Part shown: in pieces, positions 1 to 64,000 of the stretch
Layout: every line of letters begins with the position of its first letter
Numbering within the stretch: the stretch's first letter is position 1
Source of the DNA: Eledone cirrhosa
Taxonomy: Eukaryota
Direction: 5' to 3'
DNA: 64,000 nucleotides
Assembly (NCBI GenBank): GCA_964016885.1
Contig: OZ024742.1
Coordinates: 321,098,001-321,162,000, forward strand
The notes under the pieces: generated by a model
Seen by the model: the letters and a program-made list of their open reading frames with translations, nothing else
Database searches by the model: none
What the model was told of the DNA's origin: nothing
Program-made: the position numbers and the translations under genes

Positions 1-19
1 TATAAATAAAATTATGAGT

Positions 20-345
20 GTCACGTGAACAAGTATATTAAATTTCGCGCCCGTATTCTGGAATTTTGTTATAGCCATTTAGAGAATTTTGTGCCAAACA
101 AAAGATAAGGGTCAAGAAAAAGGGATGGGGAGAGTTGTTCTGAGTATGACTGATGTGCTGAAATGTAATTTGATTGGTTATAAATGAAATTATTATTGTC
201 ACGTGAACATATAATTAAATTTCGCGCCCGTATTTGGGAATTTATTTTGTAGCCCTTTAGAGAATTTTTTGCCAAACAAATGGTCAAGAAAAATGGGATG
301 GGGAGAATTATTCTGGTTCAGTGAATATGGCTGGTATGCTGGAGT
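20..345. repeat. Two diverged tandem copies of a ~178-bp unit
   Basis: GTCACGTGAACA..AAATTTCGCGCCCGTATT..TTTAGAGAATTTT..GGTCAAGAAAAA starts at 20 and again at 198. Confidence 0.8.
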
Positions 346-724
346 GTCAGAATTCAGACTTTCTATTGAAATAAAGAAAGTAGAGATATGTATGTTTATT
401 TGTGTGCTTGTGTGTGTGTGTGGGAAGATGATTCTATTAGAAGAAATGGGGGAGGGAGTTGTGTGTGTATGGGTGTTATGTGTGTGTGTATGTGTGTGTG
501 GGAGTATGGTTAGCATGTTAAGATGGAGAGAATATATATATTTTGTGTGTGTGTGTAAAACAGAAGTAACATTCAAAGACCAACCAAATGTGAGAAAAAC
601 CACAGACCCTCCATTTCAATTCTACTTTTGAAAAGCAGAAGAACTGCGAAACCGGCAAAGGAACCAAATTAATATATATTTAAAAAAAAAAGACTCCAGT
701 TGCATTTTCGATTTCATCTTTTTT

Positions 725-786
<62 letters not shown>

Positions 787-1218
787 GGGGGGGGGGTGAG
801 TATGTGTGTGCCTATAAATAATTATTTTCTTGTGTGTTTTTTGGTATGTATTTATGTGTGTGAGTGTATGTGTGTGATAGAATGTCTGTATGTGCATGAG
901 TGTGTGTGCGAGCTTGTGTGTGAGTGTATAAGTTCGTGTGTGTGCGTGTGTTTGAAGAACCAAATATATTTTTTCAATGAATTGAACAATAATAAACACA
1001 ATTATAAATATCAATAACAATATCAACAATAACTAAAACAATAACTACAATCAGCAAGGAAGCCATAGTTTCATTGATTGTGTTGCTAGAAATAACAGAT
1101 TAATCTCTCTCAAATCACACATTGAAATAAAAGGAAAAACACAGGACAATATAGTTTCAGATATATAAAAAATGATGGCTCAATCACGGGTAGAACGGCT
1201 TGAATCACATGTCTATTA

Positions 1219-1380
1219 CAGAGGTTCTCAAACTTTTGGGGCCACACCCCTCACGACAACGTATACCCCGCCCACCAACCATATTTCAAGAGAGAGACAT
1301 GAAAATTGTAAATCATATATCAATAAATATACCTACTCAACGCCCCCCGGGGGCCGTAGCGCCCACTTTGAGAAGCTCTG
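1219..1380. mobile_element. hAT (Charlie-like) MITE, 162 bp
   Basis: Imperfect TIRs CAGAGGTTCTCAAA / TTTGAGAAGCTCTG; 8-bp TSD GTCTATTA (1211-1218) / GTCTACTA (1381-1388). Confidence 0.85.
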
Positions 1381-1433
1381 GTCTACTAGATTAAGTCTGA
1401 TATTGGGCTAAACAACAACTTCCGTATATTTCC

Positions 1434-2050
1434 AGTGGATTGGCAGTAATGGTAGAACATCAGACACCATGCTTTGCAGCATACAGTTATGGCCCTTTAC
1501 GTTCTGAGTACAAATCCCACCGAGGTTAACTTTATCTTTCTTCCTTACGGTGCCGATAAAATAAAGTACCAGTAATGAACTGGGGTAATTGCTGGCCTTG
1601 TGCCAAAAGTAGAAACAATTATTTCATTATTATTGCATTAGTATTGACAGCGTTGATGGCATTGAATTGGTAGAATCGGTAGAGCGTCGGACATCATACT
1701 TACCTCCATATGCTTTGCGGCATATAATTACCTCCCTTTACGTTCTGAAGTCAAATCCCACCGAGCTTAGCTTTGCCTTTCATCCTTACGGGGTCGATAA
1801 AATAAAGTAAAAGTAACACACTGGTGTCGATTTAATTGACTTTCCCATTTCCCTAAAATTGTTGGCAGTGTGCCTAAATCAGGTCGGTGGATTAGGAGAA
1901 TCATTAGAACGTCAGACAAAATGTTTTACGGCGTTTAATAATGGCTCTTTCAGTCAGGGTTCAAATCTGGTCGAGGTCAACTTTAGCTCACCTTCTAGGC
2001 AAGATATAATATAGTATCTGTCACGTACTGGTTCGTTTTAATCGACTTTT
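1434..2050 (+). mobile_element. Three tandem diverged copies of tRNA-derived SINE family A (~1434, ~1663, ~1885)
   Basis: A-box-like TGGCAGTAATGG, B-box-like GTTCAAATC, core CCGAGGTTAACTTTGCCTTTCATCC..GGTCGATAAAATAAAGTACCAGT shared with about ten other copies in the window. Confidence 0.8.
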
Positions 2051-2059
2051 TGAAGTCTA

Positions 2060-2336
2060 AAATCGGCCTAAAGCCCCAAGGCTCATTAGGCCGGTGCTTA
2101 ACCGGATTTCCTTGACATTAAGTGACTGAGGGTACAAGACTCACTCCTAGACATGACGCCAGTCAATAGCCGGGTTAAACCCCCAATTGTTGCTGGTACT
2201 TATTTTCAGCTAAGTATAATGGAGCAACGTGAAATGAAGTGTTTTGTTCAAGAACACACAACACAGTCCAGGAATTGAACACACGACATTATGATCGTAA
2301 GTCCAAGACAACAACCACTAGCCCATGCGCCTTCAC
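2060..2336 (-). mobile_element. tRNA-derived SINE family B
   Basis: Reverse complement aligns with 62251-62530 and 22433-22707. Confidence 0.8.
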
Positions 2337-2641
2337 TTAATCGAGTATACCCACTCCAAATTGTATTTTAATTAGGAACTACTACTATTGTATTTGCTGT
2401 TATTTATATTTACTGCTAGGTCATCACTGATCTATGACTAACGGCGTTCCAGCTATGACAATCCCGTCATTTGAATATCACTATTTACATTGTCTTGGTG
2501 TATCTTTCCTTCTTCATTCCGACGGATGACTGTGTATATATAACAGAGGATGTATTGTCCAGCGTGTCTTTCCTATTTGTAAGAAAGTAGGATATGATTT
2601 CGGGGATATTTTTCTGCTGCTACGAATATATATATATATAT

Positions 2642-2714
2642 AAATGGAAGCTTTCACCGTATTTTTTACTAAAGAAATTTTAGCTAAACTTTCTTTAGTA
2701 AAAAATACACCAAA

Positions 2715-2764
<50 letters not shown>

Positions 2765-2841
2765 AGCTTTTGCTGTATTTTTTACTAAAGAAAGTTTATC
2801 TAAAATTTCTTTAGTCAAACATACGGCGAAAGCTTCCATTT
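2642..2841. repeat. Inverted duplicate pair of self-palindromic ~75-bp units separated by (TA)n
   Basis: AAATGGAAGCTTTC..TTTTTTACTAAAGAAA..TTTCTTTAGTAAAAAA (2642-2720) is the reverse complement of 2763-2841. Confidence 0.8.
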
Positions 2842-2873
2842 CTATTTTCAAACTCTCTCGCTGTTTCAAAACA

Positions 2874-2919
<46 letters not shown>

Positions 2920-2922
2920 TAT

Positions 2923-3021
<99 letters not shown>

Positions 3022-3463
3022 TGAATATATACATATATTAAGACCTTAATCACGCAGGGCAACTTTTCAAATTCATATCTATTTAAACTTTACACCGCCT
3101 GCGAACTATTCTTTTCTCTCTCTCTCCCTCTCTCCCTCTCTCTCTGTTCATCCCGTGTTGTGTCTGTCTATATAGGACTTATGTCAAAACGAGTAATTTA
3201 TTTCTATTAATGTTTGTATATTCTCTGTCTATTCCACCTCTTTCCCATTTCGCCTTCTGTGCATACATTTTCTTATTGGCTAATATGTTGGGGTTTGTAT
3301 CTCTTCTTTCTAGTTGCACAACATTGGTTTGTAGCTAATTTTATTGCATTTTAAATAGTCAAAAGACCAATCACCATGTCTTGTGTCCAATTGTTAGTGT
3401 CCCATGTGCACTGGAGCTAGTTGTATCGACCTTAACGGATCGAAAGCCCAATGGTCGACTGGT

Positions 3464-3520
3464 GAGAAAGGATTGACCTGTGTTTCGTCCGGTTTTCCGT
3501 TGTCTTCGCTCACCTTTTTC
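3464..3520 (-). ncRNA. Degenerate type I hammerhead-like motif
   Basis: Minus strand: GCGAAGA caacggaaaaccggac GAAA cacagg TC. The first core box is mutated and stem II is only partly paired. Confidence 0.4.
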
Positions 3521-3545
3521 ATTTATTTTATATGATCTTAGCAAC

Positions 3546-3601
<56 letters not shown>

Positions 3602-3785
3602 GTCGCTAAGATCATATATATATATATATATATATATAAGAATATATATATACTTTTATGAAGTGTAGTTGTCTGGATGTTATTGTTTTTCGTAGACAAC
3701 AGAACATGGTGGTTTTCAGTATCTTGTTAGCCTGGCCAAGGCTTACGATATTTCGTTTCTGAATTTGTTTAAACAAATTCAGAAA

Positions 3786-3874
<89 letters not shown>

Positions 3875-3875
3875 A

Positions 3876-3906
<31 letters not shown>

Positions 3907-4005
3907 CACATACACCAATTAAACAAAGTTACAGGGATATATGTGTTTTGGCAACTTTTCACGATGTGGCTCAATGGAGAATTAATAAATTAATCAAAGC
4001 GAAAT

Positions 4006-4417
4006 ACTATAGAGTAAAGCATGTCCAGAGAATTATTTGATAATATATATACATCATCTCTACTCCCAATCAGCATAATTAACCACACAAAAAATCAATT
4101 AGACCAGACTATAAGAATAAAAGGCATCTATGAAGAAACAGTAAATAAATACGCTATCGTGGCGTCTTCGCGTGCAACCGCTATAGAATATTTACCCAAC
4201 ATTTCAACAGCACGTGGAAATTAATTAAATATACGGTCAACCATAGATAATTAGCGAAGACGCCACGATAGCGTATTTATTTACTGTTTCTTCATAGATG
4301 CCTTTTATTCTTATAGCCTGGTCCAGTTGATTTTTGTGTGGTTAATTATGCTGATTGGGAGTAGAGATGTTGTATATATATTATCAAATAATTCTCTGGA
4401 CATGCTTTACTCTATAG

Positions 4418-4419
<2 letters not shown>
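4006..4419. repeat. Fold-back: ~165-bp inverted arms with ~83-bp spacer
   Basis: 4006-4171 is nearly the exact reverse complement of 4255-4419; flanked by (TA)n. Confidence 0.9.
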
Positions 4420-4453
<34 letters not shown>

Positions 4454-4454
4454 C

Positions 4455-4519
<65 letters not shown>

Positions 4520-4560
4520 GAAATGACAGGAGGCTGGATTTGTGTAAATCCTTGAAAGGT

Positions 4561-4636
4561 TTATTATACTATGATCATTTCAATGACCGGGTTCCGTATG
4601 AATCCGGTGATATCATCAGGTATTCGAAATATAATA
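4561..4636 (-). ncRNA. Type I hammerhead ribozyme
   Basis: Minus strand: tattat..tac CTGATGA t atcaccggattc-atacg-gaacccggtcat t GAAA tgatca TA gtataata. Core intact, long stem II, palindromic stem III loop, stem I with an internal bulge. Confidence 0.8.
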
Positions 4637-4904
4637 CGTGAATGTAATAGATAAAATCCATGGGGCTGAAAATCGAGGACCCGAGGGCGACCGCTATTCT
4701 GTTCCTTCAACCTCAGCCGGTCGCCCTGTCATTTCATTATAATATTTAACTCCGTAATAGCACCACCAACTACAAAAACAAAGACGGTTGAACTGCTTTA
4801 CGTTGAGTACTCTCTATATTATTGCATTACGATTGACCATACGGAATAGACCAGCTCTATACAGTGGTGAACCTCAAACCTGAATATATACATGTATATA
4901 TATA

Positions 4905-5975
4905 TTCTTATTCGCCCACTTATTTTCCGGGAGGGTTGTTGGGCCAGAGTCCTCAAACATTCCTTCCGTTGGGTCCTGTCAGAAGCAATCGTTTTGAAAA
5001 TTTGGGATTATCACCCCCCCCCCCCCCCCCGATTACCGTTGCTTAGGTGCCTTTCCAGAGATCCAGGTCACCCGGTACAAACGAGTCAGTTACAGAATAC
5101 CTTCTCTATTTAAAGCTTTTAACATCTCGGGCCGAATTTCATCATCCCCAGTGACCTTGCCACAGTTGAGCTCTTTAATTGCTCTTGTGTCCTCAACCTC
5201 CGAAAGATTAGTCATCACTCCCAGATGCATCTCGTGTAGATTAGAACATGCTGTTGAGATCGGGTTTAGGAGAGCAACAAATTATTCTCTCCTCTTCGCG
5301 AGGATGTATCTGTTTGAAGAGAGGAGAACCACGGGCGCATTCCTGATAATAAGTGTGGAGGAGTATTTCTTATTACGAAGATGGCTGATGGTCTGCCAGA
5401 ACACTTTATTTATTAATCTGAAGTCGGATTCCAGCTTAAGCCCAAAGTCCTCCCATATCTTAACTTTGAACGCCTTTACTGTCTCTGCTGCGATTATTCG
5501 TGCCTGCTTGTATCGCAAGTACAAGAAGGAGGACATATTTCCAAGTCAAGCTTTGTAAGCCTCCTTCTTTGCTCAGATGACATTTTTTACCTCTTGATTG
5601 AACCTAGGCGTTCTCCTACAATCCGCCACACCACCAAGCCTCTATCGCCTGCAGCATTTAACAGGTGACACAGAAACTGCTGAGCTGAACAATCTCCACT
5701 CGATTTCAACGCCCTAAGTTTGTTTAATGAGTTCTCTGAATATGGATGCAATAGTATCCACAAACCTAGGCCTGCCTTCCTTATCCACCAACGTTTCCCA
5801 CTTCATTCTGTAGGTCGGCCTGGACCAGTCAGTTTTGTAGGCTTCTTTGGCTTTAGGTAGACTCAAGTTGCAGATAACTAGATGGTGATCAGTTGACAGC
5901 TCAGTCACTCTCTTAATACAATCATCCCCTGCAGAATCGAAGAGATCAGAGACAATAATGAAATCAATTACTGAT
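4905..5975 (-). mobile_element. Internally deleted, degenerate RTE-clade LINE
   Basis: APE C-terminal STDHHLV motif, linker and DEIRPEMLKAL, joined directly to a 3' end homologous to 18683-18800; RT domain absent. Confidence 0.75.
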
Positions 5976-6042
5976 TATGTATATATATATATATGTGTGC
6001 GCGTGTGTGTGTGTGTTTATACACACATACACACATGCATAC

Positions 6043-6096
<54 letters not shown>

Positions 6097-6194
6097 ATAC
6101 ACACACACACACATATATATATATATAGGTGTGTATGTGTGTGTTTGTATGTGTGTGTGTGTGTATATATTATATATATGTTTGTGTGTGTGTA

Positions 6195-7399
6195 TGTCCA
6201 GGTTTACATTAGGTTTACATGAGGTATCGCACTTCAGGAAGGTTGTTCAAAATCAGGCGTTTTGGTGCAAATACAAAGGTATTAACATCTATAATCCGAG
6301 AGTTTTTGTGTGCAGATGACTGCGATCTTTTTCCACACTCACAAAGTGACATGCAGCATATTATGAACTCTTTTTCTGAAGCTTGCAGCGCTTTGGGCCT
6401 CACATTAGCTTGGAAAAGTCTGTTGTGATGTACCAGTCAACACCTGGGAAAGAATACACTACAATACAAGTGAGTACGTGTATGGAAAAAGGCTAAGTTT
6501 GTGTACCTTGGTAGTACATTGAACAATTCATGCAAACTTGATGAGATATTCTTAAGAATCAAGAAAGCCAGTGATGCTTTTGGACGGCTGAGGTATCACC
6601 ATTGAAACCAAGGTAAAAGTGTATCTGACTTTTGTCACCTCCTCTTTGCTTTATGCTTGTAAAACGTGGGTCACATACAGAAAGCACCCCAATTTCACCA
6701 ACAATCTCTTCGTAAGATACTTGGTGTGCGATGGAAAATATTGGTCAGTGATTTTAAAATTCTCGAACGGAGTAGGTGCATGAGTATGGAGAGCATGATC
6801 TTTCGGCATCGGTTGAGGTGGTGCGGTCACGTGGTCCGGATGTCTGATGATCGTATTCCAAAGTAACTTCTCTACAGTGAACTTTGCGAAGGAAGGCGAC
6901 CACCACACAAACTTAAAATATGGCACCTTGGCTTGCGCTGGAATTTCATCTGACTAGTGGGAGAAAATGGCATGTGAAGTGGAGACGTTTGATCAAGTCA
7001 GGTGAACACTTTGAAACTCGGCGATGAGAACACCTAACACTGAAAAAGAAGGTGAGGAAAAGAGACTGTTCTGAACTGCCTGCTGTTGAGCAACATCTGG
7101 TTTGCCAGCACTGTGGTCAAGTCTGTTTGAGCAGTCATTTCAGTAGACCTTATGTATATTATAATCTGAAAAGGTGTAAGGAATGTGGCAAGGAATGTGC
7201 AAGCGTGGGAGGTCTTAAAAAACATATAAGAACACACTGTCAGAGCCAAACAGTGGAAAGTCCTAGGGGAGCCTACAATTGTCATGTATGTGCCAGAGGG
7301 TGTAAGTCTTTGGCTGGTTTAAAGAGTCACAGTTGTGCCTCACATTTTTGACAATTTTATCAGGAGATGGCAATGCTCGAACACGAGTTTGCAGCCATC

Positions 7400-7400
<1 letters not shown>
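6195..7400 (+). mobile_element. 5'-truncated degenerate RTE LINE with C-terminal C2H2 zinc fingers
   Basis: REFLCADDCDL (RT core), [45 protein letters not shown]; multiple stops and frameshifts. Confidence 0.85.
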
Positions 7401-7489
<89 letters not shown>

Positions 7490-7731
7490 TGCGTCAACGA
7501 ATCATTCGCCTTGGTAAACGTAGCAGCAAGTGTTTGTTGTTATTTATCAATACATATTACAAACATTAATGTGTATACACACATACATACATACATGCAT
7601 GCATACATAATACATACATACATACATACATACATACATACAGTCAAACGGACAGCCAGACACACACACACGTATACATACATACATACATACATACATA
7701 CATACATACATACATACATACATACATACAT

Positions 7732-7766
<35 letters not shown>

Positions 7767-8166
7767 TCGAACTGACTGACTTGCTAAAGAGCTAAGATAG
7801 ATAAGTAAACAAATAAGTTAATAAGATAATGTCTTATTTGTCCGAATATTACGGAAATGTACTGAATAATATGTCTGAAGTCGTAGTGGTAGTGAGGTGG
7901 TGTGGTGGTGTGATGGTGGTGGTGTGGTGGTGGTGGTGTGGTGGTAGGTGGTGGTCGTGGTGGCGGTGGTGGTGTAGTGCTATAGTACTGTGATTGAGGT
8001 GTGGTGGTGAGAGGTTAACGCGGAAAACTATGTGTCTTGGATCCTGTTAGTTTTACTGTATACTGTAAAAGCCCAATGTACGAAGAAGATCCGGGTCATT
8101 AGCCGATATACGGTAGCTACAGAAACTGAAACTTTCAATGTTTGAACGTATAAGTTTGTGTATATA

Positions 8167-8557
<391 letters not shown>

Positions 8558-8562
<5 letters not shown>

Positions 8563-8688
8563 GCCGTCGAAACGGCTTGAGCTCAGCCGTCGGGGTCCTA
8601 CTCGTTTCTATTACCCACTCTACTACCCTAAGTATTGAGTACTTTGGTGCGTTATGGTCCATCTGATTCCTTACCACATTTCCTTCGC
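8558..8688 (+). mobile_element. Short PLE-like terminal fragment in (TA)n
   Basis: Inverted homolog at 9305-9497; further copies at 23230-23362 and 45294-45337; carries the ACTC..TTGAGTACT tail motif. Confidence 0.6.
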
Positions 8689-8932
8689 TATATATATATA
8701 TATATATATATGATATATATAAGAGAGTATTGAAGTTTGCTTGGAGCATTGTGGGATAATAGGTAAATATCTTTAAGTCGTTTGGAAGCCTCGACAATGC
8801 AAATGGGTAAATCTCCGGGTAACAGGATCCGGTGGTGGAGAGAGAGATGTAAGTGGGTGTATGTTGAGATGCGTGGTGTGTATAAGACGTGTAGAAGAAA
8901 GAAGGAAAGAGTATAAATATATATATATATAT

Positions 8933-8974
<42 letters not shown>

Positions 8975-9238
8975 TATATATATATATAAATATAAATCAC
9001 CGAGAATCGTATTTCGGGTTAGGAATTAACGAAAAACAACTTCCGGATGATTCAGTTGAACCAGAGCTACGACATACGTTAAAGGCCAAACACACTGAAA
9101 CGATGGTTAAACAATCATTCGCATAGCCATAAAAACGACCAATTCGGGTCAAACAAATAAAAATATATGTGATTGAAAAAATATATGTGATTATTGTGTG
9201 TATATATATATATCTATAAATATTTTGTGTATATATAT

Positions 9239-9304
<66 letters not shown>

Positions 9305-9307
<3 letters not shown>

Positions 9308-9494
9308 CGGAGGAAATGTGGTAAGGAACCAGGTGGACCATAATGCACCAAAGTACTCAATACTTAGGGTAGTAGAGTGGGTAATAGGAACGAGTAGGAC
9401 CCCGACGGCTGAGCTCAAGCCGTTTCGACGACTAATTCTGGACTGAATTAGCCGTCGAAACGGCTTGAGCTCAGCCGTCGGGGTCCTACTCGTT

Positions 9495-9497
<3 letters not shown>
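9305..9497 (-). mobile_element. Short PLE-like terminal fragment with ~50-bp fold-back
   Basis: 9385-9438 and 9446-9497 are inverted; both sides bounded by (TA)n. Confidence 0.6.
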
Positions 9498-9560
<63 letters not shown>

Positions 9561-9615
9561 CATATATATATACATATATATATACATATATATATATATA
9601 TATTTATAAATATAA

Positions 9616-9717
<102 letters not shown>

Positions 9718-9747
9718 TTATTTATAAATATAAATATATATATATAT

Positions 9748-10275
9748 ATACGATATTAAATAAATGGAAACTATATTTATAAAACCATATTTATTTCATT
9801 ATACATATTTCAGGGATACCAAATTAAAATATGGTATGCCTTCATCAGACAAAATACAATATATAAACAGTTTTATAAATAATTTTGACGTACCCTATTA
9901 GATGCGACCATTATTTTTGGAAGCTGTCTGGATAGTGAGATGTTTATAATTATTGTATTAGTTATAGCGTTAAGCACAGTTAGAAAAAAAGACGGAGAGA
10001 AAGAAAAAACGGAGAGAGAGAAGGAGAGAGAAAAAGAAGGAGAGAGAGAAAAGGAATGTATGCAGAAAAGAAAGATATATATAAATAGATAGGAGGCATA
10101 CCATATTTTAATTTGGTATCCCTGAAATATGTATAATGAAATAAATATGGTTTTATAAATATAGTTTCCATTTATTTAATATCGTATATCTACTCCAAAA
10201 ACTTGTCGAGTGCTTTATATCAGTTATAAAATATTTACTTGTTGTATCCCAACAATTTTAAATAGAACTTTTGCA
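9748..10275. mobile_element. PLE pseudo-LTR fold-back module (same family as 56236-59297)
   Basis: 9748-9840 is inverted relative to 10095-10187; the 3' tail 10190-10275 matches 57150-57236. Confidence 0.75.
9792..9856 (-). ncRNA. Type I hammerhead ribozyme
   Basis: Minus strand: tattttgt CTGATGA aggcatacca-tattttaatt-tggtatccct GAAA tatgta TA atgaaata. 8-bp stem I with 2 GU pairs; 9 of 10 stem II positions paired. Confidence 0.8.
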
Positions 10276-10504
10276 TATATATATATATATTTATATTTAT
10301 AAATATATATATATATATATATGTAGATAAATCTACCAATATATATTGTAGTATCTAATCCGTATGAAGAACTCAATGTAATCCAAATATCATGAAAAGA
10401 GAAGATGCATTCAAAAATTTTCTATAAAAATCATAGGAAAACAGAGTCAAGATAAATTAATAAAAACAATGAAATAAAAACAAAGAACAATTATATTAAA
10501 AAAT

Positions 10505-10618
10505 TCATAATTTTACGATCGTTTCTGGGATGTATATGTGTGTTGGTATGTATAAATATTACAAATTATCAGAGGAAATATACATACCTTCATATATACA
10601 TGCCGTCCTCAGAAATGA
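10505..10618 (-). ncRNA. Type I hammerhead ribozyme with extended stem II/loop
   Basis: Minus strand: tcattt CTGAGGA cggcatgtatat..~55 nt..atatacatccca GAAA cgatcg TA aaattatga. Confidence 0.7.
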
Positions 10619-11501
10619 TCAGATGTGTTTATTGAAAAAAACTAACAAAGATTTAATATAAAAGGTCTGTTTGGGAACAGGTTTTGAATTGACCAATAGA
10701 AAAGTAGTTAGAGGTCAAGTTGATAGAATAGCAGTAGTAGAAATTTAATTTAGAGTAGAGGAGTGCAGACTTATGTTTTGAATGAAAATAATACTTTGGG
10801 GATGAAAAAAGGTCAAGCCAAGAAGATAGTTAAGGGTACACGAAAATTTGATGTTATTAAAGAATAATATTAAAAACGAAGGAAAATAAAATTTTAGGGT
10901 AAGGGTATTAGTGAGAAATACCAATCTTATTTAAACCACAAAGAATCTAGATCTATAAAAAGAAATTAAATTAATTTATAGGTATACTTATAAGGATAAA
11001 TTTATATTAATTCATATGAATGTGATAAATAAGAATTAGATGTTATTAAAGAGTGTTAAAAACGAAGGAAAGTAAAATTTTGGGATAAGGATAGTAGTGA
11101 GAAATACCAATTTTATTTAAACTACAAGGAATCTAGATACATAACAGGAAATAAAATTAATTTATAGGTATTTATAGGTATTAATTTTAGGAAAAGAGTG
11201 CTGTAAGAGGGAAATAATATTATGAAGTTCTCTGTAGTAAAATACTAATTATAGGTTAACTAAATTAAAAAAACAATTATAATAAATTGTAAAATATAAG
11301 AGTAAGGTGTATATTAATTAGGTTTATAATATTTGAAGGTTCTTCTAATTCTATGATTCCAAGATATAATTAAATCCTGTCGCTTATTTAATAGGATATC
11401 CTTGGATTTCATGAGTTCTAAAAGTTCCTGGGAGCATAACCTACACTCGTATCTGTTATTTTGATAAGTGGAGTCCTTATTCATATATTGGAGCTACGTC
11501 T

Positions 11502-11756
11502 AACCAATTTAAAGTAAGATTTAATACCCACAAAGATAGTTTTAAAAATGTCGCATTAGCTAATACAACATCCTTGGCTGAAATAATTAATAATTATAGA
11601 AAGAATATCGATTACAACCTGACCTGGAGCATGCTCAAAACGGCCACCCCTTATCAAAATAGCAGATACTAGTGTAGGTTATGCTCCCAGGAACTTTTTG
11701 AAATCATGAAATCCAAGGATATCCTATTAAATAAGCGACAGGAATTAATTATATCC
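11502..11756 (+). pseudogene. PLE GIY-YIG endonuclease C-terminal fragment (one internal stop)
   Basis: Hand translation NQFKVRFNTHKDSF..TTSLAE..LTWSMLKTATPY..*CRLCSQE..LLNKRQE; colinear with 57249-57593. Confidence 0.75.
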
Positions 11757-11759
11757 TAC

Positions 11760-14700
11760 ATGCGAAGACTGGACCCGGCGGAGTGAGTGGAGGAGGATAA
11801 CATCGTCCGAACAGTCACGAATGCGGCGACAGCAAGCGGTGTGGAGCGCTAGGGCACGGCAAGGCACTACAGACGTCGTGGCCAGCCACTGCAGCCAAGG
11901 AAGTCCCTGGTCGTGACGGTCCTTCGTACCACCGGATTCTGGCTTCTGCGGCCGAGTGAGTGGGACCGTCACTGTGCACTGGCTCTCCCACTATAAACCT
12001 TTCCCGCACAGGTTTCTTCTTTAGCGTGCACTCCCAAAGCCCTGCGGCGATGGGCGAGAGGCGGGGGTAACAGGTGGAGGTAACCTCTGGGAGTTGTCAG
12101 TCTCAAACCCACACGTGGGCGGCCTGGATGCGCAAGTCGTTCTCCTCCTGACCTGGGCTGACAGAGGAGATCAGGCATTCCACCGGGCGACTGAGCAGCC
12201 CTTTTCAAGGGAGCACTGCTCAGCCTCGCACGAGGGGAGGGGCGATAAAAGGAGTCCTAACCAAATGCTCGTCCCAGAGAAAGCCGGCCAGTCTACCGCG
12301 GCTGGCGGTTTTACTCTTGCAAGCGGTCGAAACCAACATAGAAAGAAGAACTTGATTCTTGGCGCATGGAATGTGCGCACCCTCATGGATAGGGAAACCT
12401 CCTTGAGGCCAGATAGAAGAACTGCCCTCATAGCAAGGGAATTAGCTCGCTACCGGATCGACATAGCCGCCCTCATCGAGACTCGATTGCCGAAAAAGGA
12501 TCAGTGGCAGAACCGAAAGGAGGCTACACCTTCTTCTGGAAGAGCAATGAAAAGGACGAGGAAAGAATCCACGGGGTAGGCCTGTCCATCGGGACTTCAC
12601 TCTTCAAGCAGTTACCAGACCTCCCAACACCTGTGAGTGAGCGGCTGATGAAGCTCCGCTTCCCCCTCATCCCATCAGGCATGTCACAGTCATCACCAGC
12701 AGCGATGAAGCAAAGGACGCTTTCTACGGGGAACTCAACGCGCTCATGAAGGGCGTTCCTCCAAGCGATAAACTCATCCTACTGGGGGACTTCAACACAA
12801 GAGTCGGGTCTGACAGCAGCAACTAGAGAGGCAACTAGAGAGGCGTGCTGTAGGCCAGCTTTCGACGTCGCACGACTCTAGCAGCCAGAGCATCGTGATG
12901 CGTTCGCGGATTTCCTGGACAGCCGGCTGACTGCCCATGGACCACTGATCGGACCCCCAACTCAACAGTGGGATCAACTCAACAGTGGGACCAGTTTAGG
13001 TCGCTGGTGACAGAGTCAGCCAAGGCAACCATCGGGCCGAGGAAGAGAGTCCACCAGGACTGGTTTGATGAAAACGATGAGCGCTTCAGACAACTCCTGG
13101 ACGAGAAGAGGAGGGCTTTCATTGAGTGGCAGAATGACAGCTCCTCCAACTTGAAGCGCGACCGCTTCAAGCACCTCCAGAGGCAGACCCAAGCAGCGCT
13201 ACGCAGAATGCAGGACAAGTGATGGAAAAAGAAGGCCGAAGAAATCGAGAGATACGCTGACACAAAGAACTCCAAGATGTTCTCCAGCGCCATCGAGGAT
13301 GTCTACGGACTCCCCAACCCTGTCAACACACCACTGCTGTCTGCTGACGGCTCGATCCTGCTGAAGGAGAAGAGCAGCATCAACTCGAGGTGGAGAGAGC
13401 ACTTCAGCAACCTGCTCAACAGGCCCTCCACTGTCGACCCTGCCGCCCTCGACCAGGTCCCACAGAAGCCCGTAGTCGGCAGCCTCGACCACCCTCCCCC
13501 TCCCGCCCCACGTTGGATGAGGTCACGAAGACAATCAACCAGACCAGTTCAGGAAAGGCCCCTGGGAAGGACGGGATTCCTGCCGAGATCTTCAAGTCGG
13601 CCGGTCCAGCTGCCCTGGGGGCCTTCCAGGTCGTCCTAGTCAGCATATGGGAGGAAGAAGAGGTGCCCAAAGACTTCAGGGATGTCACAGTTGTCTCGCT
13701 TTTTAAGAACAAAGGCAGCTAAACTGACTGTGGCAACTATCGGGGCATTTCTCTTCTGTCCATCGCTGGGAAGGTCCTGGCTCAGGTCATGCTCAACCGC
13801 TTCATTGCCAACATCTCGGAGGACAACCTGCCTGAGGCCCAGTGTGGGTTCCGCCCAAACCGCAGCACGATCGACATGATCTTCTCTGTACGCCAGGTGC
13901 AGGAGAAGTGTGTCGAGCAGAACATGGACCTCTCTGCCGTCTTCATAGACTTGACGAAGGCATTCGACACTGTCAATAGGGAAGCCCTCTGGTAGATCCT
14001 GTCGAAGTTTGGATGCCCGACAAAGTTTATGAACCTGATACAGCAATTCCATGACGACATGACCTGGCAGGTGCGCTCGGGCGGAGAGGCATCAGAGCCG
14101 TTCGGAATCACCAACGGCGTCAAGCAAGGATGCGTGCTGGCTCCCGTCCTCTTCAACCTGTTCTTCACCTGCGTGCACAATCATGCCGTCAGGGACCTCG
14201 AGCATGGAGTGTATCTGCGATACAGACTGGACGGCTACCTGTTTGACCTGCGGCGCCTAACGGTCAAGACAAGGACCGTGCAGAGGATCGTCCTGGAGGC
14301 ACTTTTTGCTGACGACTGTGCCCTCATGGCCCACAGGGAGTCTGACCGCCAACTCATCGTCAACAAGTTTTCAGAGGCCTCCTACCTCTTCGGTATCACA
14401 ATTAGCCTTGGCAAGACTGAGGTCCTGTTCCAGCCTGCACCTGCCTCCGTCGCCCACCCTCCTTCCATTTCCATCGGAGGCACCCAGCTAAAGACGGTGG
14501 ACGATTTCAAGTACCTCGGCAGTGTCATCAGCAGTGATGGAAGCCTCGACAAGGAGATAAACGCCAGAATATGCAAGGCCAGTCAAGCTCTCGGCCGCTT
14601 GAGGACACGCGTCCTGAACCAGCACAACAACAGGCAGTCCACCAAGCTCAAGGTGTACAGGGCCGTTGTTCTCACCAGCCTCCTCTACGGATGTGAGACA

Positions 14701-15075
14701 TGGACCCTGTACAGAAGGCACCTAAAGCAGCTGGAATGATTCTACATGCGCAGCCTGCGGTGAATCATGAACATCAAATGGCAGGACAAGGTCTCCAACA
14801 TCGAAGTTCTTGACATGGCTGAAACAACCAGTGTCGAAGCTATGATACTGAAGAACCAACTTCGATGGGTGGGACATGTCATCCGGATGGACGATCACAG
14901 GCTTCCGAAGCAACTGATGTATGGGGAATTCTGTTCGGGGAAACGAAAGCGGAGCAGGCCTCTCAAGAGGTTCAAAGACTGCGTGAAGTCCAGTATCAAC
15001 AACACTGGAATCGCGCCAAAACAACTCGAGTCTCATGCTCAGGACAGGACTGAGTCGCGAACCCTCACCAGACGC
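11760..15075 (+). mobile_element. Near full-length degenerate RTE/BovB-like LINE
   Basis: GC-rich 5' UTR; APE start GAWNVRTL..IDIAALIETR; RT motifs QCGFR, FIDLTKAFDTV, GVKQGCVLAP, LFADD, KYLG; LRWVGHVIRM. Stops, frameshifts and an internal deletion near 12840-12970. Confidence 0.92.
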
Positions 15076-15198
15076 GCCCTTTGTGTTCTGAGTTCAAATC
15101 CGCCGAGGTTAACTTTGCCTTTCATCCTTACGGGGTCGATGAAATAAAGTACCAGTGATGCACTGGAGTAATCGCTGACCTTGTGCTAAAAGTAAAAA
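15076..15198 (+). mobile_element. SINE family A, 5'-truncated
   Basis: GTTCTGAGTTCAAATCCGCCGAGGTTAACTTTGCC..AAAGTACCAGT. Confidence 0.8.
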
Positions 15199-15622
15199 CT
15201 ATATACATTATATATACGCACACATATATATATGTATGTTGTATACATATATATACATATATATACACACACTTATGTATCGATGCAACCATTATATGCA
15301 TAGTAATAATGACTATATATACATATGTATATATAGGCACTAGTCTATTTTCATTTCAGTACTGGTTGAGTGAATATCACAGATGAGAGATTAACAAATT
15401 TTGAAACAGTATTCTCTGGCATTCTCGACTGCTACTGAGGTATTTGTGGTGTGTTCACGGAGCAAAAGAGGGAGAAATGATCTTTTCATAACGAAAATGT
15501 TTTTCTTTGATAGCGAGGCTCTCATATGTTTATTGTATATAGACATACAGTATATGCTTTCATATACACCATTATTATGCTCAACGCTGTCTTCCAATTC
15601 TACTGCCAATTATATATATATT

Positions 15623-15720
<98 letters not shown>

Positions 15721-15856
15721 CATACTACTGTACGTCTGTATTCATATATGTATGTACGTATACATACTTACATTTAAGTATCAGCCGTAATAATAGTGAG
15801 AAATGAAATTTCGTTTCATTCTTTTCCATTTATATATATATATATATATATATACT

Positions 15857-15887
<31 letters not shown>

Positions 15888-15924
15888 TATATATATACAT
15901 ACATATATATATATATATATACAT

Positions 15925-15955
<31 letters not shown>

Positions 15956-15995
15956 CATACATATATATATATATATATATTATATATATACATAC

Positions 15996-16125
<130 letters not shown>

Positions 16126-16489
16126 CATACATGTGTGTGTGCGCGCGCGTGGTTGTGTGTACATACAAATGTATGTATAATGTATATATTCAAAGAGTAG
16201 GCAGTAAGGGAGGTGGAGAGCGATAGAGAAAGAGATGGGAGGGGTGATATAAGGGTTGGTGTGAGAGCATCAGTAGATCGAAATATTAATTATAAATGGA
16301 AAGTATGATAAAGCGAGTTGTCATGTAGTTGTCATGTAGTTGTGATCGGGCGGCTCATTTGCAACATCTGGTGCATGCAGCCACCAATCGAATGAACAGG
16401 GGCGGTAGGAGATGACGGAATGATCTAGGGGAGGGCTGGCCGTTGTCCTATGAAAGGCGTTTATTATTGAAACCATAATGATATATCAG

Positions 16490-16690
16490 CTTGGCACCAG
16501 GCCTCGAGAAACAGAAACAGTTGATTATATCGAATACCAGTAATTAATTGGTTCTTTATACTTTATTTTCTCGCCTTCAGAACCATTAAAAATCAAGTCG
16601 ACCTCGGCCAGATTTGGTCAAAGAACCTAAAGAGAATTAACTAAATATGAAAATAGTTTTTGTTTGACGCTCAACCGATTTTGACATCCA
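16490..16690 (-). mobile_element. Old SINE family A copy
   Basis: AAGTCGACCTCGGCCAGATTTG and TACTTTATTTT match the reverse complement of the family core. Confidence 0.55.
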
Positions 16691-17632
16691 TCTTAAGACA
16701 GTTCTGTTGTTGTGGTTTTGGGGTTTTTCAGCCATATGTCAGACTTTATTTGGTTGGTTTGTGATCAAAAGCTTTTCAACTGTAACCATCCTAACGTGTA
16801 TTCAGATGGAGCATTCAGGACTATACTGTTTAATGTGGTGTCGCTCCGTTTTTAATGGGATATGGTTTGATTTGAGAGCACAACCATTCAGCGGCTACCT
16901 CATTACCATGGGTTGTAGACTTAATCCGTGGCCCGGTTTAACAGTACCACCTGCTCCTTTGGTGCATTTAGCAGAGTCTACACTGTTGCCATATTTAGGG
17001 CTAGGTCTCTTGTTTCAGAATAACCTCTTCCCTTCCTTCTACCTCTTACTGACGCGCTGAGAAGCAAAGTTGCATAGTCGCTGGCCTTCCCTTCTTGAGT
17101 AAGTAATTCAAAATAAACAATTGGTGTTATTTTGGTTATAATTATTGCTAAAGTCGTTTATATGTTTTCTTTTCGTTTATCATTTCAATTTAGGTCTTGA
17201 TAGCTGAAAACTGTATTTTGGGGTTCAACTAAGACATAATTTACATGTTAATGTCTCTTAGCAATACTATATTGGTGAAAACTGTGCTTTTGGGATTCAG
17301 AGTGCGATTGTGTTAAAGTGGGAGGCATATTAATCTGCCAACCAAGAATACTGTTTCTTCACCCCACCTCACCCGGAAGTGGATCGGTGAGATCCCTCAC
17401 TACGCCACTGTCATATTGTTAATACACAAGGTGTCTCTTTGATGTTGTTGTTTTTTTCTTTCAAAGAAGCTTGTGGCATGGTAATAGGGTCGTTTTGCTG
17501 CTAATTTTAGCAGATCATGTGAAAACATAGATATAGTCTCCCCATGTCGACAAGGATATCGCTATGATTGCTTGTTGGTAAACGACAGAGATAGTGACAG
17601 AGAAAGAGCAAAACAGACACTGAAGAGAGTTA

Positions 17633-17783
17633 TATAGAGAAAAACAGAGAGAGGGATGAGAGGGTGGTATAGAGAAAAACAGGGAGAGGGATGAGAGGGT
17701 GGTATAGAGAAAAACAGGGAGAGGGATGAGAGGGTGGTATAGAGAAAAACAGGGAGAGGGATGAGAGGGTGGTATAGAGAAAA
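17633..17783. repeat. 35-bp purine-rich minisatellite, just over 4 copies
   Basis: TATAGAGAAAAACAGGGAGAGGGATGAGAGGGTGG at 17633, 17668, 17703, 17738 (partial at 17773). Confidence 0.9.
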
Positions 17784-18194
17784 AGCAGCAGGAAGAAGAG
17801 AGCGTTAAAGAGAGCGTTAAAGAGAGGTCAAAGAAAAGTTGATATAGGAGGGAGAGATGATAATATATATAGAGGGGGAACAAGGAAGAGCGATAGAAAG
17901 AGAAAACTGCAATAGAGGGGGTAAGGGGAGAGCGGTATAGAGAGGAGGAATAGAGGGAGAAGAAAGGAAGGAAATAGCAATAGAGGGAAGACGAATAGAG
18001 TGAGATAGAGAGAAAGCAAAATGAAGGAGACAATGCGACTTCAATAGTCATTGTAATTAAGTATGTTATAAATCCAAGTTAAAATAGTATACAGCGCAGA
18101 TTGACTTTGTCGCCATTTTGCTACTATCACGTGTTATTTGCTAAATATTTTGGTTTAAATAACAGGTGGTTAGATATAAAGGAATTCCGAAGAT

Positions 18195-18500
18195 TGCGAG
18201 TGAATGTATATCTGGCACTCCGTCAGTTACGACGAGTGTTCCAGTTGATCCGATCAACGGAGCTGCCTGCTCGTGAAATTAACGTGCAAGTGCCTGAGTA
18301 TTCCACAGACACGCGTACCTTTAACGTAGATTCTTAGGGAGATTCAGCGTGACACAGAATGACACAGAATAGGACAAGGACTCTTTGAATTACAGGTACA
18401 ACTCATTTTTGCCAGCTGAGTGGACTGGAGCAACGTGAAATAAAGTGTCTTGCTCGATGACACAACACACCGCCGGGAACTGAACTCACGGCCTTTCAAG
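18195..18500 (-). mobile_element. SINE sharing the family B core with a different 3' part
   Basis: CAGCTGAGTGGACTGGAGCAACGTGAAATAAAGTGTCTTGCTC is the reverse complement of the family B core. Confidence 0.7.
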
Positions 18501-18682
18501 TGTACACATACATAGATATAACATATGTACATTCATCTATCTATCCGTACATACATAGATATATACGTACAAACACCCATACATAGATACACACACACAC
18601 TTTCATATATAGAAACATATGCACGTGTACACATATAACTCAGAACATACAGATGCACACATCTAATGACACCCGTACCTAC

Positions 18683-18878
18683 ACACACAATCACTTGTGG
18701 ATCCAACCGGATCAATTGCAAATAGTTGCTTCTGACAGGACCCACTGGAAGGTGTGTTTAAGGACTCTGACCCTTCACCATTCCAGGAATAAGTGGGAGA
18801 AGAAGAAGAAGAAGAAGAAGAAGAAGAAGAAGAAGAAGAAGAAGAAGAAGAAGAAGAAGAAGAAGAAGAAGAAGAAGA
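18683..18878 (+). mobile_element. RTE 3'-end fragment with (GAA)n tail
   Basis: TTGCTTCTGACAGGACCCA..GAGGACTCTG..AATAAGTGGG shared with 4905-5000 (minus); long GAA run. Confidence 0.65.
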
Positions 18879-19104
18879 TATATAAATTTTGAGTATATGT
18901 TGGTTGTTTACCGACACCTCAGTATGCAGATTGGAGCACTCGACGAAGTACGCAGGTTGGTTTGTTTACTCCGGAGTAATGTAAAATATGATTCCAGTTC
19001 CTAAGAGAAATAACAACACTACCAGGAGCTGGACATATCGATGGATTGGCGGAGTAAAACACACTTTAATAACATGTGTACCTGTCCTACCCACGCTAAT
19101 TCGG

Positions 19105-19159
19105 ACTGCCTGAAGAGGTCACATCCAATGATGGCTGTCACCGAAATATATATAGCAGT
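19105..19159 (+). ncRNA. Type I hammerhead ribozyme
   Basis: actgc CTGAAGA ggtcacatcca-atga-tggctgtcacc GAAA tatata TA gcagt. Perfect 5-bp stem I and intact core. Confidence 0.85.
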
Positions 19160-19215
19160 ATATCTCTAATTTGTAATAAACGAAGCCAAATTTTACATAT
19201 TTGACTTAATTATTT

Positions 19216-19282
<67 letters not shown>

Positions 19283-19440
19283 TTAATATAGAAATGGCTT
19301 TTACAGGACTTCGTGATGATTTCTCCCGAATGAAGCAGCTCTAGTTCTGTAGAACCCATTTCTATATTAAACATTTATACTCTGCTATGTATTGAGTACC
19401 TTACTTACTGTGGTTACCCCCGATTGAACCCGGCATAAAC
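19283..19440 (+). mobile_element. PLE-like terminal fold-back with decayed HHR core (family of 45827-46000)
   Basis: 28-bp inverted arms around GTGATGA..GAAG; tail TACTCTG..TTGAGTACCTTACTTACTGTGGTTACC matches 45939-45980. Confidence 0.6.
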
Positions 19441-19729
19441 ATATATATTTTTGTCTATACAAAATGTCACTGGTGTCGGTGAAAAACACAAACACACACT
19501 CACACACTATATGTGTGTGAGTGTGTGCGCACAACCATATACGTGTTCATGTTTGTGTTATATTTACTATCTAATATATGATATTGTAAATATTGCGCAG
19601 AGTATCGATAAAATAAACACCCGGCTTAAATAAATAAGAATGTTGATGGAATCGAACACCCGCAAAAAAAAAAAAAGAAGGTTGTACTCCAGTACATATA
19701 CAGTATATAAAGTATATACAGTTTATACA

Positions 19730-19806
<77 letters not shown>

Positions 19807-19983
19807 GTATAGGATTATCCAAGATGTGGTAATGGTTCTACAAACCACTCTCTCTCCTACTTCTCCAAACCCTGCATATCTTTCTCTCTCTCTCCCTCTC
19901 CCCTACTTTTCTCTCTTCCTTTTCTACTCTATCTTCCCCAACAACCCCACTTAAGGGTATTTACATTGTACATTTTACCATTC

Positions 19984-20095
19984 TGCTCTGAGGATACAGT
20001 GGTCACAGCATTGGATATTTGAGTTCTGCAAGTACTTGTGAATTTGCACATAGCATAACTAGGCTGTAGTACCACCGTGGTAACACTTGTAAGCA
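19984..20095 (+). ncRNA. Type I hammerhead-like motif with long stem II and mutated GAAA box
   Basis: tgct CTGAGGA tacagtggtcacag..ctgtagtaccaccgtg GTAA cacttg TA agca. Confidence 0.6.
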
Positions 20096-20145
20096 CACGG
20101 AATAAATTACCTTTTTATGATGTCTACCTGTTATTATTCATTCTT

Positions 20146-20228
<83 letters not shown>

Positions 20229-20234
<6 letters not shown>

Positions 20235-20283
20235 AGTATGTATGTATACGTACATACATATATGTATACAGACGTACAGTAGC

Positions 20284-20339
<56 letters not shown>

Positions 20340-20941
20340 GCACACATATATATATGCACGTATCAGTTTACCGAACATCTATTATAATGTTCGCTTTGTT
20401 CGTTTGTAAACAAACGGACAGCCTGATTTACGCCGTACAGTGTTCAGGCAACCACGTCACCTCATTGTTCAACACTGACACAGGAACGATGTACTAGTTT
20501 CAAGCCTGTTAGCTATCGTCAACACCGTATACCTTTCTGCCAGATGGTTGAACGTTCGAAAGTATATACTTTCCTTATGAAAATTAACGGCTGAGCAGCC
20601 TAATTTGCATATCGAGTGAGTTCAGTCGACCAGGCGCACCGAAAACGATAAATGGAATAGAATGAAACGAAATTTCATTTCTCACTCTTAGTACGGCACT
20701 TACTTAAATGTAAGTATGTATTTATACGTACATACATATAGATATATAATAGATGTTCGGTAAACTGATACGTGCATATATATATGTGTGCCTGTATGTA
20801 TATATATATATATATATATATATACATGGTACTGTACGTCTGTATACATATATGTATGTACGTATACATACATACTTACATTTAAGTAAGTGCCGTACTA
20901 AGAGTGAGAAATGAAATTTCGTTTCATTCTATTCCATTTAT
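20229..20941. repeat. Nested fold-back module containing an HHR; partial homolog at 15720-15832
   Basis: 20229-20384 inverted to 20747-20880; 20648-20735 inverted to ~20855-20941. Confidence 0.8.
20482..20534 (-). ncRNA. Minimal type I hammerhead (C3U variant)
   Basis: Minus strand: aggtat-acggtg TTGACGA tagct-aaca-ggctt GAAA ctag TA catcgt-tcct. 6-bp stem I; ACTAGT palindrome at stem III. Confidence 0.7.
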
Positions 20942-21035
20942 ATATATATATGTATATTTATATATATATATATGTATATGTGTATATATATATATATATT
21001 ATAATGTATATGTATATATATATATATATGTGTAT

Positions 21036-21720
<685 letters not shown>

Positions 21721-22432
21721 TCACATCGAAGCATGTTCATCTATTTGTTCCAGTATCTCGACTGCGGTCATACTGGAGTACATCTGTCTTGTTTTCTTTT
21801 TTTTTTGCGGGTATTCGATTCCATCAACAATCTTATTTATTTCAGCCAGGTGTTTATTTTATCGATACTCTGCGCAATATTTACAATATCATATATTAGA
21901 TAGTAAATATAACAAAACATGTGTATATGGTAGTACGCACACACTCACACACATATAGTGTGTGTGTGTTTGTGATTTTCACCGACACCAGTGACATTTT
22001 GCCTGTATAAGAAGTTTTTACAGACAAAAAAGCATATAAATATATATCACGATACATTAACGGAGCCATAGACTTTCGCCGTTCCCTGTAAATAATGTGC
22101 TCAAAGGAGAGGAAATCCTGAGCTCTTTAAAATACAATATGTTGAAAAGGTAACACACTAGAAAGAGATGCAGTGCGCTATCAATAAAACAGGGGAAAAC
22201 CACCAGTGTATGGAATCTATAACCTATGAAAGGCAGAGTATAGACACGATAATTAAAAATATAAATTAAAGCGTAAATAAATACTTCTATAACTATATAA
22301 CACACGTACAAATCCAAAGTGATCTGTTTCGCCAGTAAGTTGTTGACAGAAATGAAATAACCCAGGTTCATCAGCGTGTGTAAGGCTATACATTTCAGAC
22401 AACACTAAGAGAATATATATATATATGTTTGT

Positions 22433-22707
22433 GGAGGCACGTGGCCTAGTGGTAAGGGTGTTGGATTAACGATCATAATGTCGTGGGCTCGATTCCTGGG
22501 TTGCGTGTTGTGTTCTTGAGCAAATCACTTCATTTCCCGTTGCTCCAGTATACTCAGCTGAAAATGAGTACCAGCAATAGCTGGAGGTTTAACCCTGCGA
22601 TGGACTGGCGTCCTGTCCAGGGGGGAGTCTTGTACTCTCAGTCGCTTCACGCCATGAAACTGGGATAAGCACCGGCCAAATGAGCCTTCTGGCTTAAGAC
22701 AGACTTT
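22433..22707 (+). mobile_element. tRNA-derived SINE family B, full length
   Basis: A box TGGCCTAGTGG, B-box-like GCTCGATTCC; colinear with 62251-62530. Confidence 0.85.
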
Positions 22708-22771
22708 TTTATATATGTTAGAAGTTAGAAGGCCAGAACAATGCAGGTTTGGAGATAGAATATATATATGT

Positions 22772-22864
<93 letters not shown>

Positions 22865-22867
<3 letters not shown>

Positions 22868-23071
22868 TCATTTCATTAAGGCTAAATAGTGAGTCTTGTT
22901 ACTGTTAAACAGGAGAAACCCCGGAATAATAAGACTCACTATTTAGCCTTATTAAAATGAATATTTAAAAACTACTTCGGTACTGAGTACTCTTTTCTCA
23001 CAGCTGTCAACCAGATATATATATTGACAGCTGTGAGAAAAGAGTACTCAGTACCGAAGTAGTTTTAAATA
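22865..23071. repeat. Double hairpin of PLE-like termini
   Basis: 22865-22897 inverted to ~22927-22962; 22961-23010 inverted to 23023-23071; carries CTGAGTACT. Confidence 0.8.
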
Positions 23072-23105
23072 TGCTACATATGCTACAATGTTTTCTATAC
23101 CTTTC

Positions 23106-23173
<68 letters not shown>

Positions 23174-23371
23174 ATAATGTCAAGACTAAAATCCGAAGAT
23201 GGCTCGATAAGAATTATATATATATATATAACAAAGAAGATGTGGTAAGATACCAGGTGGACCATAACGCACCAGAGTATTCGATACTTTCGGTAGTATC
23301 AAGTTCGGATCTAGCTGCCGAAACGGCCGGAGTTCAGCCGTCGGGGTCCTGACTCTTTTCCTATATATATA

Positions 23372-24236
23372 TATTGATAAATATGCTGGGTCTGTCAACT
23401 CCTTATTATCATTATCTCCCAACTAGCGGACTAATGAGAGTAAGTTAAACAATTTTTCACTTTTTTTATTGTTTTGTTTTGATATGCGCTCTAATTCATG
23501 CTATTAATTTTATCTCTCACTCTTTTAAGTTGTTTACGCACGCGACTGCCGCAATCCAGCTCGCTACTATATATCGCTCTATAATATATACTGGCATTTA
23601 ATGTCCGTTAAAGGTTCTTGGCACTACCATTGTTACTATCGCTTTCCTCTAGCCATGGGATCTGGAGACATGAGCCGAATGCTACCATTCTATTATACAT
23701 CGATGTGGGACTGCTATTTCTAATAACCATCTTTTCACTTCTTATTAATTTGTGTTTGAGACACGTTGGCTGAAGCCTTCTGACGGGAACGTAAAGATTT
23801 GTTTTCTATTCTCCCGCCACCATGTAAAGTTTGTAAATTGGTGGCTGGCCGAGGGACAGAATTGTATCGGATTCCAGTTGCTATTCACTTTACTGTGTCG
23901 GCCGTCACAAACTGTCGTAGCCGGCATGGGCTGGGGTTTGGATTCTGTCGATCGATTGGTTATTGATTAGGCGAAACCCGCTGATGAAGCCGCATACGCC
24001 GATTATGCTTTGTTGCATAATATATGCAGACAGAGGGTGCAGTGCACCCTACTGCTGCATTAAGTGTGGCCGAAACTCGGGTCCGGGAACTATTATAGGC
24101 ACCAGTTTTACGTGTGTTGTATTGAAGCGAATAACTATGTGTATACTCTGGGAATGTATTTTACATTGCCTATTGAGTACACTGAGATACAACCGGTCCT
24201 GGCTTTGATAAATATACTGGGTCCGTCAACATCTTA
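23372..24236 (+). mobile_element. ~860-bp non-coding HHR element with short terminal direct repeat (retrozyme / non-autonomous PLE-like)
   Basis: Starts TTGATAAATATGCTGGGTCTGTCAAC and ends TTGATAAATATACTGGGTCCGTCAAC; (TA)n on both sides; HHR at 23977-24087; no credible ORF. Confidence 0.7.
23977..24087 (+). ncRNA. Type I hammerhead ribozyme with branched stem II
   Basis: cccg CTGATGA agccgcat..[attatgc-tttgtt-gcataat][atgcagacagagggtgca-g-tgcaccctactgctgcat]..gtgtggcc GAAA ctcggg TC cggg; GUC cleavage triplet. Confidence 0.85.
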
Positions 24237-24280
24237 TATATATATATATATATATATATAAAACCGGTAGATCAAATGTT

Positions 24281-24410
24281 TATTATATGTACAGATTAAA
24301 GTTTAAGCAAAAAATCGCTGCTTTTACCCTTTTACGGGATCTTTCAAAAGATTCCGTAAAAGGGTGAAAGCAGCGATTCTTTGCTTAAACTTTAATTTGT
24401 ACATATAATA
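24281..24410. repeat. ~60-bp-arm near-perfect hairpin in (TA)n
   Basis: TATTATATGTACA..TTTTACGGGATCTTT-c-AAAAGATTCCGTAAAAGGG..TGTACATATAATA. Confidence 0.85.
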
Positions 24411-25419
24411 TTTATATATATATATATATATATAAACATACATATATATGTTTACTCGTGTTCTCGTGTGTGTGTGTGAAAGAGAGAGATAGAGAGAGAC
24501 AGAGAGACAGAGAGAAAGAGAGAGAGAGAGCGTGAAATATGTTGTATACGTAGGAATGTCGTTGAAATATCTTACAAGAAATAAACAACGATACACGCAC
24601 ACAAACAGACGCATTCAGACATACAGCAATTGTATAAACGACCATTATTATTAATAATAAACGAACTGTTGAGAGGCATATTATAACATAAAAAACATAA
24701 TCATGAAAGCAAAACAACACCGAGGAGAAAACAAAACAAAGTAAAAGTAATTCACATCAATTCTCTTTCTTTGCTTCAGTCTAGCACAAGTTTTATATAA
24801 AAGAGAAGATAACATTTACGACAAAAAAAAAACGCATAACCTAGTTTGTTGTTTAATGTCTTTTAATATAAATATAATGTTCCCTGCTGCTTTACATTTG
24901 TTGTTGAAATACAAAAGGTACGAAAAATATAACCGGCGCCATTTTTTGTTATAGTTTCTTTTTTGTTTTGTTGTTGTTGTTGTTGTAAATAAAAAAAAGT
25001 TTATTACTTTCATTCAAATAAGATTATTATTTATTATTATTGTTATTATCAGTGTTGATGTTGTTGCTGTTGATGTTATTACCACTGTTGTTGTTGTTGA
25101 TGTTGTCCTTAGTCCTATATATATCGAGTTCAAAACCTCGCCACAGTCAACTTTGCCTTTCCCCCTTCTAGGGATGGGTGGCGATTGGGTCAATACATTT
25201 CTGTTATTGTATCTCTGTTGACTGATTTATACACATCTTTCTTTCAAATATGGAGTTGGGCAATACAAATAATTGTAATTCGGTAAAAGAGCCAAGTATT
25301 TTAAATTTAGAGCGCCTTTCTCATACTCGAGTACTAAAAACAAGATTAAATTTACAACTCATACCTATGTAAGGTTTATCTAGCCACCTAAAAACTTGCA
25401 TTTCGTTGGAAGTTTCTTG

Positions 25420-25547
25420 ATAGGGTCCCCATCAACATGAAATGAAGCATCTTGCTAAAAACGTAACGCACAGGTCGGTCCTGGAATTGACCGCACGAAC
25501 TTATGATATTAAATCCAACACACAAGCCCAGTAGGCCACGTACCTTC
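25420..25547 (-). mobile_element. SINE family B 5' part
   Basis: CAACATGAAATGAAGCATCTTGCT..CTGGAATTGA..TAGGCCACGTACCTTCAC. Confidence 0.6.
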
Positions 25548-25789
25548 ACTACCGAGTACTTCAGCAGTGAATTGTTGTACGTGACGTTGTGAACGGTGTC
25601 AAGTAGCTATCAAGTATCGCATGGCTGCAAAATAGCGTACACCTCGGTAGCCTGTCGAAGTCAGCTGAAGCCTATAGAGGCCTATAGAAACGTGTGGTGG
25701 CATATAGGGCCTTGCAGACACCAGATCTGAAAGAAGGCACAACAGAAGTATCCGCTGTCTTTACGTTATCCGTAAAAAGAGTGGTCTAT

Positions 25790-25965
25790 GCCTGGCATCG
25801 TTAGAACGTCAGACAAAATGTGTTTGGTATTTGTTCTGGCTCTTTACGTTCTGATTTCAAATACTATCGAAATCTCCTTTGCCTTTCATCTTTGAAGATC
25901 GATAAAATAAAGTACCTGTAACACACTCGGGTCATGATAATTTCAGTATGGGCCTAAATTAGAAA
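25790..25965 (+). mobile_element. SINE family A
   Basis: TAGAACGTCAGACAAAATG..TTTACGTTCTGATTTCAAAT..CTTTGCCTTTCATC..TCGATAAAATAAAGTACC. Confidence 0.7.
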
Positions 25966-26369
25966 CTTTTATAATTATTGCTTTTGTTGTTGTCGTCATT
26001 GTATTTGTTAGACATATACAAACTAAATTCAATACCCGATGAGTTCAATTTTACCGTTATTCTTTTGGGGGTCAATAAATTAAAGTACTAGTCATATACT
26101 GTGGTATAATCGACTAAATAGCCCCTCGTTCCAAATTCAGGGCATGTTGATCGGAAAGAAAGAAAACAATTCAAATTTCAAAGCTGGCATTAATTTTTGA
26201 ATTCATATGGAATATTACTGTCTCGTCAAACAGTGTCGACTACACTTTGTCAGCCTCCGAGACTTGTGTGTGGGGTGGAGAGAGAAAGTTATCCTCAAAC
26301 TGGAAACCTATCCCGAATGTTTGCAACAGTGTAGTGGAATCTATTAAAGGCACCTAAGGGTCATGTGAT

Positions 26370-26968
26370 TGTGTGATGGACTAAATATGCTACCCATGGC
26401 CCAAATGGGGGATTTAAACCTAGTAATAGGTGAAGTCTATCACCCAAGTATCAGGTAGTGTTAAACTTGGTGACAGAATAAACATCCCACCCGAGAGCCA
26501 ACTTAATGGTTTTAAACCTGACAACCAGCCATGGACTAGGTGGGCATGTTAGACTGGGCGATTAATTACGTCTAATACTCAAGGCCTGGCTGGTGGTGGT
26601 AAACTTGGTGATGGATTAAGTTTATCACCTAATAACCAGGTTGTAATGTGAACCTGATGTTGGATTGATGTTGGATTGAGCACTTAAGGCCCAGATGATG
26701 GTTTTTAAACATGGCGGTGGATTAAATCTACCACCTAAAGCCCAAGTGGTGGTGTTTAAAGCTCGTAGTGGACTAAGTCTATTACACAAGGCCCAGTAGT
26801 GAGGTTTAAACCTGGTGGTATATTAAATTTACTGAGTACTAAGCCTAGTGAGGAATAAAGTCTACCACCCAATCATAGGGTGGTGGTGATAAACTTGGTG
26901 GCAGATTAAATTTACAACACAAGAACCAGGTGGTTGTGTTAAACCTGACAATGGATTAAGTCTAGCAG
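26370..26968. repeat. Degenerate ~50-bp minisatellite (~11-12 units) with an internal dyad
   Basis: Consensus about AAACCTGGTGGTGGATTAAGTCTACCACCCAAGGCCCAGGTGGTGGTGTT; unit starts near 26463, 26514, 26601, 26650, 26707, 26758, 26808, 26891, 26941. Confidence 0.75.
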
Positions 26969-27142
26969 TCAAAATTACGTATAATAATCGTATTTCTAAT
27001 TAAGAAATTTATCATATAATCTTTTTTTTTATGAACATAAATCTAAGTCAGACATTTTAGACATTTAATCAAGCAACAGTAAATATTTTAAATATTTCCT
27101 TCACTGATTTACTTACAGTTATATGATATAGCAGTTATCGCA

Positions 27143-27195
<53 letters not shown>

Positions 27196-27389
27196 TCTCT
27201 CTCTTACTCACTCTCTCTCTTACTCACTCTTTCTTTTTTTCCCTCTCTCTCTCATACTCTCTTTAATTTTTTCTTCCCTCCCTCTGTGTTTAATGAGCCC
27301 AAATTGTTAAACTCTCTGTTTAACAACCTGTCCTGTATTCAGTAATAAAATACCATTAAAATAATAATAAAAATAATAATAATGATGAT

Positions 27390-27530
27390 TTCTACTAAAG
27401 GCACAAGGCCAGTAATTTGGGGAGAGGGGGAAAGTCGATTAAATCGATCCCAGTGCATTACTGATGCTATATTTTATCGACCTCATAAGGATGAAAGGCA
27501 AAGCTAACCTCGGAGGGATTTGAACTCAAT
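27390..27530 (-). mobile_element. SINE family A, truncated
   Basis: TTTTATCGACC..GGATGAAAGGCAAAGCTAACCTCGGAGGGATTTGAACTCA. Confidence 0.75.
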
Positions 27531-27852
27531 GCCGGAAAGAAGAAGAAGAAGAAGAAGAAGAAGAAGAAGAAGAAGAAGAAGAAGAAGAAGAAGAAGAAGA
27601 AGAAGAAGAAGAAGAAGAAGAAATGCCTGCTACATTTAACGAGATAGAGTGGGTAATGTAAGACAGAGAGAGGAGTGACTGCGGTAGAGGGAGAGGGAGA
27701 GAGACAGCTATAGAAAACAAAAATATATATATAGTGTAAGGGGTGAAAGGATGTAGTGAATGCTTCTACGCACTAAGGTAGTAACTAAATGATGTTTATT
27801 ATAGGAAGGTAAACTGCTTCAAATGAAATCTACAATAGATTAAACACACAAG

Positions 27853-27887
<35 letters not shown>

Positions 27888-28127
27888 CACTCTCTCTCTC
27901 TCTCTCTCTCTCATTCTCTCTCTCTGACACATACACACTTGCACTATATAATCTATCTACAGCTGCTATTACCTAACTAGATACATATATAACCAACCTA
28001 CTTACCAACCTGTCCAGGTATCTACAACCCTAGATATCTACCTACATAGGTGTCTACTTACCTAGATATTTACCTACCTAGGTATTTATATACCTAGGTA
28101 CCTACCTCCCTATCTATCTAACTACAT

Positions 28128-30833
28128 GAGGCAATTAGAAGTGGCAACGTAGCCAGCTTGCTAGCAACGAGAACGGCCTTGGACCAGTTCTTCGACGCAA
28201 AGCACGAGGGCTGCGTTGTCAGAAGCAAAATACGTGCTCTGGGAACCGAGGGAGCCAAAGCTGTTAGCTGGGCCCGAGTGACGGAGGCAAAAAGTGGCAA
28301 CAAGTCCACGATTCGGTCTTTGAAGGACCAAGACGGGCGCGTGATACGTGAGCCGAAGCAGATGTGTGCGGCCTTTCAGCGGCACTTTGCTCAACTGTTC
28401 GGGCAGGGCGGCATGCCGGGAGGGGCTATGGATTTCGGTCCATACCTCGACGGCCTACCGCGACTCTCGGATAGCGAGGCGAAGTTCCTCGAAAAGCCGA
28501 TTTCAGCCGCTGAGATAGGGGACGCGCTGAGCCAATGCGGCAAACGCAAATCTCCAGGTCTCGACGGTCTACCCTACGAATTTTACGTAGCAATATCGGA
28601 CTTGTTCTCCGGTTTCCTGAAAGCGGTCTACTGCAACTGGCAGCAGAACGGGAGAATTCTCAGTTCTGTGACCGGGGGCGTAGTCACACTAGTCAGGAAG
28701 GACGAGAATAGGGGGGATTACATAGGCCCATAACTCTGCTAAACACAGAGTTACAGATTTTGGCCAAGGTGTTGGCAAAGAGGCTGGCGCTTGTCGTCGA
28801 GAACCTGGTGAGAGAAGCGCAGACATGCGCAATCCCAACCAGGTCCATACACGACAACCTCCACCTCACGCGATACATCATAGAGAGGGTAGGGTGTAAA
28901 CCCGGCTTTGGTGGGGCCCTGATCAACTTGAATCAGTCTATGGCTTTCGATAGGGTTGACCATCGTTACCTCGATGCGGTGCTCGAGGCGGCAGGCTTCG
29001 GACCCGTGTTCAAGGGCTAGATTGCTGCAATGCAACATCTGCTCAAGGGTCAATGTGAACGGCTACCTCTCGGATCCGTTCCATATCATGCGATCCATTC
29101 GACAGGGATGCCCTCTCTCCTCCCTTCTGTACGTACTGACTCTCGAGCCACTACTGCGGAAGTTGGAGCTATTGCAGGGCATCCCTCTGGAACCGGGACT
29201 GCGGAAAGCGGCGTCGGCCTACGCCAACGACGTGACAGTAATGGTGTCGAGCACCTCGCAAATCGAGGAGGTCGGCACCTTACTGAAGGAATACGAAAGG
29301 TTCACAGGAGCGAAGCTGAACCGGGACAAGTCCATCGGTTTGCAACTTGGATTGTGGAGAGGCAAACCGATGCCTTCCGATGGCGTCGTCGGACGCTGGA
29401 CGGAAGGACCGGTAAAGCTGCTCGGGGTCTGGTTTGGTCAGGACATCCAGGTGGAGAAGAACTGGAACGAGGTGACGGCCAAGGTGTTTGCACTCACCCA
29501 GAAGTGGGCCGAGTGCAAACTATCCTTGAAAGGTCGAGCGGAGGTGGCGAACACTTTTATAGCGTCCGCCATCTACTACCGCTTGACCGTCGTGCTTTAT
29601 CCAACCAAAACGCTCACCAAAATGGAGCGCGCTCTTCCAATTCCTTTGGAAGAGGCGTGCTCTTTTGGTGAGAAGATCCATCTGCTGCCAACACCCTTCC
29701 AACGGAGGGCTGGGGATGCCGTGGCTGACGATGCGCAAACACGCGCTAAGGCTGGGACATCTCTACATATTCCTCACCGGACAACCGGTGTGGGCCCCGT
29801 TCGTGAGGCAAGCCTTCCCACCACTCGTCTCGCTGACCGAGCTGCAGCCCTGGGTCAATCAAAGGCCGAGGAAAATGGGCGACTGGCACATCGAATGTGC
29901 TCAGGCGCTCACTCCTCTGGCAGGCGGACCCGGCGATCAGTAGAGACTCCACTTCGTCATTCTATAGAGGGTTGATCTGCAGCAAGTGCGACGACGCGCT
30001 CGATGAAACTCTAGGCGTAGAGGAAGACGAACTGGCCAGTCTGTTCGGTAGGACCTTCCGCCCGGGACCGATGGACAACTTCCAAAAGTCCCTGGCCTGG
30101 CAGTGCTACCGAGGAGCTCTACCAGTTCGAGACAAGCTCTACAGACATGGGCGCCCGAGCAGGGACCCTTCGAAAAAGATCTGTCCGAGGTGCGTGCGAG
30201 ACGAAGAAACCGTCGCGCACGCATTCATACACTGCCCGGGCGTTACCGACCTGTGGGGCTATGTAGAACGACTATTGTCGCGGGTTGGACCAATCCGGTT
30301 GACCACCGAGTCCATTGTCATGATCAAACCGCCACCCTCCTTCAAAAACGAAGGAGAGGCGGTTTTCCTTTGTGTGATAGCTATGGCGAAAGAGGTTGTA
30401 TGGTGGACAAGGTTGAAAGGGCTGAGGTCAGACACCTTTCTCTCCGGCCAACAACTGATTCTTTTTTTCAAATACCACATTAGAAGAAGAATCAGGATGG
30501 AGAGAGAGATGCTGTACCCCAGCAAGTTTTATGAAAGGTGGGTGAAAGTGGCGAGAATGGCCCGACTGAATGGGCCTTCTCTCTATATCAGTCTGTAGGT
30601 TGAGGAAAAAGAGGAAGAGAGGAAAGGGGTACAAACTCTTCGTACTCCTGGAGATGAGGGTTGCACATTTTTTCGGGGGTATGTGTTACCCATATGTAAT
30701 GTCTCCCCCTATTGGGGAAAATCGACTAATTTTTAAATTGCATTTGTGATAATATTTTACACGTTTTTATTGTAAGTAAACTTCCCCGTTTGTATTTGTC
30801 CCCTTCTTTTGTGCCCCTGTGGCTAATAAAGAA
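28128..30833 (+). mobile_element. Tx1/L1-clade LINE copy 1 (5'-truncated, frameshifted)
   Basis: KSPGLDGLPYEFY, AFDRV, IRQGCPLS, C-terminal CPRC..E..HAFIHC; ends CCCTGTGGCTAATAAAGAAA followed by (TATC)n; preceded by CTATCTATCTA. Confidence 0.92.
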
Positions 30834-30861
30834 ACATATCTATCTATCTACATATCTATAG

Positions 30862-31143
30862 ACCTTCTCTGTATATAAACCTGTAGGTTGAGGAAGATAA
30901 ACAGAAGGAAGACGGGAACACCTACAAATTGTGTTCCTGGTGTGGAGGGTTGTTCTATCCATTGGGTGTAAAACAACCCCACAGTAGCGCCCCCCCCCCA
31001 CCCCCACCATAATGGGGATTTCAATTGTTTTATTTTTATATAGTTTGTTGTTATTTATCATTGTTGAAGACTTTATGTAAAACACCCGCCGTCACGTCTT
31101 GTAATGTCCCATTTTTGTGCGCCCCTGTGGCAAATAATGAAAG
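30862..31143 (+). mobile_element. Tx1-like 3' UTR-only fragment, diverged subfamily (copy 2)
   Basis: CCTTCTCTGTATATAAACCTGTAGGTTGAGGAAG..CCCTGTGGCAAATAATGAAAG between ATCT repeats. Confidence 0.8.
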
Positions 31144-31168
31144 ATATTTATCTATCTATCTATCTATT

Positions 31169-31582
31169 TGAGGTCAGACACCTTTCTCTCCGGCCAACAA
31201 CTGATTCTTTTTTTCAAATACCACTTTGGAAGAAGAATCAGGATGGAGAGAGAGGTGCTGTACCCCAGCAAGTTTTATGAAAGGTGGGTGAAAGTGGCGA
31301 GAATGGCCCGAGTGAATGGGCCTTCTCTCTATATCAGCCTGTAGGTTGAGGAAAAGGAGGAGGAGAGGAAAGGAGTACAAGCTCTTCGTACTCCTGGAGA
31401 TGAGGGTTGCACATTTTTTTTAGGGGGTATGTGTTACCCATATAAACTGTCTCCCTCTATTGGGGAAAATCGACTAACTTTTAAATTCCATCTGTGATAA
31501 CATTTTACACGTTTTTATTGTATGTAAACTTCCCCCTTTGTATTTGTCCCCTTCTTTTGTGCCCCTGTGGCTAATAAAGAAA
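31169..31582 (+). mobile_element. Tx1-like 3' fragment (copy 3)
   Basis: Almost identical to 36612-37025; flanked by (TATC)n. Confidence 0.9.
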
Positions 31583-31817
31583 TATATCTATCTCTCTATC
31601 AGTCGTGTGTCACTTCGCGGAGAAGTTTCCGTTAATTTATGTAAGAAAAAAACGTGAGTTTTTAGTTAAATTTTATATCATTGTGTAACTTGACCACCCG
31701 TCTGGACCTTCAGCTGGTGGGTCAACTCATTTTCGCCCCTTCAGGGGCGGAATATCCATTTAAAAAATTTTTCTCCATCGAATCTTGGAAAAAATATTGT
31801 AAAATTTTGATTACGTT

Positions 31818-33716
31818 ATGAACACTGCGTCCAACGATAATGGTGGTGGAGAGGCGGTAAGACTCCAAAGCTCGCAGTCAACAACGTCTTCTTCACTAGA
31901 TACTATAGAGATGGAAAGACAAAATGAAAATAAAAAAACGAATTCACATCCAAACAACACAAATGACACCAAACAGCTCAATGACAACAAAAATAACAGC
32001 AAAACCAATAATGATGATAAAAGCAACAATGATAACAACAACAAAGAAAAAAATAAAGACAACGCCAATAACACCAGCATCAAAGACAACAACAACACCA
32101 AGGAAAATACGGATGATACCAACATCGGTGACAACAAGAATAACAACAACAATAACAACAATAATGACAACACCACCAATACGGATTCCACAAAGAAACC
32201 AAAAATCTCCTTTGCGGAGAAAGTTCAAAAGAAAGAACAATTGATATATCTCGACATAACAAATGCTGAACACCTTTTAAAGGACGCTAAGAGATATGTC
32301 ACCTTCGAAAAAAATGGTGCTTTCAGCATCAATTCTCCGGTAGAAATGCGCAAGGAAACTGCTCTCAAAACGATAGTTTTTAGGACAGTTTCCAATTCTA
32401 CCCGAAAACCAGTCCAATTGTCACAGAAAGATATTGAACTGGTTTTCAAAGATTCAATGAATGATATTGCATTCATTCAAAGAAGCAAACTTTTTGGGAG
32501 TATTTCGGTGCTCATGAAGGATCAATTGACGGCCCAAAATTACTCTGTGTCGCCAATTGTATCCAACCTGTACACCTTTTTCCCTACATACATGGGAAAA
32601 AGGACACAAAAGATCAGAATCACGAGTGTCACACCAAAGGTGAACATATGGTGGATACTGTGCGGCTTCATCAATTTTGATGAAGACAGAATACTGTCAG
32701 TAGGAAAGTCCCCCAGAGATGTATTCAATGGGACTAGCATTGAAGTTCTGGTGCAAATGAGCCCAGAGCGAATAGCTATGATCCCACAGCGTGTACTCCT
32801 GGACGGACTCACCTACATAAACCTTTCGGTTGAGGGTAGGCGGCCTTCATGTTACCATTGCTTTAGCAGGGGTCACCTGAGGGCTTCCTGTCCTAAACTA
32901 ATGAACCAAAAAAAGGCTCTTCTGCCGACACCCATCAAAACAACACAACCACCAACACCACCACAACAACAACAACACCAACACACAAAAATAACCACAA
33001 CAAACACAGTCCCACCCAACCCCACTCCACCTAAAACCACTGCAAAATCACATACAGACACAACAGCTCCCCAAGACATACCCCTCCCCAATCACAGAGA
33101 CGATACAACAGATGAGGCTGTCTCGCCATCACCCAGTGAAGACGAGGGAGAACCCCATCGCTCGAAAAGAAAGAAAAGACATCACAAAAGCAAAAAAACA
33201 GCAAACACTACCACAAACATACAACCACCAAGACAAACAAAACCCCCACCTCCTGAAAACAAAACACCTACAACAAAAGGAAAGCACACACAAGAACTAC
33301 AGACAAAAACAAACACAACACAAGAAAATTGCACTTACACTTACATAAACACTGAAAACAAAACACTAATGGAGACCATCACGAACGACCCTTCGGTGAA
33401 AACCGAAGGGAAAACTTTCGCCCACTCTATTAAAAATAGCAAAAAACTAAACCTAAAACTGATTAGGGTCCCTATACAAACTTATAGGTCCCTAAAAGAA
33501 ACATTTAAGAAGGATGTGGGGAATTCCTGCGTGAAACCACTCAACCGCGTCCTTCTCAAATGCCTCCCCACCCCAGACACCCCCATCCCACCAGACCCCA
33601 CCCCACCAAACATCTGCGTCCCCACCCCGCCGGAAACCACCACCCATCCAAACAACCCCTCCAACACCCCCATGGAAATCGTGCGGCCTGGTCCCCAGGA
33701 GGCGAAGGATGAGTGA
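31818..33716 (+). CDS. Tx1/L1-type ORF1 (gag-like nucleic-acid-binding protein), 632 aa, open
   Basis: CCHC knuckle CYHCFSRGHLRASC; Asn-rich N-terminus; Pro/Thr/Lys-rich C-terminus; lies directly upstream of ORF2. Confidence 0.85.
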   Translation: MNTASNDNGGGEAVRLQSSQSTTSSSLDTIEMERQNENKKTNSHPNNTNDTKQLNDNKNNSKTNNDDKSNNDNNNKEKNKDNANNTSIKDNNNTKENTDDTNIGDNKNNNNNNNNNDNTTNTDSTKKPKISFAEKVQKKEQLIYLDITNAEHLLKDAKRYVTFEKNGAFSINSPVEMRKETALKTIVFRTVSNSTRKPVQLSQKDIELVFKDSMNDIAFIQRSKLFGSISVLMKDQLTAQNYSVSPIVSNLYTFFPTYMGKRTQKIRITSVTPKVNIWWILCGFINFDEDRILSVGKSPRDVFNGTSIEVLVQMSPERIAMIPQRVLLDGLTYINLSVEGRRPSCYHCFSRGHLRASCPKLMNQKKALLPTPIKTTQPPTPPQQQQHQHTKITTTNTVPPNPTPPKTTAKSHTDTTAPQDIPLPNHRDDTTDEAVSPSPSEDEGEPHRSKRKKRHHKSKKTANTTTNIQPPRQTKPPPPENKTPTTKGKHTQELQTKTNTTQENCTYTYINTENKTLMETITNDPSVKTEGKTFAHSIKNSKKLNLKLIRVPIQTYRSLKETFKKDVGNSCVKPLNRVLLKCLPTPDTPIPPDPTPPNICVPTPPETTTHPNNPSNTPMEIVRPGPQEAKDE

Positions 33717-33749
33717 TCTCTTTTCCTCTTTTAACTTTTCAGCACCAAC

Positions 33750-36700
33750 ATGGCCAATATAAGAGTTGGATGTGTGAACGTACGCGGCCTGGGGATGCCC
33801 TGGAAACAGGGCAAACTCTTAAACGACCTCAGGTCGCACAGTTTGGATGTGGTAGCCATTTGCGAGTCCAGGATCCACGGCGAGCGACAGCTGGCCCCCA
33901 TCTTCGATGACTTTGAGATCTACGCATCTCTCTGTCAACCGGGGGGTGGGGGCGGAGTTGCCGTTTTGCTGCGGAAACACCTGGACCTCGTAACACAGAC
34001 GGTACATCTGGACCCGGAGGGTCGACTGGTGGTCCTAGACGTTGACGGTAGTGAAGGTGGAGCGTTCAGGCTGGTGGCCGCATATGCCCCATCCGGGACA
34101 CCGCGGCCAAACTTCTTCAAACGTCTAGAGACTTTTCTGGGAACGTCCCGCTCCTTGCTTTTAGTGGGGGACTGGAATGGAATCCTAGGTGCACGTTGGG
34201 ACTATGTGGGAGCATGTCCCGATAAAGGGGGGTATAACAACCTGAAACAGTTAATCGACCGATTTGAACTGGCCGATAGATATCGACTAGATTTTCCGAC
34301 TGCGCCACTGTGGACGTGGAGTAATCGTAGCGGAGCATCTAGATCGTACCTAGATAGGGTTCTAGTTAGAAATAAGGATAGGGACATGTTAAGCTGTCCA
34401 CAAATGTTCATGGTTGCCTATTCAGATCACAAACTAGTGACCTGCATGGCCAACCTTGATAGAACCCATAGAGAAGGACCCGGCTACTGGAAGCTGAACT
34501 TGTCGTTACCGACAAACAAAGCCTACAGTAGACGGATTAGCACTTTAGTTAAACGGCACTTGACAGGGGCCATTGTCAACAACAGATGGTGGTACTCTCT
34601 CAAGAGGGCAGTTAGATTAGACTCGATAGTTTTTAGTAAAGAATTAGCGTTAGATAGAAATAGAACCGAGAAGGAACTGGTAGATAAAGTAGAAGAGGCA
34701 ATTAGAAGTGGCAACGTAGCCAGCGTGCTAGCAACGAGAACGGCCTTGGACCAGTTCTTCGACGCAAAGCACGAGGGCTGCGTTGTCAGAAGCAAAATAC
34801 GTGCTCTGGGAAACGAGGGAGCCAAAGCTGTTAGCTGGGCCCGAGTGACGGAGGCAAAAAGTGGCAACAAGTCCACGATTCGGTCTTTGAAGGACCAAAA
34901 CGGACGCGTGATACGTGAGCCGAAGCAGATGTGTGCGGCTTTTCAGCGGCACTTTGTTCGGCTGTTCGGGGGGAGCGGCGCGCCGGGAGAGGCTATGGAT
35001 TTCGGTCCATACCTCGACGGCCTACCGCGACTCTCGGACAGCGAGGCGAAGTTCTGCGAAAAGCCGATTTCAGCCACTGAGATAGGGGACGCGCTGAGCC
35101 AATGCGGCAAACGCAAATCTCCAGGTCTCGACGGTCTACCCTACGAATTTTACGTAGCAATGCCGGACTTATTCTCCGGTCTCCTGGAAGCGGTCTACTG
35201 CAACTGGCAACAGAACGGGAGAATTCCCAGTTCTGTAACCGGGGGCGTAGTCACACTAATCAGGAAGGACGAGAATAAGGGGGATGACATAGGCAACTTC
35301 CGGCCCATAACTCTTCTAAACACAGAGTTACAGATTTTGGCCAAGGTGTTGGCAAAGAGGCTGGCGCTTGTCGTCGAGAACCTGGTGGGAGAAGCGCAGA
35401 CATGCGCGATCCCAACCAGGTCCATACACGACAACCTCCACCTCATGCGATACATCATAGAGAGGGTAGGGTGTAAACCCGGCTTCGGTGGGGCCCTGAT
35501 CAACTTGGATCAGTCTAAGGCTTTCGATAGGGTTGACCATCGTTACCTCGATGCGGTGCTCGAGGCGGCAGGCTTCGGACCCGTGTTCAGGGGCTGGATT
35601 GCTGCAATGCACAACAGCAACATCTGCTCAAGGGTCAAGGTGAACGGTTACCTCTCGGAACCGTTCCATATTACGCGATCCATTCGACAGGGATGCCCTC
35701 TCTCCTCCCTTCTGTACGTACTGACTCTCGAGCCACTACTGCGGAAGTTGGAGCTATTGCAGGGCATCCCTCTGGAACCGGGACTGCGGAAAGCGGCGTC
35801 GGCCTACGCCGACGACGTAACAGTAATGGTGTCGAGCGCCTCGCAAATCGAGGAAGTCGGCACCTTACTAAAGGAATACTAAAGTCTCACAGGAGCGAAG
35901 CTGAACCGGGACAAGTCCATCGGTTTGCAACTCGGATCGTGGGGAGGCAGAACGATGCCTTCCGATGCCTTCCGGTGTGGGTCCCGTTCGTGAGGCGAGC
36001 CTTCCCACGATTCGTCTCGCTGACCGAGCTGCAGTCCTGGGTCAAGCAGAGACCAAGGAAAATGGGCGACTGGCACATCGAATGTGCTCAGGCGCTCACA
36101 GCCCTCTGGCAGGCGGACCCGGCGATCAGTGGAGACTCCACTTCGTCATTCTATAGAGGATTGGTCCGCAGCAAGTGCGACGACACGCTCGGTGAAACTC
36201 TAGGCGTAGAGGAAGATGAACTGGTCAGTCTGTTCGGTAGGACCTTCCGCCCGGGACCCATGGACAACTTCCCAAAGTCCCTGGCCTGGCAGTGCTACCG
36301 AGGAGCTCTACCAGTTCGAGACAAGCTCTACAGACATGGGCGCCCGGGCAGGGACCCTGCAAAAAAGATCTGTCCGAGGTGCGTGCGAGACGAAGAAACC
36401 GTCGCGCACGCATTCACACACTGCCCGGGCGTCATCGACCTGTGGGGCTATGTAGAACGACTATTGTCGCGAGTGGGACCAATCCAGTTGACCACCGAGT
36501 CCATTGTCATGATCAAACCGCCACCCTCCTTCAAAAACGAAGGAGAGGCGGTTTTCCTTTGTGTGATAGCTATGGCGAAAGAGGTTGTATGGTGGACAAG
36601 GTTGAAAGGGCTGAGGTCAGACACCTTTCTCTCCGGCCAACAACTGATTCTTTTTTTCAAATACCACTTTGGAAGAAGAATCAGGATGGAGAGAGAGGTG

Positions 36701-36787
36701 CTATACCCCAGCAAGTTTTATGAAAGGTGGGTGAAAGTGGCGAGAATGGCCCGAGTGAATGGGCCTTCTCTCTATATCAGCCTGTAG
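33750..36787 (+). pseudogene. Tx1/L1 ORF2 (APE endonuclease, reverse transcriptase, C-terminal Zn motif); stop at 35880-35882 and ~400-bp deletion at ~35970
   Basis: NVRGL, ICESR, VGDWN, SYLDRV, YSDH; FRPITLLN, DQSKAFDRV, RQGCPLS, AYADD; comparison with copy 1 shows GAA>TAA and loss of the region matching ~29382-29784. Confidence 0.92.
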
Positions 36788-37200
36788 GTTGAGGAAAAGG
36801 AGGAGGAGAGGAAAGGAGTACAAGCTCTTCGTACTCCTGGAGATGAGGGTTGCACATTTTTTTTAGGGGGTATGTGTTACCCATATAAACTGTCTCCCTC
36901 TATTGGGGAAAATCGACTAACTTTTAAATTGCATCTGTGATAACATTTTACACGTTTTTATTGTATGTAAACTTCCCCCTTTGTATTTGTCCCCTTCTTT
37001 TGTGCCCCTGTGGCGAATAAAGAAATATATCTATTTGTCTGTCTATCAATCTTCATAAATGCCTACTTTTCGACGTATTAACATAATTACTTACCTACCC
37101 ATCAGCCTACATATATACGTACCTACCTACATCGTTGCTTATCTTCCTATATGTGCATCTACCAACCTAGCTATCTATCTATCTATCTATCTATCTATCT

Positions 37201-39090
37201 GTCGACCATCGATACTTGGAAGCGGTTCTCAAGGCGGCCGGTTTCGGTCCCGTGTTCAGAGGATGGATCGAGGCGATGCACACCAGCATCTGCTCGAGGG
37301 TCAAGGTGAACGGCTACCTATCGGAGCCGTTCGCAATCACGCGTTCCATTCGACAGGGATGCCCTATCTCCTCCACTCTGTATGTATTAACTCTAGAGCC
37401 ACTACTGCGGAAATTGGAGCTGTTGCAGGGCATCCCCCTAGAACCGGGACTGCGCAAAGCGGCGTCGGCTTATGCCGACGACGTGACAGTAATGGTGTCG
37501 AGCACCTCGGAAATCGGGGTGATCGGCAACATACTGAAAGAATACGAAACGCTGACAGGAGCAAAACTAAACCCAGACAAGTCTGTCGGTTTGCAACTCG
37601 GTACGTGGAGAGGCAAACCGATGACATCCGACAGCGTCGTTGGACGCTGGACGGACGGACCGGTAAAATTGCTCGGGGTCTGGTTCGGTCCAGACCTCCA
37701 GGTGGAGAAAAACTGGAACGAGGTCACGGCCAAGGTGTTTGCACTCACTCAGAAGTGGGCAGAGTGCAAACTGTCCTTGAAAGGTCGAGCGGAGGTGGCG
37801 AACACTTTCATAGCGTCCGTCATCTACTACCGCTTGACTGTCGTGCCTTGTCCCCGTGAACACCTCGCCAAGATGGAACGCATGCTCTTCCAGTTTCTGT
37901 GGAAGAAGCAGGCTCCGCTGGTGAGGAGATCCGTCTGCTGTCAGCACCCTTCCAACGGAGGGCTGGGAATGCCGTGGCTGATGATGCGCAAACATGCGCT
38001 GAGGCTGCGGCATCTCCAGGTATTCCTCACCGACCCCCAACCGGTGTGGGCACCGTTTGTGAGACAGGCTTTCCCACAGCTCGTCTCGCTAACGGAGCTG
38101 CAGTCCTGGGTGAAGAAAAGACCGAAAACGATGGGTGCCTGGCACATTGAATGCGCTCAGGCGCTCACAGTCCTCTGGCAAGCGGGCGCAGAAATCAGTG
38201 GAGACTCCACTTCGACATTCTATAGAGGGATTGTACGTTACAAGGGCGACGACGTGCTCGGAGAGACTCTGGGCGTCGAAGACGATGAGCTCACCAGTAT
38301 GTTTGGTAGGACTTTCCGCCCGGGACCTATGGACAACTTCCAGAGGTCCCTGGCCTGGCAGTGCTACCGAGGAGCTCTACCGGTTCGTGACAAGATCTAC
38401 AGGCACGGACGCCCTGGCAGGGATCCTTCCAATAAGACGTGTCCAAGATGTGCGCAGGACATTGAAACAGTTCTGCACGCAATTGTACACTGCCCGGGCG
38501 TAAGCGACCTGTGGAACTATGCAGAACAACTGCTGTCGCGTATGGGACAAATACAGTTGACTGCCGAGTCCATAGTAAGGATCAAATCGCCAGACTCTTT
38601 CAAAAACAAAAGAGAGGCGGTTTTCCTCTGTACGGTGGCTATGGTGAAAGAAGTTATATGGTGGACGAGGTTGAGAGGACTGAGGACAGATGCCTTTCTC
38701 TCCGGACAACAATTGATTCCATTCTTTAAGTATCACTTTAGAAGGAGAATCAGGGTGGAGAGAGAGGCACTGCACCCCAGTAAATTTACTGAAAGGTGGG
38801 TGAATGAAGCGAAAATGGCCCGAGTGATTGGGCCTTCTCTGTTTATAAGCCTATAGGTTGAGGAAGAGAGCAAAAGGAAGAAAGGAGCACTTGCATAACA
38901 CGCTCCTTGAGTTGAGGGTTGTTCTATCGACGGGGTATTAAACAACCCATTTGTGGCGCCTCCCCCCTATTGGGGATTTCGATTGTTGAAATTGTTTGTT
39001 TTTATATTTTTTACACGACTGTATGTAAAATCCCCGGCATGTCTTTGTATTGTCCCCTTTCTTGTTGCGCCCTTGTGGCTAATAAAGAAA
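37201..39090 (+). mobile_element. Tx1-like copy 5, 5'-truncated, diverged subfamily, frame open to its stop (37216-38856)
   Basis: RQGCPIS, AYADD, CPRC..E..HAIVHC; pure (CTAT)n immediately 5' and (TCTA)n immediately 3'. Confidence 0.92.
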
Positions 39091-39106
39091 TCTATCTATC
39101 TATCTA

Positions 39107-39173
<67 letters not shown>

Positions 39174-39327
39174 AGGGTGTGTGACGCTGAGTTACTGTAG
39201 GTTCACCCGGGGTCGGGCTAGATCGATACAGATCGAACCTTAATCTGATCAGTAGCAAAACGCGCGTCACCAATCAATAAACATAATGAAGGAGTAACCA
39301 TTCGTCCTTGTATTATTATTACTAACA

Positions 39328-39528
39328 GCGGTGGATTTGCAGTATCGGTAGAGGGTCAGACGCCTTGCTTTGCAGCAAAACGTTACGAACCTTTATGATC
39401 GGAGTTCAAATCCCGCCGAGGTTAACTTTGCCTTTCACGGGGTCGATAAAATAAACTACCAGTAATACACTGGAATAATTGCTGGCCTTGTGCCAAAAGT
39501 AGAAACAATTATTATTATTATTATTATT
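39328..39528 (+). mobile_element. SINE family A with (ATT)n tail
   Basis: GGAGTTCAAATCCCGCCGAGGTTAACTTTGCC..GGCCTTGTGCCAAAAGTAGAAACAATT. Confidence 0.85.
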
Positions 39529-42500
39529 GAGTTTGAACGGACGTCTTTTTGCTCGCTCCCGTAAGTTCACTTATTTACCTATCAAAACTGATTTATTGAA
39601 TTTTTGTTGTTGTGTAAGGCATACAAGCCCTTGGACTTTGCCCTGTGAAGGGGAAAGAATAATATTTGGGCCTTTTGGCCCAAATATTTGAACTTTTTTA
39701 CATTTTAAAAAAATTATCGAGAAAAAACAAAACAAAAAACATGTCTGAGCCACGCCCCCAGCGATATGTCTGCTGTCGTGCGACAACGACGTAGAAGTTG
39801 AGAGGAGCGCTACAGCGAAATTAACACAAATTGATAACACAAACACCACCACAAACAATGTAAACAAAGACACCAATGATACCAATGAGAACTCTAATTG
39901 TGAAAAAAATGACAGTAACAGCGACAACGAAAATACAGATAACAAAAAAAAAATGACAAATGCAACAACAATATCAACGCCACTAACATGAAAACAAATA
40001 GCGACAACAGCAACAATACCAACTGCACCGAGAACAACGGTTGCAACAAAGACAACAATGATAACAGCGACAGTGATAACAACACCAACAAGAACAACGA
40101 CAATGACAACACCAACACTTTAGCTGCGGCAGCAGCAAAAAAGAGGCCATGCTTCAACATGGACCTCTCAAACAAAGATCAAAAGTTGGCCCAGGCATGG
40201 AAGCTCATCAAGCAAGAGCAAACCTGGGCCAACTTAACTGTCCCGGTAGAAGCTATTGAGGCAGTGGAGCGCAGAACGGTGCATTATAGATGTATCTCAG
40301 CACAAACCAAAAAGGGCAGCTTTAATCCCACAAGCAGAAGTCGAAGTCGCGCTGAGGTGCATCAGAGAAGATACCCAATACATAGAGAGGGCAGACAGTA
40401 CGGCACTATTTCGGTGTTGTTCAAGTCAGAAGCCCTCGCTATGAAACACGCTATGACTCCTTGCAAAACCAGCAAGGTCATAATGTACCCCCTCCCACAT
40501 GGGAAAAAGAACGGCCCGTTTCCGCATTCCTAGAATCCCACCAGGACTTGACATGTGGTGGCTTCTGGGATGTGTGATTGTGGAGGGGACGGATACCGTC
40601 CCGATAGAAGTGACCAGAACAGCCAGAGAGGACTGGTCCGGGGTTGACCTGGAGATCCTTCTCCGGATCAGGCCCGAGAATGTGAAGACAATCCCGAACC
40701 ACATCCGCCTTCAGAATGGGACGGTCATTCATATTATGACCGAAGGCTAAAGGCCGCATTGTTTTGTTTGTGGGGAAAAAACCCATTTGCGAGCATTCTG
40801 CCCTCAACTACTGAAAGATGCAAGGGGTCGAAAGGCTCCACTGCTGCCGACGCCGGGGCGATGACCACAACCAACACCAGCACCGGCAAAACCACCAACA
40901 ACACCAATAGAAAGACCACCACCAACATTGACCACCCGGGGTGGGGGAAACGAGGAAAGCTGTCAAATTCCCACTCCCCCCACCCTCCAAATACACACAC
41001 CAATAAAACCATAAACACACACACAGACACACTTACAAACACAGACCCCTCATCTACCAGTAGTGAAGATGAAGAAAAACCAAAATCCCCCAAAATACAA
41101 AAAAGGAAACACAAAAAGAAAAAAAAAACTCAACAAAGCACAAAATCACCCACAATAAAACGCAGACACCACCCACGCAAACATCTCTCCAATAACACCA
41201 ACATCAACACCACCATCACCATCACCAGAATCCCCCAAACGCAAACAACCTAAACAGACGCAAGAACAAATATACACTCAAACATCTGAAACCACAGACA
41301 CCGCACTCACAACAAACACCGCACTCACAACAAACACAAACACAACCGAAACAACACCACCAAAACCATCACCACCACAGCCACGCAAAAAAATAAAATC
41401 ACACCAACAAAACATACAAAACTTCGTGCTCGTCTGGAGGGACAACAAGGAACTGATGGCCCTCGTAGCACGAAGTGAAAATATACAAAAAGATGGGGAA
41501 ATGTTTAAATCGAGCACATTTCGCGTGCCGGAAGATTTGTTTCTGGTGCGAATGTCGCTCGATATATACAAAGAAATACGAGACAGCTTTCCTCGGGACG
41601 TGGGAACCCCGAACGTAAAACCCACTTCAAGACTTTTAAAGGGGTTCCCAAAAGAAATCCCACCAACTATGGAGGTCGAACCACCCGACCTTCACAAGAG
41701 CCCGGAAGGTAAGTAAACCTTTCCTCTCTCTTTTTAACCTGCCAACATGGCCGTATTAAGAGTAGGAAGTTTAAATGTTCGATGCCTGGGATCGTCCTGG
41801 AAGCAGAATCACCTGCTCAACGACATCAGGTCTCTAGAAATGGATGTAATTGCCGTCAGCGAGACCAGGATTTACAACACGCGCGCACTAGCCCCCATTT
41901 TCGACGACTATCAGATCTTTGCATCTGTTAGCTGGCCGGGAATGGGAGGCGGGGTGGCAGTGCTGTTTAGGAAAGGCCTCGATCTCGAGGTAAGGTCGAT
42001 CTTCCGGGACCCGGACGGGATGTTGGTGGTCCTGGACGTGAACAATAACGAAGGTGGTGCCTTTAGACTGGTGGCCGTCTATGCTCCTACTGGGGCAGGA
42101 CGGCCGGACTTCTTTAGACGCCTGGCAGCCTTTCTGGGTACGTCTCGCCCTTTACTGTTAGCGGGGGACTGGAACGGCATCTTAGACGCACGATGGGACT
42201 GTGTGGGAGTATCCGATAGGAGCGGGGGGTGCAAAAGCCTCAAGAACCTGATCAGCCAGTTCCAACTATCTGACAGGTACCGACTAGATTTCCCTAATAC
42301 GCCAGTGTGGACCTGGACTAACCGCATAGGGTCATCTAGATCGTATATAGACAGGATATTCATTAGGAAAATAGACAGAAATAGTGTAAGCTGTCCACGT
42401 TTTGAAACGGTCGCCTATTTAGATCACAAGTTTGCGATCTGTAGGGTCGACCTAACACCCTGGCCAAAATCTTAAACTCTGTGTTGAGCAGAGTTATGGG

Positions 42501-43552
42501 CCTGAAATTGTCTAATGTGTCTCTCTTGTTCTCGTCTTTCCTTATCAGCGTCACTACGTCCCGGCTCACAGATGCCAGTCACCCAGTCTCGGTCTCTTCT
42601 TGACCCAGGACTGCAGCTCAGTCAAAGTGGCTGCGGCATCTTCAGATATTCTGCCTAAACGGTGAACAGGTGTGGTCGCCGTTTGTCAGACGGGCCTTTC
42701 TGCAGCTCGTTTCTTTGACTGAGCTGCAATCCTGGGTCAAGAAGAGACCGAGACTGGGTGACTGGCATCTGTGAGCCGGGGCGTAGTGACGCTGATAAGG
42801 AAAGACGAGAACAAGAGGGACACATTAGACAATTTCAGGCCCATAACTCTGCTCAACACAGAGTTTAAGATTTTGGCCAGGGTGTTAGCGAAGAGGTTGG
42901 CGCTTGTCGTCGGGGATTTGGTTGGGGAGGCGCAAACTTGCGCAATCCCAACCAGGTCCATACACGACAACCTCCACCTAATGCGATACATCATAGAGAG
43001 AGTAGGGTGTAAACCTGGCTTCGGTGGGGCTCTGATCAATTCAGATCAATCGAAAGCATTCGATAGGGTCGATCATCGGTTCCTGGAGGCTGTCCTCGAG
43101 GCGGCTGGCTTCGGCCCCGTCTTCAGAAGATGGATCGGTGTAATGCACAGCGGCACCTGCTCGATGGTCAAAATTAATGGCCACCTCTCGGAACCGTTTC
43201 AGGTCTCTCGATCGGTCCGTCAAGGGTGCCCTCTCTCCTCCGTTCTGTACGTATTAACTCTCGAGCCTTTACTGCGGAAGCTGGAGCTGTTGCAGAGCAT
43301 CCCGCTCGAACCGGGACGCGGAAAGACTGTGTCGGCTTATGCGGACGACATCACCGTGATGGTGTCGGACACCTCAGAAATCGAGGTGGTCGGCAACTTA
43401 TTGGAGGAATATGAAAGGGTGACGGGAGCAAAACTTAACCCGGAAAAGTCGGTGGGCTTGCAACTCGGCACCTGGAGAGGTAAGTCCATGCCGTCCAACA
43501 GCGTCGTTAGGCGCTGGACGGACGGACCGGTAAAGTTGCTAGGGGTTTGGAA
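39529..43552 (+). mobile_element. Older Tx1-like copy 6: frameshifted ORF1, APE, scrambled RT, 3'-truncated
   Basis: ORF1 remnants homologous to copy 4 (YGTISVLFK, MGKRT..WWLLG); APE 41747-42450; RT 42771-43550 with SKAFDRV, RQGCPLS, AYADD. Confidence 0.88.
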
Positions 43553-43595
43553 CAATCCTCAGAATCTTGCACGAGCACTCGGTAAGATTATATAT

Positions 43596-43792
43596 AGAGG
43601 GGGAGAGGTAGAACACTGGAAGGTAATATCCGTAGTGGTAGAGCACTCAGTCCATGGGACGAATTTGGTAGAAGTGGTAACACAACAGTTAGTTCACCAC
43701 ACCGAGAACAATTGTAACGACGAGTTGAAGATCCGCTAAGGTGTAACAATTGTTCTCGGTATGGTGAACTAACTGTTGTGTTACCACTTCTA
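43596..43792 (-). repeat. PLE-like terminal fold-back
   Basis: 43669-43718 inverted to 43744-43792; CTGAGTGCT tail motif on minus at 43642-43650. Confidence 0.6.
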
Positions 43793-43863
43793 TATATATA
43801 TAATTCCTTTTTGAATTTGTTTTGCGAGATTTCTTATCTAAAAATGTTTGTTGAAACAGATGT

Positions 43864-44179
43864 TGTTATACTTTGGGAGGGTCATCTGCCAATAAAAACA
43901 CACGCACCAGTTTTCTTTCACTTCAATTTATCATAAGTTTATTTTAAGTGACACAGCACACAAAAATAAGATGGTGTAGGACAGAACAAAAGAGAGACAC
44001 ACAAAATAAAAACCTAGTCACTGAGGAGGTCACAGAATGTGGGTCGAAAGAGCTTTGACAATATATAAACAACCTTCCGGTTATTAAACCAACCAGCCGG
44101 ATACTTATAATAAATTGAAGTGAACATCTACAGATGCGTGTGTTTTTATTGGCAGCATGACCCTCCTCAAGTATAACAA
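43864..44179 (+). mobile_element. ~315-bp element with ~43-bp inverted ends and an internal HHR
   Basis: TGTTATACTTTGGGAGGGTCAT..CACACGCA / TGCGTGTG..ATGACCCTCCTCAAGTATAACA; end homolog at 44675. Confidence 0.65.
44017..44059 (+). ncRNA. Minimal type I hammerhead ribozyme
   Basis: gtca CTGAGGA ggtcaca-gaa-tgtgggtc GAAA gagc TT tgac. Confidence 0.7.
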
Positions 44180-44183
44180 TATA

Positions 44184-44251
<68 letters not shown>

Positions 44252-44399
44252 TATGTGTAGAAGTAAACACAGTAAACCCGTGTCTAAAATTACGAGGGTA
44301 GATTACACCACAAATGTTATATATCATTCAACCTGAATCATATGGGATGTTACAAGATTTCTTACAAGATTTCTCATACATACCATATCAATAACCATT

Positions 44400-44495
44400 T
44401 CATCTCCCGGACAGACTAAAGATTTAATCTGTTTCGCCCTGAATGAATCGTGTTTGTAACAAGTAATCCGTAGGCATTTCGTCAGCAGGAGATAA
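44400..44495 (-). ncRNA. Type I hammerhead-like RNA with 10-bp stem I and long stem III
   Basis: Minus strand: ttatctcctg CTGACGA aat gcct..gggc GAAA cagattaaa-tc-tttagtctg TC cgggagatga; 3 extra nt before stem II. Confidence 0.7.
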
Positions 44496-45336
44496 GTCTA
44501 AATGCTACACAACACCTAAAGCTTACACCTCGTGCGTTGAAAGCCATATGCGGTGATAATGGTTATGCTAGAAATAATAGCCTATTTACACTCATTTTTA
44601 TAAGCTCAACAGATAAGGAGCCGAAATACAAATAAAATATAGAGTTAATAACTCTTATATATATATATATATATTGTTATGCTTTGGGAGGGCCATGTTG
44701 CCAATAAGAATTCAGAAACGAAATATATATATATATATATTTAGTTGATTCTATTGACTGATGAATAGCTTTTGTTAACTTATAACCATTCTGCTGAGAG
44801 CTTAATTCGTTTTGTGATATTTTGCATTTTTGCAATAATATACACATACTGAATTTCATCCGCCAAAAATAAGGGTTGCCTCCCTTGTCGAGCCCCATGT
44901 GGGTATCGGTAACGGTCATTCCTTGCCTGGCACTTGAACTAAAACCTGTTTAGAAAGTGACTTCCTTGTTCAATCAGCTTACCAAAAGCTTAACATTATT
45001 TGTCTAAGCGGACAGAACTTGATTTAGGAGTCGCAGAAACCCAAATGCTGGATTTTATCAACCATCCAGGGGTCCGGGTAAATTTTTTCAATCACATATT
45101 TTTTTATTTGTTTGACCCGAATTACTTGGTCGTTTCTATGGCTGTGCGGATAATGGTTTAACCATCGTCTCAGTGTGTTTGGCCTTTTAACGTATGTTGT
45201 AGCTCTGGTTCGTTAGAATTATTGAGCGCTTGCCACACATCTCGGAAGTGGTTTTTCGCTAATTCCAAAGCCGAAATACGATTCTCGCTAATTTGGTGCG
45301 TTATGGCCCACCTGGTTCCTTACCACATTTCTTCGT

Positions 45337-45367
<31 letters not shown>

Positions 45368-45381
45368 ATATATATATATAT

Positions 45382-45542
45382 ATAACAAGAAGTGTAAGTC
45401 AACAGGTAAAGTTAACATCGTTTATTCAAATTGAATAAACGATGTTAATTTTACCTGTTTACTTACAATTCTTGCTGTAAATTACTCCGGGGGAAACAGA
45501 CTCACCTGCACACATGTTGAGTGTTCTATCCAGCATAGTGAA

Positions 45543-45618
<76 letters not shown>

Positions 45619-45812
45619 TAACTTGAGTGTGTGTTGGGTGCTTACCGATACTTCACTATGCTGGTTAGAGCACTCAACGATGTGTGCAGGTGAGTCTGTT
45701 ACCTCCGGCGTAATTTACACCAAGAATTGTAAGTAAACAGGTAAATTTAACTTCGTTTATTCAATTTGAATAAACGATGTTAACTTTACCTGTTGACTTA
45801 CACTTCTTGTTA
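45382..45812. repeat. Nested palindrome: two inverted copies of a self-hairpin PLE-like terminus around (TA)n
   Basis: 45382-45545 inverted to 45648-45812; each copy contains a ~44-bp-arm hairpin centred on TTCAAATTGAA. Confidence 0.88.
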
Positions 45813-45826
45813 TATATATATATATA

Positions 45827-46000
45827 TATAGATGAGATTCTACAGGACTAGAACTGTTTCATTCTTTAGAAATCATCAGGAATCTAAAGAATGAAACAGT
45901 TCTAGTCCTGTAGAATCTCATCTATATTAAAACTTTTATACTCTGCAATGTATTGAGTACCTTACTTACTGTGGTTACCTCCGATTCAACCCGGAATAAC
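45827..46000. mobile_element. PLE-like terminal fold-back with HHR core on the minus arm (45841-45882)
   Basis: Minus strand CTGATGA tttctaaagaat GAAA cagttc; arms 45827-45870 / 45883-45926; tail as at 19378-19440. Confidence 0.6.
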
Positions 46001-46039
<39 letters not shown>

Positions 46040-46797
46040 CCTAGCTACATACCAATGTAACTATCTACTCAAGTACCTATCTATCTATATATCTATGTAC
46101 AGACCTACCTACATACATCCCTTCATATCTTATTTGCTATATAGCTATCACACCAGACGAGACTACACCACACTAAACTACACTACATTACACCACACTA
46201 GACTACATCACACCACACCACACAACACTACTCAACATTACACGGTACCACACTACACTACATTACACCACACCACTCTAAACCACTCTGTATCACAGTA
46301 TACCACACCACACTACACAATATTAAACCACACTACACTACACCAGACCACACGCACACCACACACACATCATATATACGCACCACGCACACCACAAATA
46401 CGCATACATGTATACAACCACACATAAACACACATACATACACACACAGCCGCCTACTTGACATGAGTTGTCACGAAATTTTCAAGTCAACCAGGTGTTT
46501 TTCAGTCCTTTGATAGTAACTATAAAATTCTCGTTCCTAACCAACAGTCACCAATATCAGTTTACATTCGTTTTCTTTCTAACAGTCGCCGATCATCCAT
46601 GAACTTTTCAGTGCATTGCAATATTAAATTATATATTATATATATTATATAAATATTTTACTATCTCGTACAGTGTTTCTATTGCAGCACTTTAACAAAC
46701 AAGTGTATATTGTGACATGTTTAATAGGAAACGGCTATTGCTTCATTTCACATATCTACTAACAAAAAATGATAAGTAAACAATATATATATATATA

Positions 46798-46888
46798 CAG
46801 GGTGTCGAAAAAGAATGTATACACACTTTGATTACCTATACAGGCAATATTTATTAGAATGGTGAATACACTTTTTTGGGACACCCGG
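46798..46888. mobile_element. Tiny Tc1/mariner-type MITE remnant
   Basis: TA-CAGGGTGTC..AAAAAG..TGTAT.CAC / GTGAATACACTTTTTTGGGACACCC. Confidence 0.55.
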
Positions 46889-47296
46889 CTGAGCTCTTGC
46901 CGTTTCGACGATGAGAAAGATAGATATTCATACATACAAACAAACATACATGGGACTTGCCTATGGCCAGCAATACCATACATCAGAAAAAATGTCACAT
47001 ATCAAGCGATGCCTGTGCTTGAAGCTTTTTTAAGTGAGGAAAGGCTTTGCACGAGGCCAATCCCTCTCTCTGAACATCGAATGCATTTACCCAAAAAGTA
47101 GAACTGGTCTACATCATTAGATGCAAACGAAGTCGCGGGTTTTCTATCAGAGTGACCTTCGAGGGAGATGTCTTAATGAAGACTAGGAGTCTCATGTTCC
47201 CCACCACCAAAAAAAAACCCCATCATCATCACCGCAACCGCCTCAACCAGCAGCAAAACAACCACCACCACCACTACCACCATCACCACCAAGACT

Positions 47297-47416
47297 AATA
47301 ATTGTTTCTACTTTTGGCACAAGGCCAGCAATTAACCCAGTGCATTGCTGGTACTTTATTTTATCGACCCCATAAGAATGAAAAGCAAAGTTAACCTCGG
47401 CGGGATTTGAACTCAA
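47297..47416 (-). mobile_element. SINE family A, truncated
   Basis: CTGGTACTTTATTTTATCGACCCC..AAAGTTAACCTCGGCGGGATTTGAACTCA. Confidence 0.8.
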
Positions 47417-47580
47417 GACTGATAATACATTAACATCACCAACACAAACATTATCAACAATCTCAACAGCAATAACATCCACATCACAATCAGTATCACC
47501 GCCACCGCTGCCACAAACACCGCCCTCACCAGTAACACACTCTCTTACGCCAATATAACCTCTACCATCACCACCACATG

Positions 47581-48139
47581 AATACATACATACAAACATA
47601 CATACATATATATTATACATATATACATAATACATACATACAAACATACATACATATATATTATACATATATACATAATACATACATACAAACATACATA
47701 CATATATATTATACATATATACATAATACATACATACAAACATACATACATATATATTATACATATATACATAATACATACATACAAACATACATACATA
47801 TATATTATACATATATACATAATACATACATACAAACATACATATATATTATACATATATACATAATACATACATACAAACATACATACATATATATTAT
47901 ACATATATACATAATACATACATACAAACATACATACATATATATTATACATATATACATAATACATACATATAAACATACATACATATATACATAATAC
48001 ATACATACAAACATACATACATATATATTATACATATATACATAATACATACATACAAACATATATACATAATACATAGAAACATACATATATATATTAT
48101 ACATATATACATAATACATACATACAAACATACATACAT
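47581..48139. repeat. 48-bp minisatellite built from CATA/TA units (resumes at 50658-50760 and 51371-51445)
   Basis: AATACATACATACAAACATACATACATATATATTATACATATATACAT, about 11-12 copies. Confidence 0.9.
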
Positions 48140-50657
48140 GCCAATCACCTAATAACCTACAAATCTGGTGAGCACATAAGCCAGATTGACTTCCTGCTAG
48201 TTAGGCAGCGGGACAGGCAGATAGTGTCTAATACCAAGGCATACCCTGGGGAAGAATGTACCCCACAGCATAGGTTAGTTGTTAGTGATATCTCAGTAAG
48301 CAAGAGATGGAATGAGACATATAGGAAGGTGTGGAGAAGAAAGGTCTGGAAGCTAAAAGACCTTTCACTAAAATTCAAATTTAGGAAAGCCCTTCAAGAT
48401 GTATATGACGAAAAAGAAGACGATTTAGAGACGTATGACATAGATAATAACTGGAAGTTCTTACGTGACAACTTGCTGCAGGCTACTGATGAAACCTGTG
48501 GCTGGAGCAGAGCTCCAACCAGACAGAGAGTGACCTGGTGGTGGAACAGCACAGTAGATAAGGCTATTAGAGACAAAAGACTAGCATGGAAGGCTTGGAA
48601 AAAGGGTGGGAGTAGGGAAGAATATACAGCCACTAAGAGAGAAGCTATACGTCAGGTGTACTTAGCACGCAGGGAGGCAGAGAGTAGGAGGTTTGCCAAT
48701 GTTCTGCGACGGGAAGATCAGAGGCGTGCGGTGTTCCACATTGCAAGGCAGTGTGTCAATGCAAATCAGGATGTTGTTGGAGATAAATGTGTCCGGGATG
48801 ATGCCGGTGTACTTAGTGTCACGAATGACCAGAAAAAGGAGGCCTGGAAATGTCATTATGAGAGACTGATGAATGTGGAGAACGAATGGGAGAGAGAGAA
48901 ATTACCCTTGGTAGATCCGACAGAGGGACCAGCTATTGAGATTGACGAATATAGGGTCCAAGAGGCGATTAGGGAAATGAAAAATGGTAAGGCGGCCGGA
49001 CCATCGGGAATAGTTGCTGAGATGCTGAAGGCATCAGGGGACGTAGGCACTAAACTGGTTGCACGCATCATCAATTAGGCTATATATGGTGGTGTCATAC
49101 CCAAAGACTGGTGCAGCAGTATTCTCATAAATTGCTACAAAGGTAAAGGGGATGCTTTGGAGAGGAGCAATTATAGGGGTATAAAACTGATAGATCAGGT
49201 TATGAAAGTGGCAGAAAGGATTTTAGCACAACTAATTCGAGAAAGGGTCAAACTAGATGAGATGCAGTTTGGTTTTGTGCCTGGGAAGAGTACAACAGAT
49301 GCCCTCTTCTTGGTGAGACAAATGCAAGAGAGGTTCTTAGAGAAGAATAAGCCACTATACTTAGCCTTTGTTGACCTAGAGAAGGCCTTTGATAGGGTAC
49401 CCCGATCTGTCATCTGGTGGTCCCTAAGGAAGCTAGGTGTTGAGGAATGGCTTGTGAGGACAGTGCAAACTTTGTACAGAGGTACTCTCAGTAAAGTCAG
49501 GGTAGGAATGGAGTTTAGTGAGGAATTCCAGATACAAGTAGGAGTACATCAGGGTTCGGTCCTCAGCCCGCTCTTGTTCATTATAGTCCTCCAAGCCATA
49601 ACAGAGGAGTTTAAGACTGGCTGTCCATGGGAACTTCTCTATGCTGACGATCTGGCTCTTATAGCAGAATCAGTAGAGGAGCTAGAGAATAAATTCCGGC
49701 TATGGAAACAGCAGTTGGAAGCAAGAGGACTGAGAGTGAATCTAGCTAAGACAAAAGTGTTGATGAGTAGACAAAAGTGTTGATGAGTAGAAAAGAGGAC
49801 AAAACCCCGATTCCGTCAGGGAAATGGCCATGTTCGATATGCAGAAAAGGGACTGGTATAAATTCTATAAAATGCACACAATGCAGGTCCTGGGTACACA
49901 AGAGATGTAGCGGGATAGCAGGCAAACTAACAGGTAGGGAGAAATATGTATGCAGTAGATGTACAGGGAAATTAGACAGTAGAAGTCGCACTGATAGACA
50001 CATTTTTCAAATGCGAGAGGGCGCTATAGAAGTGGTGGATAGCTTCTGGTACCTAGGACATCAGATTAGCATGGGAGGAGGGTGTTCCGAGCCCATAGTA
50101 TCTAGAATAAGGACGGGTTGGAAGAAGTTTAGGGAGCTGCTTCCTCTGTTGACGAAGAAGGGTTTCTCCCTGCGTACGAAAGGCCGGTTGTATGATGCCT
50201 GTGTGAGGAGCGCGATGCTGCATGGTAGTGAGACATGGGCAGCAACCGCAGAGGATATGCGACGGCTGGAGAGAAATGAGGCAAGCATGCTCCGTTGGAT
50301 GTGCAGTGTAAATGTTCGTGAACGACCCAGCATAAATGTGTTGAGAGAGAAACTGTGTCTGAGAGGGATAGAATGTAGTGTACGGGAGAGGAGACTGAGG
50401 TGGTATGGACATGTGATGCGCATGGAGGATGACCGATGGGTGAAGAAGTGCCAGGAAATGCCAGTTGAAGGAAGACGTGGTAGAGGTAGACCACGAAAAA
50501 CATGGGCGGAGGTGGTGAGAACAGACCTCAGATCATTGAAGCTCACGGTGGAGATGACGAGGGACCGTGACGAGTGGAGAGATGCTGTGCTGAATAAGAC
50601 CCGTCCCACCCTTGCAAGCAGGGAAAAGCGGACGTAAAATGATGATGATGATGATGA
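48140..50657 (+). mobile_element. 5'-truncated RTE-group LINE with a PHD-like finger after the RT core; (GAT)n tail
   Basis: SQIDFLL, PQHRLVV (APE end); QFGF, FVDLEKAFDRV, GVHQGSVLSP, LYADD; CSIC..C..C..WVH..C..C..C; LRWYGHVMR; stop at 49076-49078 and a 20-bp duplication at 49751-49790. Confidence 0.92.
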
Positions 50658-50760
50658 TATACATAATACATTCATACAAACATACATATATATTATACAT
50701 ATATACATAATACATACATACAAACATACATACATATATATTATACATATATACATAATA

Positions 50761-51370
50761 CATGGTGGCTGCCAACTCGTTTCGAGTACGGCCACTACTT
50801 TATATCCATGTAGGAGAACCCCTACTGATGCGCTGAACGAGTGTGACTTTTTAGTCCAGCCAGCGACTTGAAAGCTCTGGTACAAACACTACACTTGTGA
50901 CAATTATTGACACATAGTGCTGGGCCCATGGTACCATGTGACGACAAATGCAGAGAGATCTCCAGATATAAAGCAATGCCTGTGCCGTGAAGCTTTTATA
51001 GTGAGCAAAGGCACTGCACAAAGCCAGTCCCACTCTCTTGACCAAGATGATATTTACCAAAAAGAAGAACAAGTCAACATCATTGGATACCATCAGGGTT
51101 GCAGGTGTTATATCAGAGTTTTCCTTCTCCTAGAATTCTGCCTTGACAAAGGCTAAGGGGTCATCTCTCCCGGTGATTTTGGATGGCCATTGACTCTTAA
51201 GAGCTCCTTTGCCTTTTGACAGGTTTTGTTTTTAGTCCTGCAGGATGTCCAAAGTCACCCTCCTCACCAAGAAACCTTGGTGGGGTTGCCAGTTTAGTCG
51301 CCAACGACCCGACCATGGGACAGGTTGTACTGGAATACATGTTACCAGTAGCACCAACTGGTGACCTGAC
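50761..51370 (-). mobile_element. ~610-bp non-autonomous RTE-derived element (5' UTR joined to zinc-finger 3' end)
   Basis: Minus strand contains GGAGAAGGAAAACTCTGA and [24 protein letters not shown]; 3' end CTCGAAACGAGTTGGCAGCCACCATG resembles 7376-7400. Confidence 0.75.
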
Positions 51371-51448
51371 ATAATACATACATAATACATACATACAAAC
51401 ATACATACATATATATTATACATATATACATAATACATACATATGTAC

Positions 51449-51625
51449 ATGATGGCCGCAAACTCATGTTCGAGCATTGCCATCGCCTGATAAAATGTTC
51501 AAAAATGTGAGGCACGAATGTGGCTCTTTAAACCAACCAAAAACTTGCACCCTCTGGCACATACATGGCAACTGTAGGCTCCTCTGGGACTTTCCACTGC
51601 TTGGTTCTGACTGTGTGTTCTTATA
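51449..51625 (-). mobile_element. 3' fragment of the RTE family at 6195-7400
   Basis: Reverse complement aligns with ~7225-7400 (HIRTH..CHVCARGCK..GLKSH). Confidence 0.85.
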
Positions 51626-51660
51626 TGATATACATACGTACCTACATACATACCTACATA

Positions 51661-52127
51661 CATGATGGCTGCAAACTCTGGTAAGAGTACTGCAATTGCT
51701 TGGAGCATTATAGAGTTTGGTGCACTTTTAGGCTACGGCCAGTCACACAAGCCTGTAACATATCCTGAACAAGCAATGCCTGTGCTATGAAGGTCTTTTA
51801 AGTGGTGAAAGGCCTTCCACTCGACCAATCCCACTCTCTGAGCATCGAAAACACTACTCGAAAAGGAGAACTGGTCAACATCATCGGATGCTTCCGAAGC
51901 CGCAGGTTTTTTTTCAGTTTCCCTCTCCTAGAAAGGTGTTGCGACAACTGGGGGCCTTTCACTCCCAGGTAAAAAAAAGTACTATTTGGATGGCCGTTGA
52001 CTCTGCTGAGTTTCTCCACCCTTTGCCGGGTTTTGTATTTCATCCTGCAGGGTCTCCAAATATCACCCTCCTCACCAAACAAGCTTGGTGGTGTTGCCGG
52101 TTTAGTCGCTAACGACCCGACCATGAG
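51661..52127 (-). mobile_element. Diverged relative of the non-autonomous RTE element (another remnant at ~46950-47205)
   Basis: Shares AAGCAATGCCTGTGC, CCCACTCTC, CCTGCAGG and GTTTAGTCGC.AACGACCCGACCATG. Confidence 0.7.
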
Positions 52128-52180
52128 ACATACATACATACATCCATACATGCATGCATGCATGCATGGATACATACATA

Positions 52181-52548
52181 CATGGTGGCTGCCAACTCAT
52201 TTTCGAGTACGGCCACTACTTTATATCCATGTAGGAGAACCCCTACCGATGCGCTGAACAAGTGTGACTTTTTAGTCCAGCCAGCGTCTTGAAAGTTTTC
52301 CTTCTCCTAGAATTCTGCCTTGACAGAGGCTAAGGGGTCATCTCTCGCAGTGATTTTGGATGGCCATTGACTCTTAAGAGCGCCTTTGCTCTTTGACAGG
52401 TTTTGTTTTTAGTCCTGCAGGATGTCTAAAGTCACCCTCCTCACCACAGAAACCTTGGTGGGGTTGCCAGTTTAGTCGCCAACGACCCGACCATGAGACA
52501 GGTTGTACTGGGATACATGTTACCAATAGCACCAACTGGTGACCTGAC
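52181..52548 (-). mobile_element. Internally deleted copy of the non-autonomous RTE element
   Basis: Matches 50761-51370 but lacks ~240 bp at ~52295. Confidence 0.8.
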
Positions 52549-52603
52549 ATACATACATACATACATACATACATACATACATACATACATACATACATAC
52601 ATA

Positions 52604-53175
52604 CATGGTGGCTGCCAACTCGTTTTTGAGTACGGCCACTACTTTATATCCATGTAGGAGAACCCCTACCGATGCGCTGAACGAGTGTGACATTTTAGTC
52701 CAGCCAGCGACTTGAAAACTCTGGTACAAACACTACACTTGTGACAATTACTGACACATAGTGCTGGGCCCATGGTACTATGTGATGAAAGGTGCAGAGA
52801 AATCTCCAGATATAAAGCAATGCCTGTGCCATGAAAATTTTATAGTGAGCAAAAGCACTGCACAAAGCCAGTCCCACTCTCTTAACCAAGATGATATTTA
52901 CCAAAAAGAAGAACAAGTCAACATCATTGGATACCATCAGGGTTGCAGGTGCTATATCAGAGTTTTCCTTCTCCTAGAATTCTGCCTTGACAAAGGCTAA
53001 GGGGTCATCTCTCCCAGTGATTTTGGATGGCCATTGACTCTTAAGAGCTCCTTTGCCCATTGACAGGTTTTGTTTTTAGTCCTGCAGGATGTCCAAAGTC
53101 ACCCTCCTCACCAAGAAACCTTGGTAGGGTTGCCAGTTTAGTCGCCAACGACCCGACCATGGAACAGGTTGTACA
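52604..53175 (-). mobile_element. Copy of the non-autonomous RTE element
   Basis: Colinear with 50761-51330; (CATA)n on both sides. Confidence 0.85.
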
Positions 53176-53694
53176 TGCATACATACATACATACATACAT
53201 ACATACATACATACATACATACATACATACATACATACATACATACATACATACGTAGCTCTTGAAAGACAATGTAATGGGAGAAGTTAGGCTTGAATGA
53301 TCAATGGTGCGATAATATAATTTACATCGCCTTTTCACCCCAATGGTTATGATGTCATATCTGATATGATATGGATGTGATATGATGTCATGTGACATCA
53401 CATGTGATCACGTAAATGTTAGATGATACGATCAGATACAACGAAGTTAACATACAATATGTCACCTGTTTATATAGTCAGAGACTTTCTGGCACTTTAC
53501 CTGTAACGTCACTCTATCACTTCTACTGTTGAAACTATACCACCACTAGTATGCCCCCCCCCCTATACATTTCTACCACTACCGCCACCACAACACCTAC
53601 CATAACTCCCAAAACCTCCACAACCAACACAAACATCAACACCAATACCACCAAAACAACCATCGCCACCACCAGCACCAAAAGAACCACCACC

Positions 53695-54200
53695 ACCACC
53701 ACCACTACCATAACTCCTTCTCAATACCGTCACCGCCACTTCCACTGCCACCGCCACTTCCACCGCCACCACCACTACCATAACTCCTTCTCAATACCGT
53801 CACCGCCACTTCCACTGCCACCGCCACTTCCACCGCCACCACCACTACCATAACTCCTTCTCAATACCGTCACCGCCACTTCCACTGCCACCGCCACTTC
53901 CACTGCCACCGCCACCTCCACCGCCACCACCACTACCATAACTCCTTCTCAATACCGTCACCGCCACTGCCACTGTCACCGCCACCTCCACCGCCACCAC
54001 CACTACCATAACTCCTTCTCAATACCGTCACCGCCACTGCCACTGTCACCGCCACCTCCACCGCCACCACCACTACCATAACTCCTTCTCAATACCGTCA
54101 CCGCCACTGCCACTGTCACCGCCACCTCCACCGCCACCACCACTACCATAACTCCCCAATACCGTCACCGTCACCGCCACTGCTACCGTCACCGCCACTA
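53695..54200. repeat. 70-bp C-rich minisatellite, about 7 copies
   Basis: TAACTCC(TTCT)CAATACCGTCACCG at 53711, 53781, 53851, 53939, 54009, 54079, 54149. Confidence 0.9.
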
Positions 54201-55220
54201 ACACCGCCACCACCACCACCACCACCACCACCATCACACCACCAACATCAAAACTATCATCATCACCACCAACATCAACACTATCATCACCACCACCACC
54301 ACCACCACCATCATGATCACGACCACCACCACCATCATCATCACCACCAACATCAACACTATCATCACCACCACCATCACCACCACCATCACCACCACCA
54401 CCACCATCATCATCACCACCACCATCAACACTATCATCACCACCACCATCACCACCATCATCACCACCACCACCATCACCACCACCACCACCACCATCAT
54501 CATCACCACCAACATCAACACTATCATCACTGCCACCATCACCACCACCACCACCACCATCATCATCACCACCAACATCAACACTATCATCACCACCACC
54601 ACCATCACCACCACCACCACCATCATCACCACCACCATCAACACTATCATCACCACCACCATCACCACCATCATCACCACCACCATCACCACCACCACCA
54701 CCATCATCATCACCACCAACATCAACACTATCATCACCACCACCATCACCACCACCACCACCACCATCATCATCATCAGCACCAACATCAACACTATCAT
54801 CACCACCACCATCACCACCACCATCCGACCACCACCACCATCATCATCACCACCAACATCAACACTATCATCACCACCACCATCACCACCACCACCACCA
54901 CCACCATCATCATCACCACCAACATCAACACTATCATCACCACCACCATCACCACCACCATCCGACCACCACCACCATCATCATCACCACCAACATCAAC
55001 ACTATCATCACCACCACCATCACCACCACCACCACCACCATCATCATCACCACCAACATCAACACTATCATCACCACCACCATCACCACCACCACCACCA
55101 CCATCATCATCACCAACAACATCAACACTATCATCATCACCATCACCGCCATCATCACCACACACTAGTACTTGTCCATCAGGTTGTCTCTACCGTATTT
55201 GTACAGATTGGAGTTGGTGA

Positions 55221-55312
<92 letters not shown>

Positions 55313-55340
55313 CCACCGCCACCACCAGCAGTAGCAGCAG
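54200..55340. repeat. Compound CAC/CAT trinucleotide array followed by (TAG)n(CAG)n
   Basis: Recurring ACCAACATCAACACTATCATCACC units; pure TAG then CAG runs at 55221-55310. Confidence 0.9.
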
Positions 55341-55535
55341 TGTCATCAGGTACAGAGCTAGACACGGTGTCACCTGTTACGAGAACATTGATTTCATTTC
55401 ATGTCACTCACGTACTATCCCATAATCCTCTCTTTTTAAACCATTCACTCACCCCAACCAGTCACCCCTTCACTATTGTTGACGTCCATATTGGATATAG
55501 ATACCTGAGTGTGTAAATGTGAATTTTTAAAAGTG

Positions 55536-55599
<64 letters not shown>

Positions 55600-55640
55600 A
55601 TATAAAATTAGAATTGGTGCTCTGAAATAGCGATATATAT

Positions 55641-56170
55641 ATGAATGTATATATAGTGTATTTTGCAATACACTGTATGCTTAATTAAAAGCATTTCGAA
55701 GACCTTACGCTATTGTTTTAGAGTAGTGACAGTCTCACTTACTTTAAATTTTCAGCAAACAGGGGAAATAAAGCTGACAGAGCTCTGTTTCGTACTGATT
55801 GGTACTTTCAAAGCCAAGTACTCCACCAGTTTGCTGAAAATCATGAATGTTTGATTCTTATAGAATTCTAGTAATAATCAGGAACTGATTATACAGCAAC
55901 CTACTTAACCGGCAACCGCTCTGTATAATCAGTTCCTGATTATTACTAGAATTATATAAGAATCAAACATTCATGATTTTCAGCAAACAGGTGGAGTACT
56001 TGGCTTTGATAAGTACCAATCAGTACAAAACAGAGCTCTGTCAGCTTTATCTCTCCTGTTTGCTGAAAATTTAAAGTAAGTGAGACTGTCACTACTCTAA
56101 AACAATAGCGTAAGGTCTTCGAAATGCTTTTAATTAAGCATACAGTGTATTGCAAAATACACTATATATA
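55641..56170. repeat. ~250-bp-arm palindrome in (TA)n; each arm carries a decayed HHR (55772-55815 minus, 56002-56046 plus)
   Basis: Arms 55641-55887 / 55921-56170; arm consensus ggct TTGATAA gtac-caatca-gtac GAAA cagagctctg TC agct. Confidence 0.85.
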
Positions 56171-56171
56171 C

Positions 56172-56240
<69 letters not shown>

Positions 56241-56277
56241 ATTAAATAAATGGAAACTATATTTATAAAACCATATT

Positions 56278-56343
56278 TATTTCATTATATATATTTCAGG
56301 GATATCATATTAACAATATGCTATGCCTTCCTCAGACAAAATA
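56278..56343 (-). ncRNA. Type I hammerhead ribozyme (inverted pLTR copy)
   Basis: Reverse complement of 57040-57105. Confidence 0.8.
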
Positions 56344-57039
56344 CAATATAAACAGTTTTATAGATAAATAGATTCGACATACCGTAACAACATCGACTTG
56401 TATTTGAAAAGGTTGATTTGGCAGTGAAAAAATTGTACACAGAGAGAAAGAAAGAGAGAAAAAAGTATTAGTATTTATTTATAAATACTAATACCTCTAC
56501 ATTAAAACATAGGGTTTTTTACGCCTCGCCTATGTCTGGTTATTTTTAAATTTTTTCTCTCTCTATATTTTTTCTCTCTCTATATTTTTTTCTCTCTCTA
56601 TATATTTTTTTCTTTTTCTTTTTCTCTCTCTATATAACAGCTGGTTTCTCTCCATATATCTCCCTTACATTAATACTAGAGCTAAATAAATAAATAAATA
56701 AATAAATGTATCATTGATACGTTTACTCAACAGACGTCCCACTACCTAGTTTTCTATATATATGTATCTATCTCTATTTCCTCTCTCTCTCTATATATAT
56801 ATATCTTTCTGTTTCTTTACATGAAGTTCTTCTCTTTATCTATCTTTCCATCTCTCTATTTTGTTCCATGCATTTCTTCTTTTTCTTCTTTTTCTTCGTT
56901 TTCTGTCTTTCTTTTCTTTTTTTTCTCTCTTTCTTTCTCTCTGTGTACAATTTTTTCACTGCCAAATCAACCTTTTCAAATACAAGTCGATGTTGTTACG
57001 GTATGTCGAATCTATTTATCTATAAAACTGTTTATATTG

Positions 57040-57105
57040 TATTTTGTCTGAGGAAGGCATAGCATATTGTTAATATGATATCCCTGAAATATATATAATG
57101 AAATA
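57040..57105 (+). ncRNA. Type I hammerhead ribozyme
   Basis: tattttgt CTGAGGA aggcatagcatatt-gtt-aatatgatatccct GAAA tatata TA atgaaata. Confidence 0.8.
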
Positions 57106-57248
57106 AATATGGTTTTATAAATATAGTTTCCATTTATTTAATATTGTAAATATACTCCAAATATTTGTCGAGTGCTTTTATATCAGTTATAAATATTTAC
57201 TAGTTGTAACCCAACAATTTAAATATAACTTTCCATATATATATATAT

Positions 57249-57593
57249 GACTCTAATTCTTTTAACTACGTCGGTTCCACATCGACGGAATTTAAACTTC
57301 GCTATAATAACCACAAGAATTCTTTCACAGATCCAAATAAAAAATCTTCAACGGCACTATCAGGTGTACTCTGGCAACTTAAGCTAGATAACGTTAGATA
57401 TTCGACGGCTTGGAATATAGTCTCAAGAGGGATTCCTTTTAATTCATCCTCTGAGACATGTGACCTCTGCGCAGAGGAGATATTCTTTATACTAAAATCT
57501 AAAAATTCCCTTAACCTACGGACAAATTTATTCAGTTGTTGCAAACATAGATTAAACTCAACGTTTAAATATAAATTTAAATTTAAAATGTAG
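57249..57593 (+). pseudogene. PLE GIY-YIG endonuclease C-terminal 114 aa (open frame, no start, 5'-truncated)
   Basis: Hand translation DSNSFNYVGSTSTEFKLRYNNHKNSF..STALSGVLWQLK..WNIV..CDLCAEE..LNLR..SCCKHR..*; YVG, Arg, Glu and Asn at GIY-YIG-like positions. Confidence 0.85.
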
Positions 57594-58786
57594 TATATTT
57601 AGTTTGATTTATATTTATATGAGAACTAGCCGATAAATCTTTTGATTCCTAAATCTTTGATTCCTTCTTTTTACTCTTTTTATTGTTTATTTTATTGTAT
57701 TTATTTTTATTTTTATTTTTATTTTTATTTTTATTTTTATCTAAACATTCCTCATGAAAAATTAAGCTACCCTAAAAGCCGATGCTCCAAATTTTCTGAA
57801 TTAACCTTACACTTGATAAACTTATATATTAAATATAGGAACATATATAGACATTATTGGACATCATAATCTTTTTTTGCGATATTCCTTGCTAGATGTG
57901 ATTTGATAGATAATTTTTGGCTTTGTCTTGTAGTGAACTTGGCAATATATTGTCAATTAACCTTGAAGGGTTGTTCTTTGTGGTTTATTTTTTATTTTCA
58001 TTTTTATTTTTATTTTTATTTTTATTTTTATTTTTATTTTTATTTGTATTTTTATTTTTATTCTTTTAGTATTGTAGTATTCTATAATATTTTTATATTT
58101 TTATTTTTTATTTTATTTTATTTTTATTTTTAATATTTTTATATGTAAATTTTTTTTTTTTTTTATATGTAAATTTTTATTTTTAATATTTTTAATATTT
58201 TTAATATTTTTATATGTAAAGTTTTAATACGTAATATTTTTAATACGTAGTATTTTTAATATGCAATATTTTTATTATGTAATATTCTTTCGTAATATTC
58301 TTTTTTAGTTTTCTATTCTATATTTTTATATTTTTATATATTTTTACTTATTATCATTATTATTGTTATCTCTGCTTATAATATAATATATATTTTCGAT
58401 TAGTATATTGAAATCTGCTCTCTATTTCTGCTTGATAGATAATCTTGTAGAGTAGTCGCAAGAATAGTAATACGCTCAAATGTTTATACCACATTGAGAA
58501 TGTTCTCCGGTAACTTTGAATTTGCGGAGTGAATCAGTTGGATTCACATAGACATATGAATTTTTTTTTTTTAAAAACTAAACATAAGATAATGAATTTT
58601 CACGCATTGTGAATACTTGTTTCATTCAGGAATACTGATATTTACAATATAGTGTAAGTTTTATAAATACTAATACATTAAAACATAGGGTTTTCTACGC
58701 CTCGAATATGTCTGGCTATTTTTAAATTTTTCTCTCTCTATATCTCTCTATATCTCTCTATATCTCCCTTACATTAATACTTGAGC

Positions 58787-58821
<35 letters not shown>

Positions 58822-59186
58822 ATGCATCATTGATACACTTACTCAAAATGACCTCCCACTACCTAATTTTTCTATATCTATATTTATATATGTATCTATC
58901 TCTATTTCCTCTCTCTCTATATATATATATATATCTCTTTCGGTCTCTCTACATGAAGCTCTTCGCTTTATCTATTTTTCCATCTCTCTATTTTGTCCCA
59001 TGCATTTCTTCTTTTTCTTCTTTTTCTTCCTTTTCTTCGTTTTGTCTTTCTTTCTTTCTTATTTCCCTCTTTTCTCTCTCTCTTTCTTTCTCTCTGTGTT
59101 TTCACTGCTAGAGTGAACCTCTTCAAATGAAGTTGATGTTTATTACGGTATGTCGAATATATTTATCTATAAAACTGTTTATATTG

Positions 59187-59252
59187 TATTTTGTCTGATG
59201 AAGGCATAGCATATTGTTAATATGATATCCCCGAAATATATATAATGAAATA
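59187..59252 (+). ncRNA. Type I hammerhead ribozyme
   Basis: tattttgt CTGATGA aggcatagcatatt-gtt-aatatgatatcccc GAAA tatata TA atgaaata. Confidence 0.8.
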
Positions 59253-59328
59253 AATATGGTTTTATAAATATAGTTTTCCATTTATTTAATATTGTATATT
59301 TATATATATATATTTATATACATATATA

Positions 59329-60586
59329 CAGGGGTTGGACAAAATAATGGAAACACCTTAAAATTTCAAACAAATTTATTTTAATATGGGGTAGGACCGC
59401 CTTTGGCAGTAATTACAGGTTGAATTCTACGACATATGGACTCGTACAAAGTTTGAATTGTTTCCAAAGGAATGTTTGTCCATTCTGCAGCTAAAACAGT
59501 CTCCAGTTCTTGTAGTGATGATGGTGGAGGATATCGACTCCTTACTTGTTTTTCTAAATTGCACCATAAATGTTAAATAATATTGAGATCTGGGGATTGT
59601 AGTGGCCAGATAAGATGTTCAACTTCACTAGAATGTTCCTCGTGCCATTCAGTAACAAATTTAGCTGTGTGAATTGGTGCATTATCATCCTGAAAGATTG
59701 CGTTTCCCTACGGAAAAAGTTCCGCAACAATAGGCTGAATTTGATCAGATAAAATGCTTAAATAGTCTTGACTATTAATTCTGCCATGAAGGGAAACCTT
59801 TGGGCTGGCGGATCTGCAAGATATAGCCCCCCCCCCCTCCCCGATCATCACAGATCCTCCTCCATGTTTAGCAGTCTGGGTCAAATGCCTCTTTTGGCTG
59901 TCTCCACACATATACTCAGCCGGTGGTCGAAAATAAGGTAAAGGATGACTCGTCCGAGAAAATAACATTCTTCCACTGCTCTAGGTTCCAATTCTATTGG
60001 TTTTTACTCCACTCTAAACGCTTTGCAACGTTTGCTTTTGAAAGTAGTGGTTTTCTGATTGCACCCTCCCGTGAAATCTGGCTTTGTGCAGCTCCCGGCG
60101 AACAGTTTTTGTGGAAACTGGGTTCTCGAGGAGGTCATTAAGCTCTGCAGTAATTTTGGGAGCTGTACTTTTGTGATCCTTTCTAACAATTCGCGTAAGA
60201 GTCCGATGACCTTATCTGAAAGTTTTGGTTTTCTTCCGGAGTTTTGTTTCGACGAGGAGGTTTTTCCCTCTTTCTCAAAGGCTGTCATTACTTTCGAGAC
60301 AGTCTTTCTCGATACACCAAACATTTCGGCTGTTCTCGTTACGCTAGCGCCTGCCATACGAGCACCAACAATTTGACCTCTTTGAAAGTCCGATAGATCT
60401 GTCATTTTAATGAATTTTAATTAACTTTTCCTGATGATATCTGAAAAGAAAGAGAAACTTTAACAAAACATATTAAGCAACACTAATAATAAATAAAAAA
60501 ACATAAAAATAAACAAGCTTTTGATGGTTTTATAGATATTTCAAAATTACGATGCTAGGTGTTTCCATTATTTTGTCCAACCCCTG
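59329..60586 (-). mobile_element. Tc1-family DNA transposon, 1258 bp
   Basis: Perfect 30-bp TIRs CAGGGGTTGGACAAAATAATGGAAACACCT; TA on both flanks. Confidence 0.95.
59381..60405 (-). pseudogene. Tc1 DDE transposase, frameshifted
   Basis: MTDLSDFQRGQIVG HTH, GRKPKL, FSDES, KHGGGSVM, FQDDNAPIHT, WPLQSPDLNIIEHLW, GGPTPY*. Confidence 0.92.
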
Positions 60587-60604
60587 TATATATGTATGTA
60601 TATG

Positions 60605-61061
60605 CAAAGGGCAAAGGAGCTCTTAAGAGTCAATGGCCATCCAAAATCACCGGGAGAGATGACCCCTTAGCTTTTGTCAAGGCAGAATTCTAGAAGGAAA
60701 ACTCTGATATAACACCTGCAACTCTGATGGTATCCAATGATGTTGACTTGTTATTCTTTTTGATAAATATCATTTTGGTTAAGAGAGTGGGACTGGCTTT
60801 ATGCAGTGCCTTTGCTCACTATAAAAGTTTCACGGCACAGGCATTGCTTTATATCTGGAGATCTCACTGCACTTGTCGTCACATGGTACCATGGGCCCAG
60901 CACTATGTGTCAATAATTGTCACAAGTATAGTGTTTGTACCAGAGTTTTCAAGTCGCTGGCTGGACTAAAAAGTCACTCGTTCAGCGCATCGGTAAGGGT
61001 TCTCCTACATGGATATAAAGTAGTGGCCGTACTCGAAAACGAGTTGGCAGCCACTACCATG
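60605..61061 (+). mobile_element. 5'-truncated copy of the non-autonomous RTE element
   Basis: Reverse complement of 50761-51215; ends GGCAGCCACTACCATG followed by (TATG)n. Confidence 0.85.
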
Positions 61062-62250
<1,189 letters not shown>

Positions 62251-62253
<3 letters not shown>

Positions 62254-62530
62254 GGCGCATGGCCCTAGTGGTTAGAGCAGTAGGCTTGCAATCGAAAGGT
62301 TGTGAGTTCAATTCTCGGACCGGGTGATGTGTTGTTTCCTTGAGCAAGACACTTTATTTCACGTTGCTCTAGTTTACTCAGCTGAAAATGAGTACCAGCA
62401 ATAGCTGGAGGTTTAACCCTGCGATGGACTAGCGTCCTGTCCAGGGGGCAGTCTTGTACTCTCAGTCGCTTCACGCCATGTAACTGGAATAAGCACCGGC
62501 CAAATGAGCCTTCTGGCTTAAGACAGACTT
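62251..62530 (+). mobile_element. tRNA-derived SINE family B, full length
   Basis: GAAGGCGCATGGCCCTAGTGGTTAGAGC (A box), GAGTTCAATTC (B box), core TTGAGCAAGACACTTTATTTCACGTTGCTC. Confidence 0.88.
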
Positions 62531-62650
62531 TAGACTTACGGCTTGCCCGCCCAGCCAGTGGGATGGCGTCATCGTATGGATAAAACAGCACGTGTTGTGA
62601 CCAACGGCGGCGAGTGGCGCCCGACAGACTGGTCGGTCAAGGTGATCAAG

Positions 62651-62687
<37 letters not shown>

Positions 62688-62775
62688 ATGTATATTTAGG
62701 GTAGTGATCGATGGTGAATAGAGTGGTTGGAGCAATAACAGTCTTGTTTACACACACATACACACACACAATATT

Positions 62776-62818
<43 letters not shown>

Positions 62819-62834
62819 GTGTTAGGAAAAACAT

Positions 62835-62975
62835 ACCACTTAGTAGGCGCGTAATAATGGTTTATGATTTCGGGAGGGGAACGTCAATTAAATCAACCTC
62901 AGTGCATTACTGGTACATTATTTTATTGACCTTGTAAGGGTGAAAGACATAGCTAATCTCAGCAGGATTTGAACG
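62835..62975 (-). mobile_element. SINE family A, diverged
   Basis: CAGTGCATTACTGGTACATTATTTTATTGACC..GCTAATCTCAGCAGGATTTGAAC. Confidence 0.65.
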
Positions 62976-62993
62976 TAAAATAATGAGGAATTT

Positions 62994-63034
<41 letters not shown>

Positions 63035-63437
63035 TGTGACGTATTTTTCTAGTACATTCTAATTATGAGTTTATGGTTAGGATCGATGCATAGTGTGTTT
63101 GGTTTCATGAGTTTTTTAATGGTGTGTTCATCCATTCTACAACCGGGGCCTATTTTGGTTCTTGTAGTATATGAAATATATGCTTTGTGTAGTTTTTATT
63201 GGTTCTGCTTCTGGTGTAGATATATCTGTCGCAGTTTCAATATAACATGTTTGAAAGAAAAACTATTCCTTACTTATATAAATACATGTGTATGTGTGTG
63301 CGAGTGTGTGTCTGTTTGTGTATGCATAAGTGTGTGTACGTGTATGTATGCATGTGTTTGCGTTTCTGTTTTTTAAAACAATCCTTCACAAATACTTAAC
63401 ATTTTTACGGTAGTTTTACTTGCTTTGTTTATTGTGT

Positions 63438-63510
<73 letters not shown>

Positions 63511-63787
63511 AAATATGATAATAATGGAGCTGCGGCGCTGCAAATGGGTTACATATGAAAAAGTTTGTCCTCATCAGTGGCCATCCAACCGTCGTAGGCA
63601 TTTCGTCGCATTAAAGGCCATATACCTCAGGTTGGTGCGAGCAACGGCTAAAAAAAGTCGTTGGGACACGTAAATAAAGGGGACGCTAGGGTAAACAAAC
63701 AAAATGGTTTAAGCAGCAGAAAGAGAGGAAGAAGGAAACAAGTCCCAGATTTCTATGAATATAAATTCGGTGGAATCGTGAACGAGA

Positions 63788-63819
<32 letters not shown>

Positions 63820-63823
<4 letters not shown>

Positions 63824-64000
63824 TAATAAAGTAATGAATAAACAAAGAAACAGTTCCTTATATTAAAAAAATTCATCATTTTACGATCGTTTCTAGGATA
63901 TATATGTGTTAGTGTTGGTATGCATATTCTATAGAACTATGTAAAATATTTATACAAACTATCAGAGGGAATATACATACCTAGACATATATATGCTGTT
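63820..64000 (-). mobile_element. PLE pLTR fragment homologous to 10455-10605 (3' half of the HHR; remainder beyond the window)
   Basis: TTTTACGATCGTTTCT.GGAT.TATATGTG..TATCAGAGG.AATATACATACCT. Confidence 0.7.

Follow-up and report, generated by a model that had tools for sequence, protein, structure and literature searches.

A dispersed, non-coding hammerhead repeat family of Eledone cirrhosa, probably mobilised by Penelope-like elements

Animal retrozymes are expressed as circular RNAs (Cervera & de la Pena 2020, PMC7229834). Elements of this kind have been described as non-autonomous derivatives of Penelope-like elements (PLEs), many of them monomers, and eight of nine Xenopus dimers failed to cleave (Li, Clavereau & Pollet 2026, 10.64898/2026.07.22.740005). 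The minimal hammerheads of PLEs are thought to act as dimers and have low activity in vitro; a circle model for them is set out in the same source (PMC4209133). A CX2-5CxxC linker marks the Neptune/Nematis PLEs (Craig et al. 2021, 10.1101/2021.04.23.441226). Mobilisation of animal retrozymes from circular RNA by PLEs figures in the accounts of PMC7229834 and 10.64898/2026.07.22.740005 as a proposal rather than a demonstration. A literature search (supplements lay outside its scope) found no description of the family presented here, for which an entry in Repbase or Dfam is possible, and none of retrozymes in cephalopods.

The locus lies in a 64,000-nucleotide stretch of the Eledone cirrhosa genome, here called the window. 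The reading that we prefer, at a probability of a little under 60%, is that the copy in the window belongs to a non-coding hammerhead repeat family that is likely mobilised in trans by PLEs of the Neptune type, from an RNA that is likely circular.

The window copy and its family

The window copy consists of a full 831-bp unit preceded by 26 bp of an upstream partial unit, 1.03 units in all (Table 1). TTGATAAATATRCTGGGTCYGTCAAC stands at 23374-23399 and again at 24205-24230, with 24 of 26 positions identical and a period of 831. An earlier note, made from this one stretch, had described (TA)n on both sides, a terminal repeat of ~26-30 bp and no credible ORF. The TA runs are there, and so is the repeat, not as a fixed end of the element: it is a 5'-truncated second unit, because longer copies cross the junction into another unit. 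Coding capacity is indeed lacking, the longest ATG ORF having 74 aa and the longest stop-to-stop frame 95 aa. The unit contains no tRNA and no matches to A or B (Pol III) boxes. A short plus-strand frame at 23784-23966 was considered as a PLE CxxC/GIY-YIG linker and rejected, no profile match lying there in 88 element regions; pairwise tblastn gave a best E of 0.005-0.01 in a tiny search. Because the window is rich in microsatellites (147 tandem-repeat rows), the TA flanks of any one copy are weak evidence, and it is their recurrence across the family that counts.

Table 1. Parts of the window copy and of its hammerhead motif, in positions of the window
Feature	Positions	Strand	Remarks
(TA)6 run	23362..23373	.	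5' remnant of target microsatellite; microsatellite 5' flank in 73/88 sampled copies
Upstream partial unit, 5'-truncated (unit's last 26 bp)	23374..23399	+	longer head-to-tail versions in other copies
Unit-to-unit junction, TCC(TTA)n-TCTCC tract	23400..23418	+	57 exact genome-wide matches; putative internal priming site
Full non-coding unit, 831 bp, subfamily A, 42% GC	23400..24230	+	3.6% from subfamily A's commonest letters
Type I hammerhead motif	23977..24087	+	4-bp stem I, CUGAUGA, branched stem II, GAAA, palindromic minimal stem III, GUC
Stem I	CCCG 23977-80 / CGGG 24084-87		4 bp
CUGAUGA core	23981-87		
Long stem II with two capping hairpins (three-way junction)	23989..24070	+	alignment pairing and circular fold
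Stem II base	23989-95 / 24064-70		capped by two hairpins
GAAA core	24072-75		
Stem III, AC-UCGG-GU			2 bp, palindromic
GUC triplet	24083/24084		predicted scissile bond
3'-terminal hairpin, conserved, directly before fixed end	24194..24225	+	candidate recognition signal
Fixed 3' end: GTCAAC and short tail	24225..24236	+	tail ATCTTA in window copy; TCCTTATTA in most copies
(TA)13 run	24235..24260	.	3' side of target microsatellite

Other repeats surround the copy. A TA-flanked repeat of ~130 bp at 23232-23361 carries a GAAAC...GTC stretch that resembles half a hammerhead, with no CUGANGA, and pieces of it recur at 8561-8685, 9316-9494 and 45294-45333 of the window and in 39 element loci. Near-perfect palindromes with 46- and 64-bp arms lie between TA runs at 22965-23069 and 24281-24410; they are probably places where the ends of other TA-targeting repeats meet, head-to-head or tail-to-tail, and they were a source of spurious miRNA-family matches. 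LINE-type endonuclease/RT ORFs, some of them long (715 and 561 aa), occupy 28122-38856, 41738-43739, 48080-50637 and 13996-14739.

More than 1,000 places in the genome hold the repeat, mostly within TA runs. A DNA search of the 3.0-Gb genome returned 3,379 candidates at a first look; among the 40 that were scored, the long best matches were 86-94% identical. Exact patterns provide lower bounds on family size, each with a reversed control of 0: at least 1,140 matches for the 3' end followed by TA, at least 855 for a 30-mer at the 3' end, at least 222 for a mid-unit 27-mer and at least 108 for a pattern of an older subfamily. Three subfamilies, A, B and C, are separable, with median distances from their own commonest letters of 5.8% (96 segments), 4.4% (43) and 13.1% (32), respectively; full-length units with few deletions span about 820-885 bp. 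The window copy is an ordinary, aged member of the family. Some copies are duplicated together with their flanks, in part in alternating orientation (contig C1 349.19-349.37 Mb; L190/L191; L083/L084), pointing to segmental or assembly duplicates. Three sequencing runs of unspecified kind, all from one sample, contain many related contigs, which have no bearing on expression.

The main sample for the anatomy of insertions comprised 90 loci from the first 30-mer matches on contig C1, reduced to 88 by dropping the duplicates L060 and L084; being conditioned on an exact 30-mer, it leans to less decayed copies. Measured from the 3' end, lengths range from 31 to 1,400 nt, 73 of the 88 copies being shorter than one unit and 15 longer. 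The 5' ends are variable and the 3' end is fixed at (TTA)n/(TA)n; in a second sample, anchored in mid-unit, the same 3' end is reached by 81 of 87 matches, and four run on into a further unit. Copies that pass the unit start enter the 3' part of another unit through a constant TCC(TTA)n-TCTCC junction, with a head-to-tail redundancy that varies from none to ~570 bp and with the longest sampled insertions at 1.5-1.7 units. The window copy had been interpreted as a unit-length copy with slight terminal redundancy, made from a circular or tandem RNA by a PLE RT. Redundancy through copying of more than one unit stands; the length of the redundancy is not fixed family-wide, and the terminal repeat is not a feature that other copies reproduce. 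Five of them (L001, L005, L012, L078 and L102) do stop at the window copy's 5' end point, where the sequence is TA-like.

Genome-wide, the junction pattern has 57 exact matches with only one adjacent pair (L057), so that long tandem arrays, for which the earlier note had suggested a search, are essentially absent; no array of three full units was found among these matches. As read by eye from the sequences, seven of the 88 loci contain the cleavage site twice, a count that leaves out L057, whose upstream hammerhead is deleted, and three (L055, L059 and L062) have two complete hammerheads; beyond these three, L003, L014, L017, L289 and L195 also have two. The window copy has one hammerhead only. 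The units of one locus have 16 rare variants in common, against 4.2 expected from other copies (22 dimers, those with differently classed or too-short units being left out), and both units of a dimer thus usually come from one template lineage. TTA numbers are 4-5 at six junctions and 2 at 50 of 68 classified 3' ends (16 were unclassified), and the 3' end of L057 lies at a second TTA-like site, ~110 nt inside the next unit; both observations fit priming inside a longer RNA. An inverted truncated copy of the element itself lies at its 5' end in one duplicated event (L190/L191) among 219 flanks.

In principle an RTE/LINE element could carry the family along as it would a SINE, the (TTA)n tail serving for recognition; the hammerhead and the PLE chimeras described below would then be incidental. 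It shares its (TTA)n end with an abundant tRNA-type SINE of the genome, the window is rich in LINE RT ORFs, and a fixed 3' end with 5' truncation is general in non-LTR retrotransposition. What makes this origin improbable is the conjunction of constant-junction partial dimers, inverted neighbours, TA targeting and a minimal hammerhead of PLE type, all matching PLE descriptions, with a unit devoid of tRNA or Pol III boxes and with insertions outside microsatellites at which no target-site duplication is evident by eye (TA runs mask most other loci). At several loci the element's TTA tract holds a SINE that has A- and B-box-like motifs and a (TTA)n end: at the unit junctions of L010, L024, L045 and L059, and at the 3' ends of L013, L041, L092, L105 and L206. 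These insertions are independent, because the SINE 5' ends differ each time, and a SINE in the junction tract could give some dimers a promoter.

The hammerhead motif

The hammerhead had been called intact and GUC-cleaving. The core letters and the GUC triplet are in place; the motif departs from an intact one in an extra base on either side of the stem II base (one after A9, one before G12) and in a stem III of 2 bp. When region 23970-24095 is folded, both stem I and stem II form, with z = -3.3; of 200 shuffled sequences, 2 did as well. Rfam called no hammerhead at gathering or at E<=10, which is attributed to the 70-nt branched stem II, and its matches were limited to miRNA-like hairpins on the flanking palindromes.

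In an alignment of 46 copies (18 A, 18 B, 10 C) out of 92 available, all core positions have the same commonest letter in A, B and C, and the cleavage triplet is GUC in subfamilies A and B and GUA in C. Outside core and triplet the subfamilies are 65-72% alike, yet these two elements are conserved; the core is intact in 119 of the 169 copies that span the hammerhead. Across the alignment 94.3% of cells pair, versus 26-49% with partners slid. In stem II, 94-98% of cells are paired, and an A-U to G-C double change is found in 18 of 46 rows; in the 3'-terminal hairpin (24194-24225) a pair is C-G in A, A-U in C and a mismatch in B, and two further one-sided changes keep the pairing. Support from covariation is modest, since these changes are two or three inherited events rather than many independent ones.

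The stem III palindrome is perfect in most copies and has one still-pairing change in the window copy; the predicted energy of a dimer duplex through stem III is -10.7 kcal/mol, and -8.9 for the window copy. In a circular fold of the unit, stem II has pair probabilities of 0.92-0.99 and stem I a probability of 0, the active hammerhead fold having a predicted local cost of ~10 kcal/mol. A stable stem II without stem I would, in such a model, protect a circle; it could equally mean poor cleavage. A pattern search with the same stem III and a shorter stem II produced 42 matches, mostly internal deletions of this family; in six other matches that were inspected (L303, L313, L321-L325 region), neither the unit nor a neighbouring PLE ORF could be connected with the motif. 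Many element copies (L292-L320) show clean loss of one or both stem II hairpins, suggesting that reverse transcriptase skips over structure.

The copied RNA and its putative helper

A cut linear monomer primed at the fixed 3' end would give copies of at most 150 nt, because the predicted cleavage site lies ~150 nt upstream. That site is passed by 60 of the 88 copies and, in an independent sample (8 already-sampled matches excluded), by 74 of 79. Some templates may nevertheless have been cut linear RNA: in the first sample 8 of 67 5' ends fall at the cleavage site versus 2.3 expected (scan-corrected P 0.056), and L010 and L242 begin exactly at the predicted cut. As a feature of the family a peak of 5' ends at this site was rejected; it is absent from the second sample, in which 5 of 79 ends lie in the 14 nt at the cleavage site versus 0-6 in neighbouring bins, and it coincides with a TATTATA microhomology.

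Since most copies read through the cleavage site, the template was a circle or an uncut tandem, which genomic sequence cannot separate: whatever mark a circle leaves in the genome, an uncut tandem transcript leaves as well. Nor can amplification of the junction serve as a diagnosis, because closing a circle at 24083/24084 simply restores the sequence as it was before the cut, and a divergent-PCR product is not circle-specific, because the unit-to-unit junction also exists in genomic DNA (the 57 matches above). The same family and the same PLE machinery might thus have worked with a linear template, an uncut tandem or read-through transcript in which the hammerhead is slow or acts as a signal for protein binding or for 5' processing; a circle would then be unnecessary. 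Read-through of the cleavage site and partial dimers fit this equally, insertions of 1.5-1.7 units are attainable from a dimeric transcript, stem I is unformed in the unit fold, and minimal hammerheads are weak in vitro (PMC4209133). Such a template has a real, if clearly minor, chance of being the right one: linear copying would shorten the element in each round, full two-hammerhead dimers are rare (3/88), three successive subfamilies need a way to regenerate more-than-unit copies, and core and triplet were kept while the rest of the unit diverged. We infer a circle in preference to an uncut tandem because three subfamilies arose in the face of this shortening and in view of the circular RNAs expressed from related elements (PMC7229834).

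A GIY-YIG search of the genome gave 10,596 candidates, 150 of them scored; loci taken from these contain frames with RT, CX2-5CxxC and GIY-YIG of up to 938 and 1,096 aa, in copies 97-98% identical. Two genomic PLE families have a hammerhead 95-200 nt ahead of a TA/CA end. Young families of Neptune type with long open RT-GIY-YIG frames are found at L151:3806-6622, L153:1775-5065 and L154:3719-5629, and some of the hammerheads in their 3' UTRs have a variant core or a mismatch at the stem II base.

With the genome's autonomous-type PLEs so laid out, a hammerhead shortly ahead of a TA end, the copies might be thought to come from an autonomous PLE with its ORF further upstream, as truncated pieces of its 3' UTR or pseudo-LTR. 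Copies that extend past the unit start enter another unit; none of the longer ones runs into an RT-GIY-YIG ORF, a check that the earlier note had proposed. Its first ground for refutation, that the copies be 3' UTRs of autonomous PLEs, therefore does not overturn its reading. By tblastn, a same-direction PLE ORF is present in 0 of 219 5' flanks and an inverted one in 2, and an endonuclease profile applied to 88 element regions found no ORF remnant (best E 0.1). This origin is largely refuted already, and we regard it as very improbable; the unit may descend from an ancient PLE UTR. No sequence common to unit and PLEs was found in 50 GIY-YIG loci or in 19 loci of the leading family, which are a small share of the 10,596.

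Physical joins between element and PLE do occur. At L015 and L198 the element lies head-to-head with a truncated PLE, seamlessly, the rest of the PLE being missing on the other side; at L291 it is joined seamlessly and in the same direction to a truncated PLE over a short common word, the PLE remainder being missing beyond; and at L286 it directly abuts a PLE 3' end. L198, L291 and L286 involve one PLE family of similar age and abundance (3,413 candidates, 87-91% identity), which is the leading candidate for a partner. The three chimeras span two PLE families, come from ~250 loci looked at without a chance model, and could also result from later deletion. Taken together, partial tandems, inverted neighbours, TA targeting and the three chimeras point to Penelope-like machinery, putatively of the Neptune type.

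Mobilisation in trans from a circle, the preferred reading, would proceed as follows. A locus with two hammerheads would be transcribed; the two motifs would pair through their palindromic stem III, so that a monomer of ~830 nt is cut out and ligated to a circle. The GIY-YIG endonuclease of a PLE would nick (TA)n, and the freed end would prime on the internal (UUA)n tract by the 3' hairpin. Reverse transcriptase would then copy round the template through the resealed cleavage site to a stop point that varies and often lies at TA-like microhomology. Products longer than one unit would be a minority, and the few that regain two hammerheads could become new masters. The window copy would have stopped 26 nt into the second round; as it has a single hammerhead, no circle could form from it.

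Two tandem hammerhead units with no relation to this family were also seen, of ~459 and 511 bp (L152:6500-7400; L161:8067 and 8578), the former TA-flanked and likewise with a long branched stem II, and the genome seems to hold several such families of hammerhead units. More doubtful is the broader proposition that the present family is a record of rolling-circle target-primed reverse transcription, in which a circular ribozyme RNA unrelated to its helper would be recognised by structure only (3' hairpin and UUA tract) by more than one Neptune-type RT and primed internally, with an occasional switch between the circle and the helper's own mRNA in one insertion. If true, the family would be a ready system for testing the retrozyme mobiliser and the circle as template, and several unrelated hammerhead units of like build in the same genome would add to its value.

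Comparison with retrozymes and Penelope-like elements

In all sequence-level criteria tested, the family appears to work like the animal non-LTR retrozyme or non-autonomous Penelope class. The class itself is already known; what is new within it is this family, long, dispersed and poor in arrays. The placement by the earlier note among non-autonomous hammerhead retroelements of the retrozyme kind is upheld by a dispersed non-coding family in which the hammerhead is kept and copies run into a further unit. Like the animal elements of PMC7229834 and 10.64898/2026.07.22.740005, it has a non-coding unit with one type I hammerhead and a GC content below 50% (42% here), head-to-tail copies, no true LTR (the repeat length is variable), co-occurring PLEs and dispersed monomers. 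The unit of 831-885 bp compares with 150-450 bp in PMC7229834 and with a range of 51-972 bp in 10.64898/2026.07.22.740005. In contrast to the retrozymes that these sources describe, there are nearly no arrays; most copies are solos truncated at the 5' end or partial dimers, their fixed 3' end lying in TA runs. The predicted hammerhead belongs to the minimal PLE type, its stem II being long and branched. At least two complete hammerheads in tandem, the arrangement of animal retrozymes, occur in the family (3/88 loci) and not in the window copy. Target-site duplications, which in animal retrozymes exceed 4 bp when present, are masked here by TA runs at most loci, and by eye none is seen at the others.

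The 5' truncation, partial tandems (pseudo-LTRs), inverted truncated neighbours and microsatellite targets are those of EN+ Neptune/Nematis PLEs (Craig et al. 2021); unlike PLEs, the element has no RT or GIY-YIG ORF. Like the minimal PLE hammerheads of PMC4209133, its hammerhead has a stem I that is short and a stem II that is long, with a palindromic loop 3 and one more base after A9; it differs from those described there in the added base before G12 and in the ~70 nt of stem II's two hairpins. Plant LTR retrozymes are likewise non-autonomous hammerhead elements, of 600-1000 nt according to the introductions of PMC7229834 and 10.64898/2026.07.22.740005; theirs is a type III hammerhead inside true LTRs, with PBS/PPT and 4-bp duplications, whereas here it is of type I and outside the repeated end, and the repeat length varies. 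Unlike a tRNA-derived SINE, the unit has no tRNA-related head and no A or B boxes. Set beside these systems, the family offers a countable footprint: a priming site 150 nt from the cleavage site, read-through, more-than-unit products and PLE chimeras. Because this footprint can be counted and young PLEs with long frames reside in the same genome, the hypothesis of mobilisation by PLEs becomes testable with defined constructs.

Follow-up and report, generated by a model that had tools for sequence, protein, structure and literature searches.

A LINE family of the L1/Tx1 group in Eledone cirrhosa with probable specificity for ATCT microsatellites

Introduction

Among LINEs that insert into microsatellites, the closest counterparts of the elements described here are Kibi and Koshi, Tx1-clade LINEs of teleost fish, whose targets are (TC)n and (TTC)n, respectively (Kojima and Fujiwara 2004, cited in PMC4494074, PMC3812793). 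Other listed cases are the R1-clade LINEs Waldo, specific for (ACAY)n, and Mino, specific for (AC)n, both of insects, and Dong of the R4 clade, whose target is (TAA)n (PMC3812793). A preference for tetranucleotide microsatellites, shown by flank analysis, has been reported for crocodilian Tx1-type LINEs.

We analyzed a window of 64,000 nucleotides from Eledone cirrhosa (contig OZ024742.1, positions 321,098,001 to 321,162,000 of the forward strand), which contains a stack of LINE copies bordered by (ATCT)n repeats. The stack very probably represents five independent same-strand insertions of an APE-type LINE family of the L1/Tx1 group that would insert specifically into (ATCT)n/(GATA)n by target-primed reverse transcription. 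This specificity is read from flank statistics, since copies abut (ATCT)n on both sides across the genome. Like Kibi and Koshi, these are APE-type elements of the L1/Tx1 group that enter a microsatellite in one orientation, and related lineages of one genome differ in their repeat targets, here ATCT and ATT. Unlike Kibi and Koshi, the family has a tetranucleotide target and a mollusc rather than a vertebrate host, and it is only about 30% identical to Tx1-labelled fish proteins. Head-to-tail trains of copies are documented here for the ATCT family, and the portions of the Kibi and Koshi literature available to us contain no such description. Our literature searches found no LINE targeting ATCT/GATA; (ATCT)n would thus be a new target for a known kind of element, the microsatellite-specific LINEs of the Kibi/Koshi type.

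Results

BLAST of copy 4 against the window resolved the stack at positions 28120-39109 into five LINE copies, all on the + strand, of three subfamilies and with differing 5' truncation points, in agreement with a preliminary description made from the sequence, which had recognized five + copies of at least three subfamilies with varied 5' truncation. Every copy is closed by AATAAAGAAA and an (ATCT)n tail of TATC/ATCT units, and each is preceded by ATCT-type repeats. TRF placed junction repeats at 30837-30859, 31145-31167 and 37167-37200, and the last tail at 39091-39109. The TATC/CTAT repeats proposed at both junctions of each copy were thereby upheld, the 5' flank of copy 1 having only ~2.5 perfect units, with a degenerate 16-bp-period tract before them. 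To the left of the stack, a degenerate ACCT/ATCT-type remnant of host microsatellite (27950-28119, +) ends in ~11 nt reading ctatctatcta, and TRF detected a period-16 array, AGGTATCTACCTACCT, at 28016-28125. Between copies 4 and 5, a residual host tract (37052-37200, +) is first degenerate and TACC/TATC-like, and then becomes the pure (CTAT)8.5 of 37167-37200 that adjoins copy 5. Degenerate host sequence, which the preliminary description had placed at 27950-28125 and 37030-37200, was found at 28016-28125 and ~37052-37166.

Copy 1 (28120-30859, +; body to 30834, ATCT-type tail 30835-30859) is a 5'-truncated member of subfamily A with ORFs for RVT_1 and zf-RVT. It is 94-95% identical to copy 4 over 28120-29382 and 29785-30843, and retains ~400 bp missing from copy 4. 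Copy 2 (30860-31168, +; tail ~31146-31168) consists of the last ~285 nt of an element that has just two short BLAST matches to copy 4, of 33 and 47 nt, and was therefore assigned to another, third and older subfamily, C; its relatives within the genome, with 1629 first-look candidates, are 89-92% identical. Copy 3 (31169-31600, +; body to 31582, short tail 31583-31600) is the last 414 nt of a subfamily A element, 99.3% identical to the 3' end of copy 4 (36612-37034), and its tail runs into the CTCTCTATC that stands before copy 4.

Copy 4 (31601-37051, +; body to 37025, degenerate tail 37026-37051), also of subfamily A, is full length and defective. Its 5' UTR (31601-31817) is followed by ORF1 (31818-33716), with a CCHC knuckle, and by ORF2, which starts at 33750. 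The APE domain, expected from the preliminary description at 33750-34450, maps to 33813-34430 and the RT begins at 35280; ORF2 is interrupted by a stop (35880) and has lost ~400 bp internally at 35967/35972. The 5' end of copy 4 is common to 40 scored matches in its own genome, at 98-100% identity. Copy 5 (37201-39109, +; body to 39090, (TCTA)n tail 39091-39109) is 5'-truncated and carries a 546-aa ORF with RVT_1 and zf-RVT. Its identity of 78-83% to copy 4 defines a second subfamily, B, with 714 first-look candidates and copies in the same genome at 99-100% identity. A (TA)n run at 39111-39171 lies just past the tail of copy 5.

The complete element is 5.84 kb long, with a 217-nt 5' UTR, an ORF1 of 638 aa containing one CCHC knuckle, a 33-nt spacer, an ORF2 of 1145 aa with APE, RT and zf-RVT domains (Pfam), and a 3' UTR of ~240 nt whose terminus, ...TGTGGCTAATAAAGAAA, is followed by (ATCT)n. 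Both long ORFs are intact in 8 of 20 full-length copies, and many copies are 96-100% identical; judged from its sequences, the family is recently active in the E. cirrhosa genome. The domain order is the same as in human L1 (e.g. 8sxt), and human L1 ORF2p is the best solved-structure relative (E 9e-51, residues 4-856), with APE motif columns that line up with the human L1 endonuclease; no R1 or TRAS endonuclease structure matched at E ≤ 0.01. The closest labelled relatives of ORF2 are fish proteins annotated as Tx1 (identity ~30%). A Tx1-like placement is consistent with these matches, the label resting on the nearest annotated fish proteins and the tree having been built without reference Tx1 or animal L1 sequences.

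Whether 5' flanks are random across the genome, which the preliminary description had put forward as the refuting observation, was determined on samples of the 40 best-scoring, hence youngest, of 450-1629 first-look candidates per query, not on a census. A perfect (ATCT)≥3 ended within 25 nt upstream in 26 of 30 full-length 5' ends, and of the four exceptions, three start on the short tail of a LINE copy lying upstream. For 5'-truncated junctions we used a strict criterion: a perfect (ATCT)≥3 on the same strand had to end no more than 10 nt upstream. This pattern was found at 25 of 38 resolved junctions (15/23 in subfamily A, 10/15 in B), compared with 338 of 399,040 positions (0.085%) in 200 kb of arbitrarily chosen genome, an enrichment of ~780-fold in a 3-Gb genome (binomial P ~8e-68). 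The AGAT orientation was seen at none of the 38. In the older subfamily C the strict pattern was present at 4 of 15 junctions, and degenerate ATCT repeats were recognized by eye at 13 of 15. The flanks are thus of a single orientation, and the ATCT pattern at the copies is far beyond chance. The family also lies far above the threshold of more than 20% of flanks given in the crocodilian study, in which insertion was termed 'preferentially' directed; it differs from the crocodilian elements in repeat unit and host, and 26 of its 30 full-length copies qualify.

The 13 truncated junctions that lacked the strict pattern are of several kinds. Degenerate tracts or short tails account for several of them (L003, L013, L014, L024, L118), and in L115 two LINE parts are fused at the break. 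Others are real off-target insertions, such as L128, which has a 14-nt duplication in AT-rich DNA; L027 and L030 are off-target with tails of 1-2 units. L059 shows that the repeat upstream of full-length copies is in part (CTATCTCTCTATC) the element's own sequence.

Reverse transcriptases of other LINEs are known to jump between templates. Integration could have been random, the 5' (ATCT)n arising when the enzyme switched onto the tail of another RNA, or later by repeat growth, and the stacks in single concatemer events; the near-identity of some stacked neighbours, such as copies 3 and 4, would fit. We regard this as highly improbable. Unique-sequence target-site duplications outside the two tracts were not enriched (3/36 versus 23/701 mispaired controls), which argues against random integration. 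In L020, at a tract edge, the duplicated unique sequence (~TCTTACACTC) has the ATCT units on its upstream side, so these units must have pre-existed. In each of L004, L096 and the window, both sides show one and the same higher-order host repeat. Stacks also mix subfamilies of different age (copy 2 at ~90%, copy 3 at 99%). Free (ATCT)n tracts are common, with 11 tract loci in 200 kb, nine of them without a LINE.

Still less probable is passive accumulation, in which insertion is random and harmless microsatellite DNA, or its vicinity, is the only place where copies persist, an idea put forward for Waldo-A/B and its location near CA repeats in Drosophila (PMC3812793). Against this reading, the ATCT copies are very young (96-100% identical, with open ORFs), the enrichment given above is large, and the junctions are nucleotide-exact and strand-specific; orientation relative to a non-coding repeat cannot come from selection.

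Specific insertion into (ATCT)n also agrees with the way copies are stacked. Within 1.5 kb of the copies we found 32 further LINE ends on the same strand and none on the opposite one, and for 17 of 30 full-length copies the 250 nt upstream include the 3' end of a LINE; the tail-proximal sequences of these ends are of at least five kinds. A tail tract of at least 12 nt was present in 49 of 56 copies, the median tail being 27-37 nt. The least probable reading of all is that misassembly or a local segmental duplication produced the array in the window. It could draw on the 99.3% identity of copy 3 to the end of copy 4, and no contig of the public runs, being too short, bridges the junctions of the locus; however, subfamily, truncation point and flanks vary among the five copies. 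Dozens of unrelated loci, spread over many chromosomes, have similar stacks whose flanks and subfamilies are different, and segmental duplication or misassembly, raised earlier as the alternative, therefore does not account for the pattern. The initial proposal of an ATCT-microsatellite-specific retrotransposon forming head-to-tail arrays is supported by both the 5' flanks in its own genome and the same-strand stacking.

Copy 6 (39529-43550, +; APE ORF 41747-42475), internally rearranged with two inverted pieces and 3'-truncated here, belongs to a sister lineage with ~68% nucleotide identity to copy 4 in the APE and 80% in the RT. It had been noted to follow (ATT)n and possibly to differ in target. 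All 30 sampled 5' ends of its lineage do follow (ATT)n, 28 with a perfect (ATT)≥4 within 12 nt upstream and two with imperfect ATT repeats, and 6 of 10 long loci have (ATT)n tails. The (ATT)n under copy 6 is supplied by a SINE-like short repeat (39330-39528, +) that ends in (ATT)7 at 39508-39528 and in which ARAGORN found no tRNA; by eye, the same ...GCCAAAAGTAGAAACA(ATT)n end was recognized before at least 8 of the 30 full-length copies of the copy-6 lineage. In architecture the sister lineage matches the ATCT family, and its 3' terminus (CCCTTGTGGCCAATAAATGAAATC) is similar, yet both its tail and its target are (ATT)n, so tail and target switched together. Neither lineage showed the repeat type of the other in the flanks of the 30 + 30 full-length 5' ends.

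Discussion

Human L1 uses target-primed reverse transcription, in which its RNA tail pairs with the nicked strand. Human L1 ends in poly(A) and enters loosely defined T-rich sites genome-wide, whereas the ATCT family has (ATCT)n at its end and probably integrates into the same repeat. In the proposed mechanism, the APE makes its nick inside the microsatellite, in the bottom strand, (AGAT)n. Annealing of the released 3' end to the (AUCU)n that terminates the element RNA would then start reverse transcription just 3' of the conserved AAUAAAGAAA, which would explain the missing poly(A) and the variable tail length. The top strand would likely be cut ~10-15 nt downstream, because the tract-edge and off-target cases, one each, have duplications of ~10 and 14 nt. 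The 5'-terminal CTATCTCTCTATC may aid joining of the cDNA end to the repeat. Each insertion would leave a new (ATCT)n tail as the next target, giving rise to trains of mixed-subfamily copies.

As the reader of the target, the APE and RNA-tail pairing are equally good candidates on the sequences at hand, and we put either forward only tentatively. The APE alone might recognize and nick (ATCT)n/(AGAT)n, with the tail as a by-product of priming in the repeat. In target-specific APE LINEs the endonuclease mainly sets the target, and those tested use endonuclease specificity (PMC4494074); that weighs against pairing as the determinant. Between the ATCT and ATT lineages the APE is 62% identical, and the 38% of residues that differ leave room for altered specificity and could equally carry the target switch. 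On the other side, off-target L027 and L030 still bear at least ATATCT after AATAAAGAAA, so the tail is part of the RNA, and for the joint change of tail and target a contribution of RNA pairing is the simpler account. It is likewise conceivable that a permissive APE, acting for example at a T/A step in AT-rich DNA, leaves the choice of target to pairing of the nicked strand with the microsatellite tail of the RNA. The step AT|A is present in the bottom strand of either repeat, (AGAT)n or (AAT)n, off-target L128 lies in AT-rich DNA, and the sister lineages combine similar 3' termini and related APEs with differing tails, matching targets and no cross-targeting.

The ATCT family resembles Waldo and Mino in being APE-type and apparently microsatellite-specific, and differs from these R1-clade elements in that L1/Tx1-type proteins are the nearest to its ORF2. 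The endonuclease of Dong is restriction-like rather than an APE. The copy-6 lineage occupies the same microsatellite as Dong, (ATT)n being (TAA)n on the opposite strand, but unlike Dong it has an APE, and the shared target would therefore be a convergent choice.

A stack of five LINE copies in one ATCT tract

Positions 28120-39109 of the window contain five plus-strand copies (c1 to c5) of a single LINE family, as determined by BLAST of the full-length copy c4 against the window and by inspection of the sequence. Their position and arrangement agree with the preliminary description, and TRF confirmed the accompanying repeats. Copy c4 (31601-37025) is full length and defective, with an ORF2 stop at 35880 and a deletion of about 400 bp at 35967/35972. 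Copy c1 (28120-30834), 94% identical to c4, is 5'-truncated and keeps the roughly 400 bp lost from c4, and c3 (31169-31582) is 99.3% identical to the c4 end; these three form subfamily A. The older subfamily C is represented by c2 (about 30860-31145), which consists of the last ~285 nt only, and subfamily B by c5 (37201-39090), with 78-83% identity to c4. The body of every copy terminates in AATAAAGAAA, followed by TATC/ATCT units. Degenerate ACCT/ATCT-like host sequence borders the c1-c4 block on both sides (27950-28119 and about 37052-37166), and pure (CTAT)8.5 directly adjoins c5. Simple repeats are unusually abundant here, and the sequence just upstream of the stack (27145-27925) includes long pure (CT)54, (AAG)28.7 and (TC)35.

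Anatomy and relatives of the ATCT LINE

The anatomy of the element was taken from twenty full-length copies in the same genome. The ATCT LINE is 5.84 kb long and comprises a 217-nt 5' UTR, an ORF1 of 638 amino acids, a 33-nt spacer, an ORF2 of 1145 amino acids, and a 3' UTR of about 240 nt. Both long ORFs are retained in 8 of the 20 copies, five of which have exactly 638 and 1145 amino acids. ORF1 has an Asn-rich N-terminus and one CX2CX4HX4C knuckle; it gave no significant Pfam match (only zf-CCHC at E 0.24), and no RRM was detected in that search. The intact ORF2 carries Exo_endo_phos at its N-terminus (residues 22-227, E 2e-12 and 3e-10 in two Pfam searches), RVT_1 (E 6e-27), and zf-RVT (E 4e-6, 27.8 bits against a cut-off of 27.5). 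The endonuclease (APE) columns VNVRGL, ICESR, AYAPS, GDWN, LDRV, and SDHK align with the corresponding columns of the human L1 endonuclease, and the closest solved structure to ORF2 is human L1 ORF2p (E 9e-51). The copies have a fixed 3' end in common, start at many different internal positions at the 5' side, and lack terminal repeats. By its APE, its RT with zf-RVT, and its 5' truncation, the element is an APE-type non-LTR retrotransposon of the L1 group. With many copies 96-100% identical and ORFs still open, the family looks recently active.

The top named protein match to ORF2 came from the octopod Argonauta hians (63% identity). The closest vertebrate relative found was a medaka protein (P0097); some other proteins of its fish group carry the annotation 'YTX2' or 'Transposon TX1 149 kDa protein'. 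In phmmer comparisons ORF2 scored 285-361 bits against four proteins of this group, two of them labelled YTX2, and 93 bits against a fifth labelled Transposon TX1, compared with 176 bits against human L1 ORF2p and 177 bits against a Vitis L1-like protein. A tree of 38 rows, 35 of them hand-picked hits, was built under LG+G4 with SH-aLRT support only. Within this set, which includes no Tx1L, Kibi, Koshi, or animal L1 references, the ATCT lineage fell into an unresolved group with the Tx1-labelled fish clade, apart from the plant L1-like rows. Active cephalopod LINEs of similar size class carry the label 'L1-Tx1' in two repeat papers (PMC13282606, PMC8967140). A deeper protein search returned matches of about 30% identity or less without useful names, and the clusters obtained from the ESM Atlas were all generic APE/RT ones with neither names nor taxa. 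A search of metagenome contigs for the tail of a 40%-identical relative (P0064) produced 20 pattern matches, 0 of them confirmed. Logan contigs of four public runs over window positions 30600-31900 were mostly shorter than 140 nt (longest shown, 607 nt), with none spanning a junction. Between 5 and 45% of sampled words of this region were present in public runs from many different organisms, and the family probably has close relatives in other species. Among the runs listed as containing this region there was no RNA run.

Probable genome-wide insertion into (ATCT)n in one orientation

We investigated the 5' flanks of the family across the 3.0-Gb assembly to which the window belongs. With the 230-nt 5' end as query, the best 40 of 1031 candidates were scored (98-100% identity), and 30 full-length loci, including that of the window, were examined. 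A perfect same-strand (ATCT)≥3 ended within 25 nt upstream in 26 of the 30. Of the four others, three lie behind another LINE copy's short tail, and the fourth, locus L059, has nothing but CTATCTCTCTATC upstream; CTATCTCTCTATC therefore belongs to the element. The upstream flank terminates in CTCTCTATC in 26/30 copies, and a LINE 3' end lies within 250 nt upstream in 17/30, with at least five different tail-proximal sequences. All 30 flanks are in the ATCT sense.

Truncated copies were examined separately, where the upstream repeat cannot be the element's own sequence. Searches with the 3' ends of subfamilies A and B gave loci at which 38 5' junctions could be resolved inside 1.5-kb flanks. 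Copies running off the locus, two window loci, and two internally deleted copies (L018 and L019) were left out; L117, at which the wrong copy was first anchored, was kept in this count and left out of the duplication test described below. The strict criterion called for perfect (ATCT)≥3 on the same strand, its end no more than 10 nt upstream of the junction; a laxer score (18/24 matches) was dropped, since (CT)n also passes it and its background is 1.9%. Twenty-five of the 38 junctions had such a repeat (A, 15/23; B, 10/15), and none of the 38 had one in the opposite, AGAT orientation. The background, measured over twenty 10-kb stretches placed at round coordinates, was 338 of 399,040 positions (0.085%; binomial P about 8e-68). 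Of the 13 junctions that failed, several have a degenerate tract or a short LINE tail instead, and L115 consists of two LINE parts fused at the break; some are real off-target insertions. Among the latter, L128 (subfamily B) lies in AT-rich DNA, is flanked by a 14-nt target-site duplication (AATATAATTTATAT) and has hardly any tail; it shows that the machinery can also integrate outside ATCT. Subfamily C (c2-type copies, 89-92% identical) had the strict repeat at 4/15 junctions and degenerate ATCT repeats by eye at 13/15, a pattern expected from decay with age.

PMC4494074 places the threshold for a microsatellite-specific LINE at the same repeat in more than 20% of flanks, a value exceeded by the full-length and the truncated sets alike. 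The preliminary description had interpreted the stack as the product of a LINE inserting specifically into (ATCT)n, and had called for ATCT enrichment and strand bias to be assessed at 5' junctions genome-wide. Both are present, and together with the stacks they support that interpretation. Loci L018 and L019 (~212.4 and 211.9 Mb of the same chromosome) have a common internal deletion, from element position ~2558 to 4752, and a common 3' flank; they are probably a single insertion copied by segmental duplication.

The repeat was probably present before the insertion

An ATCT tract on the 5' side could also arise if integration were random and the repeat were made by template jumping onto the tail of a second RNA. 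This model predicts unique-sequence target-site duplications outside both tracts. Such duplications were not enriched, being found in 3 of 36 cases against 23 of 701 mispaired controls; two of the three were low-complexity or marginal, and the third was the off-target L128. L020, an insertion at the edge of a short tract, also speaks against template jumping. There the ATCT units stand upstream of the duplicated unique sequence (about TCTTACACTC) and must therefore have pre-existed. Furthermore, in each of L004, L096, and the window, the higher-order host repeat that precedes the insertion resumes after it, and subfamilies of very different age are mixed within stacks. The scarcity of such duplications, L020, and the host repeats on both sides argue that (ATCT)n was already present at the target and was not brought by the element.

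Stacking is strictly unidirectional. Within 1.5 kb of the sampled copies all 32 additional LINE 3' ends counted shared the strand of the copy and 0 lay on the opposite one (binomial P 5e-10), compared with three comparable ends in total in 200 kb of random sequence. The median tail tract is 27 nt in subfamily A and 37 nt in B, and 49 of 56 copies have at least 12 nt; every insertion thus leaves a usable new target. This self-renewing tail explains the growth of LINE trains and of long ATCT tracts, which matters for repeat annotation and assembly. Free (ATCT)n amounts to 11 tract loci per 200 kb, or 0.18% of bases. Nine of these 11 are without a LINE, one is a stack, and one carries a LINE end only ~10 nt long. 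The last, in L070 (about 3994-4086, minus strand), is an (ATCT)n tract broken by AAAGAAACAT and resembles a LINE insertion retaining only the last ~10 nt of the element. Judging from this locus, some 'imperfections' of ATCT microsatellites may be ultra-short LINE copies.

A sister lineage on (ATT)n

Copy 6 of the window (39529 onward) starts directly after the (ATT)7 with which a SINE-like repeat ends, and had been suspected of having a different target. Among 1936 candidates found with its 5' end, 30 loci (within L131-L170) were sampled. At 28 of these full-length 5' ends a perfect (ATT)≥4 lay within 12 nt upstream, and at the remaining two the ATT repeats were imperfect, in support of that suspicion. 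The upstream neighbour was a LINE-type end, ...AATAAAGAAATC(ATT)n, in 11/30 and a SINE-like end in at least 8/30. The 3' terminus of this ATT lineage reads CCCTTGTGG(C/T)CAATAAAT(G/A)AAATC(ATT)n in 6 of 10 long loci, so that tail and target have changed as a pair; no intact ORFs were seen in these ten loci. In the 38-row tree the RT of the copy-6 lineage groups as sister to the ATCT subfamilies (SH-aLRT 97), and the APEs of the two lineages are 62% identical. The 30 + 30 full-length flanks contained no case of either lineage on the repeat of the other. Copy 6 is internally rearranged at 42454-42767, with two inverted RT pieces (minus-strand matches at 42454-42572 and 42573-42624).

Proposed insertion mechanism and comparison with known LINEs

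We propose that insertion proceeds by target-primed reverse transcription. The APE would nick the (AGAT)n strand, and the nicked end would pair with the RNA's (AUCU)n, immediately 3' of the conserved AAUAAAGAAA, so that no poly(A) would be present and tail length would vary. Two informative cases suggest a cut of the second strand some 10-15 nt downstream, and the ATCT-like 5' terminus may aid 5' joining. The target may be selected by the APE, by tail pairing, or by both. That the APE alone makes the choice is possible but doubtful. In the other pure form, the RNA's own 3' microsatellite tail, and not the endonuclease, would programme the target by pairing with the nicked strand; we consider this about equally likely. 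A close sister lineage on a different repeat in the same genome provides a matched pair for distinguishing endonuclease from RNA tail in target choice, and the availability of intact copies beside this sister lineage makes the system experimentally attractive. If the tail does programme the target, the ATCT and ATT lineages would amount to a natural tail-swap experiment, and giving an intact copy a different tail would send its insertions to another simple repeat; the element would then be re-addressable by nature. LINEs with restricted target sites currently attract interest as tools for gene insertion.

Known microsatellite-specific LINEs target (TC)n, (TTC)n, (TTCC)n/(TTTC)n, (AC)n, (ACAY)n, (TG)n, and (TAA)n. 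Kibi, Koshi, and crocodilian Tx1 families (PMC4494074) are microsatellite-specific in the same way as the ATCT LINE; Waldo, Mino, and Dong (PMC3812793) work alike, and the (TG)n-specific Togen elements (PMC4640811) are a further comparable case. Dong, an unrelated member of the R4 clade, uses the same microsatellite as the ATT lineage. Term searches of the two cephalopod repeat papers (PMC13282606, PMC8967140) returned no mention of target sites for 'L1-Tx1' elements in the text they covered. No LINE reported to target ATCT, TCTA, or GATA repeats was found in the full texts searched. Within that literature, the ATCT LINE therefore extends Kibi/Koshi-type behaviour to a repeat and a host phylum that are both new for it.

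Other repeats at the same microsatellites

The SINE-like repeat upstream of copy 6 (39330-39528) terminates in ...GCCAAAAGTAGAAACA(ATT)n and often lies directly upstream of ATT-lineage LINEs, as in L132, L143, L144, L148, L151, L157, and L160. It is also inserted right after LINE tails, as the 3' flanks of L165 and L029 show, and ARAGORN recognised no tRNA within it. It may be a non-autonomous partner of the LINE, or merely a supplier of (ATT)n targets. A repeat of no assigned family, starting with GGGCGGGTAAAATTCCCG, occurs directly after (TATC)n twice in L061 (6645 and 7589), and its reverse complement adjoins ATCT units in the upstream flanks of L173 and L188; it may be a further element associated with the ATCT microsatellite.
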